Of a stretch of 64,000 nt of DNA, positions 1 to 64,000 are shown piece by piece. Every line of letters starts with the position of its first letter. Positions within the stretch are counted from its first letter, which is position 1. Location: contig OZ242355.1 of assembly GCA_965208805.1 (NCBI GenBank), positions 3,744,878-3,808,877 of the forward strand, written 5' to 3'. The stretch is from Acidimicrobiales bacterium. Lineage in GTDB: Bacteria > Actinomycetota > Acidimicrobiia > Acidimicrobiales > Bin134. Made by a program: the position numbers and the translations under genes. The notes under the pieces were generated by a model. It worked only from the letters and a program-made list of their open reading frames with translations. It was not told where the DNA came from and ran no database searches.

Positions 1-3
1 TAA

Positions 4-1677
4 ATGCCTGACCCCGCCCCGACCGGCCCCGTCGTCCTGCCGGTTCCCGCCCCGGCCGATCCGATCGAGTTCCCGCCCTACGAGCCGACCATTCCGGCGA
101 TGATCCGGGCGGCGGTCGATGCCCACGGCCATCGGCCGCTGGGCGTGCTGGAAGAACAGCGCATGACCTACGCCGACGCCGACGACGCCTCGGCCGCCAT
201 AGCCAAGGGGCTGCTGGCCATCGGCGTGGGCAAGGGCACTCGGGTGGGGCTGCTGGCCCCTAACGGCCCCGACTGGATCGCCGCCTGGCTGGCCATCGGC
301 CGCATCGGCGCCCTCGGCGTGATGCTCAACACCTACTACAAGGCCCGAGAGCTCGATTGGGCCCTGCGCCACGCCGACGTGCAGGTGCTGTTGTGCGCCC
401 CCCGCCATCTTGGTCACGACTACCTCGACCGCATCGAGGAGATCGCCAGCCCCGGCGACGACCCCGCCATCCGGTCACTGTCGCACCCCTATCTGCGATC
501 GGTGTGGGTTTGGGGCCAGCCCGATCGGCCCTGGGCCAGGTCGATGGACGACCTGCTGGCCGCCGGCGAGGCGGTGAGCGACGAGCTCTTGGTCGCCGCC
601 GAGGCCCAGGTGACCCCGGCCGATGAGTTCGTGGTGGTGTACACCTCGGGCAGCACCGCCGCGCCCAAGGGCGCCATCCATACCCAGGGGCCGATGGTGC
701 GCCACGCCCACAACCTGGGGCAATACCGCGACCTCACCCCCGACGACCGCCTCTACACCCCCATGCCGCTGTTCTGGGTGGGGGGCATGTCGTTCACCCT
801 GGTGGCCGCCATCCACGTGGGCGCCGCAATGGTGTTCGAGGAGCGATTCGACCCCGGCGAGACTCTGGCTCTCATCGAGCGGGAGCGGGTGACCATCGTC
901 GCCGGTTGGCCCCACATGTCCAGGATGCTCACCGACCACCCCGATTTCGAAAAGCGCGACCTGTCCTCGGTGCGGGGCGGCAGCCTCGACGTGCTCTTGC
1001 CCCCCGAGCTGCGGATCGGCGACGTCGAGCTGCGGGTCAACTCGCTGGGCATGACCGAGACCCTCGGCCCCCACACCTTGGGCGTGATGGGCAACCAGCT
1101 GCCCGAGGAGAAGCGGGGATCCTTCGGCTGGACCGTTCCGGGCATGGAGCACCGCATCGTCGATCCGGCCACCGGCGAAGACTGCCCGACGGGGGAGCAG
1201 GGCGAGGTGTGGGTTCGGGGCTACGCCCTCATGACCGGGTTGTACAAGGTGGAGCGAGCCGACGCCTTCACCCCCGACGGCTGGTACCGCACCGGCGACC
1301 GCGGCTACTTCGACGAGCACGGCTACTTCTTCTTCACCGGCCGGATGGGCGACCTCATCAAGTCGGCGGGCATGAACATCGCCCCCCGAGAGGTGGAGCT
1401 GGTGCTGGAAGAGCCCGAAGAGGTCATGCACGCCTTCGTCTGCGGCGTGCCCCATCCCGACCGGCTGGAGGACGTGGCCGCCGCGGTGGTACTGCGCCCC
1501 GGTCAGCAGCTGACCGCCGAGCAGCTCGTCGCCTATACCGCGGCGCGGGTGGCGTCGTACAAGGTTCCCCGCCATCTCGCCGTCTACGAGACCCCCGACG
1601 AGCTCCCCTGGCTCGACTCGGGCAAGATCGACCGCATCGGCGTCCAACAGATCCTCACCGAGCGCTACCCCGGATGA
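4..1677 (+). CDS. AMP-dependent acyl-CoA synthetase/ligase (FadD-like)
   Basis: 557-aa ORF. AMP-binding motif YTSGSTAAPKG, downstream WYRTGDRGYFDEHGYFFFTGR and C-terminal SGKIDR. The stop overlaps the next start (ATGA at 1674). Confidence 0.9.
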   Translation: MPDPAPTGPVVLPVPAPADPIEFPPYEPTIPAMIRAAVDAHGHRPLGVLEEQRMTYADADDASAAIAKGLLAIGVGKGTRVGLLAPNGPDWIAAWLAIGRIGALGVMLNTYYKARELDWALRHADVQVLLCAPRHLGHDYLDRIEEIASPGDDPAIRSLSHPYLRSVWVWGQPDRPWARSMDDLLAAGEAVSDELLVAAEAQVTPADEFVVVYTSGSTAAPKGAIHTQGPMVRHAHNLGQYRDLTPDDRLYTPMPLFWVGGMSFTLVAAIHVGAAMVFEERFDPGETLALIERERVTIVAGWPHMSRMLTDHPDFEKRDLSSVRGGSLDVLLPPELRIGDVELRVNSLGMTETLGPHTLGVMGNQLPEEKRGSFGWTVPGMEHRIVDPATGEDCPTGEQGEVWVRGYALMTGLYKVERADAFTPDGWYRTGDRGYFDEHGYFFFTGRMGDLIKSAGMNIAPREVELVLEEPEEVMHAFVCGVPHPDRLEDVAAAVVLRPGQQLTAEQLVAYTAARVASYKVPRHLAVYETPDELPWLDSGKIDRIGVQQILTERYPG

Positions 1678-3044
1678 CCTTCATCCACGACCTGCTCACC
1701 GTCGTGCCCCGACGGGACGACTTCATCGTCGCCGGAGACCGCCGCCTGTCCACCGGGGAGGTGATCGACTGGGCCCAGCGGGCGTCGGCTGATCTCGAAC
1801 CGGGCCAGCCCACTGCTTTCCAACTCCCCACCAGCCCTGAGGGCGTGGTCGCCTACCGGGCCTGCTGGCGAGCTGGCGCGGTGCCCGTCCCCCTGCTCCA
1901 CGCCGACGGCGGCCGCCAACGGGATCATGCATTCACCCTTCTCGGCCTGAACCGGCTCTTCGATCCCACCGACCACGCCGACGGCGACCCCTCTCCCCAT
2001 CCCCCCGCCCCAACCAACCCCGACGACCGGGCCCTCATCATGTTCACCTCCGGCTCATCGGGCGTCCCCAAGGGGGTGGTCCACACCCAGGCCTCCATCG
2101 CCTACAAGGTGCGCCAGTACATCCACATCAGCGGCCTCACCGCCGACGACACCGTGCTGTTCCCGGCCTCGCTGGCCCACGTGGCCGGCCTCCTGCACGG
2201 CGTGCTCATCCCTGGAGCGCTCTCCATGAAGACCGTGCTCATGGCCCGCTGGGATCCGGGCGAGGCCCTTCGGCTCATCGAGCACGAGCAGGCCACCTAC
2301 ATGATCGGACCGCCCACCTTCTTCAACGACCTTATGGACCACCCCGACTTCAGCCCCGGCCGGACCGCCTCCTTCCGGTTCCTCTCCATCGGCGGCTCCA
2401 GCGTTACCCCCGCCTTCGTGCATCGGGCCCGAGAGGCTTTCGGCTGCATTGTCAAGCGGGCCTACGGCTCCACTGAGGCCCCCACCGTCACAACCTGCAC
2501 CAACCACGACGATCCCGAGCGCATGGCCAACACCGATGGCCGCCCGTTCTCGCCCACCCAGATCAGGATCGACGAGCACGGCGAGATCCAGGTCCACGGC
2601 CCCGAGGTGACCGTCGGCTACCTCGACCCCGCTCACACCGCTGCTGCCTTCACCGACGACGGCTGGTTCCGCACCGGCGACTTGGGCCAGATCGATGAAG
2701 GCGGCTTTCTTACCGTCGTCGGACGGCTGGGCGACAGGATCATCCGAGGTGGCGAGAACATCGACGCCACCGAGGTGGAGGCCATCTTGGAGTCCCATCC
2801 GGCGGTGAGCCAGGCCGTAGCGCTGGGCGAGCCCGACGACCGCCTCGGCGAGCGGGTGGCCGCCTTCGTGGTGGCCGACGGCCCCTTCGACCTCGACGAG
2901 TGCCGCCGCTGGTTCTCCGAGGCCGGAGCGGCCCGCTTCATGACCCCCGAGCGCATCATCCCGATCGACGACATGCCCACTATGCCCTCGGGAAAACCCG
3001 ACCGCACCCAGTTGACCGAAAAACTCCGGCCCCCAACCCGATAA
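1674..3044 (+). CDS. AMP-dependent synthetase/ligase, second paralog
   Basis: ATG at 1674 lies in frame inside track ORF 906..3044. Motifs FTSGSSGVPKGVVHT, GWFRTGDLG and PSGKPDR. The 906-1673 part is an off-frame overlap of the upstream gene. Confidence 0.85.
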   Translation: MTFIHDLLTVVPRRDDFIVAGDRRLSTGEVIDWAQRASADLEPGQPTAFQLPTSPEGVVAYRACWRAGAVPVPLLHADGGRQRDHAFTLLGLNRLFDPTDHADGDPSPHPPAPTNPDDRALIMFTSGSSGVPKGVVHTQASIAYKVRQYIHISGLTADDTVLFPASLAHVAGLLHGVLIPGALSMKTVLMARWDPGEALRLIEHEQATYMIGPPTFFNDLMDHPDFSPGRTASFRFLSIGGSSVTPAFVHRAREAFGCIVKRAYGSTEAPTVTTCTNHDDPERMANTDGRPFSPTQIRIDEHGEIQVHGPEVTVGYLDPAHTAAAFTDDGWFRTGDLGQIDEGGFLTVVGRLGDRIIRGGENIDATEVEAILESHPAVSQAVALGEPDDRLGERVAAFVVADGPFDLDECRRWFSEAGAARFMTPERIIPIDDMPTMPSGKPDRTQLTEKLRPPTR

Positions 3045-3054
3045 ACTTCCTGTC

Positions 3055-3726
3055 GTGGCCCAGTACCAGACCCCCGAGTGGCACCCGGCGTTCGAGGAGT
3101 ATTGCGAGACGATCTTCGAGCTGGCCGAAGACGACGTCGACGTCATCCAGGCCCGGGTGGCTGAGCGCCTCGACGTGTCCCGCCCCGCAGTGTCCGAGAT
3201 GATCCACCGCTTGGAGGCCGAGGGCCTGGTCACCCTCAAGGGCCGGTCGATCGAGCTGTCTCCCGATGGAATGGACCTGGCCGAGCGGGTGGTGCGCCGC
3301 CACCGCCTCGCCGAGGTGTTCCTCACCCAGGTGCTGGGCCTGTCGTGGGCCGACGCCCACGCCGAGGCCGGCAAATGGGAGCACGTCATCTCACCATTGG
3401 TAGAGCAGGCCATGATGCGAGTGCTTGACGATCCCACCACCTGTCCCCACGGCAATCCCATCCCCGGTTCCGACTACCAGGCCCCTCCAACCCTGGCGTT
3501 GGCCAAAGTCGAAGTGGGCCAGCGCTTTGTGGTCACCCGCATCACCGAGGAGCTGGAGTTCACCGAGGGGCTGCTCGACTTCCTGGAGGGCTCTTTGGTG
3601 ATCCCCGGAGCCCAGGGGATCATCACCGCCTCCTCGCCCGACGGCACCACCACCGTGGAGATCGACGGCAACCACGTCGGCATCGGCGGCTTCGCCAGCG
3701 AACGCATCTTCGTCACCGCCGCTTGA
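3055..3726 (+). CDS. DtxR/IdeR/MntR-family metal-dependent transcriptional regulator
   Basis: 223 aa. N-terminal wHTH (VAERLDVSRPAVSEMIHRLEAEGLV), a metal-site region (RRHRLAEVFL, WEHV, CPHGNPIP) and a C-terminal SH3/FeoA-like domain. Confidence 0.85.
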   Translation: MAQYQTPEWHPAFEEYCETIFELAEDDVDVIQARVAERLDVSRPAVSEMIHRLEAEGLVTLKGRSIELSPDGMDLAERVVRRHRLAEVFLTQVLGLSWADAHAEAGKWEHVISPLVEQAMMRVLDDPTTCPHGNPIPGSDYQAPPTLALAKVEVGQRFVVTRITEELEFTEGLLDFLEGSLVIPGAQGIITASSPDGTTTVEIDGNHVGIGGFASERIFVTAA

Positions 3727-3763
3727 ACCGGCCAGAGACCGATAGCCGTAAGAGGGTGTTCGG

Positions 3764-4183
3764 CTACCCCGTGTAGACGGTGAAGCCCTGGTCGCTGAAG
3801 TCTTGGTCGAATGCGAAGGCGGTGTCGATGCCGTGCTCTCGCATGATCTCGAACGACATCCAATCGACCAGCGAAATGCCGCGCTTTCCGGCGGCCAACA
3901 ATGCGGCCATTGCTCTGCTGTACAGAGAGGGTGCCACCCATTGCACCTCGATTGTTGGCAAAACGCTGTTGTGGAACTCCCGGACTGCTTCTAAGCCGAT
4001 TCTCCGGGCTATGAGGGCAACCGTCTCGATGACCACCCCTGAGTGGGTCACCAAGTGCTCTTCGCCCGCTGCCCCTCGGGTGGCGTGGATGCTTACCATC
4101 TCCAATGCAGAGGAATGGTTCTCGTCGTTCCCGTCGAGGAAGGCGTAGATGGCCGAGGTGTCGATGAAGATCGGATTGCTCAC
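3764..4183 (-). CDS. vapC: PIN-domain toxin VapC
   Basis: 139 aa. N-terminal IFIDTSAIYAFL with the acidic PIN residue, then later D/E residues. It overlaps the upstream antitoxin gene by 4 bp. Confidence 0.85.
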   Translation of the reverse strand: MSNPIFIDTSAIYAFLDGNDENHSSALEMVSIHATRGAAGEEHLVTHSGVVIETVALIARRIGLEAVREFHNSVLPTIEVQWVAPSLYSRAMAALLAAGKRGISLVDWMSFEIMREHGIDTAFAFDQDFSDQGFTVYTG

Positions 4184-4422
4184 TCCAGATACGCCTCTTC
4201 CAGTGCCTCATCGTGTTGGGTAGACGTGTCTACATGGCTAGAGCGGAAAGTTCCGGCGGCAGACATCAACCGCTGGTATCTCTCGCTGCGTTCGGCTCGT
4301 TCAAGCTGGGCATCGAGAGCCTCGCGAATGACCGCTGACTGAGACATTGCTCGAGCCGCCGCATGCTCGCGCAGTCGCTCTGCCTGCTCCTTCTTCAGTG
4401 AAATTTGAGTGCGAATCATCAT
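4180..4422 (-). CDS. vapB: Ribbon-helix-helix (CopG/VapB-type) antitoxin
   Basis: 80 aa. RTQISLKKEQAERLREHAAARAMSQSAVIREALD is a typical RHH pattern. The gene is translationally coupled to vapC. Confidence 0.75.
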   Translation of the reverse strand: MMIRTQISLKKEQAERLREHAAARAMSQSAVIREALDAQLERAERSERYQRLMSAAGTFRSSHVDTSTQHDEALEEAYLE

Positions 4423-4429
4423 GCCTACA

Positions 4430-4465
4430 TTATTATATCATAGAACTGTATTCATGATGTAATAA
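4430..4465. promoter_or_regulatory. Imperfect inverted repeat upstream of vapB, likely the autoregulatory operator
   Basis: TTATTATATCAT (4430-4441) and ATGATGTAATAA (4454-4465) are reverse complements with one mismatch. They sit in an AT-rich stretch 8 bp upstream of the vapB start. Confidence 0.45.
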
Positions 4466-4567
4466 TCGTTGCCTGCTCTTCCCACAGGCGGCAATCCAAA
4501 GAATGCTGACGGGCCAGACATTCTTGCAGTAGCTGCTGAGTATGGAGTCTTGAAGGTGGTCCGCGCG

Positions 4568-5359
4568 TTATTGGACGGAGGGCTCGTTTCGCAGCTCCGA
4601 TCGGGCGCCGCTCACGATCTCAGGAGGAATGGCCAGAAAGGTCGACACGGCGTCGTCGAGCGCCAGCCTCACGGGATCGGACGAAATATCGGCGAGCCCC
4701 TGTAGTTCAGTGCCGAGGTGCCGGTCGAAGATGTCGGCCAACGAGGCCGCTTGTTTCTCGTCTATGTCCGGCACGAGCATTTCACGGCATGGGGCCAGGT
4801 TCAGGTCTGGCCTTGACAGCACCTTTGGGGAAGCAACGGAGAGAAAATTGACGATTCCGGGCGTTGAATTCAGCCAGACGCACATCGCCTTTTCCCATTT
4901 GTCCCGGCTTATGCCGAGGCCTTGCCTTGCTCTGACGGGTATCCAATTGCTTCCCAATATGGGGTCATGCGACCACCCGGCGACCACCCGCAAGGTGTTC
5001 AGTCGCGGGAAGCGGCATATGAGCAGCCTTGATCTCATTGCCCAGTAGTCGGCAGCGCGCTTCTCCTTGCCGGACTTGGTTTGGAGATATACGTCGGCCT
5101 CTACACGCAATGACCTCATAATGGTCGTGTCGTTGGACCAGAGGGCCTTCGGCACTCCCTCGATTCCTTCTGTTGTGCTCCCTATGGGGGCATGACCCTT
5201 GGGTTCGAATGCGTCATGGACTCGTCGTCCGTGCGGTTCGACATGGGCCAGTTCGCCTAGCTTTGCTACCTGGAACAGATCGCCAGACGCGATCTGTTGG
5301 GCGAAACTGACCAAATGGTCCGATGTGATCCCCAATGGCCTCCATCGGCCTCTTGCCAT
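4568..5359 (-). CDS. Hypothetical protein; possible C-terminal (target-recognition-like) remnant of a DNA methyltransferase/type IIG-like gene
   Basis: 263-aa ORF in an AT-richer island, directly downstream of and on the same strand as 5408..5971. No catalytic motif was seen. The assignment rests on context and general resemblance only. Confidence 0.35.
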   Translation of the reverse strand: MARGRWRPLGITSDHLVSFAQQIASGDLFQVAKLGELAHVEPHGRRVHDAFEPKGHAPIGSTTEGIEGVPKALWSNDTTIMRSLRVEADVYLQTKSGKEKRAADYWAMRSRLLICRFPRLNTLRVVAGWSHDPILGSNWIPVRARQGLGISRDKWEKAMCVWLNSTPGIVNFLSVASPKVLSRPDLNLAPCREMLVPDIDEKQAASLADIFDRHLGTELQGLADISSDPVRLALDDAVSTFLAIPPEIVSGARSELRNEPSVQ

Positions 5360-5407
5360 CTTGTGGGCTGGCCACTCGGTGATGGTGCCGACAGATGCGT
5401 CTAAGCG

Positions 5408-5971
5408 TTAAGCGTGGAGCGCGGCGGCAACGGCTGTGGCATCCACGACGGACCTCGCATTACGCCTCAGTACCGCAAACTTGGTTAGGGGGCGGCGGGC
5501 TGGGTCTGCCTCCCGGTGTCGTCGTGCCACAACCAACATCTCGGCGATGTCAGTGTTCTCTGAGAAGCAGGTTCGGACAGGGTCGTGGCTGGCGATAATC
5601 CATTCGATGTGAAACCACTCGGCAAGGAGCTGACGGATGCCAGCAGCGGATGGAGCCGAGGATCCGGCGAGGGGAAACACGAATGCGAGCGTTGCCCCTT
5701 GGTCGAGCTTGGCGAGGTGTTCACCGAGGTCTATGAACATGGTACCCAGAGCGGTCGCGTCGGCAGACCTGTCACGGGCAAGCTGCTTTTCCCGCTTCCT
5801 AATGTAACCCCGCTCCTTGTTTCCCAACTGCTGATGACGCAGCGAGTGTTCGTAGTCGACAGAGCACCAGTCGGGGAGATACTCCTCAAGCAAATGACAT
5901 AGCCGCTGGTTGAGAAAGGTCTCAAGTTTGCTGCCTGTCCGCCCTGACAGGTGACCTGTCCGAGTTGCCAT
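5408..5971 (-). CDS. Hypothetical protein; resembles the post-catalytic segment of N6-adenine DNA methyltransferases, with no SAM-binding or NPPY motif present
   Basis: 187 aa. ATLAFVFPLAGSSAPSAAGIRQLLAEWFHIEWIIASHD...FSENTDIAEMLVVARR resembles the region that follows motif IV in gamma-class MTases. The N-terminal catalytic half is absent. Confidence 0.35.
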   Translation of the reverse strand: MATRTGHLSGRTGSKLETFLNQRLCHLLEEYLPDWCSVDYEHSLRHQQLGNKERGYIRKREKQLARDRSADATALGTMFIDLGEHLAKLDQGATLAFVFPLAGSSAPSAAGIRQLLAEWFHIEWIIASHDPVRTCFSENTDIAEMLVVARRHREADPARRPLTKFAVLRRNARSVVDATAVAAALHA

Positions 5972-6166
5972 GCGCTCCTCCCCGCCAGCCTCGAGATGCT
6001 GACAGCCGGAAACGTTAGCGGCAGCGGCCCGCCGCTAGCGGTTTGGTGGTTGGGACATCGGAAGGCTGAAGCTGCCTGCGTGCAGTGCCGGGTACACGCC
6101 CGCATTGGCAGCGCGGATGCTTGTCGGTAGGATAACCGACAGCCGTCGCGCAGCGCGTGACACCAG

Positions 6167-9100
6167 ATGAACAACACCGAAATCAGACTGTTCGTCGGCG
6201 ACCCCGTCACGAACACAGCAGAGCTGAACCTCATCAACCGCTTGCGGTCTGATCTGGCTCGGCATGGCATTAGCGGAACTCTCTACGCGAATTTCTTTAC
6301 GGAGGCGCGCCAGTCGCTTCAGATTGACTTGCTGGTCAGGACCGAATCCCGTACTGCTCATGTGGAGATCAAGGGCTTCAGTGCCGAGCACCCGATCCGG
6401 GGGTATCGAAACGGGAATTGGGCACAGGTCTTGCCCGGAGGGAAGGAGCGTACGCTCGGCAAGAACTGCGGGCGGCAAGCACTCTCAGGCACCTACACCA
6501 TCAGCGACGCGATGCGCAGCCTCGCACAAGCGGGCGTAGTCACTTCAGCTGAAGGCGGCTTTTTCCGCTACATTGATTCGATTGTGGGGATATGGGAGAG
6601 GGTCCCTAGCGGTTCCGACATCGACCCGCCGCCCCATGTGACGGTGACGGGGTACCAGGAGCTTCTTGAACGACTGAGGCAACCTGGGCCCGTCGTGCCG
6701 TGGTCGGACGAAGAATGGGATGAATTCGCCCGACACCACAGCCTCTTCCAACTCGAGGAAACCTCCCCTGCTGAAGCGAGACGACGCGACGCCACGGCGA
6801 TTGTCGACGACTACCGCATTCGCTCTAGGGCCAGCCTCTCCAATGGTCTCAGCCCCTTCATAAGCTTGGAAGTTTCCGGGCCGGATGTATCTTCGTCCGA
6901 CGCAGACGGCATTGGCCGATGGGTTGCCGACGGGCGTTCGGCAGCGGTTGTAGGCCCGTCGGGAAGCGGAAAGTCGTTTCTGGCAAGGCATTTGGCGGTT
7001 CGCCACTGCGATGAAGGACGCATGGTGATCTGGATTCAGGCCAGCGACTACACCATGGGGGAATTCCGAGCCTTGCTGGCCCGCGCGCTCGGGTCGTTCA
7101 GCATCGAGCGAAGGAGCGATTTGGTAGATGCCGCTTCCGATGCCGGGGTTCCCCTCACGGTAGTAGTAGATGGGCTGAACGAATGTCCGAGCAAAGAGCG
7201 GGATGAGCTGTTGCGGCAGTTGCAGGCGTTCACCTTGCGACACCCAGCGGGAATGCTCATCACGAGCACGACCCAAGAAGGTCTCGGCGGCACAGGCCCC
7301 GTAGACGTATTTCGGCTCCATGAACCCGACGAGAGCACCCGCGTTGCCATTCTGTCCTCCCACGGCACCCGGCGACCAGATTTGATCAGCAGCCAGTTCC
7401 GCATACCGCACGACCTCGCCATAGCCGCCCAATGCGCCAACGAAATAGGAGATAGCGCCACGGTCGCCGACCTGCACGACGCGTTCATTCGAAAGCACGT
7501 CCCAACCGAGCATTTGAGGGCTGGTCTGCGCGCTCTGGCAAGCCACCTCCACACGACGCTGAGGTCGAGTGTCGCGCTGATGGAGGCCGTCAAGGTCCTC
7601 AGTTCACCCAACCTAGGCCTTTCCGCTGAGCAAATGGACGCTGTTTTCGGCACCGCGCTGCTCAAGGTTAACGGGCACCGCATCCGGTTCCGCCACGATC
7701 TGTTCGGCCAGCACCTCGCCGCCGAGGCTCTTGTCCTCGCGTCCGAGTCAGGGCAAGGGCTCGGAGCGACCCTCAGCGTTCCTGCCAACCGGGCTCTTAT
7801 TCCGGCCGCTCTGGGCATCGAAAAGGATGGAGTGCAAACTTGGGCCGCTCTGTACGAACTGGCCGATCCTTCCCTCGTCGCCGCATCCCTTCTTGGCACC
7901 TACGGACCAGAAATGGCCCAGAGGGCAAAGGACATCGTCCGGGAGGCTTTGCGGGCCGGGATTGCCGACACCGCCACGGGCAACGCCAGCATTAGGAGCA
8001 TTGAACCGGGGACGCTCAAAGGCGTGCAAGAAGGATTCGGGCACTGGGCCACATCGGGCAGGAGGACAGAGTCCGATCAGGTGCTCCTGGTTGCCAGCGG
8101 AATAGCTCTCGAAATGTTCATCGACGAGGCATGCGAATTAATCGACCTGACCGACGAACTGTGCCAAGCACAAGCACGCAGACTCAAGGCAGAGGGCATA
8201 GCCGATGCCGAGCATGCGGTTATCAGGCCCACCTACAGCAGCACCGTCTTTCTTGCGCGCTCTGGGGAAGAACTCGCTGCAACCCTGCTCGTGAGGGGTC
8301 TTCGAGAATCTGCGAGGTTCTCGCCGCGCTCGTGTGAGGGAAAGCCACGTGAATTGGCCAGGCGATTCGCCGAAGAGGCTGGCCCCCGGTCTTGGGGCCG
8401 CTACTTCGCTGCCATACTGAGTATCGTTCCGGATGACCTCGATGATCAGGCGCTAGTCGCGTCGCTGCTGAAGCGGGCATGGGATGCAGGCAACCTCGAT
8501 TTGCGGCTTGAAGCCCTTGACATGGTCCGACGCATCCGGTGCCACGCCGAAATCGGTGAACCGCACCGCTCTGAGATAGGCAGGACACTTCTGTCGCTCG
8601 AACCAGGCAAATTTCTTGCAGAACACTACCGCCTCGACGAAGAGTTGTCAGCGTTCGGCCAAATCGATAACACAACTGATTCCGGCAGGCTCCGCGACGA
8701 GATCAGAGCCGACATCGCTAGTTCGTTTAACATCGACACGGCCCGTCGGATCGCTGCCATGCAATACGACAACCAAGACATTTGCGGCCCCTATAGGGAA
8801 GCGATTGACGGCCTCGAAGATCGGGAAAAGGCACAACTGCTCGCTACGGCCGCCTCCGGCGATACAAGACACACGGTGTTCATCAACCTGATGATCGCCC
8901 AGCTCGTCGATATAGTTCCCACCGGCGATCACGCAATCGACGAAACCGCTAGAGCTGTCTTCGCCACACACATGATCTGTCCTCACGAAGACGCGTTCAT
9001 GGAGCACGAGGCTATAGGTGCTTACCTGTACGCCATTAGAGGATGGGCCAAATTCGAGAGGGCGCTCCCTTCTCAAGCCGGTGATCCAGGGTCCCATCGC

Positions 9101-9541
9101 ACAAGTTGGCATCTCCTCGCAGGGTTGCAGCTTCGCTATGAACGCGATGACGCCCAAGTCGACGCGGCGCAGACTTGGGATGCCCTCCTCGCCGATCCCA
9201 GCCGCACAGCCGTGACCCTAACCCTCATTGATCACTCGGACTCCAAGCATGAATTCGACGAAGGCCACCAGCTCGTACGGCGACGCACCCTACCTGATCG
9301 CCTAGCAAGCGACTACCCGAAGCCGATGCGGCAGCTACTCAGGTGGGTACTTGAGAACCCATCTGAAGTCGCCCTGGATGTCTATAAGCAGCGCAGAGTG
9401 GTGGCATTCGCCATTCGAACACTCGGTGAGACCGGCGACGAATCCAGTGCCAAAATACTGCACCCCTACACCCTTGACCCTGAGACCGGTGACATAGCCG
9501 TCGAAGCAATACGGCAGATACACAATCGAGCCGCCTCATAA
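6167..9541 (+). CDS. NERD (PD-(D/E)xK-like) nuclease domain fused to a NACHT/STAND P-loop NTPase and a long helical (HEAT-like) C-terminal region
   Basis: 1124 aa. NERD-like N-terminus (QIDLLVRTESRTAHVEIKGF ... NGNWAQV). Walker A AVVGPSGSGKSFLARHL. NACHT-type Walker B LTVVVDGLNEC. About 750 aa of helical repeats end in a HEAT-like IRTLGETGDESSAKILHPYTLDPETGDIAVEAIRQI. Confidence 0.7.
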   Translation: MNNTEIRLFVGDPVTNTAELNLINRLRSDLARHGISGTLYANFFTEARQSLQIDLLVRTESRTAHVEIKGFSAEHPIRGYRNGNWAQVLPGGKERTLGKNCGRQALSGTYTISDAMRSLAQAGVVTSAEGGFFRYIDSIVGIWERVPSGSDIDPPPHVTVTGYQELLERLRQPGPVVPWSDEEWDEFARHHSLFQLEETSPAEARRRDATAIVDDYRIRSRASLSNGLSPFISLEVSGPDVSSSDADGIGRWVADGRSAAVVGPSGSGKSFLARHLAVRHCDEGRMVIWIQASDYTMGEFRALLARALGSFSIERRSDLVDAASDAGVPLTVVVDGLNECPSKERDELLRQLQAFTLRHPAGMLITSTTQEGLGGTGPVDVFRLHEPDESTRVAILSSHGTRRPDLISSQFRIPHDLAIAAQCANEIGDSATVADLHDAFIRKHVPTEHLRAGLRALASHLHTTLRSSVALMEAVKVLSSPNLGLSAEQMDAVFGTALLKVNGHRIRFRHDLFGQHLAAEALVLASESGQGLGATLSVPANRALIPAALGIEKDGVQTWAALYELADPSLVAASLLGTYGPEMAQRAKDIVREALRAGIADTATGNASIRSIEPGTLKGVQEGFGHWATSGRRTESDQVLLVASGIALEMFIDEACELIDLTDELCQAQARRLKAEGIADAEHAVIRPTYSSTVFLARSGEELAATLLVRGLRESARFSPRSCEGKPRELARRFAEEAGPRSWGRYFAAILSIVPDDLDDQALVASLLKRAWDAGNLDLRLEALDMVRRIRCHAEIGEPHRSEIGRTLLSLEPGKFLAEHYRLDEELSAFGQIDNTTDSGRLRDEIRADIASSFNIDTARRIAAMQYDNQDICGPYREAIDGLEDREKAQLLATAASGDTRHTVFINLMIAQLVDIVPTGDHAIDETARAVFATHMICPHEDAFMEHEAIGAYLYAIRGWAKFERALPSQAGDPGSHRTSWHLLAGLQLRYERDDAQVDAAQTWDALLADPSRTAVTLTLIDHSDSKHEFDEGHQLVRRRTLPDRLASDYPKPMRQLLRWVLENPSEVALDVYKQRRVVAFAIRTLGETGDESSAKILHPYTLDPETGDIAVEAIRQIHNRAAS

Positions 9542-9607
9542 CCTCCTGCCCAAGTACCACACCACTAGGACGGCGATCACGCCTTTGGATCAGACAGACT
9601 CGTAGAT

Positions 9608-10789
9608 GTGGACCTAGCCCCCACACCGGAGCAGGAGGCGTTTCGACACGAATGCCGCCAGTGGCTTCAGGAGAACCTTCCCTGGGAATACGGCCAAGGT
9701 CTGCCGCCCCTGTTCGACGATCTAGCTGAAGAGGTCGCCTTCCTCCGCAAGTGGCAGGCCGCCCTGGCCGAAGCCCGCCTCGTCGGCGTGTCCTGGCCGG
9801 TCGAGTTCGGGGGTCGGGGCGCAGGCCCGCTCGATCACTACATCGTTCAGGAGGAGCTGGCCCGAGCCCGGGCCCCCGAGCTGGTGGGCCGCCTGGGCGT
9901 GAACCTGATCGGCCCCACCATCCTGGCCCACGGCACCGACGAGCAGAAACAGCGCTGGCTTCCCTCGATCCTCCCCGCCGAGCAGCTCTTCTGCCAGCTG
10001 TTCAGCGAGCCCGATGCCGGCAGCGACCTGGCCTCGCTGTCCACCCGGGCCACCCCCGCCGACGGCGGCTGGCGGCTCAGCGGCCAAAAGGTGTGGACCT
10101 CCTACGCCCAGTTCGCCGACTGGGGCCTGTGCCTGGCCCGATCCCACCCCGACGAGCCCAAACACCGCGGCATCACCGCCTTCATGGTCGACATGCACGC
10201 CCCCGGTGTCGACATCCATCCCCTGCGCCAGATGACCGACGAGTCCGACTTCAACGAGGTCTTTCTCAACGACGTGTTTGTGGCCCACGACCAGGTGATC
10301 GGCGAGCCCGGCAACGGCTGGCGGGTGTCGCAGTCCACCCTCAGCGTGGAGCGGGGCACCAACCCCCGCCAGCTCGTCATCCACCTTCAGCTCCTGGAGG
10401 AGCTGTTCCGCCTGGCCGCCGACACCGGCCGCAACCAAGACCCCGTGGTCCGCCAGGCCTTAGCCCGCTCCTATATCGAGGTCCGGCTGTTCCAGCTCCA
10501 GAACTGGCGGGTGCTGTCCCGGCTGGCCCACGGCCGCGACCACGGCCCGGAGTCGGCCACCGCCAAGCTCTTTTGGAGCGAGATGAGCCAGCGACTGCAC
10601 CGCACCGCCATGGATGTGCTGGGCGCCGCCGGCCCGCTGTGGCGGGGCGATCCCCACAACCCCGGGGAGGGACGCTGGCAGCGATCCTGGCTGTACTATC
10701 AAGCTGCGACGATCTTCGCCGGAACCAGCGAAATCCAGCGCAACATCATCGGGGAGCGCACCCTGGGTTTGCCCAGGGAACCTCGTTAG
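9608..10789 (+). CDS. Acyl-CoA dehydrogenase
   Basis: 393 aa with ACAD-type N, middle and C domains (SEPDAGSDLASL, GQKVWTSYA, FAGTSEIQRNIIGE). Confidence 0.9.
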   Translation: MDLAPTPEQEAFRHECRQWLQENLPWEYGQGLPPLFDDLAEEVAFLRKWQAALAEARLVGVSWPVEFGGRGAGPLDHYIVQEELARARAPELVGRLGVNLIGPTILAHGTDEQKQRWLPSILPAEQLFCQLFSEPDAGSDLASLSTRATPADGGWRLSGQKVWTSYAQFADWGLCLARSHPDEPKHRGITAFMVDMHAPGVDIHPLRQMTDESDFNEVFLNDVFVAHDQVIGEPGNGWRVSQSTLSVERGTNPRQLVIHLQLLEELFRLAADTGRNQDPVVRQALARSYIEVRLFQLQNWRVLSRLAHGRDHGPESATAKLFWSEMSQRLHRTAMDVLGAAGPLWRGDPHNPGEGRWQRSWLYYQAATIFAGTSEIQRNIIGERTLGLPREPR

Positions 10790-10797
10790 GAGTTCTC

Positions 10798-11631
10798 ATG
10801 AGCACCGATTTCGACACCATCGAATACAGGGTCGACGAGGCGGTGGCCACCATCACCTTGAATCGGCCTGATGTGGCCAATGCCCAGGACACCCAGCTGA
10901 TCGATGAGCTTGACGCCGCTTTCGACCTGGCCGAGGCCGACGACGAGGTGCGGGTGGTGGTGATGGCCGCCAACGGCCGCCACTTCTCCGCCGGCCACGA
11001 TCTCAAGGCCCTGGTGGGCGACGTGGAGCCCGACAAGTGGCGGCAGATGCGGACCACCCCGGAGGGCAAGTTCCACCACGAGAAAACCATGTATTTCGAC
11101 CGCTGCCTGCGCATTCGGGACTTCCCCAAGCCCACCATCGCCGCCGTGCACGGCAAGTGCATCGCCGCGGGCGTGATGCTGGCGGCCATGTGCGACCTGA
11201 TCGTGGCCTCCGACGACGCCTCCTTCCAGAACCCGGTGCTGCGCATGACCGGCGCCGCAGTGGAAATCCTCATCGAGCCCTGGGAGATGCCGCCCCGCAA
11301 GGCCAAGGAGTTCCTGCTCACCGCCCAGACCATCTCCGCAGCCGACGCCGAGCGCCTGGGCATGGTCAACCGGGTAGTGCCCCGCGACGAGTTGGCCGCC
11401 ACCACCAAGGAGATGGCCGAGGCCATCGCCCTAGTCCCCCCGGCCACCGCCGCCGTGGTGAAGCGGTCCATCAACAAGACCCTCGAGCTGATGGGCCAGA
11501 AAGACTCCTGGGACTACCACTTCATGGCCCACCACTGGATGCACAACACCGACACTGCCCTGGGCGCGCTGGAGCGGCGCATGCAGAAGTCGTCGATGAA
11601 GGAAGTCTTTGCCGAGCACCGCGATGAGTAA
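10798..11631 (+). CDS. Enoyl-CoA hydratase/isomerase (crotonase) family
   Basis: ATG at 10798 lies in frame in track ORF 9751..11631. ATITLNRPDVANAQD, NGRHFSAGHDLK and AAVHGKCIAAG are crotonase signatures. Confidence 0.9.
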   Translation: MSTDFDTIEYRVDEAVATITLNRPDVANAQDTQLIDELDAAFDLAEADDEVRVVVMAANGRHFSAGHDLKALVGDVEPDKWRQMRTTPEGKFHHEKTMYFDRCLRIRDFPKPTIAAVHGKCIAAGVMLAAMCDLIVASDDASFQNPVLRMTGAAVEILIEPWEMPPRKAKEFLLTAQTISAADAERLGMVNRVVPRDELAATTKEMAEAIALVPPATAAVVKRSINKTLELMGQKDSWDYHFMAHHWMHNTDTALGALERRMQKSSMKEVFAEHRDE

Positions 11632-12844
11632 GCCGCTTACCGGCACACTGGAGCTCGATGTCGAGCGGCTGCGGCGGGAGCGGTACGCCAAGCTCCAGGC
11701 CCAGATGGCCGCCGACGGGCTCGACGCCCTGGTGCTGCTCCACGGTCCCCATGTGGCCTACGCCACCGACTGCCTGCCCATAGCTGCCGACGCCACCCAC
11801 GTCTCGGCCAACCGCCCGGTGGCCGTGGTCCTGGCCGACCAATCCCAGCCCTGCCTGCTGGGCGGCGATCCCGACGGCCTCGACGTCGACGCACACCCGG
11901 CGGTGTGGCCCGACATCGACGAGGGTGCCGCCGACCTCGGCGTCCAGCTCGACGCCATTCTGGGCCGCATTGCCCAAGGTGGGCGTGTCGGCATGGACCT
12001 GATGACCGGGGCCATGCGCCGCACCAGCGTGCTGTCGGCCGCGCACATCACCGACGCGGCCAACACCATGGGCGCGGTCAAGCTCCACAAGACCATCGAC
12101 GAGCTGGCCTGCGTCCACCAAGCCCAAGCCCGCACCAACCGGGCCATGGCTACCGTCCAAGAGGCCCTCGTCCCCGGCGTGCGCCGCAGCGAGCTGGCCG
12201 CCGTGTTCCTCCGCCGCCTCCGGGAAGAGGGCATCGACGCCAACATGATCGACGTCATCTTCCAGCCCATGGCCCGGCGCATAGCCGACGGCCCCCGCAC
12301 CACCACCGGCCACCTCGCCTTCCCCACCTGGTCGGGCGACCCCGTCTACGCCGAGGGCGACCTCATCTGGGTGGACGCCGGCAGTGACTACCACGGCTAC
12401 GCCTCCGACTTCGGCCGCACCTGGGTGGTCGGCCGCCCGCCCACCCTCGCCGAGCAGCGCTGCTTCGAGCGGTGGCTGGCGGTGATGGACGCTTCCTACG
12501 AGGCCATCGTGCCCGGCACCACCTTCGCCGACGTGTGCGCCGCGGCCACTGCCGCCGACGCCGGCCACCAGCCCGACGGCGAGCGCCCCTGGATGCCCCA
12601 CTTCTACCTCGTTCACGGGGTGGGCATCGAGAGCGCCGAGATGCCCTTCTTGGGAACCGACAACGGCCCCGACTTCGACGCCGCCAACACCCTGGAGCCC
12701 GGCATGGTGCTGGTGCTGGAGCCCGCCATCTGGGACGACGGCACCGGCGGCTACCGGGCCGAGGAGATCGTGGCCGTCACCGAAGACGGCTGGATCCCCC
12801 TGGGGGGCGGCCACCCCTACGACCCCTTCGAGGTGCCGACGTGA
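11624..12844 (+). CDS. M24-family (Xaa-Pro peptidase/creatinase-like) protein
   Basis: ATG at 11624 overlaps the upstream stop; TTG at 11609 is an alternative start. Creatinase-like N domain (DGLDALVLLHGPHVAYATD) and a pita-bread fold C domain (DAGSDYHGYASDFGRT, HGVGIE, LEP). Confidence 0.8.
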   Translation: MSKPLTGTLELDVERLRRERYAKLQAQMAADGLDALVLLHGPHVAYATDCLPIAADATHVSANRPVAVVLADQSQPCLLGGDPDGLDVDAHPAVWPDIDEGAADLGVQLDAILGRIAQGGRVGMDLMTGAMRRTSVLSAAHITDAANTMGAVKLHKTIDELACVHQAQARTNRAMATVQEALVPGVRRSELAAVFLRRLREEGIDANMIDVIFQPMARRIADGPRTTTGHLAFPTWSGDPVYAEGDLIWVDAGSDYHGYASDFGRTWVVGRPPTLAEQRCFERWLAVMDASYEAIVPGTTFADVCAAATAADAGHQPDGERPWMPHFYLVHGVGIESAEMPFLGTDNGPDFDAANTLEPGMVLVLEPAIWDDGTGGYRAEEIVAVTEDGWIPLGGGHPYDPFEVPT

Positions 12845-12920
12845 CTCACCGCTCTTCGATCCTCATCGAGGTGCCGACGTGACTCATCCCCCCTCGATCA
12901 CCACCGAGGTGCCGACGTGA
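12829..12920 (+). repeat. 2.4 copies of a 38-bp tandem repeat at a gene junction
   Basis: CGAGGTGCCGACGTGA occurs at 12829-12844, 12867-12882 and 12905-12920. Each copy contains an overlapping GTGA start/stop. Confidence 0.9.
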
Positions 12921-13858
12921 GCCTGCACCTCCAACGCCGGACCCGAGCCGTCGACGCCCTGGCCGCCGCCGGCATCGACATGCTGGTGGCCGGACGCCAA
13001 GACCACATCAACTACATCACCGGCGCCCACCAGCTCTGGACCGCCGGCGCCCGCCCGTTCGGCCCGGTATGCACCCTCAATGTCGCCACCGGCGAGATCT
13101 TCCTGCTGTCCACCTGGGACGAAGGTGTCCCTGAAGACATCGATCTAGACCACCTGCACGGCATCACCTGGAACGGGGCCATCATCTACCAGCGCCTGGC
13201 TGCTAACCCTGGCATGGCCAAAGCCAAGACAGTGGGGGTCGACGCCTGGTCGCCGGGCATGGCCGGGCTGCTCGGCGCAGTGGCGCCCAACGCTGAGATC
13301 GTCCCCGCCGATGACATCTTGCTCAGGGCCCGCCGCACCAAGCTTCCCTCGGAGGTCGACGCCATCCGGGCCGCCTGCGCTGTGGCCGCCGAAGCCGCCG
13401 AAGCTGCCCTCGCCTACTCCGGCACCGATGCCCAGCGGCTGGCCGCCGGCGTGGAGGCCATGGCCCTGGCCGGATCATCCACCCCCGCCGCCGAGCCCCG
13501 AGTACACGGCCCCATCGTCGATTTCAGCTGCATCCGTTTCCACTACGAGGGCGGCCTGGGCCGCACTGCGGGCGGCGGACCCCCCGAGGCCCGCCCCCAC
13601 GCTGCCCTCATTGCCGCCTGCGTCCCCGGTGCCACCGGTCAAGACCTCCGCCAAGCCGCCCCCGACGCCGATTGGCTCATTCGAGGTAGCGGTATGGGTT
13701 TCGAACCCCCGGTGATCAACGCCCACTACGGCAAGAGCGAAGTCCTTGAAGAACACATGGTGCTCAGCGTGAGCGCGAGCACCGGCGAGGAATATGCTCG
13801 CGACACGGTTCTCGTCACCGAATCAACACCCGAAATCCTCTCCTCGGAGGAGCCATGA
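12917..13858 (+). CDS. M24/creatinase-fold family protein (divergent)
   Basis: 313 aa with a GTG start. The N-terminal AAGIDMLVAGRQDHINYITGA resembles a creatinase_N domain. The metal ligands are not obvious. Confidence 0.6.
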   Translation: MSLHLQRRTRAVDALAAAGIDMLVAGRQDHINYITGAHQLWTAGARPFGPVCTLNVATGEIFLLSTWDEGVPEDIDLDHLHGITWNGAIIYQRLAANPGMAKAKTVGVDAWSPGMAGLLGAVAPNAEIVPADDILLRARRTKLPSEVDAIRAACAVAAEAAEAALAYSGTDAQRLAAGVEAMALAGSSTPAAEPRVHGPIVDFSCIRFHYEGGLGRTAGGGPPEARPHAALIAACVPGATGQDLRQAAPDADWLIRGSGMGFEPPVINAHYGKSEVLEEHMVLSVSASTGEEYARDTVLVTESTPEILSSEEP

Positions 13859-15039
13859 ACCTCGACTACCACGCCTACGACGCCGACAACCACCTCTACG
13901 AGCCCATCGACGCCTTCACCCGCCACCTCCCCGAGCACTATCGAAGCGCCATCCGCTATGTAGACGTGGACGGCCGCACCAAGATCGCCATCAACAACAA
14001 GATCAGCGAGTACATCCCCAACCCCACCTTCGAGGTGGTGGCTGCCCCCGGCGCGTGGGAGGAGTACTACCGGGGCAACAACCCCAACGGCATGACCCTG
14101 CGGGAGTTCACCGGCAAGCCCATCCGCTGCCTGCCCGCCTTCCGCAATCCCGAAGACCGTGTCAAGCTGCTCGACGAGCAGGGGGTTTACGCCACCCTGC
14201 TGTTCCCCACGCTGGCCTCGCTGCTCGAAGAGCGGATGAAAGACGACATCAACCTGACGCACGCCGCAATCACCGCCTTCAACCGGTGGATGCTGGATGA
14301 GTGGACGTTCAACTACCACGACCGCATCTTCCCCACGCCGATCATCACCCTGCCCGACCCCCGCCGGGCCATCGAGGAACTGGAGTGGTGCGTGGACAAC
14401 GGCGCCCGAGCCGTGCTGATCCGCCCAGCCCCGGTGCCGGGGGTGAGGGGCTCCCGTTCCATGGGCCTGCCGGAGTTCGACGACTTCTGGAATGCGGTGG
14501 AACAGACCGGGATCTTGGTCACTTGCCACGCCTCCGACTCCGGCTACGACGCTTACGCCAGCGACTGGGAGGGCGGGCGCGACGAGTTCCTGCCCTTCAA
14601 GCCCGGCGCCTTCCGCACCGTCATCAGCCACGGGCGGCCCATCTTCGACACCATGGCCGCCATGATTTGCCACGGCCTTTTCGAGCGTCACCCCAGCTTG
14701 CGGGTGGCCTGCATCGAGAACGGCTCCACCTGGGTGGCCCCGCTGCTGCTCGAGCTGTCCCACGCCTACGGAAAGATGCCCCAGGAGTTCGCCGAAGACC
14801 CGGTGGAAACCTTCCGCCGCCACATCTCGGTGAGCCCGTTCTACGAGGAGGACATCCCCGGCCTCATAGATCACATCGGCATCGACCGGGTGCTGTTCGG
14901 CTCCGACTTCCCCCACCCCGAGGGGTTGGGCAAGCCGCTCGACTTCATCAAGGAAGTGGCCCACCGCAGTCCCGAAGACCAGAAGAAGGTCATGTCCGAG
15001 AATTTGAAGGAGCTGCTCACCTTGAGGCCAGCCGCATGA
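13855..15039 (+). CDS. Amidohydrolase-2 (ACMSD-like metal-dependent hydrolase) family protein
   Basis: 394 aa. Contains YDADNHLYEP, VLIRPAP, CHASDSGY and FGSDFPHPEG. The ATGA overlaps the upstream gene. Confidence 0.85.
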   Translation: MNLDYHAYDADNHLYEPIDAFTRHLPEHYRSAIRYVDVDGRTKIAINNKISEYIPNPTFEVVAAPGAWEEYYRGNNPNGMTLREFTGKPIRCLPAFRNPEDRVKLLDEQGVYATLLFPTLASLLEERMKDDINLTHAAITAFNRWMLDEWTFNYHDRIFPTPIITLPDPRRAIEELEWCVDNGARAVLIRPAPVPGVRGSRSMGLPEFDDFWNAVEQTGILVTCHASDSGYDAYASDWEGGRDEFLPFKPGAFRTVISHGRPIFDTMAAMICHGLFERHPSLRVACIENGSTWVAPLLLELSHAYGKMPQEFAEDPVETFRRHISVSPFYEEDIPGLIDHIGIDRVLFGSDFPHPEGLGKPLDFIKEVAHRSPEDQKKVMSENLKELLTLRPAA

Positions 15040-15080
15040 ACAACCTCAAAGAGCTCCTTACGCTTCGCCCTGCCGCATGA
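15001..15080 (+). repeat. Duplicated gene-end junction (two 39-bp copies, period 41 bp)
   Basis: 15001-15039 and 15042-15080 both encode NLKELLTLRPAA followed by ATGA. The copies differ almost only at synonymous positions. Confidence 0.85.
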
Positions 15081-16186
15081 GCGAACAACCAGAGCAAACC
15101 ACGGACTCCAGCGTCTTCTCGCGTTCCGACACCGACGAGGCCTCCGAGGCCGAGCGCACCAAAGGTCTGATCGAGCCGGTCGCGCTGGGGGAGTGGATGG
15201 ACGCCCAGGGCCTGCCCGGCCAGGGCGAGCCCATCACCAGCCGGTTCATTTCCGGCGGCGCATCAAACGAGATTTTCGAGATCTGCCGGGACGAGCACCG
15301 CTGGGCCCTGCGCCGCCCACCCCGCAAGGTTCCTGAAGGCCGCAACGAGACCATGATGCGGGAGTTCCGCATCCTCTCCGCCCTGGCCGACACCGACGTC
15401 CCCCACGCCCGGGCCGCCGGTGGTACCGACGACACCAGCATTATCGGAGCGGCCTTCTACCTCATGGACTTCGTCGACGGCTGGTCGCCCATCAGCGAGC
15501 CCGGATGGCCGGAGCCATTCGGGTCCGACATCAACGCCCGCCCCGGTTTGGCCTACGAGCTGGTCGATGCCATCGCCCGGCTGTCCAAGGTGGATTGGCA
15601 GGCCAATGGCCTTGAGGGCCTCGGCCGCCCCGACGGTTTCCACGAGCGCCAGGTCGACCGCTGGTATGCCCACCTCGAACGCTTCAAGTTCCGAGACATC
15701 CCCGGCCTCGACACTGCCGGTGACTGGCTCCGGGGCCGTACCCCTCGCAGCTATACCCCGGGCATCATGCACGGCGACTACCAGTTCGCCAATGTGATGT
15801 TCCACCACGGCGCCCCCGCCCGGATGGCCGCCATCGTCGACTGGGAGATGGGCACCGTGGGCGACCCGCTGCTGGATTTGGCCTGGGTGGTGATGAACTG
15901 GCCCGAAGACGAAGCCGGCCGCCCCACGGTGGGCTACGTCGACTACGAGGGCTTGCCTTTCCGCGACGACCTGCTGGAGCGCTACGCCACCATGTCGGGT
16001 CGCGACGTCGACGAGATCGACTACTACGTGATCCTGGCCCGCTTCAAGCTGGCCATCGTGCTGGAGGGCGGCTACGCGCGCTTCGTAGCCGGCGGCGCCG
16101 ACAATCCGAGAATGGAAGCCTTCGGCCGCGTCGTCTTAGACCTTGCCCGCGACGCCGCCGCCCTGGCTCAAACCACCACCCTCTAG
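15077..16186 (+). CDS. Phosphotransferase (APH/choline-kinase-like) family protein, the type often found next to acyl-CoA dehydrogenases
   Basis: 369 aa. Catalytic loop MHGDYQFANVMF and IVDWEMGTVGDP. Confidence 0.85.
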   Translation: MSEQPEQTTDSSVFSRSDTDEASEAERTKGLIEPVALGEWMDAQGLPGQGEPITSRFISGGASNEIFEICRDEHRWALRRPPRKVPEGRNETMMREFRILSALADTDVPHARAAGGTDDTSIIGAAFYLMDFVDGWSPISEPGWPEPFGSDINARPGLAYELVDAIARLSKVDWQANGLEGLGRPDGFHERQVDRWYAHLERFKFRDIPGLDTAGDWLRGRTPRSYTPGIMHGDYQFANVMFHHGAPARMAAIVDWEMGTVGDPLLDLAWVVMNWPEDEAGRPTVGYVDYEGLPFRDDLLERYATMSGRDVDEIDYYVILARFKLAIVLEGGYARFVAGGADNPRMEAFGRVVLDLARDAAALAQTTTL

Positions 16187-16204
16187 GGCCGCTCGACTAA
16201 CCGT

Positions 16205-17488
16205 TCAGGCGTCCCACACCACCGGGAGTGCCGCAGGGGCCCGAAAGGCCAGGCCGACGATGGGCGGCGCCTCGGCGTCAGGGTCGAGGCGCAGGCCGGG
16301 CAAGCGGTCGAGCAGGTGCTCCAGCACCACTCGCATCTCCATGCGGGCCAAATGGATGCCCAAACACAGATGCGGCCCGGTGGCGAAGGCCATGTGGCCC
16401 TTGGGCTGGCGGAAGATGTCGAACCGCTCGGGATCGTCCCACCGGGCCGGGTCGTGATTGGCCGAGCCCAAAGAGGTGTTCACCGCCGTCCCGGCTTGGA
16501 TCTCGATGCCGTCCACAACCGCATCGGCTGTCGCGGTGCGGGAGATCCCGGTTAGCGGCGCCTCCCACCGCAACGCCTCCTCCACCGCGGCGGTCACCAG
16601 CGACCGGTCGGCCCGCACCGCCTCCAACTGCGCCGGATCCGACAGCAACCCCACCATCATGTTGCTGGCCGCACGATAGGTGGTCTCCGCCCCCGCGGGC
16701 AGCAGAAGCCGGCAAAAGGCGATGATCTCGTCGTTGGTAAGCCGCTGTCCGTCCAGCTCGGCATGGGCCAAGATGCTGATCAGGTCCTCCTGCGGATCGG
16801 CCCGTCGGCCCTCAACCACCGGCTCCAAGTAGTCGTACAGCCATTGCGACGCCGCAAATCCCCGCTCGATCTGGGTGGCCATGTTGGTGATCTCCACCGC
16901 CCGCCGGTAGAAGGCGGGCAGGTCGGCCTCCGGCAGTCCCAGCGCAATGGCGATCACATGTACCGGGAACACGAACATCAGCTCGTGTACCAGATCGGCC
17001 CGGCCCCGGTCGATGAAGGCGTCGATGTAGTGGTTGAGCACTGGGTTCACGATGTCGTGCTCCCACCGCTCCATCTCCCGGCGGGTGAACGCCTGCTGGA
17101 TCAGCTTGCGGTATTGCCCGTGCTCGGGCTCGTCCATCTCCAAGATGGTGTGGCCCATCACCAAGCCCATCGATTCGGCGTACCCCGCCGACGAGAACGT
17201 GGCCCCGTCCCGCAGCACCGCCTCCACGCCGTCGTAAGACAGCACGTTCACGATCTGCCGCTCCCCGGCCATCAGGTCGCTCACGCTCACTGCCCCCAAC
17301 ATCTCCGACACGCTGCCCCGGTGAACCGGGCACTGGTCCAGCAGATCGGTGTACACCTCATAGGGGTTGATGGAGTGCTCGGCCCCCTGGGCTTGGTCGA
17401 AAGCGTCAAACGGGTCGTACTCTTCGTCGCCGGGTTCGGGGGCTCGGGCGGCGGCTAAAATTTCACCCGGTGTCATCTCGAACTTCAT
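16205..17488 (-). CDS. Cytochrome P450
   Basis: 427 aa. I-helix LLLPAGAETT, EALRWE (ExxR) and heme loop FATGPHLCLGIHLARME. Confidence 0.92.
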   Translation of the reverse strand: MKFEMTPGEILAAARAPEPGDEEYDPFDAFDQAQGAEHSINPYEVYTDLLDQCPVHRGSVSEMLGAVSVSDLMAGERQIVNVLSYDGVEAVLRDGATFSSAGYAESMGLVMGHTILEMDEPEHGQYRKLIQQAFTRREMERWEHDIVNPVLNHYIDAFIDRGRADLVHELMFVFPVHVIAIALGLPEADLPAFYRRAVEITNMATQIERGFAASQWLYDYLEPVVEGRRADPQEDLISILAHAELDGQRLTNDEIIAFCRLLLPAGAETTYRAASNMMVGLLSDPAQLEAVRADRSLVTAAVEEALRWEAPLTGISRTATADAVVDGIEIQAGTAVNTSLGSANHDPARWDDPERFDIFRQPKGHMAFATGPHLCLGIHLARMEMRVVLEHLLDRLPGLRLDPDAEAPPIVGLAFRAPAALPVVWDA

Positions 17489-17565
17489 GTCAAGCCGCTG
17501 CTATACCAAGTCTCGAACTTCATAGGCAGCCACTTTAAGTCCAACCCAGAGAGTGCGGTAGTCCC

Positions 17566-18873
17566 ATGGCCATTGATTTTTCTGTAGAGCCCGAATTCCA
17601 AGAGAAGCTCCACTGGATGGACACCTTCGTCACCACCGAGATCGAACCCATCGACCTCTACTTCCGGGGCGAAGTCAACCCCTTCGATCGCACCAACGAG
17701 ACGGCCAACGCCCTCATCCGCCCGCTCCAGAAGCAGGTGCAGGACAACGGCCTGTGGGCCTGCCACATGGGTCCTCACCTCGGCGGCCTCGGCTACGGCC
17801 AGGTGAAGCTGGCCCTGATGAACGAGATCCTGGGCCGGGCGCTGTGGGCCCAGGTGGTGTTCGGCTGCCAGGCGCCCGATTCCGGCAATGCCGAGATCAT
17901 CGCCCACTACGGCACCGACGAGCAGAAGGAGCTCTACCTCCAGCCCCTGCTCGACAACAAGATCTCCTCCACCTACGCCATGACCGAGCCCCAGGGCGGC
18001 TCCGATCCCAACTACTTCACCTGCCGGGCCCACCGCGACGGCGACGAGTGGGTGATCAACGGCGAGAAGTGGTTCGCCTCCAACTTCAAATACGCCAAGT
18101 TCATGATCGTCATGCTCATCACCAACCCCGACGTGTCGGTGTACCGGGGATCGTCGATGATGCTGGTGCCCACCGACACCCCCGGCATCGAGGTGGTGGC
18201 CAACGTGGGCCTCGGCACCGAAGACCTGGAAGACGGCGACCACGCCTATCTCCGGTTCAACGATGTGCGGGTGCCCGCTGAGAACCTGCTGGGCGACGAG
18301 GGGTCGGGCTTCAAGATCGCCCAAACCCGACTGGGCGGCGGCCGGGTCCACCACGGCATGCGGTCGGTGGGCGTGGCCCAGCGGGCCCTCGACATGATGT
18401 GCGAGCGGGTGCTGTCCCGGGAGACCAAGGGCTCGCTCATCGGTGAGAAGCAGTCGATCCAGCACTGGATCGCCGACTCTTGGATCCAGATCCAGCAGTT
18501 CCGCCTCCAGGTGCTCCACACCGCCTGGCTGATCGACAACGAGGGCGACTACGCCAAGGTCCGCCAGCACATCGCCGGCGTGAAGGTGGCCACCCCCAAA
18601 GTGCTGATCGATGTGGTGTACCGGGCCATGCACGCCCACGGCTCCCTCGGCGTGTCCAACCTCATGCCCCTCACCTCAATGTGGATGAGCGGCCCGGTAA
18701 TGGGCATCGCCGACGGCCCCACCGAGGTGCACAAAGACACCATCGCCAAGCAGATTCTCAAGAGCTACAAGCCCTCCGACGGCCTCTTCCCCTCCATGCA
18801 CCTCCCCACCCGAATAGCCAACGCCCGCCAATACATCGAATCCCGCATAGAACACGAAATCGCCAACCTCTAG
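17566..18873 (+). CDS. Acyl-CoA dehydrogenase
   Basis: 435 aa. Contains YAMTEPQGGSDP, GEKWFASN and IADGPTEVHKDTIAKQIL. Confidence 0.9.
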   Translation: MAIDFSVEPEFQEKLHWMDTFVTTEIEPIDLYFRGEVNPFDRTNETANALIRPLQKQVQDNGLWACHMGPHLGGLGYGQVKLALMNEILGRALWAQVVFGCQAPDSGNAEIIAHYGTDEQKELYLQPLLDNKISSTYAMTEPQGGSDPNYFTCRAHRDGDEWVINGEKWFASNFKYAKFMIVMLITNPDVSVYRGSSMMLVPTDTPGIEVVANVGLGTEDLEDGDHAYLRFNDVRVPAENLLGDEGSGFKIAQTRLGGGRVHHGMRSVGVAQRALDMMCERVLSRETKGSLIGEKQSIQHWIADSWIQIQQFRLQVLHTAWLIDNEGDYAKVRQHIAGVKVATPKVLIDVVYRAMHAHGSLGVSNLMPLTSMWMSGPVMGIADGPTEVHKDTIAKQILKSYKPSDGLFPSMHLPTRIANARQYIESRIEHEIANL

Positions 18874-18929
18874 GCCCAAAAAAAGGCGTTTCAATCTGAC
18901 ACGTACAGGGGATACACTGTCCATCTGAA

Positions 18930-18977
18930 GCCGGGGCGGGTGGCAGAGCGGACGATTTCCCTTTTGCCCGCCCCGGC
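18930..18977. terminator. Hairpin between convergent genes, followed by an AT-rich tract
   Basis: GCCGGGGCGGG (18930-18940) pairs perfectly with CCCGCCCCGGC (18967-18977). The adjacent 18980-19040 is strikingly AT-rich. Confidence 0.5.
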
Positions 18978-19036
18978 TCCATCTTCATAATACCTGAATA
19001 ATCTGAAAATAGATTGAAAGTCCTTGAAATCTCTTT

Positions 19037-19483
19037 TCAGTCAGCTCTTGATGTAGGCACTCGGCCGAAGATGTACGTCAACCCCACTATCCCCAACCCG
19101 ATCACCACGCCCCGCCACGTCCACGAGTTGATCAATAGGCCCGTACTCAACCCCACCGCCACCACGATCATGGTCCCGGCGATCACTTTCGCCCGCCACG
19201 GCATGCCTAATCCTGACCGGTAGTCGGCCACCAGTTTCCCAACCCCCGGCAGGTTCAGCACCCACCGCTCCATGCGCTCGCTGGATCGGCTGAACGCCGC
19301 TGCCGCCATGATGAAGAAGATCGTGGACGGCAGGCCGGGAACTATTACCCCGAGAGCCCCCAGCCCAACACACAGCAGCCCTCCCAGAATCCACAGTCCC
19401 CGCACCAGCGGGTTGCTGGCCACCTTGGAGTGGCCAAGAGCAGCGGAATCGCCGGGCTCAGCCGGCGAGTTCGACGAGGTCAC
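19037..19483 (-). CDS. DUF454/YbaN-like inner-membrane protein
   Basis: 148 aa. GVIVPGLPSTIFFIMAAAAFSRSSERMERWVL matches the YbaN family pattern. Two more TM segments follow. Confidence 0.7.
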   Translation of the reverse strand: MTSSNSPAEPGDSAALGHSKVASNPLVRGLWILGGLLCVGLGALGVIVPGLPSTIFFIMAAAAFSRSSERMERWVLNLPGVGKLVADYRSGLGMPWRAKVIAGTMIVVAVGLSTGLLINSWTWRGVVIGLGIVGLTYIFGRVPTSRAD

Positions 19484-19805
19484 GCACAGTCAGGTAGCAC
19501 AGCAACCCGATCACCAGAACGTTGATCGTGCTCACCGGCCACTTCAGCCGGTGGTCGGCTCGCCAGAACCGTCGGATGCTCAGCACGTTGAACACGATGG
19601 CCACCAGCCCGATGGGCAGGCTTATGGCTGGCCCCACCGAGTCGGCCACCCCCAACACCGGCAGCAGAAACGGGAGCACCAGATAAGTCAGCAGGCACCG
19701 GGTACCAGACACCGCCATCGACTGGCTGAACCGGCGCTCGGCCGTATTGGGAGCCTGAACTTCGGCCGGAGCGGTGTCAACGGTCATTCCCTCCAAGTCT
19801 CCCAC
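19458..19805 (-). CDS. Small integral membrane protein (hypothetical)
   Basis: 115 aa with three hydrophobic segments. It overlaps the downstream DUF454 gene by 26 nt. The start is uncertain. Confidence 0.45.
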   Translation of the reverse strand: MGDLEGMTVDTAPAEVQAPNTAERRFSQSMAVSGTRCLLTYLVLPFLLPVLGVADSVGPAISLPIGLVAIVFNVLSIRRFWRADHRLKWPVSTINVLVIGLLCYLTVRDLVELAG

Positions 19806-19859
19806 TCAAAGTCCATCGTCGTCTCACCGGATAGCCGGTTTCGTTAGCATCGTCCCACC

Positions 19860-22808
19860 ATGAGCCGGCTACCGCGCCTCGCCGTCCTTTGTCTGGCCCT
19901 CGCCCTCATCGCGATCGCCTGTGGAGGAGACGACGACCAGCCCGCGGCCCTTGCTCCGACCGCGACCCCGGCCGCTATCGTCCAGCCCACCGAGCCAGTA
20001 CCCACGCCCGCCACCCCCACAGACACTGTCCCCTCTCCCGCCGGCCCCACCTGCGACTGGCCCATGTGGGGCCACGGCATAAGCCGCACCTTCTCCTACC
20101 CCTGCGACAGCGGCATCAGCCCCGACACTGCCGCCAGTCTGCGCCGCATCTGGTATTTCAACACCAGCGACGTGGTCACCGCCGCCCCGGTGGTGGTGGA
20201 TGGCGTGCTGTATGTGGGCGACTGGGCCGGGCGGTTCTACGCCCTCGATGCCGCCGACGGCACCGAGCTCTGGCACTTCGACGCCGAGTACCACGACAAC
20301 GTCTACGCCGGGCAGATCACCTCTTCGGCCTCCTACACCGTCATCGGCGGCACCCCCGCGGTGGTGTTCAACGCCGGGCGCACCATCCACGCCCTCGATG
20401 CCGCCGACGGCACGGTGATCTGGACCCACGCCCTGGGCGAGCCCGGCTGGCCCACCGAGCTGGAGACCACCCCCATTGTGGTGGAAGACCGGGTGATCGC
20501 CACCTTCGACACCCACAACGCCCCCTTCCCCGCCGGGGTGGTGGCCGTAAGCCTGGCCACCGGCGAGCAGCTCTGGCACTTCGACCTCGAGGGGGGCGAC
20601 CATCAGGGCTGCGGGGGAGTGTGGGGGTCGCCGTCGGTCGACCTAGAGCGCCGCCTCATGTTCGCGGGCAGCGCCAACTGCCCCATCTCCCCCGAGGGAT
20701 GGGGCCCGTACACCGAGGCCCTGTTCGCGGTGAGCATCGACACCGGCGAGCCCGCCTGGAGTTTCCAGCCCCATCCCCCCAACAACGACGACTCCGACTT
20801 CGCCGGGGTGCCGGTGCTGTTCACCGCCGACGGCCAAGATCTGGTCGGCCTCGGCAACAAAGACGCCGTGTTCTACGTGGTCAACCGCGACACCGGGGAG
20901 CTGGTGTGGAAAACCCGGGCCACCGCCGACAACGTGATCCGCCCCAACTTCTCCAGCGGCGGCTTCATCGGCCCCGCCGCCTACGCAAACGGGATCATCG
21001 CCGGCGGAACCGGGGTGGCCGACTGCCCCTGTATGCACGCTTTCGACGCCGCCACCGGCGAGATCGTCTGGCAGCAGCAGGCCGTCGGTCCCACCTACTC
21101 GCCCACCACCGAGGTGAACGGCGTGGTGTTCGTGGGCTCGCTCGACTTCACCCTTCGGGCCTTGCGCCTCGACGACGGCGAGGCGCTGTGGTCCGACGAG
21201 CTCACCGGTCTCATCTCCGGGGGAGTGGCCATCGTGGGCGACGACATGTGGGCCGTGGCCGGGTTCCGCGAGCCAGGATCGGCTGGCCCGTCGGAGACCT
21301 CCGGGGTGTTCCGCTACACCGTGACCCCCGACGTGGAGGCCGCCGAGCAAACCGCCCCCACCGCCGAGCCCGAGCCCGAAGCCGGCCAAGTCCGCCTAGT
21401 AGGGGCGTCGGGCCGCTGCATCGACGCTCCCTGCGACGTGGGCTTCGACTTCAAGACTCCGCCGCCGGGCACCGACCCCCAAGTCACCCTGTCGATTGAA
21501 ACCGACCCCTTCGAGCTCACCGTCACCTCCAGCGGCCTGGGCGACCCCGCCGCCTGGCTCCGGGAGGGGAGCGCGGCCGCAGAAGTGGGGGCGTCGGCCT
21601 ACGGCGTGCTGGTGTCCGAGCGCGACGACCGCCCCTCGGGCGGCTACCTGTGCGTGCTCGAAGACGACGGCGGCTGCATCGCCCGCACCGTGCCCCGCCC
21701 CGGTGCCTCCTACAACCGCATCAGCCTGCTGGCCCTGCACGACACCACTGCCATCCCCGGTCCCGCCGACGGCTTCGACCGCCTGGTGGCCAGCATCGGC
21801 TTCAACCCGCCACTGCGAACCGAGCCCCTAAGCCCGCCCACCTACTTGGTGTTCAGCCCCCAGGGCAACAACCTGGTGGTGTACGGCGACAACGGCGGCA
21901 CCCAGCGCCTTATCACCAACGCCCGTGAAGATCCCGACGGCCGCGACATCAACGGACAGGTGTGCTTTACCGACGACGGCCGCTTCATCGCCGGCGAGGA
22001 CACCGGCCAGCCTGAGATCCCCGCTGGTTTTGGCATCTTCGATCTCGACGGCGACTCGCTCGGCACCCTGTCCGCTACCCAGATCGGCAAGCTCACCCCC
22101 GACTTTGAAGCCGCCGACAACCAGCCCGAGCCCTATGGCTGCGCCTTCTTGCCCGACGGGAGGCTGGTTACCACCGATGTTGGCAACCAGGCATCCGGGC
22201 CGGGCACCGGCCAGCTCACCGTGTGGTTCCCCCCCTACGACGGTGCCCGCTGCGTGGTGGCCGACTACATCGCCACCGCCCAGCAACTGGCCGCCGACGG
22301 CGACGACGTGTTGGTGGCCTCGGCCCGCCCGCCCACCATCGGGGTGCAGCGCTTCTCCAACCTGCCCCGCACCGCTGAGGAGTGCAACCCCGACGCAGTC
22401 ACCGTCGAGCTGTTCATCGGTGTCGGCGATGGCGTGTCCCTCACCACCGGCATCGCCGCCGACCGCCAGGGCGGCTGGTACGTATCCGACACGCTCACCG
22501 GCGTCATCAACCAGTACGACAGCGACGGCAACTACCTGCGCACCGTGCTGGCCCCGCCCGAAGGCGAGGGTCTGGGCCTCGAACCCATCAGCACTGGATC
22601 GCCGCTGGGCATCGCCGTGGGCCTCGACGGCACCCTCTACTACGCCGACTTGGCCCTGGCCCTGAACGACGGAGGCATCGGCCCCACGGGTGGCCAGGGC
22701 ACCGTCCGGCGAATCCGCTTCGACACCGACAACCAGCCCCTGCCTCCCGAGACCATCGACTACGGCCTCAATTTCCCCGACGGCCTCGGCGTTCTCCCCG
22801 TGGGATGA
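19860..22808 (+). CDS. Secreted lipoprotein with PQQ-like beta-propeller repeats and a second C-terminal propeller-like (NHL-like) region
   Basis: 982 aa. Lipobox LALIAIACGG. Repeated AAPVVVDGVLYVGDWAGRFYALDAADGTELW and HALDAADGTVIW-type PQQ repeats. The C-terminal part carries GIAVGLDGTLYYAD-type blades. Confidence 0.75.
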   Translation: MSRLPRLAVLCLALALIAIACGGDDDQPAALAPTATPAAIVQPTEPVPTPATPTDTVPSPAGPTCDWPMWGHGISRTFSYPCDSGISPDTAASLRRIWYFNTSDVVTAAPVVVDGVLYVGDWAGRFYALDAADGTELWHFDAEYHDNVYAGQITSSASYTVIGGTPAVVFNAGRTIHALDAADGTVIWTHALGEPGWPTELETTPIVVEDRVIATFDTHNAPFPAGVVAVSLATGEQLWHFDLEGGDHQGCGGVWGSPSVDLERRLMFAGSANCPISPEGWGPYTEALFAVSIDTGEPAWSFQPHPPNNDDSDFAGVPVLFTADGQDLVGLGNKDAVFYVVNRDTGELVWKTRATADNVIRPNFSSGGFIGPAAYANGIIAGGTGVADCPCMHAFDAATGEIVWQQQAVGPTYSPTTEVNGVVFVGSLDFTLRALRLDDGEALWSDELTGLISGGVAIVGDDMWAVAGFREPGSAGPSETSGVFRYTVTPDVEAAEQTAPTAEPEPEAGQVRLVGASGRCIDAPCDVGFDFKTPPPGTDPQVTLSIETDPFELTVTSSGLGDPAAWLREGSAAAEVGASAYGVLVSERDDRPSGGYLCVLEDDGGCIARTVPRPGASYNRISLLALHDTTAIPGPADGFDRLVASIGFNPPLRTEPLSPPTYLVFSPQGNNLVVYGDNGGTQRLITNAREDPDGRDINGQVCFTDDGRFIAGEDTGQPEIPAGFGIFDLDGDSLGTLSATQIGKLTPDFEAADNQPEPYGCAFLPDGRLVTTDVGNQASGPGTGQLTVWFPPYDGARCVVADYIATAQQLAADGDDVLVASARPPTIGVQRFSNLPRTAEECNPDAVTVELFIGVGDGVSLTTGIAADRQGGWYVSDTLTGVINQYDSDGNYLRTVLAPPEGEGLGLEPISTGSPLGIAVGLDGTLYYADLALALNDGGIGPTGGQGTVRRIRFDTDNQPLPPETIDYGLNFPDGLGVLPVG

Positions 22809-22842
22809 GCGCCTCCCACGGCATCATCTACCATTCCCGCTG

Positions 22843-23043
22843 ATGCGCATCTGGGTTGACACTGAGCTCTGCCAGGGACATGGGCGCTGCTACATGCTGG
22901 CTCCCGACCTGTTTGACGCCGATGACGACGGCTACTGCCAGCCCACCGACGAACGCGCCGTGCCTCCCGAGCTGGCCGACCAAGCCCGCCGGGCGCTCAT
23001 GAACTGCCCCGAAGACGCCATCATCCTGACTGAGGAGACCTGA
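22843..23043 (+). CDS. Small ferredoxin (P450 redox partner type)
   Basis: ATG at 22843 lies in track ORF 22690..23043. Contains VDTELCQGHGRCYMLAPDLF ... CPEDAI. The stop overlaps the P450 start. Confidence 0.8.
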   Translation: MRIWVDTELCQGHGRCYMLAPDLFDADDDGYCQPTDERAVPPELADQARRALMNCPEDAIILTEET

Positions 23044-24227
23044 TGACCGACGCCAAGACCTACGCCAGTGAGTACTCGCTTGAACCGCCCGAAGTAGCTC
23101 GCAATCCCCACGACACCTACCGGGAGATCCGCGACAACGCCCCGGTAACCGAGCTCGCCGGACGAAGCCAGTCTGGAGCGGTCACCCTGAGCCGCCACGA
23201 GGACGTGATGCGGGCCTTCCAGACCCCCGAGGTGTTCTCCTCCGACCCCGACGCCGTCGAAATCGGCAACACCCGCCCCCTGGTGCCCCTCCAGATCGAC
23301 CCGCCTCACCACCGCAAGCACCGCAAGGCTCTCGACCCGCTGTTCGCCCCCAAGCAGATGGCCAAGCACGAGCCCCGGGTGCGGGAGCTGATCCGCGAGC
23401 TCATAAACAAAGTGGCCGATCAGGGCCACTGCAATTTCCACGACGACATCGCCGAGCCCATGCCCTCCACCATCTTCTTGGAGCTGTTGGGCCTGCCGGT
23501 GAGCCGGGTGGATGAGTTCTTGGCCCTCAAAGACGGCATCATCCGCCCGCCGGCCCGTTCCATGGAAGAGCGCCGGGAGAAGGTGAGGGCCACCGGCCAG
23601 AAGATCTACGCCGCCCTCGAAGAGGTGGTGGACGCCCGCATGGCCGAGCGCCAAGACGACTTCTTGTCGACCCTCATCGATGCCGAAGTGGAGGGCCAGC
23701 CCCTTAGTCGCGACGACGTCGTCGACATCGGATACCTGTTCTTCTTGGCCGGGCTCGACACCGTATCGGCCTCCCTGGAGTGCATGGTGGCTTTTCTGGC
23801 CCAGAATCCCGACCACCGCCAGCGCCTGGTGGACGAACCCGAGATGATCCCCCACGCGGTGGAGGAGATGCTCCGCTACGAGAGCCCGGTGGCCAGTTCA
23901 GCCCGCATCACCGCGGTCGACACCGAGGTCAACGGCTGCCCCATCTCGGCCGGTACCCGTATCCACCTGTTGATCGGCTCGGCCAACACCGACGAGCGGG
24001 CCTGGTCCACGCCCGACGAGGTGGACTTCGACCGGGAGTCCAAAAAGCACATCGCCTTCGGCGCCGGCGTCCACCGCTGCCTGGGCTCGCACCTTGCCCG
24101 CATGGAGCTGCGGGTGGCCCTCGAGGAGTGGCACGCCCGGGTGCCCCACTACCGCCTGGCCGACGGCATCGAGCTGGAGTTCAGCCAGGGCATCCGCCAG
24201 ATCGACAACCTGGAGCTGGTGTGGTGA
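23043..24227 (+). CDS. Cytochrome P450
   Basis: 394 aa. FFLAGLDTV, EEMLRYE and heme loop FGAGVHRCLGSHLARME. Confidence 0.92.
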   Translation: MTDAKTYASEYSLEPPEVARNPHDTYREIRDNAPVTELAGRSQSGAVTLSRHEDVMRAFQTPEVFSSDPDAVEIGNTRPLVPLQIDPPHHRKHRKALDPLFAPKQMAKHEPRVRELIRELINKVADQGHCNFHDDIAEPMPSTIFLELLGLPVSRVDEFLALKDGIIRPPARSMEERREKVRATGQKIYAALEEVVDARMAERQDDFLSTLIDAEVEGQPLSRDDVVDIGYLFFLAGLDTVSASLECMVAFLAQNPDHRQRLVDEPEMIPHAVEEMLRYESPVASSARITAVDTEVNGCPISAGTRIHLLIGSANTDERAWSTPDEVDFDRESKKHIAFGAGVHRCLGSHLARMELRVALEEWHARVPHYRLADGIELEFSQGIRQIDNLELVW

Positions 24228-24262
24228 ACAAGGACGCCCTCAATCTGGAGCTGGTCTGGTGA
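24207..24262 (+). repeat. Duplicated gene-end junction (NLELVW-stop, twice)
   Basis: AACCTGGAGCTGGTGTGGTGA (24207-24227) and AATCTGGAGCTGGTCTGGTGA (24242-24262). Both end in an overlapping GTGA. Confidence 0.85.
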
Positions 24263-25500
24263 GCGAGAGCCCCGCCCCGTCCAGCCGCCCCCTCGAGGGC
24301 ATTCGCGTGGTCGAGGTTGCAAGCTGGATGTTCATCCCCTCCGGCGGGTCGGTGCTGGTCGACTGGGGTGCCGACGTGATCAAGGTGGAGCACCCGGTGA
24401 CCGGCGACCCCCAGCGGGGCCTCATCACCTCCGGCCTCGTGCCCGGCGGCGCCGGCGGCGTCAACTTCATGATCGAGCAGCCCAACCGGGGCAAGCGCTC
24501 CATCGGCTTGAACCTGGCCCATCCCGACGGCCGGGAGATGCTGCTCAAGCTGGTGGAGACCGCCGATGTGTTCCTCACCAACTACATGCCCCCGGTGCGC
24601 CGCAAGCTCCGCATCGACACCGACGACCTGCGGGAGCGCAACCCCCAGATCATCATCGCCCGGGGCTCCGGCCAGGGCCCCCACGGCCCCGACGCCGAGA
24701 AGGGCGGCTACGACGGGGCGTCTTTCTGGGCCCGGGGCGGCATGGGCGCCACCTTGCCCGCCCGCCCCGACGGCTGGCCCATGAGCCAGCCCGCCCCCGC
24801 CTTCGGCGATGTCATGGGCGGCATGGCCACCGCCGGCGCCATCGCGGCGGCCCTCTACCAGCGGGCCGCCACCGGCGAGCCGTCGGTAATCGACGTGTCG
24901 CTGCTCGCCACCGCCATGTGGCAGCTCTCACCCCTGGTGATAGCGGCCAAGCTCTTCGGCATGGACCGGCTCCCCGCCGGCGACCGCACCAAGATGGTCA
25001 ACCCCGTGGTCAACGCCTACCGCACCTCCGATGATCGCTACCTAAGCTTCATCCTGCTCCAAGCCGACAAGCACTGGGCCCAGCTCTGCGAGTGCATCGG
25101 CCGCCCCGAGCTGGCCACCGACCCTCGCTTCGTCGACATGGCCGCCCGAGCCGAGAACAACGAGGCCTGCATCGCCATCCTCGACGAGGTGTTCGAATCC
25201 CACCCCCTTTCCTACTGGAAGGAGGCCCTGGCCGACTTCAAAGGCGTGTGGGTGCCGTTCCAGACCCTCAACGAGCTCTACGAAGACCCCCAGGTCATCG
25301 CCAACGGCTACCTTCCCGCCATGACCACCGGCAACGGCCAAGAAGTCCAGCTCGTAGCCAACCCCGCCATGTTCAACGAGCAGCCCGTGTCCGTCGACCG
25401 CGCCCCCGAACACGGCGAGCACACCGAAACCCTCCTCCTAGAAGCCGGCATCCCCTGGGACGACATCGCCGCCATGAAAGAGTCCGGCGCCATCCTCTAG
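24259..25500 (+). CDS. Family III CoA-transferase (CaiB/BaiF-like)
   Basis: GTG at 24259 lies in frame in track ORF 24094..25500. Contains LEGIRVVEVASWMFIPSGGSVLVDWGADVIKVEHP and FLTNYMP. Confidence 0.85.
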   Translation: MSESPAPSSRPLEGIRVVEVASWMFIPSGGSVLVDWGADVIKVEHPVTGDPQRGLITSGLVPGGAGGVNFMIEQPNRGKRSIGLNLAHPDGREMLLKLVETADVFLTNYMPPVRRKLRIDTDDLRERNPQIIIARGSGQGPHGPDAEKGGYDGASFWARGGMGATLPARPDGWPMSQPAPAFGDVMGGMATAGAIAAALYQRAATGEPSVIDVSLLATAMWQLSPLVIAAKLFGMDRLPAGDRTKMVNPVVNAYRTSDDRYLSFILLQADKHWAQLCECIGRPELATDPRFVDMAARAENNEACIAILDEVFESHPLSYWKEALADFKGVWVPFQTLNELYEDPQVIANGYLPAMTTGNGQEVQLVANPAMFNEQPVSVDRAPEHGEHTETLLLEAGIPWDDIAAMKESGAIL

Positions 25501-25517
25501 TTCGGTCCCATACTGCC

Positions 25518-26354
25518 TCAGCCGTCGAACAGGGCGTCGGCGATGGCGGCAGCGATGCGGGGCGGGTCTTGGAACGGGCCGAAGTGGGTCAGGTCGTCAA
25601 AGCGCACCAGGGTGGCGTTGGGCAGCTGCTCGGCGATCAGCGGCGCTGCCATGGCCGGCGGGTCGGCGTCGGTTCCCACCACCACGGTCACCGCAGCAGC
25701 CACTTCGCCTAACCGGTCGAACGCCGATCGGTCGGGGTTCTCGAAGATGGTGGCCTCCACCTCGCGGGGGCATTTCATGGTCACCGAGCCGTCGGCCAGC
25801 TCTCGAAAGCCGTGGTCCACGTAGGCCCGCAGCACCTCGGGGTCCAACAGGTTGAACGGGAGCCGGGATCCGTACCGGTCATAGGCCGCTTGGCGCGACT
25901 CGAAGATCTCTTTGCGCATTCGGGCCATGTCGCCCAGCGCCATGACGCCGTCGCGGGGCAGGCTGAACGCTGGAATGGTCACCGGCTCGAACATCCAGGC
26001 CCGATCAAATGTCCCCGGCTGGGCCAGCTCGGCCTTCAAGATCGACGCCCCGCCCAAAGAATGGCCCACCGCAAGCTGGGGGGCCGGGTCCAGGGCGTCC
26101 ACTGCGGCCAAAACGTCGTCGGCCATACCGTCCCAGTGGTAGTCCTCATCGGGGCCCGACACGCTGTCGCCGTGGCCCCGGAAGTCCAGCGCCCAGCACC
26201 GGGCCACCGACGCCAATTTCTGAGCCACCGGCGCCCACATCGGCCCGCAGAACCCGTTGGCGTGGCAGAACAGCACCGTCGGCCCGTCGCCCCCCAGGTC
26301 GTGCAGCGCCACCCGAGCGCCCTTGGTCGAGTCAATCAGCATCGGGCCGCTCAT
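25518..26354 (-). CDS. Alpha/beta hydrolase
   Basis: ATG at 26354 (MSGPMLID...) lies inside track ORF 25518..26579. Contains TVLFCHANGF, the nucleophile elbow AVGHSLGG and DLTHFGP. Confidence 0.8.
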   Translation of the reverse strand: MSGPMLIDSTKGARVALHDLGGDGPTVLFCHANGFCGPMWAPVAQKLASVARCWALDFRGHGDSVSGPDEDYHWDGMADDVLAAVDALDPAPQLAVGHSLGGASILKAELAQPGTFDRAWMFEPVTIPAFSLPRDGVMALGDMARMRKEIFESRQAAYDRYGSRLPFNLLDPEVLRAYVDHGFRELADGSVTMKCPREVEATIFENPDRSAFDRLGEVAAAVTVVVGTDADPPAMAAPLIAEQLPNATLVRFDDLTHFGPFQDPPRIAAAIADALFDG

Positions 26355-26409
26355 GGTCGAAGAACTGTGGTCGCTGCGGTAAGAGCACACATCGGCCCGC
26401 AGGTTACGG

Positions 26410-27246
26410 TTGGCGGCCATGAGCGACAACATCGTCCTGATCGACAACCCCCGCCCCCATGTGCGGCGCGTCACCATGAACCGCCCCGAGAAGCGCAACA
26501 GCCTCATCCACCCGTTGCGAGGGGCCGTTCTCGAAGCGCTGGAAGAGGCCGACCGAGACGACGACGTCAAGGTGAGCATCGTGTGCGGCGCCGGCCCGTC
26601 GTTCTCCGCCGGCTACGACCTCAGCGGGGGCAATGAGGGCTATGAGCTGCCCTTCTACACCCCTGGCGGCGAGGGCCAGTGGCCCCGCCACGTAACCGAG
26701 GGCTGGATGAGCATCTGGGACCTGGCCAAGCCGGTCATCGCCCAGGTCCACGGCTACTGCCTGGCCGGGGGCAGCGAGCTGGCCACCGGCTGCGATCTGG
26801 TCTACATGGCCGAAGACGCCAAGATGGGCTATCCCGCCGTGCGCTTCGGCGTGCCCGACATGCACTTCCACCCCTGGTTCTTGGGCATGCGCAAGGCCAT
26901 GGAGATGATGCTTACCGGCGACTACGTGACCGGCGTCGAGGCCGTGGAGCGAGGCTGGGCCAATGCCTGCTATCCCGAGGACGAATTAGAAGACGCCGTG
27001 CTGGAGGTGGCCGAGCGCATCGCCCAGGTGCCGGCCGAGCTGCTCCAGATGAACAAGAGGGTGGTCCACCGCCAGATGGAGCACATGGGCATGCGGGCCG
27101 GTATCCGGGCTGGCACCGAGCTGTGCGCGCTGGGCACCCACACCCAGGCCATGGCCGATTTCGTGGGCTCCATCAAGAAGAAGGGCCTCACCACCACCCT
27201 CTCTGAGCGCGACTCCAAGTTCGGCGACTACCGCACCAGCCACTAG
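26410..27246 (+). CDS. Enoyl-CoA hydratase/isomerase (crotonase) family
   Basis: 278 aa. Contains RRVTMNRPEKRNSL, GPSFSAGYDL and VHGYCLAGGSELA. ATG at 26419 is an alternative start. Confidence 0.85.
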   Translation: MAAMSDNIVLIDNPRPHVRRVTMNRPEKRNSLIHPLRGAVLEALEEADRDDDVKVSIVCGAGPSFSAGYDLSGGNEGYELPFYTPGGEGQWPRHVTEGWMSIWDLAKPVIAQVHGYCLAGGSELATGCDLVYMAEDAKMGYPAVRFGVPDMHFHPWFLGMRKAMEMMLTGDYVTGVEAVERGWANACYPEDELEDAVLEVAERIAQVPAELLQMNKRVVHRQMEHMGMRAGIRAGTELCALGTHTQAMADFVGSIKKKGLTTTLSERDSKFGDYRTSH

Positions 27247-27253
27247 CCCCGAA

Positions 27254-27280
27254 TGCACCGGCCCTTCGTGGTCCGGTGCA
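27254..27280 (+). terminator. Short hairpin after the crotonase gene
   Basis: TGCACCGG (27254-27261) pairs with CCGGTGCA (27273-27280) around an 11-nt loop. There is no T-tract. Confidence 0.35.
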
Positions 27281-27302
27281 GTTGGGCTAACTTGATCGGG
27301 AC

Positions 27303-28853
27303 ATGCGACGAGGGGGGACCCTGATGACTGCTCGTTTGTGGAAGCTGTTGCTTGCCGCGCTTTCCGTGCTGGCCTTGGTGGCCACGGCCTGCGGCAACGC
27401 TGGAGACGACGACCAAGGCGGTGCCACCGCGCCCACTGCGGCGCCCGCTGCCGAGGAGCCCGACGATGAGCCTGTTGCCGCGCCCGCCGATGAACCCGAC
27501 GACGAGCCCGCCCCCGCTCCCGATGAGCCTGCCGACGAACCTGCTACCGAGCCCGCCGATGAGCCTGCCGACGAGCCTGAGGATGAGCCCGCACCAGAGC
27601 CCGAGCCTGAGGAGCCCAAAGAACCCGAGCACCGCCACACCTTTGTGCCCATCGAAGGCGTCCCCGGCGTGAACGACTCCGAGATCAAGGTCACCTCCAT
27701 AGTCACCATCAGCAACAACGCTCTGGGCACCAACATCGGGGCCTACAACGACGGCATCGAGGCCTACTTCAACTTCATCAACGAGACCGGCGGCATCTAC
27801 GGCCGCGATCTGGTACTGGCCACCAAGCGCGACGACCAGCTCTTCCTCAACCAGGCCGAGTCATTGGCCATGGTGGAAGAAGACGACTCGCTGGCCGCTT
27901 TCGTGGCCACCCTGCTGTTCTTCGGGGCCGACACCCTCAACGACGCCGGGGTGCCCGTATTCGGATGGAACATCCACAACGAGTTCGCCGACCGGCGCAG
28001 CATCTTCGGCAACATTGCGCCGAGCTGCATCGGCTGCATCCATCAGCTGTTCCCCTACGTCGCCACCCAGGTGGGGGCGACCAAGGCCGGCATCTTCGGC
28101 TATGGCAACAGCGAGAACTCCAAGGTCTGCGCCGAGGGCACTCGCGACTCCATCGAGCATTACAGCGCCGAGGCCGGCGGGATGACGGTGGAGTTCTTCG
28201 ATACCTCCATCGAGTTCGGCATGGCTGGCGGCATCGCCCCGCAGGTGTCTGAGATGAAGGACAAGGGCGTCGACATCATCTTCACCTGCCTCGACCTCAA
28301 CGGCATGCGCACCATCGCCCAAGAGCTGGCCAAGCAGGATTACCGCGATCAGGTGACCATGTACCACCCGAACACCTACAACCACGAGTTCGTGGCCGCC
28401 AACGCCGACCTGTTCGAGGGCGACCTGGTGTTCGTGCAGTTCGTGCCCTTCGAGGCCGAGATCGACAGCGAGCTCCAGCGGAGGTTCTTCGAGTACACCG
28501 CCGACCTCAAGCTCGAAGAGCAGACCATCGTCGGGTGGCTCAATGCCCACCTCTTCTACGATGGCCTGCTGGCCGCTGGCCCCGAGTTCGACCGGGCCTC
28601 TCTGATCGACGCGGTCCGCGGCTTCGACGACTACAGCCACGACGGCCTGACCAACCCGATCGACTTCAGCCGCCAGATCGCCCTGCCCAACGACAACCCC
28701 GAAGCCGACTACGAGTACCGCTGCATCAACGCGGTCAAGATCGTGGACGGCGCCTTCGAGCAGTGGACCGGCGAGCCCGGCAGCCCATGGCAGTGCTGGG
28801 AGGTCGCCCGGGATGACTGGCACGATCCCGAATCCTTCTCGTTTGTGAACTGA
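27303..28853 (+). CDS. ABC transporter substrate-binding lipoprotein (LivJ/branched-chain amino acid-type family)
   Basis: 516 aa. Lipobox LALVATACGN, an acidic P/D/E/A low-complexity linker, then a periplasmic-binding-protein type I fold. Permease and ATPase genes follow. Confidence 0.85.
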   Translation: MRRGGTLMTARLWKLLLAALSVLALVATACGNAGDDDQGGATAPTAAPAAEEPDDEPVAAPADEPDDEPAPAPDEPADEPATEPADEPADEPEDEPAPEPEPEEPKEPEHRHTFVPIEGVPGVNDSEIKVTSIVTISNNALGTNIGAYNDGIEAYFNFINETGGIYGRDLVLATKRDDQLFLNQAESLAMVEEDDSLAAFVATLLFFGADTLNDAGVPVFGWNIHNEFADRRSIFGNIAPSCIGCIHQLFPYVATQVGATKAGIFGYGNSENSKVCAEGTRDSIEHYSAEAGGMTVEFFDTSIEFGMAGGIAPQVSEMKDKGVDIIFTCLDLNGMRTIAQELAKQDYRDQVTMYHPNTYNHEFVAANADLFEGDLVFVQFVPFEAEIDSELQRRFFEYTADLKLEEQTIVGWLNAHLFYDGLLAAGPEFDRASLIDAVRGFDDYSHDGLTNPIDFSRQIALPNDNPEADYEYRCINAVKIVDGAFEQWTGEPGSPWQCWEVARDDWHDPESFSFVN

Positions 28854-28883
28854 AGGCCCTGCTGAGCGGAGGCTGAGCCCACG

Positions 28884-30938
28884 ATGACCGCCAGCGTCCT
28901 CGCCGCCGGGGTCCTGGAAGAAACCATCAGGGCGTTCTTCCAGGGACTCCCCATCGGCGCGGGGTTCGCCCTGGTGGCCATGAGCTTCGTGCTCACCTAC
29001 AAGACCTCCGGGGTGTTCAACCTGGCCTTCGGCGCGCAGGCCTTCATCAGCGCGGCCACCTACTTCGAGCTCCACGTGCGGCGCGACTGGCCTATCTGGT
29101 CGGCGGTGCTGGTGGCCGTGGTGCTGGTGGCCCCGGTGCTCGGCCTGCTGTTGGAGCGGCTGATCTTCCGCCATGTCCACGCCGCCTCCGCGGTGGCCAA
29201 GCTGGTGATCTCCCTCGGCCTGCTGGTGGCGCTGCCCGAGCTGTTCAAGCTCATCGTCGACTACGACCGCGAGCAGCCCTTCGGGGCGGTGGGCATCATC
29301 CCCGACGGCACTACCGTGTACCGGCTGTTCGGCCGCTACCCGGTGACCCGCGACGAGATCGCCGCCTTCGTCATCGTGATCGCCGCCGCGCTGGCTCTGG
29401 CCGCGCTGTTCCGCTACACCCGGCTGGGCCTGCGCATCCGAGCGGTGGTGCAGAGCCCCCGCATGACCGAGCTCAACGGGGTCAACGCCGACTGGGTGTC
29501 GTCGGGCTCGTGGATCCTCTCCAGCTTCTTCGCCGGTCTGGCCGGCGTGCTTCTGGTGCCCACCACCTCCTCGCTGGGCACCGTGCTAGTGCCCCAAGGC
29601 TACTTCCCCATCGTCATCGCCGCTTTGGCCGCGGCCGCGCTGGGCCGATTGGTCAACCTGCCCGCCGCCTTATTCGGCGGCCTGGTGCTGGGGGTCATCA
29701 CCACGGAGATGCGCACGCATCTGCCCCGCGACAACGTCATCTTGAATGAGCTGCGGGGCTCGGCGCTGCCCTACGTGATGCTGTTCGCCATCATCGTGTT
29801 CTGGCCCGCCATCCGCCGCCAGATCGCCGGGGCCGATCCGCTGCTGGGGGTGTCCCCGCCCCCGCCGGCGCTGGCCGCCACCAGTCGCAGCCGGGGGATG
29901 ACCATCTACACCCGCATCATGGCCCTGGCCTTTTTCACCGCGGTGGGCATCTGGACCTTCGGCTACGCCAACAACTTCTGGATCTCCCGCATCACCCACT
30001 CGGTGATCTTCTCCATCATCTTCTTGTCCATCGTGGTGTTCACCGGCCTTGGCGGCCAGATCGCCCTGTGCCAGGTGACCTTCGCGGCGATCGGCGCGTT
30101 CGGGGCCATGCAGTTCGCCCAGCGCTGGGATGTCTCAGTGATCGTGGGCATGCTGGCCGGAGCGGCCATCGCCGCTGCGGTGGGCGCGGTGCTCAGCATT
30201 CCGGTTATGCGCTTGGGGGGCATCTGGCTGGCTATCGCCACCTTGGCCTTCGCGCTGTTCTTCCACGACGTATTGGTTAAGTACGGCTGGGTAGGCGGCT
30301 CGCTGTTCCACGGCCGCGGCGTGCCCCGTCCCCAGTTGTTCGGCGTCGACTTCTCCAGCCACAAGAACTTCCTCATCCTGTGCATCGCCATCTTGGTGCT
30401 GGTGGGCGTTCTGGTGATCCTCATCCGCGAGTCCAGCACCGGCATGGCCCTGCGCGCCCTGCGGGGCTCGGAGACCGCGGCCGAGTCCATCGGGGTGATC
30501 TCCTGGCGATCCCGGGTGATTGTGTTCTCGGTGTCAGCCGCCATCGCCGCTATCGGCGGAGGGCTGTTGGCCATGGAAGAGAAGCAGGTCAGCTACGAGG
30601 CCAACTACGACCCCCAGGCGGGATTGTTCTGGTTGGTGATCGTGGTCGTGCTGGGCGCCCGCACCGTGGAGGGGGGCATCCAAGCCGGGGTGGCCTTCGT
30701 GATCTTCCCCGAGCTGATACTCGACCGCTGGCTGGGCCTGCACGGGGCGTGGCGGTACGTGCTGTTCGGCTTCGCCGCCATCTCCTTCGCCCGTCATCCC
30801 GAGGGCCTCCTTGAGCACGGCAAACGCCGCTCGCAGGCCTTGATGCAGCGGGCCTTCGGGCGCCGTCAGCCCGCCGTGGCCGCAGCCGCTGCCGGGCCAG
30901 AAGTCGATGCCGCAAGCGAGACAGGGGATGGGCCATGA
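28884..30938 (+). CDS. Fused LivH/LivM-type ABC permease
   Basis: 684 aa, with two tandem multi-TM branched-chain-type permease halves. Confidence 0.85.
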   Translation: MTASVLAAGVLEETIRAFFQGLPIGAGFALVAMSFVLTYKTSGVFNLAFGAQAFISAATYFELHVRRDWPIWSAVLVAVVLVAPVLGLLLERLIFRHVHAASAVAKLVISLGLLVALPELFKLIVDYDREQPFGAVGIIPDGTTVYRLFGRYPVTRDEIAAFVIVIAAALALAALFRYTRLGLRIRAVVQSPRMTELNGVNADWVSSGSWILSSFFAGLAGVLLVPTTSSLGTVLVPQGYFPIVIAALAAAALGRLVNLPAALFGGLVLGVITTEMRTHLPRDNVILNELRGSALPYVMLFAIIVFWPAIRRQIAGADPLLGVSPPPPALAATSRSRGMTIYTRIMALAFFTAVGIWTFGYANNFWISRITHSVIFSIIFLSIVVFTGLGGQIALCQVTFAAIGAFGAMQFAQRWDVSVIVGMLAGAAIAAAVGAVLSIPVMRLGGIWLAIATLAFALFFHDVLVKYGWVGGSLFHGRGVPRPQLFGVDFSSHKNFLILCIAILVLVGVLVILIRESSTGMALRALRGSETAAESIGVISWRSRVIVFSVSAAIAAIGGGLLAMEEKQVSYEANYDPQAGLFWLVIVVVLGARTVEGGIQAGVAFVIFPELILDRWLGLHGAWRYVLFGFAAISFARHPEGLLEHGKRRSQALMQRAFGRRQPAVAAAAAGPEVDAASETGDGP

Positions 30939-31705
30939 GCCTGCTGGTGGCCGACGGCATCACCAAGCGGTTCGCCGGCATCACCGCGGTCGACGACGTA
31001 CACATCGCACTCGACGCGGGGGAGCGAGTGGGGCTCATCGGCCCCAACGGCGCGGGCAAGACCACCCTGTTCAACTGCCTGCTTGGCCTGCTGCGCCCCG
31101 ACGCCGGTTCGGTGAGCTTCGACGGCCAGAACATCACCCGCCTGCCGGTCTACCGCCGAGCCCGCCTCGGCATTGGCCGCACCTTCCAGCGGGTGGAGCT
31201 GTTCAGCGGCTCGTCGGTGCGAGATCACTTGCTCTTCGCCCACCGCATCCGCAGCGGCACCGGCGCCCTGTGGAAAGACGTGATCGGCCTGGGCCTGCCC
31301 AAGCCCGCCGAGATCGAGCGCTGCGACGCCCTGTTGGAGAGCCTCGGGCTGGGCGGCATGGGCGACGAGCCCATCGAGGCCCTCAGCCTGGGCCAGAGCC
31401 GTCTGGTGGAAGTGGCCCGGGCGCTCATGACCCAACCCCGGGTGGTGCTGCTCGACGAGCCCTCCTCGGGCCTCGACCGGGCTGAGACCACCGCGTTGGC
31501 CGAAACCCTGGCCCGCATCCAATCCGAACAGGGTTTCGGCATGCTGCTGGTGGAGCACGACGTGGAGTTGGTGGCCTCGTTCACCGAGCGCACCTATGTG
31601 CTCGACTTCGGGAAGCTCATAACCCACGGTCCCACCCCCGATGTGATGCGCGACCCCGAGGTGCGGGCCGCCTACCTGGGCGACTTTGTGGCGGGCGCAC
31701 AATGA
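30935..31705 (+). CDS. livG: ABC transporter ATP-binding protein (LivG-type)
   Basis: Walker A GPNGAGKTT, signature LSLGQSRLVEVARAL and Walker B VVLLDEP. Confidence 0.9.
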   Translation: MSLLVADGITKRFAGITAVDDVHIALDAGERVGLIGPNGAGKTTLFNCLLGLLRPDAGSVSFDGQNITRLPVYRRARLGIGRTFQRVELFSGSSVRDHLLFAHRIRSGTGALWKDVIGLGLPKPAEIERCDALLESLGLGGMGDEPIEALSLGQSRLVEVARALMTQPRVVLLDEPSSGLDRAETTALAETLARIQSEQGFGMLLVEHDVELVASFTERTYVLDFGKLITHGPTPDVMRDPEVRAAYLGDFVAGAQ

Positions 31706-32472
31706 ACGCCTCCGCTGGGACCGACACCGCCCCTGCGGCCACCCCCGCCCCGCTCGACATCCCGGTGCTGGAACTGCGCCACGTGAATGCCGCCTACGGG
31801 CCGTTCCGAGCCCTGTTCGACGTGTCCCTCACGGTGGGAGAGGGCGAGACCGTCGCCCTGTTGGGCCGGAACGGCGCGGGCAAGACCACCGTGGCTCGAG
31901 TGGCCAGCGGCCTGGTGGGGCCCACCGAGGGCGAGGTGATGGTAGACGGCAACGACTTCACCAAAGTGCGGGCCCATCGCTACGCCAAAGCCGGGGTCGT
32001 CCATGTGCCCGAAGGCCGAGCGGTCTTCTCCGACTTCACGGTGGAGGAGAACCTCACCCTGGCCTTCTCCCGCACCCACGACCGCTCCGGCGTGCGCGAT
32101 GCCCTAGACCGGGCCTTCGAGCTGTTCCCCCCCATCGCCCAGCGCCGCCGCCAGATCGCCGGCACCCTGTCGGGCGGCGAGCAGCGCATGCTGGCCATGG
32201 CCCGGGTGCTGGTGGAGAGCCCCCGGCTACTCATCGCCGACGAGCTGTCTTTGGGCCTGGCCCCCATCGTCACCGACGAGGTGTACGCCGTGCTGGGCCG
32301 CATCCGCGACACCGGCACCTCGCTGCTCATCGTCGAGCAGCACATGGGCCACGCCTTGGCCCTGTGCGACCGGGCCGTCTTGCTGGACCACGGCGCCATC
32401 GCCTGGCAGGGCCCCACCGAAGAAGCCGCCGAAGCCATCGGCACCGCCCTGTTTGACACCGGCGGTCGATAG
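31702..32472 (+). CDS. livF: ABC transporter ATP-binding protein (LivF-type)
   Basis: Walker A GRNGAGKTT, signature LSGGEQRMLAMARVL and Walker B LLIADE. Confidence 0.9.
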   Translation: MNASAGTDTAPAATPAPLDIPVLELRHVNAAYGPFRALFDVSLTVGEGETVALLGRNGAGKTTVARVASGLVGPTEGEVMVDGNDFTKVRAHRYAKAGVVHVPEGRAVFSDFTVEENLTLAFSRTHDRSGVRDALDRAFELFPPIAQRRRQIAGTLSGGEQRMLAMARVLVESPRLLIADELSLGLAPIVTDEVYAVLGRIRDTGTSLLIVEQHMGHALALCDRAVLLDHGAIAWQGPTEEAAEAIGTALFDTGGR

Positions 32473-32487
32473 TCAATAATTGGGCCC

Positions 32488-33687
32488 ATGAGCACGAAGA
32501 CCGTTGAGTTTGATCCGTTCAGCCGGGACTTCTTCGACGATCCCTACGACACCTATGCCGACCTGCGGGAACACGCTCCCTGCTACTACAGCGAGCAGTA
32601 CGACTTCTACGCCCTGAGCCGCTTCGACGACGTGGTGACCGCCCATCGCGACTTCGAGACCTTCACTTCCACCCACGGTCAGACTTACGAGCAGCTTTCG
32701 TCGGGTGAGCCCTCAGACATGGGGTCGATCATCTCCATGGACCCCCCTGAGCACACTCGCTATCGCAAGCTGGTGTCCCGCTCGTTCACCCCCCGCTCCA
32801 TCGGCAACTACGAGGCGCTGGTGCGAAAGATCATCAGCGGCTATCTCGACCCGCTCATGGGCCGGCGCCAGTTCGACATCCTCGAGGAGTTCGCCGCCCC
32901 GTTTCCCGTCGAGATCATCTCCACCATCTTGGGCGTGCCCGCCGAAGACCGCCAGCAGATCAGGCACTGGACCGACGAGATGCTCCATCGCGAGGAGGGC
33001 TCGGCCATGGGCAGCCAGGCCGCCGCCGAGGCGGGCATGGCCCAGGGCATGTACCTGTTCCAGCTATCCCAACAGAAGCGGGCCGAACCGGCTAACGACA
33101 TGCTGACTGCCCTGATCGAGGCCGAAGTGGAGACCAACGACGGAAGCATGACTCACCTCGACGACGCCGAGATCGCCGGGTTCGGAACGTTGTTGGCCGC
33201 CGCCGGGTCGGAGACGGTCACCAAGCTGGTGGGCAATGCCGTGGTGCTGTTCCACCGCCATCCCGACCAGTGGGCCAAGGTGCTGGACGACCCCCCCGTC
33301 ATAGGAAACGCCGTGGAGGAGATCCTCCGCTATTGGGCGCCCTCCCAGTACCAGGGCCGCTACTCCACGGTCGACTCGGTATGGCACGGGGTGACCATCC
33401 CCAAGCACAAGCCCGTTTTCTTGATCACCGGGGCGGCCAACCGCGACCCACGGCGATACGACGATCCCGACAAATTCGACATCACCCGCGACCCTGGTCT
33501 GGCCGTCGGCCTGGGCCACGGCCTGCACGTGTGCTTGGGCGCGGCCCTGGCCCGCCTGGAGAGCCGGGTGGCCATCGAGGAGATCGCCCGCCGCTGGCCC
33601 GCATTCGAGGTCAACGAAGAGGGCCTGCGCCGGGTGCAGATGTCCAACGTTGCCGGCTACTCCTCAGTGCCAATCACGGTTTCCTAA
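32488..33687 (+). CDS. Cytochrome P450
   Basis: 399 aa. LLAAAGSETV, EEILRYW and heme loop LGHGLHVCLGAALARLE. Confidence 0.92.
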   Translation: MSTKTVEFDPFSRDFFDDPYDTYADLREHAPCYYSEQYDFYALSRFDDVVTAHRDFETFTSTHGQTYEQLSSGEPSDMGSIISMDPPEHTRYRKLVSRSFTPRSIGNYEALVRKIISGYLDPLMGRRQFDILEEFAAPFPVEIISTILGVPAEDRQQIRHWTDEMLHREEGSAMGSQAAAEAGMAQGMYLFQLSQQKRAEPANDMLTALIEAEVETNDGSMTHLDDAEIAGFGTLLAAAGSETVTKLVGNAVVLFHRHPDQWAKVLDDPPVIGNAVEEILRYWAPSQYQGRYSTVDSVWHGVTIPKHKPVFLITGAANRDPRRYDDPDKFDITRDPGLAVGLGHGLHVCLGAALARLESRVAIEEIARRWPAFEVNEEGLRRVQMSNVAGYSSVPITVS

Positions 33688-33714
33688 CTTCCACTTTCGA
33701 GGTATCCTGAACAG

Positions 33715-33912
33715 GTGGAGCCGAATACCAACAAGACACTGACCGTGTCTGATCCGGGCTCCCCCGACTACGACTACAGCGAGATTGATCGCAAATCCGA
33801 GCAGGCCGAAGCTGAAATGCAAGAGATCATCGCCCAAGGACTGCCCTTGGACGACTTGACGACTCTCGAAGACATCAACCAGCGAATGGCCCGCCACAGC
33901 TCCTCCACATAA
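33715..33912 (+). CDS. Small acidic hypothetical protein (antitoxin-like)
   Basis: 65-aa ORF with a GTG start, in an AT-richer patch, 6 bp upstream of the next small ORF. Confidence 0.3.
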   Translation: MEPNTNKTLTVSDPGSPDYDYSEIDRKSEQAEAEMQEIIAQGLPLDDLTTLEDINQRMARHSSST

Positions 33913-33917
33913 CCCAA

Positions 33918-34169
33918 GTGGCCTGGAAGTTCAGGTCGCTCGACAGCGCCTTTGAGCGCTGGGCAGCGGACAAGGATCATCAAGACAGGCTGGAGCTGTT
34001 GCAACGGCTGGTAACGCTGCTCGACCACCCGATGTCTGACCTCCCGGGAAGGCCACAGCCCGGTCGTTCGCCCACCCGCCGCTGGGAAGACCTAGGGCAG
34101 GCGTACGTATTCTTCGTCGTCTTCGAGGCTCAAGGAATCCTCTCAGTCACCGATCTGGTCAGCAAATAG
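33918..34169 (+). CDS. Small hypothetical protein (weak RelE/ParE-like layout)
   Basis: 83 aa. MAWKF..., mid LLDHP...G, C-terminal YVFFVVFEAQGILSVTDL. This is a resemblance only. Confidence 0.3.
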   Translation: MAWKFRSLDSAFERWAADKDHQDRLELLQRLVTLLDHPMSDLPGRPQPGRSPTRRWEDLGQAYVFFVVFEAQGILSVTDLVSK

Positions 34170-34235
34170 AGATACGAATACTCAATGCTGGGCCATGATG
34201 ACGACCAAGACTGTTGAGCTTGATCCGCTAGTCGG

Positions 34236-35729
34236 CTACTGGCCGAACGTGCCGGTTTCGCCTTCGAAGGAGATCACGTCGCTGACGGGCACGTAGCGGG
34301 CGCCGTCGGCGTCCACCACCAGCTCTTCCATGCGACCGGCCTCCACCATGTAGGAGTCGTTGGCCCCGTCCATGCGCCGCGGGGAGTTGCCCAGCGCCCC
34401 CCGGGAGTCGAAGTCCATCTGCCACATGGCCCGCATCACGTTGGTCCGGTTGATGCCGCCGTCCATGTCGGCTGCGGCCAAGAGCACCTCGTGCAGCACT
34501 TCGCCGAAGACGTAGCCCAGGGCGTGGGAGGCGGCTTCGGGATCGATGCCCTGTCCTTCCAGCGCACTGCGCACGAACTGCACCCATTCGTCGTCGACCA
34601 GCGAGGAGTCGGACACGTCCTTTTGGGTGTTCACCATGCGGACCCCATTGGCCAGCGGCCCGATGGGCGCCCAGAACAAGGCGATGCTCTGGCACCCGTT
34701 GGCCACCAGCATCATCGGCTCCCACGCAATGCTGGCCACCGTGGCCACCGCTTGCGGGCAGAACGCCCCCGAAGAGGCCACCACAATCACATCGGCGTTG
34801 CTGGCCGCCAAATTGATCACGTCAGCACCCACTGAATCGGATTGCGGGTCGTGCTTGACCTCATCGAGGATCTCGATACCGTGTTCGGAGGCGCATTCGA
34901 CGAAGGCCACCCGCCATGCTTCGCCAGCGTCGTTGCCCAGCGCTAGCACGGCGGCAGTCGCCCCTGAGCCGATCTCGTCGGCGATGTGCTGGCACCACAC
35001 GCGGGACTCGGTCTCATACGACATCAACGCGCCGGTGGTCCACGGGTAGTTGCTGGGGTCGCCCCACTCGGGCAAACCGGTCAGGTTGAAGAGCTGCGGG
35101 ATGCAGTTCTCGTTGAGCACGTCCCGCACTGCCAGGTTGTTGGGGCTGCCCAGGATCCCAGCGAAACCGAGCAGGTTCTCGACGTCGATCATCTCCTCAA
35201 CGTTGGTCACCGTGCGGGCCGACACGTAGCCGTCGTCCCGGGCCACCATCACCACGTTGCGGCCGTCGATGGGACCGACCGCGTCGAAGTAAAGCCCGAC
35301 ACCATCGGCGATGGTGCCGAATCCGGCCAGCGCGCCCGACCGGGGCAAGCTGCTGCCGAAGCGAATCTCGGTGTCGGTCACCCCGGCGTAGTTGTCCCAC
35401 TCGCTGGGGCACTCGGTGATGTCGATCACCGCGCCACCGCCCAACTCCACAATGTTGGGATCAGACGGCTCCTCGGGCTCCGGGGCGGGAGCGGGCTCAT
35501 CCTCGTCTTCAGGCGCGGGAGCGGGCTCGTCCTCGTCCTCGTCTTCGGGTTCTGGGGCGGGAGCGGGCTCATCCTCGTCTTCAGGCGCGGGAGCGGGCTC
35601 GTCCTCGTCCTCGGGAGCAGCCGGTGCCGGCTCGCTCACCGGCGCGTCATCGTCGTCGTTGCCGCAGGCACTGGCCACCAGCGCGAGCACAGCAAGCAGC
35701 GCGAGCAAGATTCGCCAAGATTTCGACAT
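34236..35729 (-). CDS. ABC transporter substrate-binding lipoprotein (LivJ-type family)
   Basis: 497 aa. Lipobox LALVASACGN, an EDEDEPAPAP low-complexity repeat linker, then a type I PBP fold. Confidence 0.85.
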   Translation of the reverse strand: MSKSWRILLALLAVLALVASACGNDDDDAPVSEPAPAAPEDEDEPAPAPEDEDEPAPAPEPEDEDEDEPAPAPEDEDEPAPAPEPEEPSDPNIVELGGGAVIDITECPSEWDNYAGVTDTEIRFGSSLPRSGALAGFGTIADGVGLYFDAVGPIDGRNVVMVARDDGYVSARTVTNVEEMIDVENLLGFAGILGSPNNLAVRDVLNENCIPQLFNLTGLPEWGDPSNYPWTTGALMSYETESRVWCQHIADEIGSGATAAVLALGNDAGEAWRVAFVECASEHGIEILDEVKHDPQSDSVGADVINLAASNADVIVVASSGAFCPQAVATVASIAWEPMMLVANGCQSIALFWAPIGPLANGVRMVNTQKDVSDSSLVDDEWVQFVRSALEGQGIDPEAASHALGYVFGEVLHEVLLAAADMDGGINRTNVMRAMWQMDFDSRGALGNSPRRMDGANDSYMVEAGRMEELVVDADGARYVPVSDVISFEGETGTFGQ

Positions 35730-35816
35730 GGGGTGTTCCCTCCTGAGATGGGCTCTCCGTTGGAAGCGGTCCCGTAACCCTACGCTTCTATAGCGACAAT
35801 TACAGCCCCGAAGAAA

Positions 35817-36998
35817 TCATCCTGTCGGCGGCTGCGGGGCCACCGGCATGAGCCGGCCTTTGATGCGGCGGAACCCGTGGGCCGCCCCTCCCGGCAACGC
35901 GAAGATGATGATGATCAACAGCCCGCCCAAAATGGCGGTGCCATACGGCCCCTCCAGGGCCACGTCGGTGCCCGGCAGGGTCTGGGTCTGACTCGACCAG
36001 TGGGGCACGAACTGAATGGCCAAACCCCCCACCACCGCACCGTGCAGCGTTCCCGCCCCGCCCACGATCAACCCCACGATCAACAGAATGGCCATCGCAA
36101 AGCCGAACTCGTCGGGCCCCACGAACCCCGAGTGCATGGCCAGCATGGTGCCGGCCACCCCGCCCACCGCCGCGCTGATGCCAAAGCTCAAGGTCTTGTA
36201 GGCGGCCAGGTTCACCCCGTTGGCCGCCGCCCCCAATTCGTTGTCCCGAATAGCCACCAAGGCCCGTCCCACCCGGCCGGCCAGAATGTTGCGCACCAGC
36301 CAGAAGCACACCAGCGCCACAATCACCAGCAGGAAGTACTTGTACACCGCCTCCTCCTGGCGACCGGTCAGCCCGTCGGGCACCCGTGCGCCCACTCCCG
36401 GTATGGCATGCAGCCACTCGGTGATCTTCTCAATGGGCGCCCACGTCGGCGCCTCCAGGGCGCTGTCTATCAGCAGCCCGTTGCTGCCCCCGGTGCGGTC
36501 GGCCACGTTGTCGAGCCGGATGATCGACGGGAACACCGCGGCCACCGCAAACGTCAACAGCCCCAGATACAGCCCCTGGATGCGCAGTGCGGGGATCCCG
36601 AACAGCACCCCGAACACGAACAGCCCCGGCACCACCACCCCGAGAGTGGACAGATAAGACCAGTGGAACTCGTTAACCAGCACCGCGGTGAGATACGCCC
36701 CCGACCCCACGAAGAAGCTATGGCCCAGTGAGAGCTGCCCGCTGTAGCCGGTGGCGATGTTCAACCCCAGAACGGCCACCATCAGCCCGATGGCCTGGCT
36801 GAGGTTGCCCAGCCCCACCGTGTAGCGGTTGCCGAAGATGGTCGGGCTGTAGGTGTCGGCAATCAAAAACGGGATCAGCACCACTACTAGGGCGAACAGC
36901 GCCCACCCGATGATCTGGCGCCGCCGGTGCTGGCGGCTGCCCGCGGCCACTGCGCCCATGGCCCGCATCACACCCGCATCCTTGCGCCGGTAGCCCAA
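35817..36998 (-). CDS. livM: LivM-type ABC permease
   Basis: 393 aa multi-TM protein. Contains GYSGQLSLGHSFFVGSGAY, typical of LivM. Confidence 0.85.
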   Translation of the reverse strand: MGYRRKDAGVMRAMGAVAAGSRQHRRRQIIGWALFALVVVLIPFLIADTYSPTIFGNRYTVGLGNLSQAIGLMVAVLGLNIATGYSGQLSLGHSFFVGSGAYLTAVLVNEFHWSYLSTLGVVVPGLFVFGVLFGIPALRIQGLYLGLLTFAVAAVFPSIIRLDNVADRTGGSNGLLIDSALEAPTWAPIEKITEWLHAIPGVGARVPDGLTGRQEEAVYKYFLLVIVALVCFWLVRNILAGRVGRALVAIRDNELGAAANGVNLAAYKTLSFGISAAVGGVAGTMLAMHSGFVGPDEFGFAMAILLIVGLIVGGAGTLHGAVVGGLAIQFVPHWSSQTQTLPGTDVALEGPYGTAILGGLLIIIIFALPGGAAHGFRRIKGRLMPVAPQPPTG

Positions 36999-37008
36999 TG
37001 CAACCCCA

Positions 37009-37950
37009 TCACACCCGCTCCACCCGGGTCGATCCGAACAGGCCGGTGGGCCGCACCAACAGCACCACCAAGATCACCGCCACCGCGGTGGCCAGAGCCA
37101 GCTCGCTCAGGTCCAGGAACGTCACCAGCAGGTTGCGGGCCAAACCCACCACCAATCCTCCGATCACCGCTCCCACCATGGAATCGAGCCCGCCCAGCGC
37201 GGCGGCGGCCAGCGAGAAGATCAGCACCCGCAGCATGATGGAGGGCTCGAGCAGCAGTTCGGGCACCACCAGTGCCCCGCCCAGGGTGCCGATGGCTGCG
37301 GCCAGGGCCCATCCGAACCCCAGCGTCGGCCCCACCCGGATGCCCACCAGCCGGGCCGATTCCAAATTTGACGACACCGCCCGAAACGCCAAGCCGATCT
37401 TGGTGCGCGACAGCAGCAGATACAGCAACCCCACCACCGCGAACACCGTGCCCAGGTTGCCGATGGTGCGCCAGGTGAGCTGGGCGATGCCCCACTCGAT
37501 GGGCGCCCCGCTGGGGAACATGCTGGGCAGGCTGCGGGTGCGGAACCCCCACACGATCCCCACCGCCGAGTCGATGATCAGCAGCAGTCCCAGGGTCACG
37601 ATCACCAAGGGCAGCACATGGTCGGGCGGGAACGGCCGGATGAACACCCGCTCCACAAACATCGCCACCGCCGAGCTGGCCACCATGGCGCACACCACCG
37701 CGACGGCCACCGGCAGGCCCTGCTCCACGCTGAAGACGTAGGCCAGGTACACCCCCAGAAGGGCCAGCGAACCCTGGGCGAAGTTGATGAACCCGGTCGA
37801 CTTGTAGATCATCACCAGCGCCAGCGCCATCGACGCGTAGGTGGCCCCGTCGCTCAGCCCCCTAAAGAACTGGGCCAGCCACAGCTCCCCGTTCGAAAGC
37901 TTGTCGAGGGATATATCGAACACGCCGAGCAGCGATGCAAAAACGACCAT
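37009..37950 (-). CDS. livH: LivH-type ABC permease
   Basis: 313 aa multi-TM protein. Contains GATYASMALALVMIYKSTGFINFAQG. Confidence 0.88.
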   Translation of the reverse strand: MVVFASLLGVFDISLDKLSNGELWLAQFFRGLSDGATYASMALALVMIYKSTGFINFAQGSLALLGVYLAYVFSVEQGLPVAVAVVCAMVASSAVAMFVERVFIRPFPPDHVLPLVIVTLGLLLIIDSAVGIVWGFRTRSLPSMFPSGAPIEWGIAQLTWRTIGNLGTVFAVVGLLYLLLSRTKIGLAFRAVSSNLESARLVGIRVGPTLGFGWALAAAIGTLGGALVVPELLLEPSIMLRVLIFSLAAAALGGLDSMVGAVIGGLVVGLARNLLVTFLDLSELALATAVAVILVVLLVRPTGLFGSTRVERV

Positions 37951-37953
37951 CGC

Positions 37954-38667
37954 CTAATACCCCAGGTACGCCCGGCGGACGTTGTCGTCGGCGGCCAGCT
38001 CGTCGGCGGGACCCGACAGCGCCACCTCCCCAGCCTCCAGCACATAGGCCACATCGGCCACCCCCAGCGCCAGGCTGGCGTTTTGCTCCACCACCAGCAT
38101 GGTGGTGCCGGCGGCGGTGTTGATGGCGGTGAGCTGCTCGAACAATGCCCGGGTGATCATCGGCGCCAACCCCAGCGACGGCTCGTCCAACAGCAACAGC
38201 GACGGCCGCAGCATCAGCGCCCGGGCGATGGCCAGCATCTGCTGCTCACCCCCGCTCAGGCTGCCCGCCGTCTGCGCACGCCGCTCGCCCAGCACCGGGA
38301 ACGTCTCAAACCACTGCTCCATGTCAGAGCGCACATCGGTGTCGGAGCGCACATAGGCCCCCGCCATCAGATTCTCCTCCACGCTCAGGTCGGGAAACGT
38401 CCCCCGCCCCTGGGGCACATGGGCCACCCCCCGGCGCACGATGTCGGCGGTGCGCTGCCCCGACAGCTCCTCTCCCGCCAGCCGCACCGAGCCCTCGGTG
38501 CTCACCATGGCGCACAGCGCTCGCAGCGTGGTGGTCTTGCCCGCCCCGTTGGCCCCCAAGATCACCGCGATCTGCCCCTCATCCACCGAGAAGTCGATGC
38601 CGTGCAGCACCTGGATGTCGCCGTAGGCCGCCTTCAGCCCCCGCACCTCCAAATACGGCCCGCTCAT
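37954..38667 (-). CDS. livF: ABC ATP-binding protein (LivF-type)
   Basis: Walker A GANGAGKTT, signature LSGGEQQMLAIARAL and Walker B LLLLDEP. Confidence 0.9.
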   Translation of the reverse strand: MSGPYLEVRGLKAAYGDIQVLHGIDFSVDEGQIAVILGANGAGKTTTLRALCAMVSTEGSVRLAGEELSGQRTADIVRRGVAHVPQGRGTFPDLSVEENLMAGAYVRSDTDVRSDMEQWFETFPVLGERRAQTAGSLSGGEQQMLAIARALMLRPSLLLLDEPSLGLAPMITRALFEQLTAINTAAGTTMLVVEQNASLALGVADVAYVLEAGEVALSGPADELAADDNVRRAYLGY

Positions 38668-39425
38668 TGCTCGGCCCCCAGGTAGGCCTCAACCACCGCT
38701 GGGTCGTTCTGCACCTCGGCGGGGGTCCCCTCAGCGATCTTGGCCCCGAAGTCCAGCACCACCACCTTGTCGGACACCCCCATAACCATCCCCATGTGGT
38801 GCTCCACCAAAAGAAGCGTCAGCGAGTGCCGCTGGGCCAGCGCCACCAGCAAATCGGCCAGCTCGCCCACCTCGGTCTGGGTCAGCCCGGTGGCCGGCTC
38901 GTCCAGCATCAGCAGCCGGGGCCGGCCCACCAGCGCCCGGGCCAGCTCCACCCGCTTCAGGGTGCCGAATGGCAGCCCCGCCGCGGGGTGGAAGGCCACT
39001 TCGGTGAGCGACAGCTCTTCCAGTGCATCCCACGCGGTTTGGGCCAGTGAGGCCTCCTCCCAGCCCGATCCCCACCGCAGCGCAGCCCGCAGCGCGCCGA
39101 TGCTGGAGCGGTGGTGGGCGCCCACCATCACGTTCTGCATCACGGTCATGCCCGGCCAAAGCGCCAGGTTCTGAAACGTGCGCCCGATGCCCAGCCCGCT
39201 GATGGCGTGGGCCGGGCGGGCCAACAGATCGGCCCCGTCAAAGCCCACCGCCCCCTCCTGCGCGTCGTACACCCGGCTCACCACGTTGAACAGGGTGGTC
39301 TTGCCCGCCCCGTTGGGCCCGATCAGCCCGCAGATGCTGCCCTCGTCCACGGTGAACGACAGTTCCCGCAGGGCGGTAACCCCCCCAAACCGCACCGTGA
39401 CCCCCGCCACATCCAACAAGGCCAT
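38664..39425 (-). CDS. livG: ABC ATP-binding protein (LivG-type)
   Basis: Walker A GPNGAGKTT, LPFGTLKRVELARAL and Walker B LLMLDEP. Confidence 0.9.
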   Translation of the reverse strand: MALLDVAGVTVRFGGVTALRELSFTVDEGSICGLIGPNGAGKTTLFNVVSRVYDAQEGAVGFDGADLLARPAHAISGLGIGRTFQNLALWPGMTVMQNVMVGAHHRSSIGALRAALRWGSGWEEASLAQTAWDALEELSLTEVAFHPAAGLPFGTLKRVELARALVGRPRLLMLDEPATGLTQTEVGELADLLVALAQRHSLTLLLVEHHMGMVMGVSDKVVVLDFGAKIAEGTPAEVQNDPAVVEAYLGAEQ

Positions 39426-39470
39426 AACTCCCCCGACCCTACTGCTCCCGGTGTGACCAACCGGGAAGGC

Positions 39471-39719
39471 TCACCCCCCGATGAGGCTGGCGATGGCCCA
39501 GATCACGATCACCAGGCCCACCACGATCATCACCACGCTGCGCCCCACCTTCGGGGTCGCCCGTTCGTCGGGGGCACCCGGCGGGGGAGGGATGTCGGGC
39601 CGACCTGTCCGGCCCTTCCGAGGGCCGTCAGGATTGATCAGTGCGGCGATGTTCCCCACCGCCAGCGCACCCCCCAGCGCCAGCAACAAGAACGTGATGA
39701 TCTCCGGCCCGCCCAGCAC
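39471..39719 (-). CDS. Small two-TM membrane protein (hypothetical)
   Basis: 82 aa with hydrophobic N- and C-terminal segments flanking a Pro/Arg-rich loop. Confidence 0.45.
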   Translation of the reverse strand: MLGGPEIITFLLLALGGALAVGNIAALINPDGPRKGRTGRPDIPPPPGAPDERATPKVGRSVVMIVVGLVIVIWAIASLIGG

Positions 39720-39752
39720 CCTCCCAGTCTCGCGCCCCGTGCGCTGCGCCTC

Positions 39753-40322
39753 TTACATGGGGCGGTGCACCGACACGGCGTAGTCACCGCCCGCCCAGGG
39801 TCCTCGCTCCCAAGTCGAGTACCGCTCCGCCAGGGCCAATCCTGCTGCCTCGCAGTCGGCGTCATAACGATCCAGCCCATAGCCCCCGGCCCGCAGCTGG
39901 AACCCGGCCACCAGGGCACTGCCGGGGGAGAGGTGGGCGGCGCAGCGCCCCACCACCGCGGCCTCAGTGCCCGGCCCAGTGAACAGCAGCACGTTCCCCG
40001 CCATCACCACCGCGTCAAAGGTCTCGCCCAAATCAAAAGTCGACAAGTCAAGCTGATGCCATCCCAGCTCCGGCGCCTTGGCCCGAGCCCCGGAGATCAT
40101 CTCGTCGTCGATGTCCACCCCGGCCACGTCGTAACCCCGCCGGGCCAGCTCAATAGCCACCCGCCCCGTCCCGCACCCCGCATCAAGAACCCGCCCCGCC
40201 CCACCCAACAGCGAGTCCACAAAGTCAGCCTCCCCATGGGGGTTGTGCCCCTCCGCCTCCAACCGCTCCCACCGGGCGTCATAATCCCGCCCCGACATCC
40301 GCCCACCCCAAGTCGATCCCAC
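39753..40322 (-). CDS. Class I SAM-dependent methyltransferase
   Basis: 189 aa. Motif I VLDAGCGTGRVAIELARRG, then DVAGVDID. Confidence 0.85.
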   Translation of the reverse strand: MGSTWGGRMSGRDYDARWERLEAEGHNPHGEADFVDSLLGGAGRVLDAGCGTGRVAIELARRGYDVAGVDIDDEMISGARAKAPELGWHQLDLSTFDLGETFDAVVMAGNVLLFTGPGTEAAVVGRCAAHLSPGSALVAGFQLRAGGYGLDRYDADCEAAGLALAERYSTWERGPWAGGDYAVSVHRPM

Positions 40323-40393
40323 CCGCCGAGCATGTCACAGCCTTCCTAGGAAAGCGCACGAAGCTCCCGACCGATGCTCTGAGCAACGTAGAA

Positions 40394-41629
40394 TTGCCTC
40401 TAGTAAAGGTGGGGCGGTCTGGAATATTGTCGGCAGGCACCAGCCATGACGCTCAGGAAGGGGTATGCGTGGAGCGAGTTGAACCGGCGAGCTGTCTCAC
40501 CTCATGGAATCCAGATGGTTTGGCTCGGCTCGCCTCTCATCTGGCTGAAGCCGAAAGCAAAGGCTGTCCTTGCACACTTGACCTGTCCGATGAGGCTATT
40601 GCTGGCAGTTCTAGCCCCGCGGCAGTGCGACTCGATATCCCCTCGGTGATGGTCGCTGCCAATCTTCTGGTAGGACGATTTCAGGACCTGCCGGTGGAAG
40701 TGCAGCTTCCCTGTTCAAATGGACTCAACCTCCAATTGGCACGTGGTGGCCTTTTCTTTGCCTTGGCAAAGCGTGAAGGGAGGGTCGCCTGGTCAGGTGG
40801 TGCTCCAGAGGCGTGGGAGAAGGTCGCTCGAACTTGGATCCAGCCGTTTCACCCGAATGATGAGGCGATGTACCGGAATGCCTTGGTGGATGTCCGGGAC
40901 GTGGAGCGGGAACCCTGGGTTGTTCGTGCTGCGTTCCAACGGTATCTCCTCTCGGTAATCCATCCGCATCTCAGACCGGCGTACTCCCTACGCGCTGACC
41001 TTGATGAGATCGCGCAGAGATGGCTCAGCATGAGGCTGGACATCCCTCAGGGTTCCAAGCTTGTCAGCACTCTGAGGGACTGTGCAGCGATCTTCTATGA
41101 AATATGCGTGAACGTTCCCGACCATGCTGGTCTTGGTGGTAATTCCTCAGGAGTTTCGCTTGGCCAGATATACGTGACCCTCGGTGGAGGGCGCGACAGC
41201 TACAACCGGCTTCACATGTCAGTGGCGGACAACGGAGTCGGGCTGCCTCAGCGGGTGAACGAAAGGTACCCCAAGCTTATTCGGACCTCCGAGCAGGCTT
41301 TGTTGGACGCGATCATGGGCAATTTGCCTCGACGAGAGGCTGGCCGCGGTGTGGGCCTCGGCTTGGTCCGCGAGATCGCGGACCAATATGCCCAGGGTGA
41401 ACGTGATGTCGGTGGTCCTAGCAGCATCCACATCATCACCAATGGTGACGACGAGCACTCGACTTCTGAGATTCGCTGGGAAGCCGGTGCCGATCCCGCA
41501 GTAGCTGGGGTGAGGGATCTTCCAGTGCAAGGCACCCTCGTATGGGTCTGCTTGGGTCTCGAACGCAGAACTCCGTTTGACGACTACCACCAGGCCGAGT
41601 TGACCTTCGCCGAGCCGGTATTCGGGTAA
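40394..41629 (+). CDS. Stand-alone GHKL (histidine-kinase-type HATPase_c) ATPase with an uncharacterised N-terminal half
   Basis: 411 aa with a TTG start (start uncertain). N-box FYEICVNVPDHA, G1 VADNGVGLP and G2 GRGVGLGLVREI all lie in the C-terminal third. No TM segment or His-phosphoacceptor (DHp) motif was seen. Confidence 0.6.
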   Translation: MPLVKVGRSGILSAGTSHDAQEGVCVERVEPASCLTSWNPDGLARLASHLAEAESKGCPCTLDLSDEAIAGSSSPAAVRLDIPSVMVAANLLVGRFQDLPVEVQLPCSNGLNLQLARGGLFFALAKREGRVAWSGGAPEAWEKVARTWIQPFHPNDEAMYRNALVDVRDVEREPWVVRAAFQRYLLSVIHPHLRPAYSLRADLDEIAQRWLSMRLDIPQGSKLVSTLRDCAAIFYEICVNVPDHAGLGGNSSGVSLGQIYVTLGGGRDSYNRLHMSVADNGVGLPQRVNERYPKLIRTSEQALLDAIMGNLPRREAGRGVGLGLVREIADQYAQGERDVGGPSSIHIITNGDDEHSTSEIRWEAGADPAVAGVRDLPVQGTLVWVCLGLERRTPFDDYHQAELTFAEPVFG

Positions 41630-41639
41630 GCCCCAAAAT

Positions 41640-44168
41640 ATGGCGGACCGGACCGGAAGATATCTACGCGCCGACGTTGACCTCTCACCAGAGGAAATAT
41701 CTGGCGAAGAGCCGATTGTTTCCCATGATGACAGCGAGACACTTGATCTCACGTTCGTCGATCTGCATGTTCGCTCGCTCGCGGACCCAAGTGACAATTG
41801 GAGACGTGAGATCGAGAGGCTGACAAACGCCGTTCAGCATCGCTTGCAGCAGGTCTCTGCAATCGATCGGCTACTTTTCCGGTGGCCTTGGCTCGCTGGT
41901 CCCGATGACGATGACCATGCTGAAATGGTCGAACAATGGCTTGACCGTCTTCAGGAGGTCATCCCTGGAGCATCTGCTCCGATTGGGAATGCACACATCG
42001 GCGTGATCCAGCATCGGGTAGCTGGTGATCCTTTGCTGCATTGCGCTGGTGAGGCTCCGAGCCATGCCGAAGAAACCGCACTTCTTGCCCATGCCCGCGC
42101 CGTAGAGTTGCGGGCGCTACTGCGTCGCAGCAATGCCATTTGGGCACCCGACAGTTACCACTACCGGCTTCCCAGCGGAGAGCACACCGATGTTTTTGTC
42201 CGCATTGCTGATGCCATCCAGAGCCCAAGGGATGCCTATGTGATTTCTTGCTGGCTGACCGACCGGCTCTCCGAAGGCATCGGGATCGTGATTGATACAG
42301 GTGGCCTAACTCCCGTGTTGATCCAGATCGAGAGTTTTCTCGCTCGCTTTGGCCGAGAAATTGGTCCGACTGCCATCCTCGATTCGTACCCATCTGGTCG
42401 TGCAACGGTGCGCCGCACTGTCGAGAGGGCTACACGGCCGCTCGTGTCTCACGTTATGGGCATACAAACAGTCAGTTCGTCAGGAAATCTGCTGAGGACC
42501 TTCACCGACGAACTTGAGTGGGTGTCCGATTCCCGTGGTTTGAACTACACGCTTGATGTGTTAGTCAACCGGCAAGAGCAAGATGAAGACTGCACCAGGT
42601 TTTCTCCATGCGAAGAAGAGAGGACGGTCACATGGCTTGGGCTGGGGCAAGCCACCGAAGACAGATCGCCTGGTTCGTGCGAGTTATGCAGAGATCCCCA
42701 GAAGGCTCAATATGTTGCAGTCGACCCGAGAACGTACGGAGAGATGGCCCTCCCTGCCCCCCACCTAGTCATGCCTGACATTCGGTACGCAAGCGAAGCC
42801 CAACTGTTTTGGGAGCGGGTCGCCAGCCGTAAGGCACGGGCGATCGAAGCCAATCCCCACCCACGCAGTCGGGTCGCTAGGGGGAGGCAAGTCGCATTGC
42901 CAGTTCGCCCGATCTTCGAACTGATCGCCGAATCCGACGGTCTTCAGGAGATGGTTGAGCAGCGCTTGCGGCAGTTTGAGCCAGATGATGAAGCCATAGA
43001 GCGCATCAGGCGCACTGGCCTAGTCGTTGCCTCGGCCTATGACTTCGCAACCACGGAGCGGCCGAAAGCTGCTGGGGGAGGTGAGGCCGACCTCAAATCT
43101 GGCTTGCGTTCGGTGCTGAATGGCCTTGGCTTGGACCCCTCAGTGCCCATAGTGGCTGATGATGATCCAGCGCTGTCCAGCAAAATTGAAGAACTCAGTG
43201 GCGACGAGGCAGTCCTCCTGTTCTCGTGGGGATCGGTCACTGGGCTGACCCTGCGCCGTCTCAAGCTCTCCTTGGCCGATGCTCTTCAAAGTCAGCGTAG
43301 AAACCGGTCCGTGAACGGACTGGTGTTCCACAGTCGTCCCAGCACGCCTCAAGAGTGGACCGCGCTACAAAATCAATTTCGTCCAGATGTTCTGATGGAC
43401 CTCTGGACGAGCTGCTTTTCTTGGGAATCGCCGCTGGCCGATGAGCGTCGCTTGCTTGACCGCTCGGCACTTGATCCGAATCAACTAACTGCTTCAGCCC
43501 AATCATTTCTGGATCACCGAAAACGATTTCTGAATCTGCACCAAGACCACATGAACGCTGACGACGACTGGTCACCACGATTCGAGGCCGAGGGCGGTGC
43601 ACCCCACCCTGAACACATTTTTTGGGGGATGTCACACGACGGTCTTCATCAGCAGGAGGTTCGCGGTCGATCCCTGTACGGCAAAGACCTTGACTGCCTA
43701 ACCGCATACGCGGCCATCGGTGCCGTCGTTAACTTCACGAGACTCAACGAACGTCCCGAAGCGGCGCCTCGCTGGGTGGTGTTCGATCTCGGTCGGCTGG
43801 TGCGCTCCTACTTTGATGCCATCATCACCTGTTCCGTGATCCGATGGCTTCGACCGGGCGAGCTCTGGTGGGGGGCGGAAACAGATGACCCTGACTCGGT
43901 GCGTGATTCGGTGGCCTATCTTCTGGACCAGATCACCTATCGCACAGAAGGAGGGCAACTCGCCGACGGTGGGGTTGAAGAACAGGTGCTGCTTGTTCCC
44001 GAATTGCTGTTGGCGTGTGTACAGGGCAAAGTTCCCAAGAGTGCGCATAACCTCGTTTGCAGGAAGGCAAGAGAGATTTCAAATGGATGGCCGGACAATG
44101 AGTCCTTCAATCTCGCTCATGGCGCTGTTGATGTCGGTCTAGCCCTTCTGGAAGCCGACCAAACCTAG
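41640..44168 (+). CDS. Large uncharacterised protein with two degenerate phosphoribosyltransferase-like motifs and a CxxC element
   Basis: 842 aa, starting 10 bp after the GHKL gene. YRLPSGEHTDVFVRIADAI...GIGIVIDTGGLTPVL...VMGIQTVSSSGNLL resembles a type I PRTase core without the acidic pair. Also contains GSCELCRD and a second AVLLFSWGSVTGLTL. Confidence 0.5.
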   Translation: MADRTGRYLRADVDLSPEEISGEEPIVSHDDSETLDLTFVDLHVRSLADPSDNWRREIERLTNAVQHRLQQVSAIDRLLFRWPWLAGPDDDDHAEMVEQWLDRLQEVIPGASAPIGNAHIGVIQHRVAGDPLLHCAGEAPSHAEETALLAHARAVELRALLRRSNAIWAPDSYHYRLPSGEHTDVFVRIADAIQSPRDAYVISCWLTDRLSEGIGIVIDTGGLTPVLIQIESFLARFGREIGPTAILDSYPSGRATVRRTVERATRPLVSHVMGIQTVSSSGNLLRTFTDELEWVSDSRGLNYTLDVLVNRQEQDEDCTRFSPCEEERTVTWLGLGQATEDRSPGSCELCRDPQKAQYVAVDPRTYGEMALPAPHLVMPDIRYASEAQLFWERVASRKARAIEANPHPRSRVARGRQVALPVRPIFELIAESDGLQEMVEQRLRQFEPDDEAIERIRRTGLVVASAYDFATTERPKAAGGGEADLKSGLRSVLNGLGLDPSVPIVADDDPALSSKIEELSGDEAVLLFSWGSVTGLTLRRLKLSLADALQSQRRNRSVNGLVFHSRPSTPQEWTALQNQFRPDVLMDLWTSCFSWESPLADERRLLDRSALDPNQLTASAQSFLDHRKRFLNLHQDHMNADDDWSPRFEAEGGAPHPEHIFWGMSHDGLHQQEVRGRSLYGKDLDCLTAYAAIGAVVNFTRLNERPEAAPRWVVFDLGRLVRSYFDAIITCSVIRWLRPGELWWGAETDDPDSVRDSVAYLLDQITYRTEGGQLADGGVEEQVLLVPELLLACVQGKVPKSAHNLVCRKAREISNGWPDNESFNLAHGAVDVGLALLEADQT

Positions 44169-44249
44169 AAGCTGCAAGTTCCTGCACTAGCCCTAAGCCC
44201 TGCCTGACGCCTGCCAACGTCAGCCCACTGACCGGGACCAGCTTGCCGG

Positions 44250-44510
44250 TCATGGGGGTGGGGTGAGGTGAATGCCTTTCATGGGGGGAATATCGTCGTC
44301 GCCTTCGGCGAGTTTGATGGCAGCCCAGTCGCGCAAGACTGATTCCAGTTCGGCGAGAGCCTCTTCCTTGGATTCCCCGAATGCCCAAGGACCTTTAAGC
44401 CCAGAAATTGTCGCCACAACACCGTCGGGGTCCTGGATTTGCTCAACAGTGGCATAAGAGACAGCAGCCTCTGCCCATCGGTCGATTATCGCTTCCATCT
44501 GAACTCCCAC
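44250..44510 (-). CDS. hicB: HicB-family (UPF0150) antitoxin-like protein
   Basis: 86 aa (or 82 from ATG 44498). VATISGLKGPWAFGESKEEALAELESVLRDW is the typical HicB N-domain pattern. Confidence 0.65.
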   Translation of the reverse strand: MGVQMEAIIDRWAEAAVSYATVEQIQDPDGVVATISGLKGPWAFGESKEEALAELESVLRDWAAIKLAEGDDDIPPMKGIHLTPPP

Positions 44511-44537
44511 CCGCCGAGCTTGTCACATGCCGCTGAG

Positions 44538-45359
44538 ATGTCGCGGCAGCAACTGAATCCTATTGTAGTTGCGTTTTGGTTGCGATATCCTGGCGATGTG
44601 CTCTACCTCGAAGATCTGCTGGAAACGGATCTCTCCACCGCATCAGCAAGGGCCGCCCAGGAGATACCCGATATCGTCGCCGCGCTCGATCAACTCGTTC
44701 CGCGAGTCCAGAGCTCGCACAACTTGGCAACGGTTCGTCGATTCGACTCCTACATCGACATGGCTGCGCAATGGCTGGCCAACCTGCAAGCACGCCGGCC
44801 CGAGGCCCTTCCCCCTCGCTTCTTCCTGTATGAGCAGCTTCGGAAAACCACAGACACGCTGCCGTGGGTAATCCCATCAGCCGACGGGCTCGGGGTGGCC
44901 ACTGCGCTGGTCGACAAGTTGAGGGGTCTCGCCGGCGGGCTGCATCAGGAGTGCCTGCGGCCCCGCGACGATATTGACGAGTATTTCTTCTCTCGCTTCT
45001 GCAAGGCCCTAGCCCAAGCGCAACAGGACCAAGAGGGCAGCGAGCCATTGCGGCGGACTATGGAAATCCTCAATCTGTCGAAGAGCGATGTGGGCCACCT
45101 CATGGGAGTCAGCCGCCAGGCAGTCGACAAGTGGCTCCTCGCTGGTCCTCCCGCTGATCGAGCCCCGAAGATCGGCGCCATTGCCGAACTCGCCGCCATT
45201 CTTCGGTACCGCCTTCTCCCCGGCCTGCCCGAAGAAGTTGTGCGACGGCCAGCCGAAGCCTACGAAGGGCGCACCATGCTCGAGTTGATCGCCAACGACG
45301 AGCACGAATGGCTGCTGCAATCGACCAAGGACAGCTTCGACTTCAGCCGGGTCGCCTGA
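44538..45359 (+). CDS. Xre-type HTH antitoxin with a C-terminal MbcA/ParS (DUF2384-like) toxin-binding domain
   Basis: ATG at 44538 lies in track ORF 44439..45359. HTH LSKSDVGHLMGVSRQAVDKWLL. C-terminal RPAEAYEGRTMLELIANDEHEWLL. Sits immediately upstream of the RES gene. Confidence 0.7.
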   Translation: MSRQQLNPIVVAFWLRYPGDVLYLEDLLETDLSTASARAAQEIPDIVAALDQLVPRVQSSHNLATVRRFDSYIDMAAQWLANLQARRPEALPPRFFLYEQLRKTTDTLPWVIPSADGLGVATALVDKLRGLAGGLHQECLRPRDDIDEYFFSRFCKALAQAQQDQEGSEPLRRTMEILNLSKSDVGHLMGVSRQAVDKWLLAGPPADRAPKIGAIAELAAILRYRLLPGLPEEVVRRPAEAYEGRTMLELIANDEHEWLLQSTKDSFDFSRVA

Positions 45360-45361
45360 CC

Positions 45362-45871
45362 GTGCAAATCACTCCGATAGGCGGCCAGTATTTCCGCGTC
45401 GCCGACCCAGAGTGGGCCGACCCCCTCGACCCATCATTTTCGTCGCGTCCCCCTGGACAGCGATGGAACCCGCCGGGTATTCCCTGCCTCTACTTGAACC
45501 ACGATGTGGACACTGCCCGGGCCAACGTTCGCCGACTATTCGAAGGCTTGCCCTTCAGCCCTGAATCCCTTGACCCGGCCACCGCACCTCAACTCGTCGA
45601 GGTGAATATCCCCTCGGGACAAGCCGCCGACGCCCACACCCCCCAGGGTCTCGCCTCCATAGGCCTGCCCGCCTCCTACCCCTACGACGCCAATGGAGCC
45701 CTCGTCACCCACGAGATTTGCCAACCAATTGGCCAAGCCGCCTTCGACGCCAACCTCGACGGCATCGACTACCGCTCAGCCGCCCCCGGCGGTACCCGCG
45801 AGCTGGCCTGGTTCCCCCGCAGTTCTCAATCCACCCCAACATCACTCCGCCACTTCGACCAATGGTGGTAA
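45362..45871 (+). CDS. RES-domain toxin (MbcT/Res family)
   Basis: GTG at 45362 lies 3 nt after the antitoxin stop; the track ORF starts at 45308. Contains QRWNPPGIPCLYL and GIDYRSAA, which hold the R and S of the RES signature. Confidence 0.8.
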   Translation: MQITPIGGQYFRVADPEWADPLDPSFSSRPPGQRWNPPGIPCLYLNHDVDTARANVRRLFEGLPFSPESLDPATAPQLVEVNIPSGQAADAHTPQGLASIGLPASYPYDANGALVTHEICQPIGQAAFDANLDGIDYRSAAPGGTRELAWFPRSSQSTPTSLRHFDQWW

Positions 45872-45920
45872 CAAGAACCACCCGATAAGCGCTGTCACAG
45901 GGGGCCGGTAGTCTGACGCC

Positions 45921-48900
45921 GTGGCTTCCCCGATCCACGCTGAGCCCAGCGTGTTGGCCGACGTCGGCTTTGAATTCCACTCGGCGGTGGCGGCATGGTT
46001 CGAGCAGAGGTTTCCGGGTGGGCCGACGGAGGCGCAGGCCCAGGGGTGGCCGGCCATTGCGTCGGGCCAAGACACGCTGATCGCCGCGCCCACTGGGTCG
46101 GGCAAGACCCTGGCCGGGTTCCTCATCGCCATCGACAACCTCTACAAGCGCCACGCCCAAGGCCAAACGGTGGCCAAGGCCAGCCAGGTGGTGTACGTGT
46201 CGCCGCTCAAGGCGCTGGCCACCGACATCGCCGAGAACCTGGAGCGCCCCCTAGCCGAGATCGCCGAGATCGCCCGGGAACAAGGCCATGAGCCCCCGCC
46301 GCTCACGGTGGCGGTGCGCACCGGCGACACCCCGGCCCACACCCGGGCCGCCATGATCAAAAAGCCGGCCAACTTCGTGGTTACCACCCCCGAGTCGCTC
46401 TACCTGCTGGTGACCGCGGCCAAGAGCCGAGAGGTGCTGCGCACCGTGGAGACCGTGATCGTCGACGAGATCCACGCCACCGCCCGGGACAAGCGGGGCA
46501 GCCACCTGGCCCTCACCCTCGAGCGCCTTGAGCACGCCGCCGACGTCCGCCCCACCCGCATCGGCCTGTCGGCCACCCAGCACCCCATCGCCACCATCGC
46601 CGACCTGCTCACCGGCATCCCCAACCCCGAAGCGGCCCCCGGCAGCGGCTGCACTATCGTCGACACCGGCCACCAGCGCAACCTCGACATCGCCCTAGAG
46701 CTGATCGACGACGAGCTCGACGCCGTGGTCTCCCATGCCCAGATGGACCAAGTACTCGACCGCATGGCCACCCTCATCGGCGAGCACCACACCACCATCG
46801 TGTTCGTCAACACCCGCCGCATGTCCGAGCGCATCGCCCACCAGCTGGCCGAGCGGCTGGGTGACGATGCGGTGGCCGCCCACCACGGCTCTTTGTCCAC
46901 CGAGCGCCGCATCCGCACCGAGCACCGCCTGAGAGCCGGCGACCTCAAGGCCCTGGTGGCCACCGCGTCTCTGGAGCTGGGCATCGACATCGGCCCCGTG
47001 GAGCTGGTGTGCCAGGTGGGCTCCCCTCGCAGCATCGCCACCTTCCTCCAGCGGGTGGGCCGCTCCAACCACAGCCGCCACGGCACCCCCAAGGGCCGCC
47101 TTTGGCCCCTCACCCGAGACGAGCTCATCGAGTGCCTCGCCCTGCTTCACGCCGTGCAACAGGGCCAGCTCGACGCCGTCTGCCCCCCCGAGGCCCCGCT
47201 CGACATCCTGGTGCAGCAGCTCATCGCCGAGGCCGCCGCGGATGACAACCACACCACCGGCGATCTCTACGACATGTTCACCAAGGCCGCCCCCTACGCC
47301 AGCCTCACCAAAAACCAGTTCGACGAAGCCGTGCAGCAGGCCGCCAAAGGAGTGGTCACCGGCCGAGGCCCCCGGGGCGCCTACCTCCACCACGACTCCA
47401 TCAACCAGGAGGTGCGGGGCAAACGGGGCGCCCGCCTGGCCGCCCTCACCTCCGGCGGCGCCATCGGCGAGAACGGCGACTACCGGGTGGTGGCCGAGCC
47501 CGACGACACCTTCATCGGCACCGTCAACGAAGACTGGGCCGTGGAGTCGATGGCTGGCGACATCTTCCTGCTCGGCTCCCACTCCTGGCGCATCAAGCAG
47601 GTGGCCGCCGGCACCGTGCGGGTGATCGATGCCGGCGACGCCCCGCCCACCGTCCCCTTCTGGCTGGGCGAGGCCCCCGCCCGCACCGCCGAGCTCTCCC
47701 AGCAGGTGTCCGATCTGCGCGCCTATATATACAGCCTCCTCCCGCAAGCCCCGAACGCCGATCCCCTCGACACTGAAGCCTTAGAAGCTGGCGCCCTGGA
47801 AGCCGCCGCCGCACAGTTCGCCCAAGCCCACGACACCACCAACGAGATCGCCGAGCAGGCCGTGACCTACATCGCCGCGGCCCAAGCCACCCTCGGCACC
47901 GTCCCCACCCACGACAACATCGTGTTCGAGCGCTTCTTCGACGACACCGGCGGCCAGCAGCTCGTGGTGCACTCCCCCTACGGCGGGCGCATCAACCGGG
48001 CCTTCGGGCTGGCGCTGCGCAAGCGCCTCTGCCGCCGCTTCGACTTCGAGCTCCAGGCGGCGGCCAACGACAACGCCATCATCTTGTCGCTCGGCCCCCA
48101 CCACAGCTTCCCCCTCAGCGACGTCCCCCAGTTCCTGCACCCCGACTCGGTGGAAGAGGTGCTCACCCAGGCCGTGCTGGATTCGCCCATGTTCGCCGCC
48201 CGCTGGCGCTGGAACCTCAACCGGGCCCTGGTGGTGCTGCGCAGCCGGGGCGGAAAGTGCAACCCGCCCCCCATCCAGCGCATGGAGGCCGACGACATCA
48301 TGGCCGCGGTGTTCCCCGGCGCGGCGGCCTGCCAGGAAAACACAGCCGGCCCCATCGAAATCCCCGACCACCTCCTGGTGCGCCAAACCCTCCACGACAC
48401 CCTCCACGAAGCCCTCGACGTGGACGGCCTCCAACAGCTCCTCACCAACATCCGCTCCGGAGCGGTCCGCACCCACTTCTGCGACACCCCCGAGCCCTCC
48501 CCCCTCAGCCACGAGATAGTCAACGCCCGCCCCTACGCCTTCTTGGACGACGCCGAACTCGTCGACCGCCGCACCAACGCCGTAACCGTTCCCCGAGGCC
48601 TCCGTCCCCGAAGTGACCAACAACCCCCCACATTGGATGCTTCAACCCTCTCCCAAATCGCCCCCGACGCCATCACCCAAGTAATCGAAGAGATAACCCC
48701 CACCCCCCGAACCCCCGACGAACTCCACGACCTCCTAACCACACTGGTAGCCACCCGCCCCAACCCCGCCTGGCAAGACCTCTACAAACACCTCGAACAG
48801 AAGGGCCGAGTCCAAACCATCGAAAACCACGACCAAACCCCCTTCTGGACCACCACCGAGTTAGCCGCCCAAGCCCTAGACCCCGCCCAAGCCCAAGAAA

Positions 48901-50216
48901 AGATAAGAGGCCACCTAGAAATCTCCGGCCCCACCACCCCCGAGGCCATTGCCCACCAATCCTCCCTCCCCCTAACAACGGTCCAAACCGCCCTCGCCAC
49001 CCTCGAATCCGAGGGAGTAGCCATGAGGGCTGACCATCTGGATGGCGCTGCTGCCGATTCATGGTGCTCCCGTCGACTACTTCAGCGCATGTCGTATCTT
49101 TCGCGTCGCCAGAAGCGATCGTCAGTCCAAGCCGCCAGCTCTCAAGACTTCATGAGATTCCTCCTCGACTACCACCACCTAACCCCAGAGACCACAGTCC
49201 GCGGCCGCCCCGGCCTCACCAAAGTCCTAGAGCAGCTCCAAGGCCTCGACCTCCCCGCCGGCGCCTGGGAATCCCAGATCATCCAAAAGCGCCTCCCCGA
49301 CTACAACCCCATGTGGCTCGACGAGCTCTGCTACCGAGGCGAGCTGGCCTGGCTCCGCCTAACGCCGCCAAACACCCCCGCCAAGGCCAACTCCATGGCC
49401 CCCCGCAAAGCCACCCCCATCACCCTCGTCTTTAGAGAAGACCTCCGTTGGCTCCTCGCCGCCGCCCGCCCGCAAAGCCCCGAGCCGCCAGAGGCCGGCC
49501 CTGTCCAGGAGATCGCCGAGATCCTCGAGTCCCAAGGGGCCAGCTTCCTGCCCGACCTGGCCGCCGCCACCCACCGCCTGCCCGACGACATCGAACGGGC
49601 CCTGTGGAACGGAGTGGCCCTCGGCCTGTTCACCGCCGACGGCTTCGCCGCCGTGCGAGCGCTGCTCAACCGCACCAGCCGCCGCGCCACCCGCCACCGC
49701 CCCGGCCAAGAGCTGCGCTCCCCAGTCCTCCGCAACCGTGCCCGGCGCGCTGATCGCGCCTTAACAATGCGCTCTCCCGCTCAAACCCACGCCGCCCCCG
49801 GCCGCTGGGCCCTCGTCCCCTGCCCCGAGCAGTATCCCAGCGACGACCTCGCCGAGGCCGTCGCCCAGCAACTGCTGGCCTGCTGGGGCGTGGTGTTCCG
49901 CAGCCTCGCCCATCATCCCGCCACCCCCACGTCCACCCCCTGGCGAGACATCCTCAAGGCCCTGCGCCGCTTCGAAGACCGCGGCATCGTCAGAGGCGGC
50001 CGCTTCGTGGCCGGCCAAAGCGGCGAGCAGTTCGCCCTCCCCACCGCCGCCGACCAACTCCAAAAGGTCCGCCGCCACCCCCGCACCAACCAAGAGGTAA
50101 CCATCGCGGCCTGCGACCCCCTAAACCTCACCGGAATCCTCTTCGAAGGCCCAAGAACCCCCGCCACCCCCAACAACACCCTCACCTACACCGACGGCGT
50201 GCCTTCGCCCCAATAG
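45921..50216 (+). CDS. lhr: Lhr-family large ATP-dependent DEAD/DEAH-box helicase
   Basis: 1431 aa. Motif I APTGSGKTLAGFL, motif II VDEIHA, HHGSLS and QVGSPRSIATFLQRVGRSNH, followed by the long Lhr C-terminal extension. Confidence 0.9.
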   Translation: MASPIHAEPSVLADVGFEFHSAVAAWFEQRFPGGPTEAQAQGWPAIASGQDTLIAAPTGSGKTLAGFLIAIDNLYKRHAQGQTVAKASQVVYVSPLKALATDIAENLERPLAEIAEIAREQGHEPPPLTVAVRTGDTPAHTRAAMIKKPANFVVTTPESLYLLVTAAKSREVLRTVETVIVDEIHATARDKRGSHLALTLERLEHAADVRPTRIGLSATQHPIATIADLLTGIPNPEAAPGSGCTIVDTGHQRNLDIALELIDDELDAVVSHAQMDQVLDRMATLIGEHHTTIVFVNTRRMSERIAHQLAERLGDDAVAAHHGSLSTERRIRTEHRLRAGDLKALVATASLELGIDIGPVELVCQVGSPRSIATFLQRVGRSNHSRHGTPKGRLWPLTRDELIECLALLHAVQQGQLDAVCPPEAPLDILVQQLIAEAAADDNHTTGDLYDMFTKAAPYASLTKNQFDEAVQQAAKGVVTGRGPRGAYLHHDSINQEVRGKRGARLAALTSGGAIGENGDYRVVAEPDDTFIGTVNEDWAVESMAGDIFLLGSHSWRIKQVAAGTVRVIDAGDAPPTVPFWLGEAPARTAELSQQVSDLRAYIYSLLPQAPNADPLDTEALEAGALEAAAAQFAQAHDTTNEIAEQAVTYIAAAQATLGTVPTHDNIVFERFFDDTGGQQLVVHSPYGGRINRAFGLALRKRLCRRFDFELQAAANDNAIILSLGPHHSFPLSDVPQFLHPDSVEEVLTQAVLDSPMFAARWRWNLNRALVVLRSRGGKCNPPPIQRMEADDIMAAVFPGAAACQENTAGPIEIPDHLLVRQTLHDTLHEALDVDGLQQLLTNIRSGAVRTHFCDTPEPSPLSHEIVNARPYAFLDDAELVDRRTNAVTVPRGLRPRSDQQPPTLDASTLSQIAPDAITQVIEEITPTPRTPDELHDLLTTLVATRPNPAWQDLYKHLEQKGRVQTIENHDQTPFWTTTELAAQALDPAQAQEKIRGHLEISGPTTPEAIAHQSSLPLTTVQTALATLESEGVAMRADHLDGAAADSWCSRRLLQRMSYLSRRQKRSSVQAASSQDFMRFLLDYHHLTPETTVRGRPGLTKVLEQLQGLDLPAGAWESQIIQKRLPDYNPMWLDELCYRGELAWLRLTPPNTPAKANSMAPRKATPITLVFREDLRWLLAAARPQSPEPPEAGPVQEIAEILESQGASFLPDLAAATHRLPDDIERALWNGVALGLFTADGFAAVRALLNRTSRRATRHRPGQELRSPVLRNRARRADRALTMRSPAQTHAAPGRWALVPCPEQYPSDDLAEAVAQQLLACWGVVFRSLAHHPATPTSTPWRDILKALRRFEDRGIVRGGRFVAGQSGEQFALPTAADQLQKVRRHPRTNQEVTIAACDPLNLTGILFEGPRTPATPNNTLTYTDGVPSPQ
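50162..50204. repeat. Left copy of a 43-bp direct repeat flanking the relE/phd cassette
   Basis: CGCCACCCCCAACAACACCCTCACCTACACCGACGGCGTGCCT. The second copy is at 50858-50900 with one mismatch. Confidence 0.9.
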
Positions 50217-50246
50217 GGGAGATCCCCAGGAGTCGCGATAGCTGCT

Positions 50247-50519
50247 CTATCGGTACACGTCTCGACGATGGCCCACTCGCAAGATCACGACCTCTCGTTT
50301 CGTCTCTTCAATCCCATATAGCACTCGGTAGGTGCCCCGCCTGGCGCTCCACAGCCCTTCAAGCTCGTTCCTCAGCGCCACGCCCACTCGCCGGGGATTC
50401 TCCAGCAATGGCCCAGTAATCAACTCGATCACGGCGGAGGCCACCGACTCGGGCAATTCGTTGGCGATTGCCTTGGCCGCCGGCCGGGCCACGACCAGCT
50501 CAAACGAAGAGTCGCTCAC
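50247..50519 (-). CDS. relE: RelE/ParE-family toxin
   Basis: 90 aa. RRGTYRVLYGIEETKREVVILRVGHRRDVYR is a canonical RelE/ParE C-terminus. Confidence 0.85.
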   Translation of the reverse strand: MSDSSFELVVARPAAKAIANELPESVASAVIELITGPLLENPRRVGVALRNELEGLWSARRGTYRVLYGIEETKREVVILRVGHRRDVYR

Positions 50520-50785
50520 GAGGGGCGCAGTGCCCTAACAGCCTCAACCCCGCGGACAACGTCGCCCTCCAGATAAGCGCGGTGTGCTTCGGCAAGCTGC
50601 GCCACCACCTCTTCGTCTCCCAGGATCTCCAAGGTCTCCTCAAGCGACTCGAGATCCTCGGGACTCACAAGCACCGCGGCTGGCGAGCCGTTGCGGGTGA
50701 TTACCACCCGTTCATGATGCGCATTCACCCGTTCGATGAACTCGGAGAACCGATCTCGCACTGTGCGCAACGACTCGCTTGACAT
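50516..50785 (-). CDS. phd: Phd/YefM-family antitoxin
   Basis: ATG at 50785 (MSSESLRTVRDRFSEFIERV...VVITRNGSPAAVLVSPEDLESLEETLEIL). 4-bp overlap with relE. Confidence 0.85.
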   Translation of the reverse strand: MSSESLRTVRDRFSEFIERVNAHHERVVITRNGSPAAVLVSPEDLESLEETLEILGDEEVVAQLAEAHRAYLEGDVVRGVEAVRALRPS

Positions 50786-50857
50786 GACCACAATTGTGCC
50801 ACACCGATTGCGAAAACACACCCCCTCTTCCAACTAGGTGGCTGAGCGCCCCACCCT

Positions 50858-50900
50858 CGCCACCCCCAACAACACCCTCACCTACACCGACGGTGTGCCT
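50858..50900. repeat. Right copy of the 43-bp direct repeat (a displaced original lhr 3' end?)
   Basis: Same sequence as 50162-50204 with a C-to-T change at one position. It continues in frame as ...DGVPASSSPQEAGFS-stop. Confidence 0.9.
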
Positions 50901-51034
50901 GCCTCGTCCTCTCCCCAAGAAGCTGGTTTCTCCTGACTTGAGAATTTCCAGAACACCGATCCGCCGCTTCTAAGTTGCCGCTCGGCGCGGTATCTTCAAG
51001 TCGTGAGTTCTGCCGCATTGCCGGAGAGTTAGAG

Positions 51035-51238
51035 ATGGCCAAGCAGTACAAGCTGCCCTACACCTTGCGAGCACCGTCCGAAGAAACTGAGGACATGTTC
51101 CTTGCCGAGGTGCCGGTGCTCCCGGGTTGTCGGGCGTGGGGTGCTACTGCTGAAGAGGCCTTGTTCAATCTCGAGGGCGTGACCGCGGACTACATCGCCT
51201 CCTGCGAGGCCCACGGCGACGCCCTACCCAACAGCTGA
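51035..51238 (+). CDS. HicB-like (UPF0150) small protein, orphan
   Basis: ATG at 51035. FLAEVPVLPGCRAWGATAEEALFNLEGVTADYI is the HicB N-domain pattern. No HicA gene is adjacent. Confidence 0.55.
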   Translation: MAKQYKLPYTLRAPSEETEDMFLAEVPVLPGCRAWGATAEEALFNLEGVTADYIASCEAHGDALPNS

Positions 51239-51320
51239 GCCAAAGTCCGCCCAGCAACAGCAGATTCCAATCCACAGAGCGCGCCTATATATAAGGCACG
51301 CGGAAGTAATCTCGTGGCGT

Positions 51321-53915
51321 ATGCCCCGTTTCCCCACTCGCCCCGCCTTCAACAAGCGCGCCCTTGGCGCCATCCTGGCCGCCGCCCTCCTGGTCACCGT
51401 CCTCAGCTCCTCGGCTCAAGCCCAGAATCGGCCCCCCGTGGCCGACGCCGGCAACGACTTCTCCGTCATCCCCGGCATCGACCGCGAGGGCAGGCTCAAC
51501 GGCAGCGGCAGCTTCGACTTCGAAGACTCGCCCAACACTCTCAGCTACCGATGGAGAGTGCTAACCAGCGACTACAACTGGATCAAGCTCACCCCCACGG
51601 GCAGCCCCACCGGCCGTACCGCCGAGTTCGAGGTGCCCCCGGTCAACCTCGTCAACCGATACGGCACCTATCACATCGACTTCGAGCTCACCGTCACCGA
51701 CCGCAACAGCGAAAGCGACCGCGACATCGTGCGGGTCACCCTCAGCCAGCAGCCCGAGGCCAGGATCGACGTCTCCGCCAAGCTGCTCAACCCCAATCCC
51801 ACCGACCTCGACGGCGACGGCCGCATACAGAACGACGAGAAGTACACCATCGAAGCGGTGATCGACCGCCCCGGCCAACGCGGCAACGAAGACGACGAGT
51901 GGGACGTGCAAGAGGGCGCCCGCTTGGTGCTGGATGCCTCCAACAGCACCGGGGCCGGCTCATCGGTGCTCAGCTATGAGTGGCGCAAGGTAACCGCCCG
52001 ACCCAACTATCCGGCGTTCACCGTCGAGCCCGGCGATCTGTACGGCGAGACCGTCACCATCATGCTGCCCGACAACTTGGACAACAACCGCACCGCCGTC
52101 GTCCACTACCGCGTCACCGTCTCCAACGACGACGGCGCAACCGATTTCGCCACCGTGCAGATCACCGTCCACGATCAGCCCGCCGCCCCCACCGTTGAAG
52201 TCGAGCTGCGCGACAGCAGCCAACCGGCCCAGGTCGCCTTTCAAGAAGGCGAAGACCCCCGATTCGTGGTCGCCCCCGGCGACAGCGTGGTGCTCACCGC
52301 CACCGCCGACGACAAAGACGGCAACCAGGCCCGCGGCCTCACCCACCAGTGGAGGGGCAACATAACCCCCAACCCCTCCAACCGGGCCGGCACCACCTCC
52401 CAGGCCACCTTCACCGCCCCCAGCACCGACCCCGTCGGCGCCACCCACACCGTGACCGTCACCGTCACCGATTCAACCCGCCGCACCGCCACCGCCACCA
52501 TCACCTTCGTGGTGGTGGACAACGCCGCCCCCTCGGCGGTAGCCCCCGACGACCAAATCAGCGAGGACGGCAAGCAGGGCGGTACCGACGGAACCGGCAT
52601 CATGAGAGTCAACGGCGCCGGCTTCGACAACGACGGCGATGCCATCACTTACCAGTGGGTGGAAGTAGACGACGAGGACGACGGCGATCCGGTGGAAGAG
52701 GCCACCGTCGAGCTCATCAACCCCAACCAGGCCATCGTCTCCTTTGAGGTCCCCGAACTGCGGGGCGGCCAGCTCGACATCATCCTCCAGCTCACCGTCA
52801 CCGACGTTTGGGGCGTGTTCGACACCGACACCGTGACCATCACTGTGCTGGGCCGCAACGAAGACCCGGTGGCCAACGCCGGCGCAGACCAGCGGGTGCA
52901 GGCCCGCCAAGGCGTCGAGCTCGACGGCACCGCTAGCTTCGATCCCGACCCCGGCGACCTGTTCACCTTCTTCTGGGAGCTAACCGGCATCACCGTCACC
53001 CCGCCGGCCCGGGTCACCCCGGTCAGCGCCGCCGACCTCAGAGCGCTCGACGACTTCTGGCCCACCGGCGGCGTCTACCCCAACCCGCTCACCGCCAGCC
53101 GCACCACCCGCCCCCGCTTCCAGGCCCCCAGCCTCATCGACCTCACCAGCGTGCGGCTCACCTTCACCCTCACCGTCACCGACCGCGAGGGCCGCACCGA
53201 TGAAGACGAGATGACCATCACTGTGGTGGGCCGCTACTTCTCCGGCCCGGTGGTCACCGGCCCCAACTTCTGCGTCGAACACAGCCTGGGCGGGGCCGTC
53301 ACCTATCCCTACGACATTCCCCCTCGTGACGGCATAGCCGACATCTGCGTGCTGCCCTATTCCCGCCGAGAGGCCGTGGCCCGCCAAACCGCCCTCAGCC
53401 AGCTGGCCAACCTGGATCCCACCAAGTTCGCCCGAGAGGTGCGCACCGCCTGCCGTGAGATCGCAGGCGACGATTTCGGCGACGCCCAAGCCGCCCTCGA
53501 CGCCGACGCCTGCGCCACCGGCCAGGTGTCGCCCCCGCCGCCGCCGGTCAACCTGGTGGCTTATCCGAACCTCTTCTCCGGCCCGGTGGTCACCGGCCCC
53601 GACTTCTGCGTCGAACACAGCCTGGGCGGGGCCGTCACCTATCCCTACGACATTCCCCCTCGTGACGGCATAGCCGACATCTGCGTGCTGCCGTATACCC
53701 GCCGAGAGGCCGTGGCCCGCCAAACCGCCCTGGCAACATTCGCCAGCGGAGCCCAGTTCAGAAACGCCCTGGCCGCGGCTTGTAGGGAGCTGGGCAATCG
53801 GGTCTTCGAAGGCGACGAGGCCGACGATCTGGATGACGACGTCTGCGCTGAGCCCTCAACAACCACCCCGCAGACCGGTTCAGGCTCAACCGGCCAGGCA
53901 TTGCCCGACGCCTAG
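51321..53915 (+). CDS. Secreted multi-domain protein: PKD/cadherin-like Ig repeats followed by two copies of a Cys-rich C-terminal module
   Basis: 864 aa. Signal peptide ending SSAQAQN. Repeated xPVADAGxDxxV...LDGSxS PKD-like starts (NRPPVADAGNDFSV, EDPVANAGADQRVQ). Two FSGPVVTGP(N/D)FCVEHSLGGAVTYPYDIPPRDGIADICVLPY modules. Confidence 0.75.
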   Translation: MPRFPTRPAFNKRALGAILAAALLVTVLSSSAQAQNRPPVADAGNDFSVIPGIDREGRLNGSGSFDFEDSPNTLSYRWRVLTSDYNWIKLTPTGSPTGRTAEFEVPPVNLVNRYGTYHIDFELTVTDRNSESDRDIVRVTLSQQPEARIDVSAKLLNPNPTDLDGDGRIQNDEKYTIEAVIDRPGQRGNEDDEWDVQEGARLVLDASNSTGAGSSVLSYEWRKVTARPNYPAFTVEPGDLYGETVTIMLPDNLDNNRTAVVHYRVTVSNDDGATDFATVQITVHDQPAAPTVEVELRDSSQPAQVAFQEGEDPRFVVAPGDSVVLTATADDKDGNQARGLTHQWRGNITPNPSNRAGTTSQATFTAPSTDPVGATHTVTVTVTDSTRRTATATITFVVVDNAAPSAVAPDDQISEDGKQGGTDGTGIMRVNGAGFDNDGDAITYQWVEVDDEDDGDPVEEATVELINPNQAIVSFEVPELRGGQLDIILQLTVTDVWGVFDTDTVTITVLGRNEDPVANAGADQRVQARQGVELDGTASFDPDPGDLFTFFWELTGITVTPPARVTPVSAADLRALDDFWPTGGVYPNPLTASRTTRPRFQAPSLIDLTSVRLTFTLTVTDREGRTDEDEMTITVVGRYFSGPVVTGPNFCVEHSLGGAVTYPYDIPPRDGIADICVLPYSRREAVARQTALSQLANLDPTKFAREVRTACREIAGDDFGDAQAALDADACATGQVSPPPPPVNLVAYPNLFSGPVVTGPDFCVEHSLGGAVTYPYDIPPRDGIADICVLPYTRREAVARQTALATFASGAQFRNALAAACRELGNRVFEGDEADDLDDDVCAEPSTTTPQTGSGSTGQALPDA

Positions 53916-53918
53916 CAA
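53514..53918. repeat. Left copy of a 405-bp direct repeat (the 3' end of gene 51321..53915)
   Basis: Near-identical to 54822-55226, with a handful of substitutions seen by eye. Confidence 0.9.
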
Positions 53919-53956
53919 GGGCCGGTGTTTGCCATTCGGAGATCAACCTGGGGCCG

Positions 53957-54487
53957 TCAAGCCGTGGCAGCGCCCATTTGTGCATCGAACGAGATCAGTC
54001 TCCAGCTCACTTCCAAAGTTTTGCTCTCCCGCCTCGCCCACTTCGGTACGTTGTTGGCGTTGGTTGTCAAGATTTCTGTCCGAAGCAATCTGGCAGCCGA
54101 CACCATCTGCGCGATGTAACCCGAGAGGGCGATGCCCTGCTGCGAAGCCTCTTGTTGGACCACTCTCATCATCGGCAGCAGTTGGCCTTCAGGTATCACC
54201 TCAAAATCCCCATGCCCAGATTGGAGTAGCGCTCTTCGAGCCTCGTCGGATAAGGCCGCGAGTTGCCGGGAGATCGGGCCGCTGATCAAGGCCGAACCCT
54301 CCGTGGCCTTTTGGATACCCCTGGCTAGTCGCTCAATAGCGGCTGGCACAGTCAGGATTGGTGTGGCCGCTAAGTGCTGGGGGAAGCCGGCGGCCACCGC
54401 CAGGATTACTGCGTACTCGTCGCCCAGCGCTGCGCCCTGTTGCCCTGATAATGCGTGAGGGCGCTGTCCGGGAGGGTTCGACGGCAC
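53957..54487 (-). CDS. Hypothetical protein
   Basis: 176-aa ORF in the AT-richer spacer between the 405-bp repeats. No motif recognised. Confidence 0.4.
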   Translation of the reverse strand: MPSNPPGQRPHALSGQQGAALGDEYAVILAVAAGFPQHLAATPILTVPAAIERLARGIQKATEGSALISGPISRQLAALSDEARRALLQSGHGDFEVIPEGQLLPMMRVVQQEASQQGIALSGYIAQMVSAARLLRTEILTTNANNVPKWARRESKTLEVSWRLISFDAQMGAATA

Positions 54488-54529
54488 TGGCTGGCCGGGG
54501 CGGCGGTTGATGCGGGGGTGGCGAGACGA

Positions 54530-54766
54530 TCAGCGGACAAGGTCTGGATCGTCGCCGCAGACATCGTCCAGAAACAATGCGAGATCGTCGCCGTCGATTA
54601 GAGCGAGCAATGCGGCCCGATCCTCATCGGTGAGCCGCGAGTCCCCGGGGTCGGGATCCGCTTTGGGAGCTATTTCATCCACGTTCGAAGACGCGGCCTG
54701 ATCCTTACTTTCTCTCTGCGCTGGCTCGCGAACAGCAGCATGAGTGGTATCGGCCACAGTTGGCAT
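54530..54766 (-). CDS. Small acidic hypothetical protein
   Basis: ATG at 54766 (MPTVADTTH...) lies inside track ORF 54530..54859. The upstream part of that ORF runs antisense into the repeat. Confidence 0.3.
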   Translation of the reverse strand: MPTVADTTHAAVREPAQRESKDQAASSNVDEIAPKADPDPGDSRLTDEDRAALLALIDGDDLALFLDDVCGDDPDLVR

Positions 54767-54821
54767 CCTACCGGTCAACAACGACAGCTTCCACCGCCCG
54801 CCACCCCCCCACCACCCCTGT

Positions 54822-55223
54822 GCCACCGGCCGGGTGTCGCCCCCGCCGCCGCCGGTCAACCTGGTGGCTTATCCGAACTTCTTCTCCGGCCCGGTGGTCA
54901 CCGGCCCCGACTTCTGCGTCGAACACAGCCTGGGCGGGGCCGTCACCTATCCCTACGACATTCCCCCTCGTGACGGCATAGCCGACATCTGCGTGCTGCC
55001 GTATACCCGCCGTGAGGCCGTGGCCCGCCAAACCGCCCTGGCAACATTCGCCAGCGGAGCCCAGTTCAGAAACGCCCTGGCCGCGGCTTGCAGGGAGCTG
55101 GGCAATCGGGTCTTCGAAGGCGACGAGGCCTACGATCTGGATGACAACGTCTGCGCTGAGCCCTCAACAACCACCCCGCAGACCGGTTCAGGCTCAACCG
55201 GCCAGGCATTGCCCGACGCCTAG
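54822..55223 (+). pseudogene. Truncated duplicate of the last Cys-rich module of gene 51321..53915 (no signal peptide or N-terminal domains)
   Basis: Right copy of the 405-bp repeat. It encodes VSPPPPPVNLVAYPNFFSGPVVTGPDFCVEH...GQALPDA. Only a short unrelated leader precedes it in track ORF 54744..55223. Confidence 0.55.
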
Positions 55224-55312
55224 CAAACCACGGCGCTTGCCGGAGCCCCCCGCCCCAGTAACAGGGTTGAGGCGAGGTTGGGGCACCGGTAGGGTAGGAC
55301 CGTCGCTCGGGG

Positions 55313-55873
55313 ATGGCGAAGCGTTCCCCCTCCAAGGATCGAAGAGCCAGGAGGCTGGTTGTGCCGGCGAGCGAACCGATTGATGAGAAGGTGCGTTGGG
55401 CGCTGATGAGGCGCCTGATCGAAGTCCTGGGGGAGGAGGAGGCTGAGACGCTCATGGACAGCCTGCCCCCCGTGGTGTGGAGCCAACTGGCCACCAAAGA
55501 CGATCTCGGTGCCTTGGAGAAGCGGCTGATGTTTGCCATGGACTCCAGGTTCACCGAGTTCAAGTCCGAGACCAGAAACGAGTTCACCGAGTTCAAGTCC
55601 GAGACCAGAAACGAGTTCACCGAGTTCAAGTCTGAGATCAGAAACGAGTTCACCGAGTTCAAGTCTGAGATCAGAAACGAGTTCACCGAGTTCAAGTCCG
55701 AGATCAGAGGCGACATCGGCGCGATGAAGGGCGAGCTCACCGCGATGGAGGGCAAGTGGGCGCTCCAGCTGGCCCGCACTACCCGCACCGTCGTGCTCAG
55801 CTTCGTAGGGGTCGCCGTGGCCATGCTGGGCGCCATGGTTGCCCTGGGCCAAGCCGGCCTCCTCGCCGCCTGA
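55313..55873 (+). CDS. Coiled-coil, C-terminally membrane-anchored protein (DUF1640-like) with 11-aa tandem repeats
   Basis: 186 aa. LATKDDLGALEKRL, then five FTEFKSE(T/I)RNE repeats. C-terminal TM VVLSFVGVAVAMLGAMVALG. Confidence 0.6.
   Translation: MAKRSPSKDRRARRLVVPASEPIDEKVRWALMRRLIEVLGEEEAETLMDSLPPVVWSQLATKDDLGALEKRLMFAMDSRFTEFKSETRNEFTEFKSETRNEFTEFKSEIRNEFTEFKSEIRNEFTEFKSEIRGDIGAMKGELTAMEGKWALQLARTTRTVVLSFVGVAVAMLGAMVALGQAGLLAA
55550..55714 (+). repeat. 5 x 33-bp perfect or near-perfect in-frame tandem repeat
   Basis: TTCACCGAGTTCAAGTC(C/T)GAGA(C/T)CAGAAACGAG units start at 55550, 55583, 55616, 55649 and 55682. The last unit is diverged at its 3' end. Confidence 0.95.
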
Positions 55874-56081
55874 GCGCCACCGACACGGCAAAAGATCAGG
55901 TCGGTCTTTTCAGGAGATGCGTTCCTTATGTTTGAAACTCCCTCTCAGACCTGCCAAACTTGCTCTGTGCTGGACCAGGGTCAGGTTCGGCGCGGTTGAC
56001 ACGGGGCCATCCGGTCCCGTGCCCGTTAGGGTGTCAGCCACCTGATATGGTTTTGGAATCCAAGGCCCGTCTGATAGAAAG

Positions 56082-59000
56082 TTGTCCATGATGATGCTTC
56101 ACTCGGTTTGGTCCGACGGTGGGAGTGCTGCTGCTCGTCGGAAAGTAATGATCGCCTTTGCGGTTTTGGCGCTGGTGGCCAGTGTGCTGGTCTGGGCGGC
56201 GCCCAGTTCGCAGGCTCAGGCCAACCAGGCGCCGTTCGCGGATGCGGGTTCTGATCAGACGGTGAACCCAGGTACTTCGGTCACCCTCACCGGCGCAGGC
56301 AGTATTGATGTAGACGCTGGCTCCACCGGTGACTGCGGTGGCTGCGAGTTCGAGTGGGAGATCGAGACCGGCCCGTACGACTGGATTTCGATCGGGGAGG
56401 ACTCCGACACAGCGACTGACGACACCGCAACAGCCGGTGCCGCGTTCGAGGTGCCGTCGGAGGCTTTTGTCGACAAGGTGGCTGACAGCGATCCCCAGAA
56501 GTATGAGATCGTGGTGCGGTTGACGGTTACCGATGACGACGGCGCCACCGACACTGACACTGTGAGCATCAACATCAACCAGCGTCCGGTCGCCGACATC
56601 CAGGTGTACGCCGGCCTGCGCGATCGGACCATTACCGACGGCGATCTCGGCGAGATGGGCCATTTCCCGGTTGACGCGGTGATCGACGGGCCGGGCGAGA
56701 ACGGCAACCGCGACAACGAGTGGGACATCATGGAGGGGGCCTGGCTGCAACTGGACGGCTCCGGCAGCACCGACGAGAACCCCAGCACCGGCAAGCCGTC
56801 TGCCTATCAGTGGACCCGGGTGCGGCCAACAGGCGCCCTTGACGGTTACGCCGATAGCCAGAGCGAGGCTTCTGCGACCGGCCAGCGCCTGGAAGTCGCC
56901 GAAGCCAATTCCGCGGCCGACAACGTCACGATCCTTGACTTTGGCGACTTGGACGACGATGGAGACACCGGAACCAACAGCGACGGTACCGTCGCCACAG
57001 AGGATCCAGATGACGGCGAGAACCTTGTGGTCTACACCCTGCCTGATGTCATGCCGAGGCAGCCGCAGACGGTGTTCTACCAGCTGACCGTGTGCGACAG
57101 CAGCCCGGCAGTTGCAGCAGACATCACGACCGCAGCGAACTGCACCAACGGCCGCACTGGCGCCGCGCTGATCCGGATCGTGGTGCATGACACGTCGTCC
57201 GCTCCTGAGGTGGAGATCGAGGCTGCCTTGACCAGCTCGAGCGCAGCTCGGGGCGACGCGGCGCCTCAGGAGACCGTTGGCCGGTTCACCGGCGTGGAGA
57301 ACCAGTTCATCGTCGCCGCCGGCTCAACGGTGCTGTTGACCGCCGAGGTGGAAGACGACGACCAGGCCTCGGGCCACAACCACCGGTGGAGCGGGGCTAC
57401 TGGGGTTCCCGGCACGGCCACGGCGACAGTGAGGGTTCCCGCCGACGCCGACGACGGCCACACCATCGACGGGTCGGTGACGACTACCGACGCCACCAGG
57501 ATCTCGGTGACCACCGCCTTCCAGCTTCTGGTCGGCGAGAACACGGCGCCCACCGCCGGCGGGGTGCCCGCCAACATGGACTCGATCGACAACCCGCAGT
57601 CTGGCGATCCGGTCATCTACGTCCACAAGGTCACCGACGGCTTCCAGAACCGGAAGGACGGCTCGACGGTGACCCTGCGAGGCGTAGGCAACGACGCTGA
57701 CGGCGACTCCATCATCACCGCCTGGGCGCTGAGAGAGGGTCCCGACCATGCCGCTCTCAACACAACTATCGGCACCTGGATTACGGCTATCGAGGCCATC
57801 GCTCCCGACGCCGACGCCGCAACCCGGGCCGGCGCAGAGGCAGCAGCCGCGGGAGCGGCCCTGGCTACCGTCGGCGCGGCCCTGCAAGACATGCAGGAGC
57901 CCGACAAGCCGCTGTTCGAGCTGAGCGGCGCTTTGACCGACACGGTTTCGTTCGACGTGCCGAATCTGGAGAACGGCGAGGACGCGGGCACCATCCTGCT
58001 GTTCAGCGTGATCGACTCCAACGGCGTGGCCGACGCTCAGATCGTCTACGTCTACGTCAGCGCTGATGACGATATTCCGAATGCTGACGCCGGCGGCAAC
58101 CGGCAGGTCGATCCCGAGGCGTTCGTGCGGCTGAACGGGTCGGCCAGCTCCGATCCCGACGTGGGCGACAAGATCACCTACAGCTGGGAGTACGTCGGCG
58201 CGACAATGGACCCGGCTCCGGATGAGCGTTCGCCGCTGTCTGCTGACGAGATCGACGAGCTCGACGGCTGGATCCTCAAAAAGGACGCCACCGCCACCGG
58301 CGGCTTCACCTACATCGTGAAGTCCGACGGCACCCGAGCCGACGGCGTGGCGGACGGTGACTTCGGCAAGCTCCAGAGCACTACTAGCGCTTACCCGTAC
58401 TTCGACGCTCCCGATCTCACCGGGTTCAACAACATCGAGCTGACCTTCCGGCTAAAGGTGTCTGACACCGGTGGAACGGACCTGAACGGCGACGGCACCA
58501 TCGACGCCACTGCCGTGGACGATCTAGACGAGACTGAACTCGGCTTCGACCTGAATGGTGACGGCGATGCCCTAGACGAAGATGTTGACGGTGTCGTTGA
58601 GGACACCACCAACGGCAACGACTACGCCATGGTGGTGATCACGGTTGTGAACCGGTACTTCTCCGGGAACATCCCGGGTCCGGGCTACTGCTACGGCGTG
58701 AGCCTTGGCGGCCCGCAGACCTATCCGTTCGACAGCGACAAAGACAATGTGGCCGACACCTGCTCGCTGAACACCACCCGCCGGGCGACGGTGGCCCGCC
58801 AGAACGCTCTGGAGACCCTGGCCAACCTGAACACGGTTGAGTTCGGCAACGCGGTGAACGCGGCGTGCAATGCTCCGGGGTTCAAGCAGCGGAGCTACGG
58901 CGACGACCCCGCCGACCTCGACGGCGATGTGTGCGAGACCGGCCGGGTGTCCCCGCCGCCGGCCGAGGTGGATGCCGCCGACGCGGACGTGTTCTACTCC

Positions 59001-59528
59001 GGCCCGCTGATCACCGGCCCGGACTTCTGCACCGACCACAGCCTGGGCGGGGCCCGCGCCTACGCCCACGACAGCGACGGCGACGAAGTGGCCGACATCT
59101 GCTCGCTGTCCACCACAAAGCGCGAGGCCATCGCCCGCCAGCAGGGTCTGGAGACCTTCATCGTGGCCTTCTCCGCCGCCGAGCAGACCCGCCACGACGA
59201 GATAGCCGAGCTGATCATGCTGACCGGAGTTGCTTCCCCGACAACGGAACAGACTGCACGGCTCGCTGAGCTCAATTCGGAGTACGCCTCTGAGTTCGAG
59301 GAGGCCGACACCGGCACTGCCGACACGTTGGAAGCCGGCGCCGAGGTCACCAAGGCTCAAGCCGAGGTCGACCGTCTCGCCGCCAAGAAGGCCGACGCCG
59401 ACCGCTACTCCAACGCCTTGGCCGCCGCCTGCCGGGCCCTGGGCACCCGGGACTTCGGCGACGCGCCAAGCGCTTTGGCCCGCGACCTGTGCGTCACCGA
59501 CCCGACCACCGGGCGGCCGCTCGGCTAA
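56082..59528 (+). CDS. Giant secreted PKD/cadherin-like repeat protein with two C-terminal Cys-rich modules, the second split by a coiled-coil insert
   Basis: 1148 aa. The more likely start is ATG 56148, giving signal peptide MIAFAVLALVASVLVWAAPSSQAQA. Contains NQAPFADAGSDQTV and NADAGGNRQV PKD-like starts. Modules YFSGNIPGPGYCYGVSLGGPQTYPFDSDKDNVADTCSL and YSGPLITGPDFCTDHSLGGARAYAHDSDGDEVADICSL. Confidence 0.8.
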   Translation: MSMMMLHSVWSDGGSAAARRKVMIAFAVLALVASVLVWAAPSSQAQANQAPFADAGSDQTVNPGTSVTLTGAGSIDVDAGSTGDCGGCEFEWEIETGPYDWISIGEDSDTATDDTATAGAAFEVPSEAFVDKVADSDPQKYEIVVRLTVTDDDGATDTDTVSININQRPVADIQVYAGLRDRTITDGDLGEMGHFPVDAVIDGPGENGNRDNEWDIMEGAWLQLDGSGSTDENPSTGKPSAYQWTRVRPTGALDGYADSQSEASATGQRLEVAEANSAADNVTILDFGDLDDDGDTGTNSDGTVATEDPDDGENLVVYTLPDVMPRQPQTVFYQLTVCDSSPAVAADITTAANCTNGRTGAALIRIVVHDTSSAPEVEIEAALTSSSAARGDAAPQETVGRFTGVENQFIVAAGSTVLLTAEVEDDDQASGHNHRWSGATGVPGTATATVRVPADADDGHTIDGSVTTTDATRISVTTAFQLLVGENTAPTAGGVPANMDSIDNPQSGDPVIYVHKVTDGFQNRKDGSTVTLRGVGNDADGDSIITAWALREGPDHAALNTTIGTWITAIEAIAPDADAATRAGAEAAAAGAALATVGAALQDMQEPDKPLFELSGALTDTVSFDVPNLENGEDAGTILLFSVIDSNGVADAQIVYVYVSADDDIPNADAGGNRQVDPEAFVRLNGSASSDPDVGDKITYSWEYVGATMDPAPDERSPLSADEIDELDGWILKKDATATGGFTYIVKSDGTRADGVADGDFGKLQSTTSAYPYFDAPDLTGFNNIELTFRLKVSDTGGTDLNGDGTIDATAVDDLDETELGFDLNGDGDALDEDVDGVVEDTTNGNDYAMVVITVVNRYFSGNIPGPGYCYGVSLGGPQTYPFDSDKDNVADTCSLNTTRRATVARQNALETLANLNTVEFGNAVNAACNAPGFKQRSYGDDPADLDGDVCETGRVSPPPAEVDAADADVFYSGPLITGPDFCTDHSLGGARAYAHDSDGDEVADICSLSTTKREAIARQQGLETFIVAFSAAEQTRHDEIAELIMLTGVASPTTEQTARLAELNSEYASEFEEADTGTADTLEAGAEVTKAQAEVDRLAAKKADADRYSNALAAACRALGTRDFGDAPSALARDLCVTDPTTGRPLG

Positions 59529-59551
59529 ACCCCACCAACACCAAACCCAAA

Positions 59552-59583
59552 CCGGCCCGGCCCCCCCAAAGGGGCCGGGCCGG
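59552..59583 (+). terminator. Perfect 13-bp GC stem-loop after the giant gene
   Basis: CCGGCCCGGCCCC (59552-59564), loop CCCAAA, GGGGCCGGGCCGG (59571-59583). Confidence 0.6.
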
Positions 59584-59640
59584 CCCGCGTCAGTAGGCCA
59601 CCAGCAGAGGGGAACAGGTCTGTCAACTAGCTTCAACGGC

Positions 59641-59847
59641 GTGAATGGGGCATTTAGGCTTCTGGCCAGACGTTTATTTGTACTCTCAACCGCCTTTGCA
59701 ATGGCCGCGGCACTCCTTTCCCCTGTCCTCTGGCTTCCCGCTGCCTCGGCTCAGAGCGTCGCCGACGTCGAGGCCCGTGATCAGCTGATCGCCAACCAAG
59801 AGAACCTGCTGAACACCTATCGGTGTTTGTTCGGGGTGGACACCTAG
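59641..59847 (+). pseudogene. Signal peptide plus first repeat of a secreted protein, ended by an in-frame TAG
   Basis: GTG 59641 gives VNGAFRLLARRLFVLSTAFAMAAALLSPVLWLPAASA-QS. Then DVEARDQLIANQENLLNTYRCLFGVDT and TAG (59845-59847). The same frame continues as the next ORF. Confidence 0.5.
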
Positions 59848-60888
59848 GTGGTTCCCGGAGGATGTCCCGACCCGGACACAGTCACGCCGGGGGTTTCTCC
59901 GGTGAGTCCCACTCCCCAAGACATCGAGGTGCGAGACGGGCTGATACAAAGCCAGGAAGCCCTCTTGAACGTGTACCGCTGCCGCTTCTACGTCGATACC
60001 CAAATCGTTCCCGGCGGCTGCATCGACGGCGTGCCAGCTCCCACCACTCCAGAACCGGCCTCAACTCCCGAACCCGCAACCACCCCAGAACCGGCCAATA
60101 CCCCTGGGCCCACAACCACTCCCGAACCGGCCCTCATACTGGATGTCACCGCAGGTCGAATGCACTCATGCTCTATAGGTGCCGACCAAATCGTCAGCTG
60201 CTGGGGAGACAACAAGGTCGGTAAAGCCAGTGCTCCGTCGGGAGAGTTCACCTCGGTATCCGCGGGCTGGGAGCACACGTGTGGATTGCGGTCCGACCAG
60301 GCAGCCGTTTGCTGGGGCAGCAATAGCGTTGGGCAGTCGAACGCTCCCCGAGGAGAATTCAGCGCAGTCGACGCCGGCGGCTCGCATTCGTGCGGCATCA
60401 GGTCCTCGGGCAGGGTCGTCTGCTGGGGTGAGAACCTCAGGAGGCAGTCCAACCCTCCGTCGGGGGAATTCACCCACATCTCCGCTGACTTCCATTCGTG
60501 CGGGGTCAGAGTCGACCAGACCATCGCCTGCTGGGGATCGAACAGCGACGGTCAGACTGGCGCTCCGTTTGCCCTGTTCGCTTCCGTTGCGGCCGGCTGG
60601 TCGCACACGTGTGGAGCCACCATTGGGGGCAACATCTACTGCTGGGGGGCAAACGGCGAAGGCCAGACAAACGCGCCAAACCGCGATGAAACCCTCGCGG
60701 AGCTGTTGGCGGTTCGAACCGAGCTGATCTATCGCAGCGACCCCGCCGGGCTGATCGCATTTGTTGACATCGACCGGGCCTACACATTGGGAACGGACAC
60801 TTGGGTGGTGTGGGCTTGCGACACCGAGGCTGGAACCCTCGAGAACGACCCCGTTGAGATGGCTGAGCGCTTCACAAGCTGGGTCTAG
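59848..60888 (+). CDS. RCC1-repeat (beta-propeller) protein
   Basis: 346 aa. Second DIEVRDGLIQSQEALLNVYRCRFYVDTQIVPGGC repeat, a TPEPA linker, then about six HSCG/HTCG...CWG.N..GQ..AP RCC1-like blades. Confidence 0.75.
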   Translation: MVPGGCPDPDTVTPGVSPVSPTPQDIEVRDGLIQSQEALLNVYRCRFYVDTQIVPGGCIDGVPAPTTPEPASTPEPATTPEPANTPGPTTTPEPALILDVTAGRMHSCSIGADQIVSCWGDNKVGKASAPSGEFTSVSAGWEHTCGLRSDQAAVCWGSNSVGQSNAPRGEFSAVDAGGSHSCGIRSSGRVVCWGENLRRQSNPPSGEFTHISADFHSCGVRVDQTIACWGSNSDGQTGAPFALFASVAAGWSHTCGATIGGNIYCWGANGEGQTNAPNRDETLAELLAVRTELIYRSDPAGLIAFVDIDRAYTLGTDTWVVWACDTEAGTLENDPVEMAERFTSWV

Positions 60889-61044
60889 CCCTATTTCTCA
60901 TGGCTGTCGGGCGGCTCATATCGAGTTGAGTTCATCGCCGGTGGAACGGTCAAAGCCGAAAAGGAGCAGGAGTGCTACGACAACATTCGCAATACGCCCT
61001 CTCCGCAAAAGGCCAATGGCGCGGTCATCGTCGTCGACCTGGCG

Positions 61045-61884
61045 ATGATCGACTGCGGAACCGAAGCAGACTGCCGGATCGGTGGAGGGGGTCCCGGCCA
61101 CTGCTTTGACCGCCACCTGGATGAGTGGATTCCCAAAGTGTGTTCTCCTCACTGGCCCGAGAACTTCAGGGAAATCCGGCTTAGCACCTTGGGATTCACT
61201 TCGGTGCCCGGCCACATCCCCGACCCCCCCCCCACCGGATTCGTCATCGGCCATGAGCTGGGCCACGCCCTGAGCTGGCCCCACAGCTACGACCGGCCCG
61301 ACAGGCATTTCGGATCCAACTTGATGGACGTAATGGGCAACGGGCAATCACTGGCCTTTGGCACTCCTGCCATCAACCGGTACGCGGCCAGGTGGATCGC
61401 GCTCGACGAAGTCGCCATCCACCCCCACCCAGTTGACTCCTCCTCGCAACAACAAGAGACCGTCTACGAGCTGTACCCGCTGGGCCAGACGGGCACGCAG
61501 ATGCTGGTGCTTCAAACTGGAGCCAAAGGCGTGTTCTATACCCTGGGAGCTAGGGAGAAGGCAGGATTCGACGGCGATATCCCAGTCGAAGGAGTGGAGG
61601 TGTACTTCATCGACCAGAGCGCCTGGTGCGAGGACCACTTCTGGAATTCTCCGTTCCTGGGCACGGGTTACGGCCCCGGACGTCTCACAGACGTCTATAA
61701 GGAACCTGGCCGAAGAGTGCGGCCAGTTGGATACTTGCTCCCGCACGGCGCGGTCATCACCGGAGATGCCCGGCACGTGTACAGCGTCGGCGAGAGCGCG
61801 GTGATCGGCAACGCCCAAGTCCAGATCACCGGCCGAACCGCCGACGGCGCCGGGTACGTAGTGAAGGTCAAAGCAAGGCCCTAG
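61045..61884 (+). CDS. Metzincin-like zinc metalloprotease domain protein
   Basis: 279 aa. HELGHALSWPH (HExxHxxSxxH), then NLMDVMGNG (possible Met-turn). The frame is open upstream to the TAG at 60886-60888 with no ATG/GTG/TTG before 61045. Confidence 0.6.
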   Translation: MIDCGTEADCRIGGGGPGHCFDRHLDEWIPKVCSPHWPENFREIRLSTLGFTSVPGHIPDPPPTGFVIGHELGHALSWPHSYDRPDRHFGSNLMDVMGNGQSLAFGTPAINRYAARWIALDEVAIHPHPVDSSSQQQETVYELYPLGQTGTQMLVLQTGAKGVFYTLGAREKAGFDGDIPVEGVEVYFIDQSAWCEDHFWNSPFLGTGYGPGRLTDVYKEPGRRVRPVGYLLPHGAVITGDARHVYSVGESAVIGNAQVQITGRTADGAGYVVKVKARP

Positions 61885-61923
61885 ACCCCCACCGAAACCG
61901 CCTTACGGCTGAGCAGATCTGGC

Positions 61924-62012
61924 AAGTGAGAAAATTATTTCCAATTTTCTCACTTATGGACCAAAGTCTCGATGGAATTAAGTGAGAAAATTATTTCCAA
62001 TTTTCTCACTTA
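61924..62012. promoter_or_regulatory. Two copies of a 33-bp AT-rich palindromic element upstream of the Fic gene (putative operators)
   Basis: AAGTGAGAAAATTATTTCCAATTTTCTCACTTA occurs at 61924-61956 and 61980-62012. Each copy is a 13-bp inverted repeat (AAGTGAGAAAATT / AATTTTCTCACTT) around ATTTCC. The arms extend to 15 bp in copy 2. Confidence 0.7.
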
Positions 62013-62034
62013 ATGAGCAAGGTAAAATGAGGTT

Positions 62035-63450
62035 GTGGGCCGCTACACCATCCACCAGATACCAGCGGAAGAAGTCACACCGATATCCAAGAACGCTTCC
62101 CGAAAGCTCGAACATCCCTCTGGGAGCTTCGCCGCCTACCATCCTGATCCGCTCCTGACTCCCGGTTTGGACACTCTTCCCCATTGGGAAAGTGCAGCCC
62201 GTGCCACTGAAGCGGAGATAAAGGAGTTCGAGCAACAGCACGGCGGCTCTGCTTCTCGTATCGGCTGGGTGCTCCAAAGGTCAGAGAGTATTGGTTCAAG
62301 CACCATCGAAGACGTGAACCCCTCTCTGCGGAGAGTGGCTAGGGCCGAGGCCGTCACCCGAAACGGCGGCGATCCCCACGACGATTCTGCCTACGAGGCT
62401 ATCGGGAACATCGCTGCCACCCGTCTCGCCGCCGAGATCGGGGATGAACAAAGGCCGATCACCTTGGATGATCTGTTCTCAATCCACTCCACGTTGATGG
62501 ACCATACGTCCAAGCCCGAAGTGGGCGGGCACCTTCGTCCGGGTTGGGTTCGCGTCGGTGGGGTGCTTGGTGGCTACCCTCCGCCCGCGTATGTCGCCCC
62601 GCCGGCTGAGGAAGTCCCTGAGTTGATGGACGACCTGCTGGAGTACATAAACACCACTAGCCATCATCCGGTAACCGCGGCCGCTGTCGCTCACGTCCAG
62701 TTCGAGTCAATCCACCCGTTCCGCGACGGGAATGGAAGAGCCGGCCGAGCTCTAGTCCAGACCATCCTCCGCAAAGGCGGGATGACGCGCTACACCACCC
62801 CACCGATCAGCGCGGTCCTCGCATTCGATCGCGACGAGTACATCGCTGCCCTCGACGCAACCCGCTTCGAAGGATCGGCAGGGTCACCCGATCAGGTGAA
62901 CTCGCTTGACCGGTGGGTATCGCTCTTTTCCTCCACTGCGGAAGCCTCCTGCGACTATGCAGAGGGACTCATAACACGGATTGACTCGGTTACCCGCAGG
63001 TGGGAAAAGATGCTCAAAAGCCGCAAGGGATCGGCTCCCCGAAAGATCGCTGAGCACTTGCCCGAGATGCCCGTGTTCACCGTCCAGGGCATGGCTGACC
63101 AATTGGGCATTCCTCTGCCAACTGCCTACCGAGCCACAGAACGGCTCACGGCCGCGGGAATAGTCGCGCCGGTTCGAGGCAAACAACGCGGCCGCGACCT
63201 ATTCGAGGCTCCCGACATTCTGGATGTCTTCAAGGCCAGAACAGAACAATCCGAGACGTTCGGCTTGGTCTTAGACGATCTGACCCCGCAGATAAGCGGC
63301 AGGGTTGCCTCAAGGGACGAGAAGGTCGCTGAAGCCATTCGTTTGCGCCGACAAGGCCGAACTCTCCAAGAGATCGGAAATGCGCTGGGAATGTCCATCT
63401 CCTGGGCTCAGATCGTTACCCAGGGTGTCAAGCGCGGAGGACCAGGGTAA
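62035..63450 (+). CDS. fic: Fic/DOC-family protein with C-terminal winged-helix and extra HTH regions
   Basis: 471 aa with a GTG start. Fic motif HPFRDGNGRAGRAL. N-terminal SSTIEDV (inhibitory-helix-like SxxxE). wHTH VQGMADQLGIPLPTAYRATERLTAAGIV. Terminal RQGRTLQEIGNALGMS. Confidence 0.85.
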   Translation: MGRYTIHQIPAEEVTPISKNASRKLEHPSGSFAAYHPDPLLTPGLDTLPHWESAARATEAEIKEFEQQHGGSASRIGWVLQRSESIGSSTIEDVNPSLRRVARAEAVTRNGGDPHDDSAYEAIGNIAATRLAAEIGDEQRPITLDDLFSIHSTLMDHTSKPEVGGHLRPGWVRVGGVLGGYPPPAYVAPPAEEVPELMDDLLEYINTTSHHPVTAAAVAHVQFESIHPFRDGNGRAGRALVQTILRKGGMTRYTTPPISAVLAFDRDEYIAALDATRFEGSAGSPDQVNSLDRWVSLFSSTAEASCDYAEGLITRIDSVTRRWEKMLKSRKGSAPRKIAEHLPEMPVFTVQGMADQLGIPLPTAYRATERLTAAGIVAPVRGKQRGRDLFEAPDILDVFKARTEQSETFGLVLDDLTPQISGRVASRDEKVAEAIRLRRQGRTLQEIGNALGMSISWAQIVTQGVKRGGPG

Positions 63451-63559
63451 GCAGAGCGCACCCTAGACGCGGGCCGAACCCGGCCCCGTCCTGGTGTGGT
63501 CGACGGCAATGGAGCGAGTCGGATTCGACGGTGGGAGTGCTGCTGCTCGTCGGAAAGTA

Positions 63560-64000
63560 ATGATCGCCTTTGCGGTTTTGGCGCTGGTGGCCAGTGTGCT
63601 GGTCTGGGCGGCGCCCAGTTCGCAGGCTCAGGCCAACCAGGCGCCGTTCGCGGATGCGGGTTCTGATCAGACGGTGAACCCAGGTACTTCGGTCACCCTC
63701 ACCGGCGTAGGCAGTATTGATGTAGACGCTGGCTCCACCGGTGACTGCGGTGGCTGCGAGTTCGAGTGGGAGATCGAGACCGGCCCGTACGACTGGATTT
63801 CGATCGGGGAGGACTCCGCCACAGCGACTGACGACACCGCAACAGCCGGTGCCGCGTTCGAGGTGCCGTCGGAGGCTTTTGTCGACAAGGTGGCTGACAG
63901 CGATCCCCAGAAGTATGAGATCGTGGTGCGGTTGACGGTTACCGATGACGACGGCGCCACCGACACTGACACTGTGAGCATCAACATCAACCAGCGCCCG
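63560..64000 (+). CDS. 5' part of a second giant PKD-like secreted protein, a paralog of 56082..59528 that runs off the window
   Basis: 63526-64000 is about 99% identical by eye to 56114-56588. The ATG at 63560 corresponds to 56148. The frame is open to the window end. Confidence 0.75.
   Translation, partial: MIAFAVLALVASVLVWAAPSSQAQANQAPFADAGSDQTVNPGTSVTLTGVGSIDVDAGSTGDCGGCEFEWEIETGPYDWISIGEDSATATDDTATAGAAFEVPSEAFVDKVADSDPQKYEIVVRLTVTDDDGATDTDTVSININQRP

Follow-up and report, generated by a model that had tools for sequence, protein, structure and literature searches.

Avs4 carries a PD-(D/E)xK nuclease at its N-terminus, followed by a STAND NTPase and a large sensor made of helical repeats. 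Avs3 and Avs7 are Cap4-nuclease STAND receptors, in which a ligand bound to the helical-repeat sensor relieves autoinhibition, the NTPase oligomerises and the PD-(D/E)xK nuclease domains come together as the active DNase; in SeAvs7, binding of a capsid protein lifts the autoinhibition and assembles a tetramer of the Cap4 nuclease (Lee et al., Nature 2026). The survey in the same paper lists 589 STAND clades and 684 sensor clusters. For the bacterial NACHT proteins, 25 clades were described by Kibby et al. ("Bacterial NLR-related proteins protect against phage"). In that work bNACHT25 is a Mrr-like nuclease fused to NACHT, whose winged-helix histidine mutant is toxic in a nuclease-dependent manner, and the region C-terminal to the NACHT module seems to be rapidly diversifying in proteins of the bNACHT01 clade. 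bNACHT25 is reported to sense phage via the host chaperone DnaJ (PMC12169576).

Here we describe a gene from a 64,000-nucleotide stretch of DNA from an Acidimicrobiales bacterium (hereafter the window; assembly GCA_965208805.1, contig OZ242355.1), which we consider likely to encode a single-protein NLR-type anti-phage receptor. The ORF starts with ATG and encodes 1124 amino acids, followed by a stop codon (Table 1). A database search with its product gave 70 homologues, most at E = 0, and the start is backed by the homologue N-termini, which align with MNNTEIRLFVGDP; it is therefore a real gene and not a chance ORF in high-GC DNA. The full-length AlphaFold2 model has a mean pLDDT of 88.6 and a pTM of 0.71. 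Conservation was assessed in an alignment of 33 family sequences, 27–70% identical to the window protein. The promoter-like site upstream of the gene is weak evidence, since a consensus scan of the region gave two such sites where chance alone predicts 0.9. The 320 bp 5′ of the gene are also kept in a related contig, L035.

Table 1. Features of the locus; positions are those of the window, residues those of the 1124-residue protein.
Feature	Position (strand)	Residues	Basis or remark
vapC (PIN domain)	3764-4183 (-)		Pfam PIN 3.8e-10
vapB (ribbon-helix-helix)	4180-4422 (-)		Pfam RHH_1 2.8e-8
Decayed N6-adenine methyltransferase	4568..5971 (-)		Two ORF fragments, 4568-5359 and 5408-5971; 5′ end truncated
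Promoter-like site, TTGGCA / 17 nt spacer / TAGGAT	6105..6133 (+)		Ends 34 nt before the ATG
Complete gene, NERD / NACHT-like STAND / helical-solenoid protein	6167..9541 (+)	1-1124	Homologues, N-terminal alignment, AlphaFold2
NERD-type PD-(D/E)xK nuclease core, predicted effector	6167..6541 (+)	1-125	Pfam and AlphaFold2
Catalytic motif block QIDLLV...HVEIKGF	6320..6379 (+)	52-71	Contains D54, E67, K69
Bridge between nuclease and NTPase, mixed strand and helix	6542..6901 (+)	126-245	AlphaFold2 secondary structure
NACHT-like STAND NTPase module	6902..7750 (+)	246-528	Nucleotide-binding domain, helical domain and winged helix
Walker A, GPSGSGKS	6953..6976 (+)	263-270
Walker B, VVVDGLNEC	7160..7186 (+)	332-340	Variant of the NACHT signature D[GAS]hDE
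Winged-helix motif RFRHDLFGQHLAAEAL	7685..7732 (+)	507-522	Contains H510
C-terminal all-helical solenoid, predicted sensor	7751..9538 (+)	529-1124	AlphaFold2
Last helical units	9380..9535 (+)	1072-1123	HEAT/PBS-like by eye

The Pfam NERD model matches residues 18–94 of the window protein at 22.0 bits, just under the cutoff of 22.1, and matches 20 of the 33 family members, with a best E of 1.6e-9. The motifs on which the original prediction based a NERD or PD-(D/E)xK assignment are all present as quoted (QIDLLV at residues 52–57, HVEIKGF at 65–71 and NGNW at 82–85), and E19, D54, E67, K69 and Q104 are invariant. The AlphaFold2 model has a helix (17–32), three strands (37–44, 52–59 and 63–69) and a later helix (101–121), in agreement with the PD-(D/E)xK fold proposed for this domain. 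A search of the PDB found no sequence relative of the N-terminal domain, and its sole fold match to a NERD-annotated protein was a weak one (E 0.029), to a phage "Nuclease-related domain protein". Together, sequence and model support the assignment of the domain as a NERD-type PD-(D/E)xK nuclease. The bridge that follows has invariant residues of its own (S150, Y163, L166, W179 and W184).

In the central module, both Walker motifs are as originally quoted. G266, G268 and K269 of Walker A and D335, G336, N338 and C340 of Walker B are invariant, and E339 occurs in at least 90% of the sequences. Pfam NACHT, NPHP3_N, AAA_16 and nSTAND3 all match the window protein below threshold, NACHT scoring 19.7 against a cutoff of 26.7; across the family, NACHT matches 26 of 33 members (best E 4e-8). 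The winged-helix motif RFRHDLFGQHLAAE (residues 507–522, RFRHDLFGQHLAAEAL) resembles the NLR motif FxHxxFQEFLAA, and its F508, H510 and A519 are invariant. The winged-helix histidine of NLRC4 is H443, and bNACHT25 has an equivalent histidine (Kibby et al.). The Walker B motif reads DGLNE, compared with the NACHT signature D[GAS]hDE as defined by the same authors; an invariant Asn occupies the first of the two acidic positions, and the NTPase cycle may therefore differ.

A Foldseek search of the PDB with the full model placed Avs4 bound to a phage portal first (1.8e-9), followed by NLRC4 (1.5e-7) and then NLRP3, NLRP9 and NLRP14, while Cdc6/ORC and CED-4 ranked lower, at about 1e-4 to 1e-3. Among viral protein models, the top match was annotated as an NLR-family protein. 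The STAND assignment made from the DNA alone thus agrees with a ranking in which Avs4 and the NACHT modules of NLRC4 and NLRP3 stand above Cdc6/ORC and other AAA+ proteins, and sequence and model support the reading of this module as a NACHT-like STAND NTPase.

The original prediction described the remaining roughly 750 residues as helical repeats with a HEAT-like end. The region is indeed modelled as an all-helical solenoid, but one of about 600 residues (529–1124), as about 190 residues (340–528) belong to the NTPase module. A separate AlphaFold2 model of the solenoid (pLDDT 90.3, pTM 0.85) consists of some 30 helices with two small hairpins. The isolated solenoid retrieved only generic ARM/HEAT solenoids from the PDB with Foldseek (E 1e-3 to 7e-2, TM ≤ 0.28), and no solved Avs sensor was among these matches. 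It is the most divergent module, with a mean pairwise identity of 39% compared to 49–52% for the other domains. The last units consist of helices 1072–1089, 1092–1103 and 1108–1123, where G1090 and L1098 are invariant and D1104, G1108 and V1112 nearly so. By eye, the final unit, RTLGETGDESSAKILHPYTLDPETGDIAVEAIRQI, resembles a HEAT/PBS repeat, and to this extent the HEAT-like end stands, but no Pfam HEAT model matches the window protein at E ≤ 1.

The family comprises at least 670 clusters (50% identity) at E ≤ 1e-30, nearly all unannotated. Thirteen of the 212 relatives retrieved have the same NACHT module and sensor with another N-terminus, and partly retain the bridge region. By motif, the swapped N-terminus is Mrr-like (GIDVV...QAK) in four and Cap4-like (D...QVK) in two, one of which (P0184) has a weak match to Pfam Cap4_nuclease; for one more the source gives the name SMEK, and the others have no assigned N-terminal domain. 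No family members were found on viral contigs, which is neutral rather than negative for an immune function. None of the PADLOC defence models recognises the family beyond the P-loop, and matches to PADLOC Avs models are limited to Avs2 (E 0.06 for the window protein, 2e-4 for one family member). Judged by its sequence, the window protein is Avs-like in architecture only, with no PADLOC Avs model fitting beyond the P-loop.

Nine homologue loci were read gene by gene, and all nine, counted without a random-locus control, have defence or mobile-element genes around the homologue, in line with the defence-island setting expected by the original prediction. Taking these together with nine further loci, the neighbours comprise DISARM-like genes, restriction-modification genes of type I and MmeI type, AbiE, PARIS-like AriA, toxin-antitoxin and mobile-element genes. 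Matches in the nine loci read include DrmMI (1.5e-66), DpdE/DrmD (2e-245) and TmtA (8e-55). In the nine further loci, 85 neighbouring ORFs matched models for type I restriction enzymes (1.9e-164), AriA, AbiLi, HEC-01A and mads. No neighbour gene is conserved across the homologue loci.

The gene sits in a small compositionally foreign island (3764–9541), with a GC content of 0.58–0.62 against 0.68–0.70 outside and a GC3 of 0.58–0.79 (0.67 for the gene itself) against 0.88–0.93 in the flanking housekeeping genes. The vapBC pair (GC 0.57–0.59) forms its left edge. In contig L035, which has 95–98% DNA identity to this part of the window, the methyltransferase is intact: it is 788 residues long, divergent and directly upstream of the nuclease-NTPase gene (PADLOC MTase_II 6.5e-14). 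The window lacks 1423 bp of it (junction near 5846/5847), including motif I (DPACGTG) and motif IV (NPPF), and the remnant also has an internal stop. The next gene 3′ on the plus strand codes for an acyl-CoA dehydrogenase, and its GC3 is like that of the host. The AT-richer island, the vapBC pair, the methyltransferase-like fragments (remnants of this N6-adenine enzyme) and the lack of a same-strand partner, all noted beforehand, are thus borne out.

This neighbourhood could also suit the nuclease arm of a restriction-modification-like system, in which the methyltransferase would set adenine methylation and the solenoid would read DNA or its modification, not a phage protein. [quoted passage not shown] However, these are four unrelated families, most with their own partner genes, so that their presence looks like the usual clustering of genes in defence islands. 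No methyltransferase lies near the homologue in the Micromonospora and Nocardia loci, and no relatives of the upstream enzyme were found in the 34 other homologue loci. Its destruction in the window beside an intact nuclease-NTPase gene is hard to square with a nuclease that this methylation keeps in check. In the PDB fold ranking, too, Avs, NLRC4 and NLRP proteins lead, and the AAA+ proteins below them are replication, proteasome and similar proteins. We consider such a system quite improbable; the methyltransferase remnant is context, not a partner of the gene.

The pseudogene next door raises the further question of whether the gene is itself decaying and non-functional, merely carried along in a degrading island. 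Its closest relative, in L035, has lost 131 sensor residues through an in-frame deletion. The dN/dS between the two is 0.39 (28 synonymous and 33 non-synonymous changes), which shows signs of purifying selection, although it indicates only moderate constraint and comes from 61 substitutions. The window copy, however, is an uninterrupted full-length ORF of 1124 codons that has, by construction, every listed invariant residue of the alignment, and its structure model is confident over the whole length, so that we give decay little credence.

A STAND-type regulator or housekeeping switch like MalT or AfsR, with a degenerate or DNA-binding nuclease-like fold at its N-terminus, is very improbable indeed: many STAND clades are non-defence and interspersed with defence clades in the phylogeny, and all domain matches of the window protein are below Pfam thresholds, but the invariance of E19, D54, E67 and K69 means that the nuclease does not look degenerate, the restriction of Pfam matches to NERD and P-loop/STAND NTPase models means that no helix-turn-helix output domain is detected, relatives exchange the N-terminus for other nuclease effectors, the gene lies in an island of foreign composition, beside toxin-antitoxin and methyltransferase genes, and its homologues sit in defence islands or mobile elements without any metabolic or regulatory gene conserved next to them.

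The reading as an anti-phage receptor, already put forward in the original prediction as a defence NLR with a NERD effector, is supported by the modules and their order, the conserved residues, the fold matches to Avs4 and NLRs, the fast divergence of the sensor, the swapping of effectors among relatives, the absence of a conserved partner gene, and the defence or mobile-element contexts. By analogy with Avs3, Avs4, Avs7 and bNACHT25, the protein would be autoinhibited at rest, with the NACHT-like NTPase closed and ADP-bound, H510 helping to hold the closure and the NERD nuclease sequestered. On infection the solenoid would bind a phage-derived molecule, most likely a protein, whereupon the NTPase would open, bind ATP and oligomerise. 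This would bring the N-terminal NERD domains together as an active PD-(D/E)xK nuclease, which may cut phage DNA and probably also host DNA, so aborting the infection.

Nuclease domains of the NERD subtype are used or proposed as defence effectors in Nhi-like systems, Mokosh type I, PglW (type 2 BREX) and HEC-02B. There, unlike in the window protein, the partner of NERD is a helicase, a kinase, an inactive STAND module (in PglW) or a separate ABC ATPase, and in no case an active NTPase of the NACHT type with a solenoid sensor. Among the papers searched, none contains both "NERD domain" and "NACHT".

The closest whole-model match is Avs4 in complex with the portal of phage PhiV-1 (PDB 8dgf), over about 1300 alignment columns. 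In both Avs4 and the window protein, one polypeptide joins a PD-(D/E)xK nuclease at the N-terminus to a STAND NTPase and a large sensor built of helical repeats. They differ in nuclease subtype, the TM-score is only 0.28, there is no sequence match to PADLOC Avs models beyond the P-loop, and the isolated sensor retrieves no Avs structure. The resemblance to Avs3 and Avs7 lies in the mechanism that they suggest by analogy and in some relatives of the window protein, in which the same NACHT module and sensor follow a Cap4-like N-terminus; the NTPase clade and sensor are different, and the window protein itself has NERD, not Cap4.

Like bNACHT25 and other nuclease-fused bacterial NACHT proteins, the window protein is encoded by a single gene and consists of an N-terminal effector of the restriction-endonuclease fold (PD-(D/E)xK), a central NACHT-type NTPase and a C-terminal region. 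It shares with bNACHT25 the conserved winged-helix histidine equivalent to H443 of NLRC4, and with bNACHT proteins a C-terminal part that is the most variable region. Its effector is NERD-type whereas that of bNACHT25 is Mrr-like, and its Walker B is DGLNE where theirs is D[GAS]hDE. The window protein appears to be a further, uncharacterised protein of a well-known anti-phage class, and not a new type of system.

The gene put forward in the original prediction is present in the window as a full ORF, and its translation carries all of the motifs attributed to it (see table). A protein search returned 70 homologs, mostly at E = 0 and full length, and in alignment their N-termini line up with the proposed start; the ORF is therefore not a chance product of high-GC DNA. 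A weak promoter-like site ends 34 nt 5' of the ATG, and no intrinsic terminator was found 3' of the gene.

Coordinates of the receptor gene, its domains and motifs, and associated loci (L001–L035, contigs carrying homologs; residues refer to the window protein)
Feature	Sequence	Nucleotides	Strand	Residues
Receptor gene (ATG start, 1124 aa)	window	6167-9541	+	1-1124
NERD domain				1-125
QIDLLV				52-57
HVEIKGF				65-71
NGNW				82-85
Bridge				126-245
NACHT-like STAND NTPase, to end of winged helix				246-528
Walker A, GPSGSGKS				263-270
Walker B, VVVDGLNEC				332-340
Solenoid sensor				529-1124
Sensor segment absent from L035	window	8795-9187		877-1007
Position of that deletion	L035	around 6152-6156
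Low-GC stretch	window	about 3.5-9.5 kb
Island, from GC and GC3 contrast	window	about 3764-9541
Methyltransferase fragments	window	4568-5971	-
Internal stop in fragments	window	between 5359 and 5408
Junction of 1423-bp loss in fragments	window	near 5846/5847
Intact methyltransferase (788 aa)	L035	506-2872	-
Second low-GC island	window	about 40394-45871	+
RES-domain toxin gene	window	45308-45871
Genes for 845- and 751-aa proteins	L001	288-2825, 3094-5349	+
Variable hotspot (locus coordinates)	L004, L033, L034	~13.4-23.4 kb
Divergent full-length member	L019	6910-10341	+
Neighbors of that member	L019	4312-6846, 10449-12330

The N-terminal domain had been proposed to be a nuclease of the NERD family (Pfam PF08378, PD-(D/E)xK clan), and the family as a whole supports this. 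Against the window protein Pfam NERD scores 22.0 bits (E 2.4e-4, residues 18–94), where the curated cutoff is 22.1 bits; it matches 20 of 33 aligned homologs at E ≤ 1e-3 (best 1.6e-9), and several homologs already carried precomputed PF08378 hits. Residues E19, D54, E67, K69 and Q104 are invariant in the 33 sequences, which are 27–70% identical to the window protein. D54, E67 and K69, together with E19 as the glutamate of the N-terminal helix, supply the catalytic signature D ... (D/E/Q)xK, as that motif is defined in the literature cited. AlphaFold2 predicts a helix (17–32), three strands (37–44, 52–59 and 63–69) and a second helix (101–121), an order of elements that fits the α-β-β-β-α core of the PD-(D/E)xK fold. 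A search of the PDB sequences with a profile of the N-terminal domain found nothing, and the sole fold match of the full-length model to a NERD-annotated protein, a phage 'Nuclease-related domain protein' in a viral structure library, is weak (E 0.029, probability 1.0).

The central module is likewise matched below threshold in the window protein, by Pfam NACHT (19.7 bits, curated cutoff 26.7), AAA_16 (28.2 bits, curated cutoff 32.6), NPHP3_N and nSTAND3. No other Pfam family matches as many members as NACHT, which finds 26 of the 33 homologs at E ≤ 1e-3 (best 4e-8); it is followed by NPHP3_N (23 homologs, best 3.9e-7) and nSTAND3 (17 homologs, best 1.6e-5), and two relatives with exchanged N-termini pass the NACHT cutoff at 32.4 and 29.5 bits. 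Single-sequence Pfam scores fall just short of threshold, and the scans of 33 members support the domain assignment at the level of the family. In the alignment G266, G268 and K269 of Walker A are invariant, as are D335, G336, N338 and C340 of Walker B, with E339 present in at least 90% of sequences. The NACHT Walker B signature is D[GAS]hDE (Kibby et al.; Koonin and Aravind 2000), and D335-G336-L337-N338-E339 fits it at four of five positions, an invariant asparagine replacing the first acidic residue; we therefore call the module NACHT-like rather than strictly NACHT.

The AlphaFold2 model has the STAND topology, in which the P-loop domain, helical domain and winged helix precede a large solenoid. 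The winged helix contains the motif RFRHDLFGQHLAAE, in which F508, H510 and A519 are invariant in the 33-sequence alignment and which we take to mirror the NLR winged-helix motif FxHxxFQEFLAA. Judged by this motif, H510 is probably the counterpart of the ADP-contacting H443 of NLRC4. H443 stabilizes the inactive ADP-bound state, and in bNACHT25, a nuclease-NACHT fusion, mutation of the analogous histidine produces toxicity that depends on the nuclease (Kibby et al.).

The full-length model, computed from the 33-sequence alignment, has a mean pLDDT of 88.6 and a pTM of 0.71. It consists of an N-terminal α/β domain, a P-loop domain that continues through helical and winged-helix parts to about residue 528, and then almost purely helical structure to the C-terminus. 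A grouping of the NTPase with non-STAND ATPases had been named as evidence against the prediction; instead, STAND proteins come first in the 50 best Foldseek matches in the PDB. These are headed by Avs4 bound to the portal of phage PhiV-1 (8dgf, E 1.8e-9), NLRC4 (1.5e-7) and NLRP14, NLRP3 and NLRP9 (1e-6 to 1e-5), followed by an archaeal STAND-TPR protein (6mfv, 9e-5), with CED-4 and EfAvs5 lower down among Cdc6/ORC (all three at about 1e-4 to 1e-3) and other AAA+ hits. The best match in the viral structure library also bears an NLR-family annotation. Searches of the PDB by sequence, with the protein or the 33-sequence profile, returned P-loop matches only or nothing.

The C-terminal region had been described as HEAT-like repeats. 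Its helical character is upheld by the model; Pfam HEAT and ARM families gave no hit in the window protein at E ≤ 1. Modeled alone (residues 530–1124), the sensor has a pLDDT of 90.3 and a pTM of 0.85; Foldseek against the PDB gave nothing at E ≤ 1e-3 and no Avs chain in the top 50. The matches are to generic ARM/HEAT proteins (β-catenin, AP2, importin-β, PR65 and condensin; E 1e-3 to 7e-2, TM ≤ 0.28). The sensor is thus predicted to be an all-helical solenoid of no specific identifiable repeat class, and in the model it appears unlike any solved Avs sensor (among those in the PDB up to April 2026, which include Avs3, Avs4 and Avs5).

A profile of the family was run exhaustively against 1.84 billion cluster representatives (50% identity clusters). 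It matched 2564 proteins at E ≤ 1e-3, of which 670 remain at E ≤ 1e-30, and the majority of the 150 best matches are full length. We assigned modules in all 212 retrieved proteins with domain-specific profiles. NERD, NACHT and sensor occur together in 173, NACHT and sensor alone in 33, NERD and NACHT alone in 3, and the sensor alone in 3. In thirteen of the 33 NACHT-sensor proteins the NACHT match is preceded by 175–325 residues to which the NERD profile gives no fit; the remainder have shorter N-terminal regions. By motif, four N-termini are Mrr-like nucleases (GIDVV...QAK; P0186, P0193, P0198 and P0180) and two are Cap4-like (D...QVK; P0184, which also gives a weak hit to Pfam Cap4_nuclease, and P0212). 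P0210 and P0197 share an N-terminus of unknown type, P0098 and P0168 have helical domains of unknown type, and P0070 carries a SMEK domain, so named by its source. Bacterial NLR-like defense proteins typically exchange effectors while the NTPase and sensor stay constant, and the occurrence of this pattern here speaks for NERD as the output module. Mean pairwise identity is 0.52 for NERD, 0.49 for NACHT, 0.43 for the bridge and 0.39 for the sensor, which is therefore the fastest-evolving module.

Nearly all family proteins are unnamed or annotated as 'hypothetical protein'. Named members come from Acidimicrobiia, including metagenome-assembled genomes of Candidatus Poriferisocius and Aldehydirespiratoraceae, from Micromonospora, Dactylosporangium, Nocardia and Kitasatospora, and from one Acidobacteriota genome (Acidiferrales). 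The last of these, a divergent full-length protein that takes the family beyond Actinomycetota, is flanked by an 844-residue helicase-like protein and two uncharacterized ORFs. A scan of viral contigs found no family member or phage-borne copy.

The homologs were expected to lie in defense islands, and in all nine loci that were read gene by gene they are accompanied by defense or mobile-element genes, some with strong PADLOC matches. L001 has two large integrase-like genes and an MmeI-type enzyme; L002 an MmeI-type enzyme, HEPN, ApeA, a KAP NTPase, IS1595 and AlpA; and L003 AbiE, a helicase of 1488 residues that resembles TmtA (8e-55), a type I restriction-modification operon, XhoI and Eco57I. 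The Micromonospora locus (L005) has an ABC-type ATPase and an integrative conjugative element (FtsK, RepSA, Xis and integrase), and the Nocardia locus (L006) a TrwC relaxase, an AAA_11/12-DUF2726 helicase and a kinase. In three Poriferisocius genomes, all from sponge symbionts (L004, L033 and L034), the gene lies in a variable hotspot alongside PIN, Fic and IS1595, adjoining a DISARM-like block of a DrmMI-like methyltransferase (~1400 aa, 1.5e-66), a DpdE/DrmD-like SNF2 helicase (966 aa, 2e-245) and a DEAD/MZB helicase (1789 aa). A bulk scan of 85 neighboring ORFs at nine further loci gave matches to restriction enzymes (1.9e-164) and methyltransferases of type I, DpdE/DrmD, AriA of PARIS (1.5e-34), AbiLi, HEC-01A and mads models. 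Judged at family loci alone, defense genes appear qualitatively enriched around the homologs. No adjacent gene is conserved across these loci, and the receptor is therefore a single-gene system, as originally proposed.

ORFs of ~240 residues 3' of the gene in L002 and L004 were considered as a common partner and are mutually unrelated. The Poriferisocius hotspot, which also holds a 1205-residue unknown protein, sits between a conserved amidohydrolase and the DISARM-like block. In L001, the unusually large proteins directly 5' of P0002, a homolog 70% identical to the window protein, match phage integrases only weakly or faintly and PADLOC models not at all.

The window gene lies, as described, in an AT-richer island with vapBC and methyltransferase fragments, where GC is 0.58–0.62 against 0.68–0.70 outside. 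GC3 is 0.67 for the NERD-NACHT gene, 0.66–0.68 for the methyltransferase fragments, 0.58 for vapB and 0.79 for vapC, compared with 0.88–0.93 for the flanking DtxR-like, acyl-CoA dehydrogenase and M24 peptidase genes, and the island was delimited from this contrast. Its borders show no tRNA gene and no convincing direct or inverted repeats. A second low-GC island in the window (GC 0.58–0.61) encodes a 411-residue HATPase_c protein, an 842-residue protein with no Pfam match, a 306-residue ORF and a RES-domain toxin, and may be another defense or toxin-antitoxin cluster.

Contig L035 has the same layout as the part of the window around the first island, at 95–98% DNA identity. The identity of the window fragments comes solely from this near-identical contig, in which an N6-adenine methyltransferase is intact; the 1423 bp missing from the window remnant include motifs I (DPACGTG) and IV (NPPF), and an internal stop interrupts what is left. 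The fragments have no relatives in the 34 other loci compared and no Pfam or NCBIfam hit, and comparison ruled out a remnant of an MmeI gene like that beside P0002. The L035 receptor gene, the closest relative, is 98% identical in DNA across the portion that both copies share and has an in-frame deletion of 131 sensor residues flanked by 5-bp microhomology. The deletion may reflect natural variation of the sensor, decay, or misassembly of a contig built from short reads. The two receptors differ by 28 synonymous and 33 non-synonymous changes, and the resulting dN/dS of 0.39 indicates, from so few substitutions, moderate constraint.

The modules with their conserved residues, their exchange within the family and the genomic context were observed directly here, and the best-supported reading is an NLR-type receptor, autoinhibited and with a putative NERD DNase as its output. 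By analogy with bNACHT25 and SeAvs7, the receptor would at rest be ADP-bound and autoinhibited; binding of an infection-specific molecule by the solenoid would allow the NTPase to open and oligomerize, and the NERD domains would then assemble into an active DNase. Avs3 and Avs4 reportedly behave like these two proteins. In SeAvs7, binding of a capsid protein lifts autoinhibition and assembles a Cap4 nuclease tetramer (Lee et al., Nature 2026).

The adenine methyltransferases frequently found nearby suggest another role for the nuclease, in methylation-linked restriction. However, these enzymes come from unrelated families and most have partner genes of their own, two actinomycete loci have no nearby methyltransferase, the upstream methyltransferase is not conserved at other loci, and its copy in the window is dead next to an intact nuclease gene. 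The invariant catalytic residues, together with effector swapping and the genomic context, make a non-immune STAND regulator unlikely. That the window copy is a decaying pseudogene was rejected as the main reading, and is unlikely, because the ORF is full length and keeps all invariant residues.

If confirmed, the receptor would add the NERD nuclease to the effectors wired to NACHT-type bacterial NLRs, in a sizeable and almost wholly unannotated family (at least 670 clusters of 50% identity at E ≤ 1e-30). It would also provide an actinobacterial and sponge-symbiont example of pattern-recognition receptors, so far characterized mostly in enterobacteria. NERD, Mrr-like, Cap4-like and SMEK domains on one NACHT and sensor chassis offer a clean natural test of modularity, and a sensor with no solved relative makes the trigger a testable question. 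We give little credence to a bolder proposal: that the family is an unclassified Avs-type lineage centered on Actinomycetota and sponge-symbiont Acidimicrobiia, whose solenoid might sense a ligand class new for bacterial NLRs, or which might act as a back-up firing when phage inhibit the adenine-methyltransferase-based systems next to it (DISARM, MmeI-type, type I), and whose invariant DGLNE could mark an altered nucleotide cycle. The large uncharacterized family is soundly found and correctly interpreted, leaves current understanding of how such receptors work unchallenged, and will not surprise a specialist.

NERD is already known in defense, from the Nhi-like, Mokosh I, PglW and HEC-02 systems of the cited literature. 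A literature search of incomplete coverage found no paper describing its fusion to a NACHT module, and NERD is absent from the main text of the 2026 STAND survey, whose census of 589 STAND clades may already contain the family (Lee et al. 2026). The family is not recognized by the 2023 PADLOC models, and NCBIfam and PADLOC scans of the window protein gave P-loop-level hits only. Its Walker B sets it apart from strict NACHT proteins. The suggestion that it is Avs-like holds for architecture and not for membership: with PADLOC-DB v2 it does not belong to Avs1–Avs5, the sole Avs model matched being Avs2 (E 0.06 over residues 256–340; one of 33 members at 2e-4). It does have the architecture of the Avs and bNACHT receptors, and by analogy it would probably work as they do.

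Follow-up and report, generated by a model that had tools for sequence, protein, structure and literature searches.

ShosTA, PsyrTA, type III retrons and Ophion all employ proteins of the phosphoribosyltransferase (PRTase) fold as effectors or toxins (PMC11961720). ShosTA combines the PRTase-pyrophosphatase toxin ShosT with the DprA-like antitoxin ShosA, and the toxicity of ShosT, which carries a canonical PRPP loop, requires its D331/D332 pair (PMC11961720). Histidine-kinase-type ATPases also occur in defence systems, as in Ambrosia (AbrB), and PADLOC includes candidate systems (PDC-x) described as unpublished and without published validation. Here we analyse a 64,000-nucleotide stretch of an Acidimicrobiales genome (contig OZ242355.1; hereafter the window), in which a gene for a GHKL-type ATP-binding protein (g1) precedes a gene for a large protein with PRTase-like domains (g2). 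Judged by sequence searches, the pair appears to match no described family.

A Conserved Gene Pair

Both open reading frames of the original prediction are present, 10 nt apart, and every motif quoted in it was located (Table 1); the start of g1, which had been taken as a 411-aa protein, was moved. Nearly all g1 homologs are 383–390 aa long, one (P0066, 386 aa) is 100% identical over 386 aa, with 65 more returned by the homolog search, and a Shine-Dalgarno-like stretch (AGGAAGGGG) lies 5 nt upstream of GTG 40469. This GTG is therefore most likely the true start. The two genes form one transcription unit.

Table 1. Features of the gene pair and its immediate surroundings (window coordinates).
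Feature	Position	Strand	Description
g1 ORF	40394–41629	+	411 aa, mechanical ORF from TTG 40394
g1, likely true form	40469–41629	+	386 aa, GTG start
g1 N-terminal alpha/beta domain	40469–40860	+	~aa 1–130, family-specific
g1 GHKL (Bergerat-fold) ATP-binding domain	41051–41566	+	~aa 195–366 of 386
g2	41640–44168	+	842-aa multidomain protein
g2 N-terminal beta-alpha domain	41640–42053	+	aa 1–138, conserved FVD41 and R81-WPW
g2 PRTase-like domain 1	42054–42647	+	aa 139–336, OPRTase-like
g2 linker	42648–42899	+	C347xxC350 pair (DNA 42678–42689), R414
g2 alpha/beta domain 2	42900–43439	+	aa 421–600
g2 C-terminal all-helical domain	43440–44168	+	aa 601–842, AF2 secondary structure
Left direct-repeat copy	40317–40339		23 nt, TCCCACCCGCCGAGCATGTCACA; overlaps 5' end of divergent methyltransferase gene
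Right direct-repeat copy	44505–44527		TCCCACCCGCCGAGCTTGTCACA; overlaps 5' end and RBS of HicB-like gene
UPF0150/HicB-like small gene	44250–44510	-	Pfam UPF0150, E 8.6e-12; probable ATG start 44498
Two-gene unit ending in RES-domain toxin gene	44528–45871	+	RES gene 45308–45871, E 2.2e-14

The association of g1 and g2 is not restricted to the window. All 14 intact Acidimicrobiia genome loci have g1 directly upstream of g2, and this arrangement recurs in all 12 metagenome loci with upstream DNA, in the Burkholderiales and Solirubrobacterales loci and in Mycobacterium marseillense. Conserved neighbourhood, on which the original prediction depended, was found in every assessable locus, down to ~30% (g2) and ~20% (g1) identity, in a sample comprising ~20 Acidimicrobiia, Solirubrobacterales, one Burkholderiales MAG, M. 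marseillense and 12 metagenome contigs. A profile search with g2 returned 658 cluster representatives at E ≤ 1e-3 (242 at E ≤ 1e-30), none of them annotated, and g2 is here the founding member of an unannotated family. The distribution of the pair is patchy across distant phyla, and the phage, plasmid and viral (IMG/VR) contigs searched hold no copy.

The GHKL-Type Protein g1

g1 is a soluble GHKL-type ATP-binding protein with a family-specific N-terminal domain. As had been proposed, there is no transmembrane segment, the maximal Kyte-Doolittle mean over 19 residues being 1.45 in g1 and 1.34 in g2. Pfam HATPase_c (E 5.6e-6; 27.2 bits for a cut-off of 26.4; residues 233–346 of the 411-aa form) and HATPase_c_2 (E 2.4e-3) match the protein, and the AF2 model (pLDDT 77.6, pTM 0.85) resembles the N-domains of Hsp90, TRAP1 and ParE (Foldseek E 1.6e-3 to 2e-2), so that the predicted GHKL fold is less strongly supported than the PRTase fold of g2. 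The N-box (EICVNVPDHA at residue 211), G1 box (DNGVG, 254) and G2 box (GRGVGLGL, 292; all in 386-aa numbering) follow the family patterns (E/Q)xxxN215xxDH219A, D254xGxG258 and GRG294xG296. Across 20 family sequences, down to ~20% identity, N215, D254 and G256 are invariant and H219, G258, G294 and G296 nearly so; to judge from these motifs, g1 appears to keep all ATP-binding residues of a histidine-kinase/anti-sigma-kinase-type GHKL domain. In most Acidimicrobiia members the N-box position -4 is occupied by Q, not E, and the catalytic competence of g1 is therefore uncertain.

Two earlier statements on g1 need qualification. The ATP site had been placed at the extreme C-terminus; the domain spans the C-terminal half (~195–366), which indeed leaves no room for an S5/transducer domain. 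The stated lack of a His-phosphoacceptor helix holds insofar as there is no canonical H-box/DHp position, but a nearly invariant H167 (NPH/HPH motif) does exist, 48 residues before the N-box Asn. Upstream, residues 10–110 of the N-terminal domain are modelled with a pLDDT of 84–95, with no match to the domain in Pfam, PDB or PADLOC. LARGG(L/F)xxALAxR is its best-kept stretch among distant homologs, family HMM positions 62–111 are the part that matches these homologs best, and G94, A98 and R102 are nearly invariant. A STAS identity was tried for this domain and found unsupported.

The Large Protein g2

Pfam and NCBIfam searches returned no match for g2, nor for any of 58 diverse relatives. Its motifs lie at residues 175 (YRLPSGEHTDVFVRIADAI), 216 (IVIDTGGLTPVL), 272 (VMGIQTVSSSGNLL), 346 (SCELCRD) and 524 (AVLLFSWGSVTGLTL). 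The PRTase-like core suggested by the original prediction was borne out by the AF2 model (pLDDT 82.1, pTM 0.62): Foldseek aligned domain 1 with the OPRTases 4ohc and 5hki from the PDB (E 8e-5 to 1.5e-4, probability 1.0), OPRTase and UMP synthase were returned from BFVD, and a PRTase fold is well supported by these modelled structures. A YHYRLPSGxH motif is the counterpart of the OPRTase motif FTLKSGRKS; hhalign placed it in register with what we take to be the E. coli PyrE sequence (E 0.12), and OPRTase 4paw gave a faint profile match at the same motif. DTGGLT occupies the PPi-loop position, and the acidic pair is missing from the PRPP-loop-like VMGIQ276T277VSSSG282. The motifs are spaced by 44 and 97 residues, the equivalent distances in PyrE presumably being 49 and 98. 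In 96 sequences, E156, H174, H182, W205 and G282 show no variation.

Domain 2 carries a second PRPP-loop-like stretch, VLLFS529W530GSVTG535LT, followed by GLVFH564SR566P, again without the acidic pair; in the AF2 model a beta-strand (524–531) leads into a helix (535–551), and G531, G535, H564 and R566 are nearly invariant. Domains 1 and 2 gave the best of 10 domain-pair hhalign comparisons within g2 (E 0.022), with the two loops aligned in register, which weakly suggests an internal duplication. By motif mapping, which draws on the pattern and spacing of the motifs and on predicted secondary structure, not on residue-level structural alignment, g2 has two PRPP-loop-like phosphate-binding motifs, both minus the catalytic acidic pair. 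The replacement noticed earlier in the first loop (Q276/T277) thus stands and has a parallel in the second (S529/W530).

The remaining parts of g2 are conserved as well. In the N-terminal domain, D41 and R81 hardly vary across the broad family; a g2 profile aligned its FVD with VVDID and its RWPW with RWGGEEF of the diguanylate cyclase 9p6j (E 0.15), a match absent when a broader g2 profile was searched, and the likeness to a degenerate GGDEF/palm domain is faint and unconfirmed. C347, C350 and R414 of the linker (pLDDT < 50 at 338–348 and 364–372) show almost no variation in the broad family, and the two cysteines might bind a metal. Conserved positions of the C-terminal domain are E602, R627, W662-G, S678, G681, R701, RSY724xD726, R735-W, E741xWW744G and E788LLLAxxxG796K797; searches against families and PDB sequences gave no significant match for this domain, and no recognisable effector domain was revealed in the pair.

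Mobility and Genomic Context

The pair has foreign codon usage, with GC3 values of 0.61 (g1) and 0.59 (g2) versus 0.85–0.92 in core genes, and the lower-GC patch noticed originally was recovered (GC 0.57–0.58 at 41–45 kb versus 0.66–0.70, about 0.68, in the flanks). A 23-nt direct repeat (family D2; copies 22/23 identical and spaced by 4188 nt) brackets the insertion. In locus L003 the same cassette is flanked by two copies of the homologous site, which form a perfect 37-mer repeat; the site is also present in L015 and L050, and in L012 a direct repeat of ~135 nt flanks the pair; most pair loci show no flanking repeats. Relative to L015, identity is 69% for g1 and 63% for g2 versus 89% for the flanking methyltransferase and Lhr, the cassette proteins diverging faster than their flanks. 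The pair is horizontally mobile and moves between genomic sites: at least 15 different, unrelated contexts hold it, and no single housekeeping operon does. Copies also decay. An IS element lies between g1 and g2 in L005, L017 is disrupted by IS elements (DDE_Tnp_1), g2 is truncated in L023, and only a C-terminal remnant of g2 is left in two loci: L045, where it adjoins a McrBC-like pair (read from translations), and L047, where its neighbours are a methylase and a tRNA-like stretch. Several species of one sub-clade share the pair in syntenic position (L008, L013, L016, L025, L054), so that stable inheritance is possible too.

The neighbours named earlier were partly confirmed: the HicB-like, RES and Lhr genes (Pfam) and ParE/Phd (50247–50833) are present, but the "Xre" gene (44439–45359) had no Pfam match at E ≤ 0.01 and no PDB sequence match, and Lhr (GC 0.70, 85–89% identical in relatives) is a conserved core neighbour outside the island. 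The HicB-like gene, for which no HicA partner was seen, sits within the repeat-bracketed segment and accompanies the pair only in the window lineage, on the same side in L003 and L015 and on the opposite side in L053, where the pair occupies the same locus as in the window. The two-gene RES unit is missing from this site in L003 and L015, whose lhr starts ~30 nt past the repeat; it is a separate insertion and belongs to the context, not to the pair.

About half of the pair contexts hold recognisable defence, toxin-antitoxin (TA) or mobile-element genes, a raw context count and not a formal enrichment. Besides the RES, HicB-like and ParE/Phd genes of the window, these include a DruE-like (Druantia-like) helicase 150 nt downstream of the pair (L006, E 3.5e-185), a type IIG restriction-modification (RM) gene (L007), a HerA-like protein (L012), AAA_21 and RloB pairs (L001, L027, L054; L027 also holds two DUF1156 genes, PIN TAs and SNF2-NOV_C), and an integrase with Tn3 and ISL3 (L055). 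About half of the contexts have no defence gene within 5–8 kb, and there the neighbours are Sdh/GH2, Moco genes, SurE/CN_hydrolase or, in Mycobacterium, a lipid-catabolism cluster; no metabolic neighbour recurs across contexts.

Possible Roles of the Pair

We tentatively favour, at slightly less than an even chance, a self-contained mobile two-gene conflict module of an undescribed kind, most likely anti-phage or abortive-infection and toxin-antitoxin-like. The pairing, the two predicted folds, the mobility and the lack of any named match in PADLOC v2, Pfam or NCBIfam agree with the original antiphage reading, whose functional part we still infer. The tandem pseudo-PRTase domains of g2 would sense nucleic acid or a ligand of the 5-phosphoribosyl or nucleotide type, on the model of the non-catalytic PRTase folds PyrR, PurR and ComFC. 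A growth-arresting output could come from the invariant cluster E156/H174/H182/D198/D219 or from the conserved C-terminal helical domain of g2, and ATP binding or phosphotransfer by g1 might keep g2 inactive or switch it on during infection.

The TA-like features could also be the whole story. As an addiction-type selfish module without a dedicated anti-phage role, g2 (or g1) would inhibit growth, its partner would neutralise it, and the pair would persist and spread through the cost of its loss. Strict two-gene autonomy, variable insertion sites, frequent pseudogenisation, the predominance of TA modules among the window-lineage neighbours and the PRTase toxins of the TA-like ShosTA and PsyrTA fit this picture, which we nonetheless find unlikely: TA components are typically much smaller and simpler than these proteins of 386 and 842 aa, plasmids, where addiction modules are common, yielded no copy, and the Druantia-like, RM and RloB/AAA_21 genes that adjoin the pair in independent contexts fit immunity at least equally well. 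Both readings could hold at once. Somewhat less probable again is a chromosomal regulatory or metabolic sensor with no role in genetic conflict, the GHKL kinase controlling a nucleotide- or PRPP-sensing pseudo-PRTase that adjusts a stress response or nucleotide metabolism. PyrR and PurR are textbook examples of non-catalytic PRTase folds that sense PRPP or nucleotides, metabolic genes alone surround the pair in several contexts, and the cross-species synteny of one sub-clade and the absence from phage, plasmid and viral collections would suit such a role; yet it sits poorly with a GC3 ~0.3 below that of core genes, bracketing direct repeats, at least 15 unrelated insertion sites without a repeated metabolic neighbour, IS-disrupted or truncated copies, divergence faster than that of the flanks and patchy spread over distant phyla.

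The direct repeats (23–37 nt and ~135 nt) bracket a cassette that has no integrase, and type II topoisomerases partner GHKL ATPases with Rossmann-like Toprim domains. The pair might be what moves or maintains a small integrative cassette, in one version a very divergent GHKL plus Toprim-like enzyme of the topoisomerase VI/VIII type moving the repeat-flanked element. We consider this highly improbable, as the structure searches with g2 returned PRTases at probability 1.0, its YxLxSG motif is OPRTase-specific and the Toprim E...DxD signature is missing, g1 has no transducer domain, Pfam, NCBIfam, PADLOC and profile searches gave no topoisomerase, 5Y-CAP or recombinase match, and most loci lack the repeats.

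Comparison with Known Systems

With the anti-sigma-factor Ser kinases SpoIIAB/RsbW and the CA domains of histidine kinases, defence-linked ones such as AbrB of Ambrosia included, g1 shares the (E/Q)xxxNxxxHA N-box, the DxGxG G1 and GxGxG G2 boxes, and matches to HATPase_c and HATPase_c_2. It differs from these kinases in having neither a HisKA/DHp domain nor a REC partner, in showing no detectable STAS partner or domain, in its unique conserved N-terminal domain and in the short distance of 48 residues from His167 to the N-box. Compared with orotate phosphoribosyltransferase (OPRTase; PyrE) and non-catalytic PRTase-fold sensors such as PyrR, PurR and ComFC, g2 matches in the fold of residues 139–336; it also has an N-terminal YxLxSG motif of the OPRTase type and, at the same spacing, phosphate loops rich in Gly/Ser/Thr, although Pfam Pribosyltran matches neither g2 nor the 58 relatives. 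As differences, the PRPP loops lack the acidic pair, OPRTases do not have the invariant H174 and H182, and the domain forms part of an 842-aa protein in which a second degenerate copy follows it.

Among defence-database models, the PADLOC candidate PDC-M65B alone has sequence similarity to g2, and apart from this weak partial match neither protein matched PADLOC v2. Domain 1 of g2 and its relatives align to positions 135–345 of the 763-position profile (E 5.5e-4 for g2, 1.8e-8 for the best of 10 relatives, 3 of the 10 without a match). Given the similar position in a similarly sized protein, the two may be distant sister families; g1-type proteins matched no PADLOC model, the PDC-M65B partner included.

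ShosTA and PsyrTA are two-gene TA-like defence modules of defence islands, with a type I PRTase fold in their large or toxic component (PMC11961720). The pair resembles them in its two-gene layout, in the fold of g2 and, in about half of its contexts, in its defence or mobile-element neighbours, although the PADLOC models of both systems match neither g1 nor g2. Where ShosT has D331/D332, g2 has Q276/T277 and S529/W530, which makes a ShosT-like PRPP-consuming mechanism unlikely. The partner is a GHKL ATP-binding protein in place of a DprA-like protein or RecQ-like helicase, and g2 is twice as large, joining tandem PRTase-like domains to a helical domain of unassigned fold.

Gene Order and Distribution of the Pair

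The two genes lie head to tail on the plus strand with a gap of 10 nt, as an ORF of 411 aa (gene 1, g1) followed by one of 842 aa (gene 2, g2), and both are present with all the motifs originally quoted for them, subject to small corrections. One of these concerns the length of g1: 411 aa holds for the ORF, and the true start is most likely the GTG at position 40469, which yields 386 aa, because homologs measure 383-390 aa, one of the database proteins shares 100% identity with g1 over 386 aa, and a purine-rich AGGAAGGGG stretch lies 5 nt upstream of this GTG in the window as well as in one relative. No hydrophobic stretch of either protein reaches the length of a membrane helix, as had been expected for g1. 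The lower-GC patch described in the original prediction is also real, with a GC content of 0.57-0.58 at 41-45 kb versus 0.66-0.70 on both flanks, and a GC3 of 0.61 (g1) and 0.59 (g2) versus 0.85-0.92 in the surrounding core genes; the region of the pair is compositionally foreign. A promoter and terminator scan of the cassette gave nothing above chance, and an Rfam scan of positions 39500-46500 (E<=1) gave no match.

Within Actinomycetota the pair is widespread (Acidimicrobiia, Solirubrobacterales, Mycobacterium), and at least one Burkholderiales MAG carries it. Gene 1 lies directly upstream of g2 in all of the 14 intact Acidimicrobiia loci from species-representative genomes and in further Acidimicrobiia contigs, and the same order is kept in Mycobacterium marseillense, in four genomes of Solirubrobacterales and one of Burkholderiales, whose g2 shows only ~30% identity, and in the metagenome contigs that include upstream DNA (12/12). 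No third gene is conserved alongside. An exhaustive profile search with g2 returned 658 cluster representatives at E<=1e-3 (242 at E<=1e-30), mostly of 750-900 aa, and every named member of the family is a "hypothetical protein". No relative of the pair was found by tblastn of plasmid and phage collections, nor by scans of IMG/VR with two alignments.

Features of the pair, its insertion contexts and its neighborhoods (L001 and similar labels denote related loci in other genomes or metagenome contigs that carry the pair or remnants of it)
Feature	Locus	Position	Strand	Remark
Gene 1, longest ORF	window	40394-41629	+	411 aa
Gene 1, preferred start	window	40469-41629	+	386 aa
Gene 2	window	41640-44168	+	842 aa
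Gene 2, N-terminal domain	window	41640-42053	+	aa 1-138
Direct repeat, 23 nt	window	40317-40339 and 44505-44527		22/23 identical; brackets g1, g2 and HicB-like gene
Direct repeat, ~135 nt	L012	7826-7959 and 12567-12699		80/87 plus 40/44 identical
RES-containing unit	window	44528-45900
Site lacking RES-containing unit	L003	4352-4400
Site lacking RES-containing unit	L015	12837-12870
ORF labelled Xre	window	44439-45359
HicB-like, RES, ParE/Phd	window			in or near the locus
ParE toxin and Phd/YefM antitoxin	window	50247-50833	-	just downstream of lhr
PIN toxin and ribbon-helix-helix antitoxin	window	3764-4422	-	edge of ~4-10 kb patch
Unannotated gene	window	4568-5359	-	adjoins NERD/STAND gene
Unannotated gene	window	5408-5971	-	adjoins NERD/STAND gene
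NERD/STAND gene	window	6167-9541	+	1124 aa
Fic/DOC gene	window	62035-63450	+	471 aa
AAA_21 and RloB	L001	3702-5659		few kb from pair
AAA_21 and RloB	L027	4609-6503		few kb from pair
AAA_21 and RloB	L054	12470-14433		few kb from pair
DruE-like helicase	L006			150 nt downstream of pair
Type IIG restriction-modification enzyme	L007
HerA-like ATPase	L012
Two DUF1156 genes, PIN modules, SNF2-NOV_C	L027
McrBC-like pair	L045			beside remnant; read from translations
Integrase and transposases	L055
Two genes following the pair	L010	13878-17496
Two genes following the pair	L011	12664-16273
Methyltransferase/lhr context	window, L050, L003, L015, L053
adh_short/formate-nitrite transporter context	L001
Sdh/GH2 context	L002
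SurE/CN_hydrolase context	L008, L013, L016, L025, L054
MoaA-MoaC/MoeA context	L026
Lipid-catabolism cluster (Mycobacterium) context	L051, L052
Integrase/Tn3/ISL3 island context	L055

Gene 1 Encodes a Predicted GHKL Protein

Judged by an N-box Asn, a G1 DxGxG and a G2 GxxGxG motif in this order, a HATPase_c match and a Bergerat fold, g1 can be assigned to the GHKL (Bergerat-fold) ATP-binding superfamily. In an alignment reaching down to ~20% identity, N215, D254 and G256 are invariant and G258, G294 and G296 nearly so, and the N-box N215 is accompanied by H219-A220, likewise invariant or nearly so. Since the N-box, G1 and G2 residues are kept throughout the family, ATP binding appears to be conserved; hydrolytic competence is uncertain, because the residue four positions before N215 is Q or E. 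The Pfam HATPase_c match lies just above the gathering cut-off (27.2 versus 26.4 bits, E 5.6e-6) and is shared by the upstream genes of distant loci, and HATPase_c_2, of the anti-sigma-kinase type, matches at E 2.4e-3; NCBIfam and PADLOC returned no match for g1. The best PDB matches found by Foldseek for an AlphaFold2 model built from 51 homologs (pLDDT 77.6, pTM 0.85) are the ATP-binding N-domains of Hsp90, TRAP1, ParE and GyrB, and the structural support for the Bergerat fold is modest, as E values are only 1.6e-3 to 2e-2. Profile searches of PDB sequences with narrow and broad g1 profiles gave nothing significant, and a third homology search with a broad alignment added only five distant proteins with no informative names or domains.

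In GHL ATPases of the MutL/MORC/GyrB type, the GHKL domain is immediately followed by a transducer domain of the S5 fold. The proposal that g1 is not of this type stands: its GHKL domain is C-terminal in all homologs, and the protein ends ~20 residues past the last GHKL strand (residues 368-386 have a pLDDT <50), leaving no room for a transducer. Sensor histidine kinases have a DHp/HisKA helix whose H-box phospho-acceptor His precedes the N-box by ~100 residues, and a cognate partner with a receiver domain. Pfam detects no HisKA in g1, and no REC gene occurs in any neighborhood examined; we therefore rejected a canonical two-component sensor histidine kinase. The only conserved His is the nearly invariant H167, which precedes N215 by 48 residues and sits in an NPH loop modelled with low confidence. 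The N-terminal ~130 residues were confidently modelled by AlphaFold2 as an alpha/beta domain, for which none of our searches returned a match; its best-conserved part in distant homologs is LARGG(L/F)xxALAxR. By eye, LDLSD...AGS...LLVGRF...LARGGLFF recalls SpoIIAA, and a STAS-like N-terminus was dropped after hhalign comparisons with SpoIIAA and RsbV sequences gave probabilities of 0.7% and 0.1%.

Gene 2 Contains Degenerate Phosphoribosyltransferase-Like Domains

The g2 protein has no match in Pfam (E<=1) or NCBIfam, and none of 58 diverse relatives matches Pfam at E<=0.01, Pribosyltran models included. An AlphaFold2 model from 54 homologs (pLDDT 82.1) is predicted to contain the alpha/beta fold of type I phosphoribosyltransferases (PRTases): its Foldseek PDB matches are the OPRTases 4ohc, 5hki, 4rv4 and 1opr (E 8e-5 to 2e-3, prob 1.0), and in BFVD, a library of viral structures, it retrieves OPRTase, UMP synthase and PRPP synthetase. 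In domain 1 (aa 139-336), an invariant YHYRLPSGxH falls in register with the OPRTase FTLKSGRKS motif, and Gly/Ser/Thr-rich loops follow it by 44 and 97 residues; the corresponding spacings in E. coli PyrE are 49 and 98. The PRPP loop of catalytic type I PRTases consists of four hydrophobic residues, two adjacent acidic residues and then xxTGxT. At this position g2 reads VMGI-Q276-T277-VSSSG (family consensus LL-S-V-SSSG), and domain 2 (aa ~421-600) shows a similar pattern, VLLF-S529-W530-GSVTGLT, followed by GLVFHSRP. The catalytic acidic pair is thus missing from both PRPP-loop-like motifs, which were mapped by motif pattern, spacing and predicted secondary structure and not by residue-level structural alignment. 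Among ten pairwise profile comparisons of five g2 segments, domain 1 versus domain 2 was the best and in register, albeit weak (E 0.022).

The linker between the two PRTase-like domains holds a CxxC, and the C-terminal domain is a helical stretch of 240 residues with many invariant charged and aromatic residues and no assignable fold. In the N-terminal domain, FVD41 and R81 are conserved. A faint match of this region to a diguanylate cyclase (E 0.15), with FVD~VVDID and RWPW~RWGGEEF in register, suggests a degenerate palm/GGDEF-like domain; the match is absent with a broader profile. PDB profile searches with narrow and broad profiles, pooled with those for g1, gave nothing significant, only faint OPRTase-motif, faint GGDEF and chance GroEL matches. 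An arrangement of the topoisomerase VI/VIII type (GHKL plus Toprim) was rejected, as the structural matches of g2 are PRTases, no Toprim signature is present and g1 has no transducer.

Insertion Sites, Mobility and Decay

The genes flanking the pair vary between lineages. In the window, a short direct repeat brackets the pair together with the HicB-like gene, and in Ca. Poriferisocius anaerobius (L003) a perfect 37-nt duplication surrounds the same three genes at the homologous site, its right copy abutting the lhr start; the repeat site was also found in L015 and L050. In L053 the HicB-like gene lies on the opposite side of the pair, and g1-g2 is therefore the moving unit. The RES-containing unit of the window is missing at L003 and L015, and therefore entered the same short divergent intergenic region in an event of its own. 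In related genomes, the methyltransferase/lhr intergenic region is a hotspot of insertion, holding g1-g2 and the HicB-like gene on either side of it, with the RES unit in the window only; the pair, the HicB-like gene and the RES module were each inserted there independently. A search of metagenomes for an "empty" methyltransferase/lhr site with a 21-nt pattern gave no match. An insertion bracketed by repeats occurs a second time, unrelated to the first, in L012, where it comprises the pair and one 130-aa minus-strand ORF.

Between the window and L015, which share the insertion site, identity is 89% for the methyltransferase and Lhr on the flanks versus 69% for g1 and 63% for g2, which points to fast evolution or to replacement of the cassette by recombination. 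Decaying copies were also found: a transposase separates g1 from g2 in L005, the pair is broken by multiple insertions in L017, g2 is truncated in L023, and only C-terminal g2 remnants are left in L045 and L047.

Genomic Neighborhood

In about 7 of ~15 distinct contexts, defense systems or mobile elements lie within 5-8 kb of the pair, the remainder being ordinary metabolic genes; the association with defense is suggestive and not a formal enrichment. AAA_21 and RloB genes recur beside the pair in three independent contexts and match AbiLi, AriA and PtuA-type models, and a pooled scan of 97 neighboring proteins also yielded RmrA, MADS components, CapP, AriA, PtuA and GajA-type ATPases.

The same two genes follow the pair in L010 and L011, one encoding a ~480-aa AAA_5/Mg_chelatase-like protein (faint matches) and the other a 678-aa protein with Mb0984/Rv0959-type domains. 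The ParE and Phd/YefM genes of the window also follow lhr in L053 and are therefore a conserved feature of this neighborhood. The "Xre" label of one ORF next to the pair was not confirmed by Pfam or by PDB sequence search. Elsewhere in the window, a lower-GC patch at ~4-10 kb contains a gene (GC3 0.67) whose product combines an N-terminal NERD domain (E 2.4e-4) with a STAND/AAA_16/NACHT-type NTPase (E 3e-6 to 8e-4) and looks like an Avs-like antiviral STAND protein; the PIN toxin (E 3.8e-10) and ribbon-helix-helix antitoxin (E 2.8e-8) genes lie at the edge of this patch. A Fic/DOC protein with C-terminal HTH domains is encoded in another patch, with a GC3 of 0.67.

Possible Function of the Pair

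The reading best supported by these data, which we hold with slightly less than even confidence, is that the pair forms a conflict module which is self-contained and mobile and probably serves defense. The original proposal of an antiphage or abortive-infection role is partly supported: what the data show is the anatomy, pairing, mobility and neighborhood, and what they leave to inference is the ligand, any enzymatic activity, the interaction and the phenotype. In such a module, the pseudo-PRTase domains of g2 would have a nucleotide, a phosphoribosyl compound or nucleic acid as their ligand, and the GHKL protein would use ATP to gate the activity of g2. The output would stem either from the helical domain at the C-terminus of g2 or from its invariant E156/H174/H182/D198/D219 cluster. 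More tentatively, g1-g2 could be the first example of a new family of immune systems in bacteria. A tandem pseudo-PRTase, re-purposed from nucleotide synthesis, would then sense a phosphoribosyl or nucleotide signal that infection generates or depletes; this sensor would be gated by a GHKL kinase or ATPase dedicated to it, and a new helical domain of unassigned fold would act as the effector.

A pure addiction or toxin-antitoxin module seems rather unlikely to us. That the pair is a chromosomal nucleotide-sensing regulator we regard as distinctly improbable, and that it is the machinery moving the cassette itself as scarcely credible. A part of the probability is given to none of these readings.

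If the pair is an immune or toxin-antitoxin-like module, it adds a type of system unseen by PADLOC v2, Pfam and NCBIfam, in lineages whose defense repertoires are poorly charted (sponge-associated Acidimicrobiia, soil Solirubrobacterales and mycobacteria). In that case, a GHKL protein whose N-terminal domain is new would gain a function, and PRTase folds would serve in immunity as non-catalytic sensors, as opposed to PRPP-consuming toxins such as ShosT. Through the homolog WP_145010395.1 of the cultivable M. marseillense, this hypothesis can be tested directly with mycobacteriophages. Should the pair not be defensive, the methyltransferase/lhr hotspot is still a clean case in nature of cassettes inserting where no integrase is resident. 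New two-gene candidates are common; what sets this one apart is that its family is sizeable and wholly unannotated, that synteny is strict, that its domains are combined in an unusual logic and that a cultivable host is available for testing.

Comparison with Known Systems

As originally supposed, the pair matches no named system in PADLOC v2, Pfam or NCBIfam, apart from a partial match to PDC-M65B, the PDC-x systems being unpublished PADLOC candidates. Domain 1 of g2 matches this model weakly (E 5.5e-4, profile positions 137-257 of 763; best E among g2 relatives 1.8e-8). PDC-M65 requires both of its models at full length, whereas only B is partly matched by g2 and g1 has no match; indeed, no g1-type protein matched any PADLOC v2 model at E<=1. 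Our literature search on PDC-M65 and on GHKL or HATPase with PRTase did not turn up this pair.

Effectors with a PRTase fold have been described for ShosTA, PsyrTA, type III retrons and Ophion. Type III retrons consist of an RT and a PRTase effector with an msr/msd ncRNA; here, in contrast, no RT occurs among the window neighbors or the Pfam-annotated neighborhoods, and Rfam detects no ncRNA at 39500-46500 (E<=1). In the ShosT defense toxin, exchange of the acidic pair (D331A/D332A) abolishes toxicity (PMC11961720), and since this pair is missing in g2, a ShosT-like catalytic mechanism is unlikely. The PADLOC models of ShosT/ShosA and PsyrT/PsyrA matched neither g1 and g2 nor 10 relatives of each, and the partner differs as well, being a GHKL protein and not a DprA-like protein or RecQ-like helicase as in ShosTA and PsyrTA. 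Unrecognized by current family and defense databases, the pair is new among the PRTase-bearing and GHKL-bearing conflict-type modules.

Follow-up and report, generated by a model that had tools for sequence, protein, structure and literature searches.

In-frame TAG codons within conserved genes have been described in several settings. Phages that recode TAG to glutamine with suppressor tRNAs are widespread, and in such code-15 phages (crAss-like, Lak and others) the in-frame TAGs align with glutamine in homologues (bioRxiv 10.1101/2021.08.26.457843). Pyrrolysine decoding, which depends on pylT, pylS and pylBCD, likewise places an in-frame UAG within a conserved gene. Ordinary nonsense pseudogenes, with CAG-to-TAG ambers as the classic case, combine single-base stops at Gln/Glu codons with intact orthologues in relatives, accumulating lesions and fragmentation by gene callers. 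Here, we analyse a 64,000-nt window from a sponge-symbiont Acidimicrobiales genome, in which a 748-codon frame is interrupted by two TAG codons, and conclude, with a probability that we put at about 0.85, that this frame is a single secreted RCC1-propeller/M6-metzincin-like protease gene recently pseudogenised in this strain, and not a case of recoding. In contrast to the code-15 phages, the host genome is cellular, has 64% G+C, lacks a tRNA-CUA, uses TAG as a common terminator and shows the condition in 1 of 1,334 aligned ORFs; in contrast to the pyrrolysine systems, it lacks tRNA-Pyl and PylS, and the aligned residue is Gln or Glu and not Lys or Pyl. The locus shares all of the features listed above with the ordinary nonsense pseudogenes. 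It departs from them in a dN/dS that still looks constrained, as would suit a very young pseudogene, and in having its sole paralogue struck at the homologous motif codon.

The frame occupies positions 59641..61884 on the plus strand, its 748 codons including two internal TAGs and a terminal stop, and is orthologous to intact genes of 773–821 aa. Our first-pass annotation had read it as one frame comprising a signal peptide, an RCC1 propeller and a metzincin-like protease, and this reading held: translation yields exactly two internal stops, TAG-1 (59845-59847) and TAG-2 (60886-60888), before the terminal TGA, segments 59848-60888 and 61045-61884 share one frame, and Pfam (RCC1_2) and a fold search (metzincin-like) recover the two domains. 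The frame opens with a GTG start and a signal peptide (59641..59754, plus strand) that ends in ...PAASAQ; the equivalent start in the related genome G007 is an ATG (MNEAPRFLAKQL...). Upstream, a PKD gene ends with TAA at 59526-59528, and an 18-bp GC-rich hairpin (59548..59587), lying between that gene and the RCC1/protease frame, is likely to be a terminator, which would make the RCC1/protease gene its own transcription unit.

Intact, single-ORF orthologues are found in related Candidatus Poriferisocius genomes (P0001, 795 aa; P0002, 805 aa; P0178; P0179; and P0184/G007, 821 aa), and G007 is syntenic with the window here, with the gene order Lhr helicase, PKD gene, RCC1/protease gene and Fic gene. 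The alignment with orthologues proposed at the outset thus returned ORFs free of interruption, in which the first TAG site holds a Gln or Glu codon and the second a Gln codon. The codons flanking both sites are the same in P0001 as in the window, and a single base change separates each TAG from its P0001 counterpart (GAG at site 1 and CAG at site 2). These intact genes bear directly on whether the locus instead comprises three genes that start independently and merely lie next to each other in one frame. A GTG directly follows TAG-1, an ATG opens the third segment, and public annotation lists that segment, 'ORF 3' (61045..61884, plus strand), as a 279-aa protein. Every close orthologue is nevertheless a single ORF, which already refutes this arrangement, and the signal peptide is, by translation, confined to segment 1. 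The start of ORF 3, some 52–53 codons past TAG-2, is an internal Met, so that ~120 residues at the beginning of the peptidase fold are missing; as first noted, no start codon follows TAG-2 closely, the nearest ATG, GTG or TTG lying 52 codons downstream, and the 52 codons that precede it are conserved. With TAG-2 also splitting a helix of one compact fold, we regard three independent genes as having a negligible chance of being correct.

The assembly itself is imperfect in this region. The contig closes with ~19 kb of sequence that repeats the ~23 kb at its start, and a second, near-identical copy of the gene is present at the other end (genome 19916-17677, minus strand). No recombinase gene was found beside an apparent invertible segment of ~14 kb. 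One or both TAGs might thus be consensus errors of a long-read metagenome in a gene that is really intact, a reading to which the duplicated contig end and the homopolymer lengths that differ between the copies lend some support. Both copies carry both TAGs, however, with 0 substitutions over 11.6 kb, and the differences between them are indels (homopolymer lengths). An independent JGI contig (L118), represented in two samples, matches with 0 mismatches over 1,077 bp and contains the same TAG-2, showing that this codon is not an assembly error. TAG-1 is identical in the two assembly copies and was not found outside the source assembly in two JGI pattern scans (which also covered the paralogue TAG), exact product look-ups for ORF 1 and ORF 2, or a homology search with segment 2. 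The sequencing-error option raised earlier is therefore excluded for TAG-2 and unlikely for TAG-1. Since two stop-creating substitution errors in one gene and a third in its paralogue would be very unlikely, we give error as the overall explanation only a slight probability.

Directly after the signal peptide lies a two-repeat N-terminal 'surface tag' module (59776..60021, plus strand; RDxLIxxQExLLNxYRCxFxVDT-Q-[IV]VPGGC, twice), a two-Cys repeat that is expanded in the genus Candidatus Poriferisocius, with hundreds of copies and representatives in 40 of 40 genus genomes. It is the same repeat that characterizes surface-tag modules of sponge-symbiont Acidimicrobiia, except that here the conserved Gln position holds an amber codon. 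TAG-1 (59845..59847, plus strand) stands in the first motif copy where a Gln/Glu codon is otherwise conserved, as can be seen from the duplication already recognized in the first-pass annotation: copy 1 reads GVDT-TAG-VVPGGC, and copy 2, 52 codons on, reads YVDT-CAA-IVPGGC. Orthologues have GAG (P0001/L001, L116 and L117), GAA (G007) or CAA (P0002) at the site. Across 39 other genus genomes, none of ~70 instances of the motif has a stop at this position, which is occupied by Gln codons.

The RCC1-like propeller that follows (60100..60690, plus strand) has five blades, marked by CWG motifs at 60199, 60310, 60421, 60529 and 60640, in contrast to the seven blades of intact orthologues. Pfam RCC1_2 matches it in five stretches (E = 3e-37), compared with seven repeats each in P0001, P0002, P0008 and G007. 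The two missing blades correspond to an in-frame loss of 75 codons at the junction between FTHISA and DFHSCG (60469..60504, plus strand). In orthologues, the deleted segment is bounded by direct repeats (TTCACCCAC-RTY-TCCGCW), and recombination between blade repeats may have removed the two blades.

The C-terminal part of the frame is an M6/metzincin-like metallopeptidase region with a beta-rich domain (60694..61881, plus strand), which AF2 predicts as one folding unit (pLDDT 91, pTM 0.91). The top Foldseek match of this region is the InhA2 zymogen 4yu6 (E = 7.6e-7, TM 0.50), followed by the catalytic domains of fragilysin, adamalysin/ADAMTS and MMPs. TIGR03296 matches in part (E = 9e-10; 38.9 bits, far under its 110.8-bit cut-off), and no Pfam peptidase model matches the HExxH domain. 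The predicted structure thus supports a relationship to M6 (InhA-type) at the level of fold, without membership of the profile family. The zinc-binding motif HELGHALSWPH (61252..61284, plus strand), in which H196, E197, H200 and H206 are invariant in the family alignment, has the HExxHxxxxxH form common to the M6 'immune inhibitor A' (InhA-type) metallopeptidases and the metzincin clan. It differs from the metzincin HExxHxxGxxH in having Ser in place of Gly, and the protein differs from M6 enzymes in that its peptidase domain is fused with an RCC1 propeller and the surface-tag module of sponge symbionts.

TAG-2 (60886..60888, plus strand) falls inside helix 62-81 of this predicted peptidase fold, at a site that is CAG in P0001, P0002, G007, L116 and L117. 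Other lesions accompany it. A poly-C run just upstream of HExxH (61224..61233, plus strand) is C10 in the window, encoding Pro-Pro-Pro in contrast to two Pro in all relatives, and three readings of this one strain differ in its length: C10 here, 3 nt shorter in the JGI contig, and C9 in the copy at the start of the contig, where the reading frame is shifted. Two substitutions fall at positions that are otherwise invariant in the family, G584R (61378..61398, plus strand) and C676G (61657..61680, plus strand), the latter removing a Cys in the window copy alone; such unique changes at invariant columns number two in the window copy, compared with none in G007 and one in P0001. The recent-pseudogene option, by CAG-to-TAG type mutation, is supported: orthologues are intact, one substitution in P0001 would produce either TAG and there are more lesions. 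We propose that two independent single-base substitutions created the ambers, the first in a Glu/Gln codon of tag repeat 1 and the second in a Gln codon within the peptidase fold, and that the poly-C run beside the active-site motif has become unstable. Ribosomes would terminate at TAG-1 by means of RF1, leaving a 68-residue fragment. Because neither downstream ORF has a signal peptide and the fold is incomplete in ORF 3, no functional exported enzyme is expected; that termination really occurs and that the product is absent, we infer from these features. In public records, the locus is split into unrelated fragments, such as the 279-aa 'hypothetical protein', and should carry a single label, that of a pseudogene in an RCC1-propeller/M6-like peptidase family.

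Readthrough or suppression of the TAG codons would call for features that we sought across the genome. No tRNA with a CUA anticodon was detected by ARAGORN at default and 95% thresholds or by Infernal with RF00005, so that the search for a suppressor tRNA suggested by the first-pass annotation came back empty; at a 90% threshold, ARAGORN makes CTA calls at the rate expected of noise, and Infernal RF00005 matches none of them. The pylS gene was not found in the genome (best PylS match 21 bits; cut-off 178), and prfA, encoding RF1, is intact (468 bits; cut-off 423). TAG terminates 929 of 2,870 gene-like ORFs, and the four window genes cited earlier as ending in TAG (at 16184, 18871, 25498 and 27244) all do so. 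Folding of 100 nt from each TAG revealed no hairpin (z = +0.74 for TAG-1 and +0.37 for TAG-2). In a comparison with 2.0 Mb of G007 (1,334 ORFs, 1.47 Mb aligned), these two TAGs are the only ones in frame in a coding context. For this comparison, a local codon-score filter removed ORFs extended upstream into the gene before them; filters on the share of third-position mismatches or on six-frame identity left such extensions in, and a tblastn version let off-frame ORFs through. G007 has a two-amber pseudogene of its own. Together with the absence of stops from the ~70 motifs of relatives, these results leave programmed readthrough or suppression, the third option of the first-pass annotation, without support.

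The paralogue and the substitution pattern include points that speak against a plain pseudogene. Only one other gene of this genome encodes the protease domain, a paralogue at genome positions 1183213-1184877, and it too is interrupted by an amber, at the very Gln codon of the repeated N-terminal motif that TAG-1 occupies. Between them, the two genes have three stops, every one a TAG (~46% expected per stop; p about 0.1) and every one at a Gln/Glu codon, and two stops at one motif codon in different genes have p of about 0.02–0.04 under a random-nonsense model. Gene conversion between the paralogue motifs was considered and appears unlikely, as the two TAGs are followed by different codons and just one base distinguishes the paralogue from its intact sister at that place. 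Between the window and P0001, dN/dS is 0.15 overall and 0.10 past TAG-2, and nonsynonymous changes are not in excess on the window branch (27, against 42 synonymous ones; on the P0001 branch, 29 against 50). This pattern means either that inactivation was very recent or that the gene is still constrained; the raised dN/dS expected of a relaxed pseudogene is absent, and a pseudogene reading fits only if inactivation is very recent. Amber readthrough, whether programmed or at a low level and inserting, for instance, Gln through the near-cognate tRNA-Gln(CUG), would instead yield less full-length exported protein, with the family down-tuned and not dead. The three Gln/Glu ambers, two of them at a shared motif codon, and the normal-looking constraint downstream would suit it, as would the C that follows TAG-2, a stop followed by C being a weak termination context in E. 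coli. We nevertheless consider it improbable: besides the missing suppressor tRNA, the intact RF1 and the lack of downstream structure, the ambers are not conserved among the motif instances of the 39 related genomes, two ambers in series would multiply an already low efficiency, and this copy also carries the two-blade deletion, the invariant-residue substitutions and the frameshift-prone poly-C run. Decay is clear in the paralogue as well, which has four radical changes at invariant sites, compared with none in its near-identical intact sister, and a dN/dS of 0.33.

Recent pseudogenization, in contrast, agrees with the wider fate of the family. This strain is losing both of its copies of the surface-protease domain, and the window gene is a pseudogene in a family under loss: most relatives have the gene in degraded form, as in assemblies L014 and L015, or lack it, and the C-terminal domain is present in just 2 of 24 genus genomes searched. 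The loss of both copies and the degradation or absence of the gene in most relatives suggest that its function is dispensable or selected against in sponge symbionts. The locus also serves as a worked negative control for claims of stop-codon recoding, in that three Gln/Glu ambers look suggestive until comparison with a relative across the whole genome points to local damage.

Elsewhere in the genome, a PIN-like toxin gene (DUF5615) has an amber in its core, which raises the idea that both surface-protease genes and this toxin gene stay silent until a TAG-to-Gln suppressor tRNA becomes available, for instance from an amber-recoding phage. Such phages are widespread (bioRxiv 10.1101/2021.08.26.457843), and the three Gln/Glu ambers in two paralogues, with another in a toxin core, would fit; if true, host genes would be under the control of a phage's alternative genetic code. 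The arrangement is conserved in none of the 39 relatives, however, both protease genes carry other damage, and a secreted protease is no obvious infection-triggered effector. In the DUF5615 gene, the amber aligns with Gly in the sole match, a distant relative. No recoded phage is known for this host, and we hold amber gating to be very improbable.

Several genome-wide signals were traced to other causes. An apparent excess of TAG among in-frame stops flanked by high GC3 (930 TAG compared with 360 TGA) is an artefact, because the antisense shadow frame is high in GC3 and rich in TAG (sense NNC-TAN). A census with a codon model gave a mild TAG excess among same-frame neighbours, but this sits where a start codon follows within a few codons, as in tightly packed adjacent genes, and there is no TAG-specific excess among long interrupted frames. 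A methylated CCAG hotspot was likewise rejected as the source of the ambers: the observed/expected ratio is 0.62 for CTAG and 1.03 for CCAG, with no sign of CCAG-to-CTAG conversion, and only TAG-1 lies in a CCWGG-like context. As a separate observation on stop-codon use, this genome genuinely decodes UGA as selenocysteine.

Translated in frame, window 59641–61884 comprises 748 codons interrupted only by TAG at 59845–59847 (TAG-1) and TAG at 60886–60888 (TAG-2), and the ORF list places 59848–60888 and 61045–61884 in one frame, as the first-pass annotation had described. The nearest potential start past TAG-2 is 52 codons on, as also described, the record gap in a genome-wide census of in-frame stops. 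Pfam places five RCC1_2 repeats, all in the middle segment, bearing out the proposed RCC1 propeller, and returns no match in the first and third segments. The read-through translation matches full-length, unbroken relatives, P0001 (795 aa, 97% coverage) and P0002 (805 aa, 99% coverage), and more intact members (773–821 aa) fall within the last segment's cluster at 90% identity, among them an ortholog in the same-genus genome G007. There the locus is syntenic, with the Lhr helicase, PKD-domain gene, ortholog and Fic gene, and the start codon is ATG at the position equivalent to the GTG of the window gene. On these alignments, 59641–61884 is one gene, and we consider it very probably a recent pseudogene (probability roughly 0.85). 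It lies within a single 3.81-Mb contig of 64% G+C, and homolog names point to the sponge-associated Acidimicrobiia, genus Candidatus Poriferisocius.

In the ortholog comparison that the first-pass annotation had proposed, both stop sites are uninterrupted. At TAG-1, which that annotation had aligned with the Gln codon of a duplicated motif, the more distant orthologs carry Gln and the closest carry Glu; the codon is GAG in P0001 and two further orthologs (L116, L117), GAA in G007 and CAA in P0002. TAG-2 aligns with Gln in nearly all orthologs, the codon being CAG in P0001, P0002, G007, L116 and L117. Each amber is therefore one base from a sense codon in close relatives, and the P0001 codons flanking the two sites are identical to those of the window gene.

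Sequencing error could also produce such stops. The last roughly 19 kb of the contig re-read its first roughly 23 kb, so that the gene is present twice in the assembly; TAG-1 and TAG-2 are present in each of the two copies, which show no substitutions over 11.6 kb. A JGI contig from another project (two samples) matches gene positions 1168–2244 with no mismatches and has the same TAG-2, the evidence for TAG-1 being the two copies within this one assembly. A poly-C run at window 61224–61233, which lies 18 nt before HELGH, varies in length: C10, encoding three prolines against two in every relative, in the window copy; C9, with a frameshift, in the second copy at the contig start; and 3 nt shorter in the JGI contig. 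This variation may reflect either homopolymer error or real slippage.

The window gene carries further lesions. It has five RCC1_2 repeats against seven in all intact orthologs, and orthologs have the direct repeat TTCACCCAC-RTY-TCCGCW on either side of the 75 codons missing here, the mark of recombination between blade repeats. In a nine-sequence family alignment, G584R and C676G are unique to it at otherwise invariant columns; the G007 ortholog has no such change and P0001 one. Its dN/dS against P0001 is 0.15 (0.10 downstream of TAG-2), and with P0002 as outgroup its branch carries 42 synonymous and 27 nonsynonymous changes, that of P0001 50 and 29. Constraint thus looks normal, so the inactivation must be very young.

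An amber codon could also be decoded. ARAGORN finds 47 tRNAs, a tRNA-Sec and a tmRNA in the genome, and the proposed search for a suppressor tRNA came back empty: no CUA-anticodon tRNA appears in the genome at default or 95% thresholds. At 90%, CTA occurs in 4 of 373 mostly spurious calls, about the chance rate, and the Infernal tRNA model matches none of the four, its 46 matches all being default ARAGORN calls. Two ARAGORN calls that the Infernal model leaves unmatched, a 71-nt tRNA-Trp whose anticodon is in an odd position (genome 2865890–2865960) and a 97-nt tRNA-Val (3053097–3053193), are probably false positives. PylS is absent and RF1 intact. TAG terminates 929 of 2,870 gene-like ORFs. 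Nearby, the Lhr helicase and a PKD-domain gene end in TAG, and the four terminators cited earlier (16184, 18871, 25498 and 27244) are all TAG. The 100 nt after each amber fold no better than shuffled sequence. Across the 39 other genomes of the genus, the strict motif occurs about 70 times with a Gln codon and never with TAG, TAA, TGA or TGG in its place.

The genome has a single paralog that shares the peptidase domain (L012; 1184877–1183213, minus strand, 554 codons, no RCC1 region). It too contains one in-frame TAG, in place of the Gln codon in its second DT-Q-IVPGGC motif, where an intact, near-identical relative (P0006/L010; dS 0.036) has CAG. Under a random-nonsense model, in which about 46% of the nonsense changes available would yield TAG, this stop would land at a site homologous to a window-gene stop with a probability of 2–4%. 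A CCAG-to-CTAG mutational hotspot was not supported (observed/expected 0.62 for CTAG, 1.03 for CCAG), and gene conversion between the paralog motifs is unlikely because their flanks differ.

Because of this positional coincidence, we aligned best-frame ORFs from 2.0 Mb of G007 to the genome and sought stops opposite sense codons, keeping a position only if both flanks scored as coding. Across 1,334 aligned ORFs (1.47 Mb), the sole in-frame TAGs were the two in the window gene, alongside one unrelated TGA; there is therefore no sign of amber suppression in this genome. The reverse comparison yielded one G007 gene with two ambers (G007:C1 ~1948449–1948575, loci L113–L114), opposite CAG and AAG of the ortholog in the present genome (1587769–1589068). 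This gene serves as a natural control, as double-amber pseudogenes thus occur at background in the genus. The features of TAG-to-Gln recoding systems, checked in this genome, were not found, and pyrrolysine decoding is excluded for it; the remaining reading is an ordinary nonsense pseudogene, an already known kind of feature. Elsewhere, a DUF5615 (PIN-like toxin) gene at genome ~2768452–2768757 (+; Pfam E 2.5e-13) has a confirmed TAG in its conserved ...VLVT-*-DKDFG... block and is probably another young pseudogene.

Residues 343–747, modelled from a 42-sequence alignment with TAG taken as Gln for prediction only, form one confident unit (pLDDT 91.2, pTM 0.91). The top Foldseek match in the PDB is the M6 peptidase immune inhibitor A2 zymogen (4yu6; E 7.6e-7, TM 0.50), followed by fragilysin, adamalysin/ADAMTS and MMP catalytic domains, and the family alignment shows no variation at the three His and the Glu of HExxHxxxxxH. 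The NCBIfam M6 model scores well under its cut-off (E 9e-10), and distant homologs show Pfam Peptidase_M10 or M11 matches. The suggested metzincin-like protease therefore stands at the level of fold, without profile membership. TAG-2 is model residue 74, within helix 62–81; the Met opening ORF 3 is residue 127, so that ORF 3 lacks strands and helices 42–123, without which, on this model, it could not be a self-standing enzyme.

The paralog is plainly in decay: its dN/dS against its sister L010 is 0.33, and it has four radical substitutions of its own at otherwise invariant positions (Y440S, W475S, D491Y, V548L; none in L010). Other Poriferisocius assemblies show independent disruptions by frameshift, motif-repeat loss or large deletion: the L014 ortholog has a frameshift and has lost one motif repeat, L015 (31x coverage) survives as fragments only, and L116 and L117 carry frameshifts. 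Where coverage is low, assembly error may account for some of these frameshifts. The peptidase domain was found in 2 of 24 genus genomes searched; the N-terminal two-repeat module is present in every one of the 40 genus genomes, with hundreds of copies in total. Most simply read, this family has a dispensable function that is being lost, and the amber position shared by the two paralogs is chance.

The contig-end duplication pairs window 48586–64000 and beyond (genome 3793463–3812606) with genome 1–23449. Genome 1–7527 is identical to the end copy except for one difference at alignment column 5, after which the end copy continues across an ~818-bp repeat and then matches 22625–11830 in reverse complement. 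Copies of this repeat, at 7528–8345 (+), 16032–15215 (−) and 23443–22626 (−), form the 5′ ends of paralogous PKD-protein genes. The arrangement resembles a circular overlap left untrimmed, in which an invertible segment of ~14 kb containing the window gene appears in its opposite orientation; no recombinase gene turned up in the vicinity. Downstream of the pseudogene, the Fic/DOC-HTH gene (window 61924–63455) shares 91% identity with that of G007, where it lies in the opposite orientation, which fits local inversions in the region.
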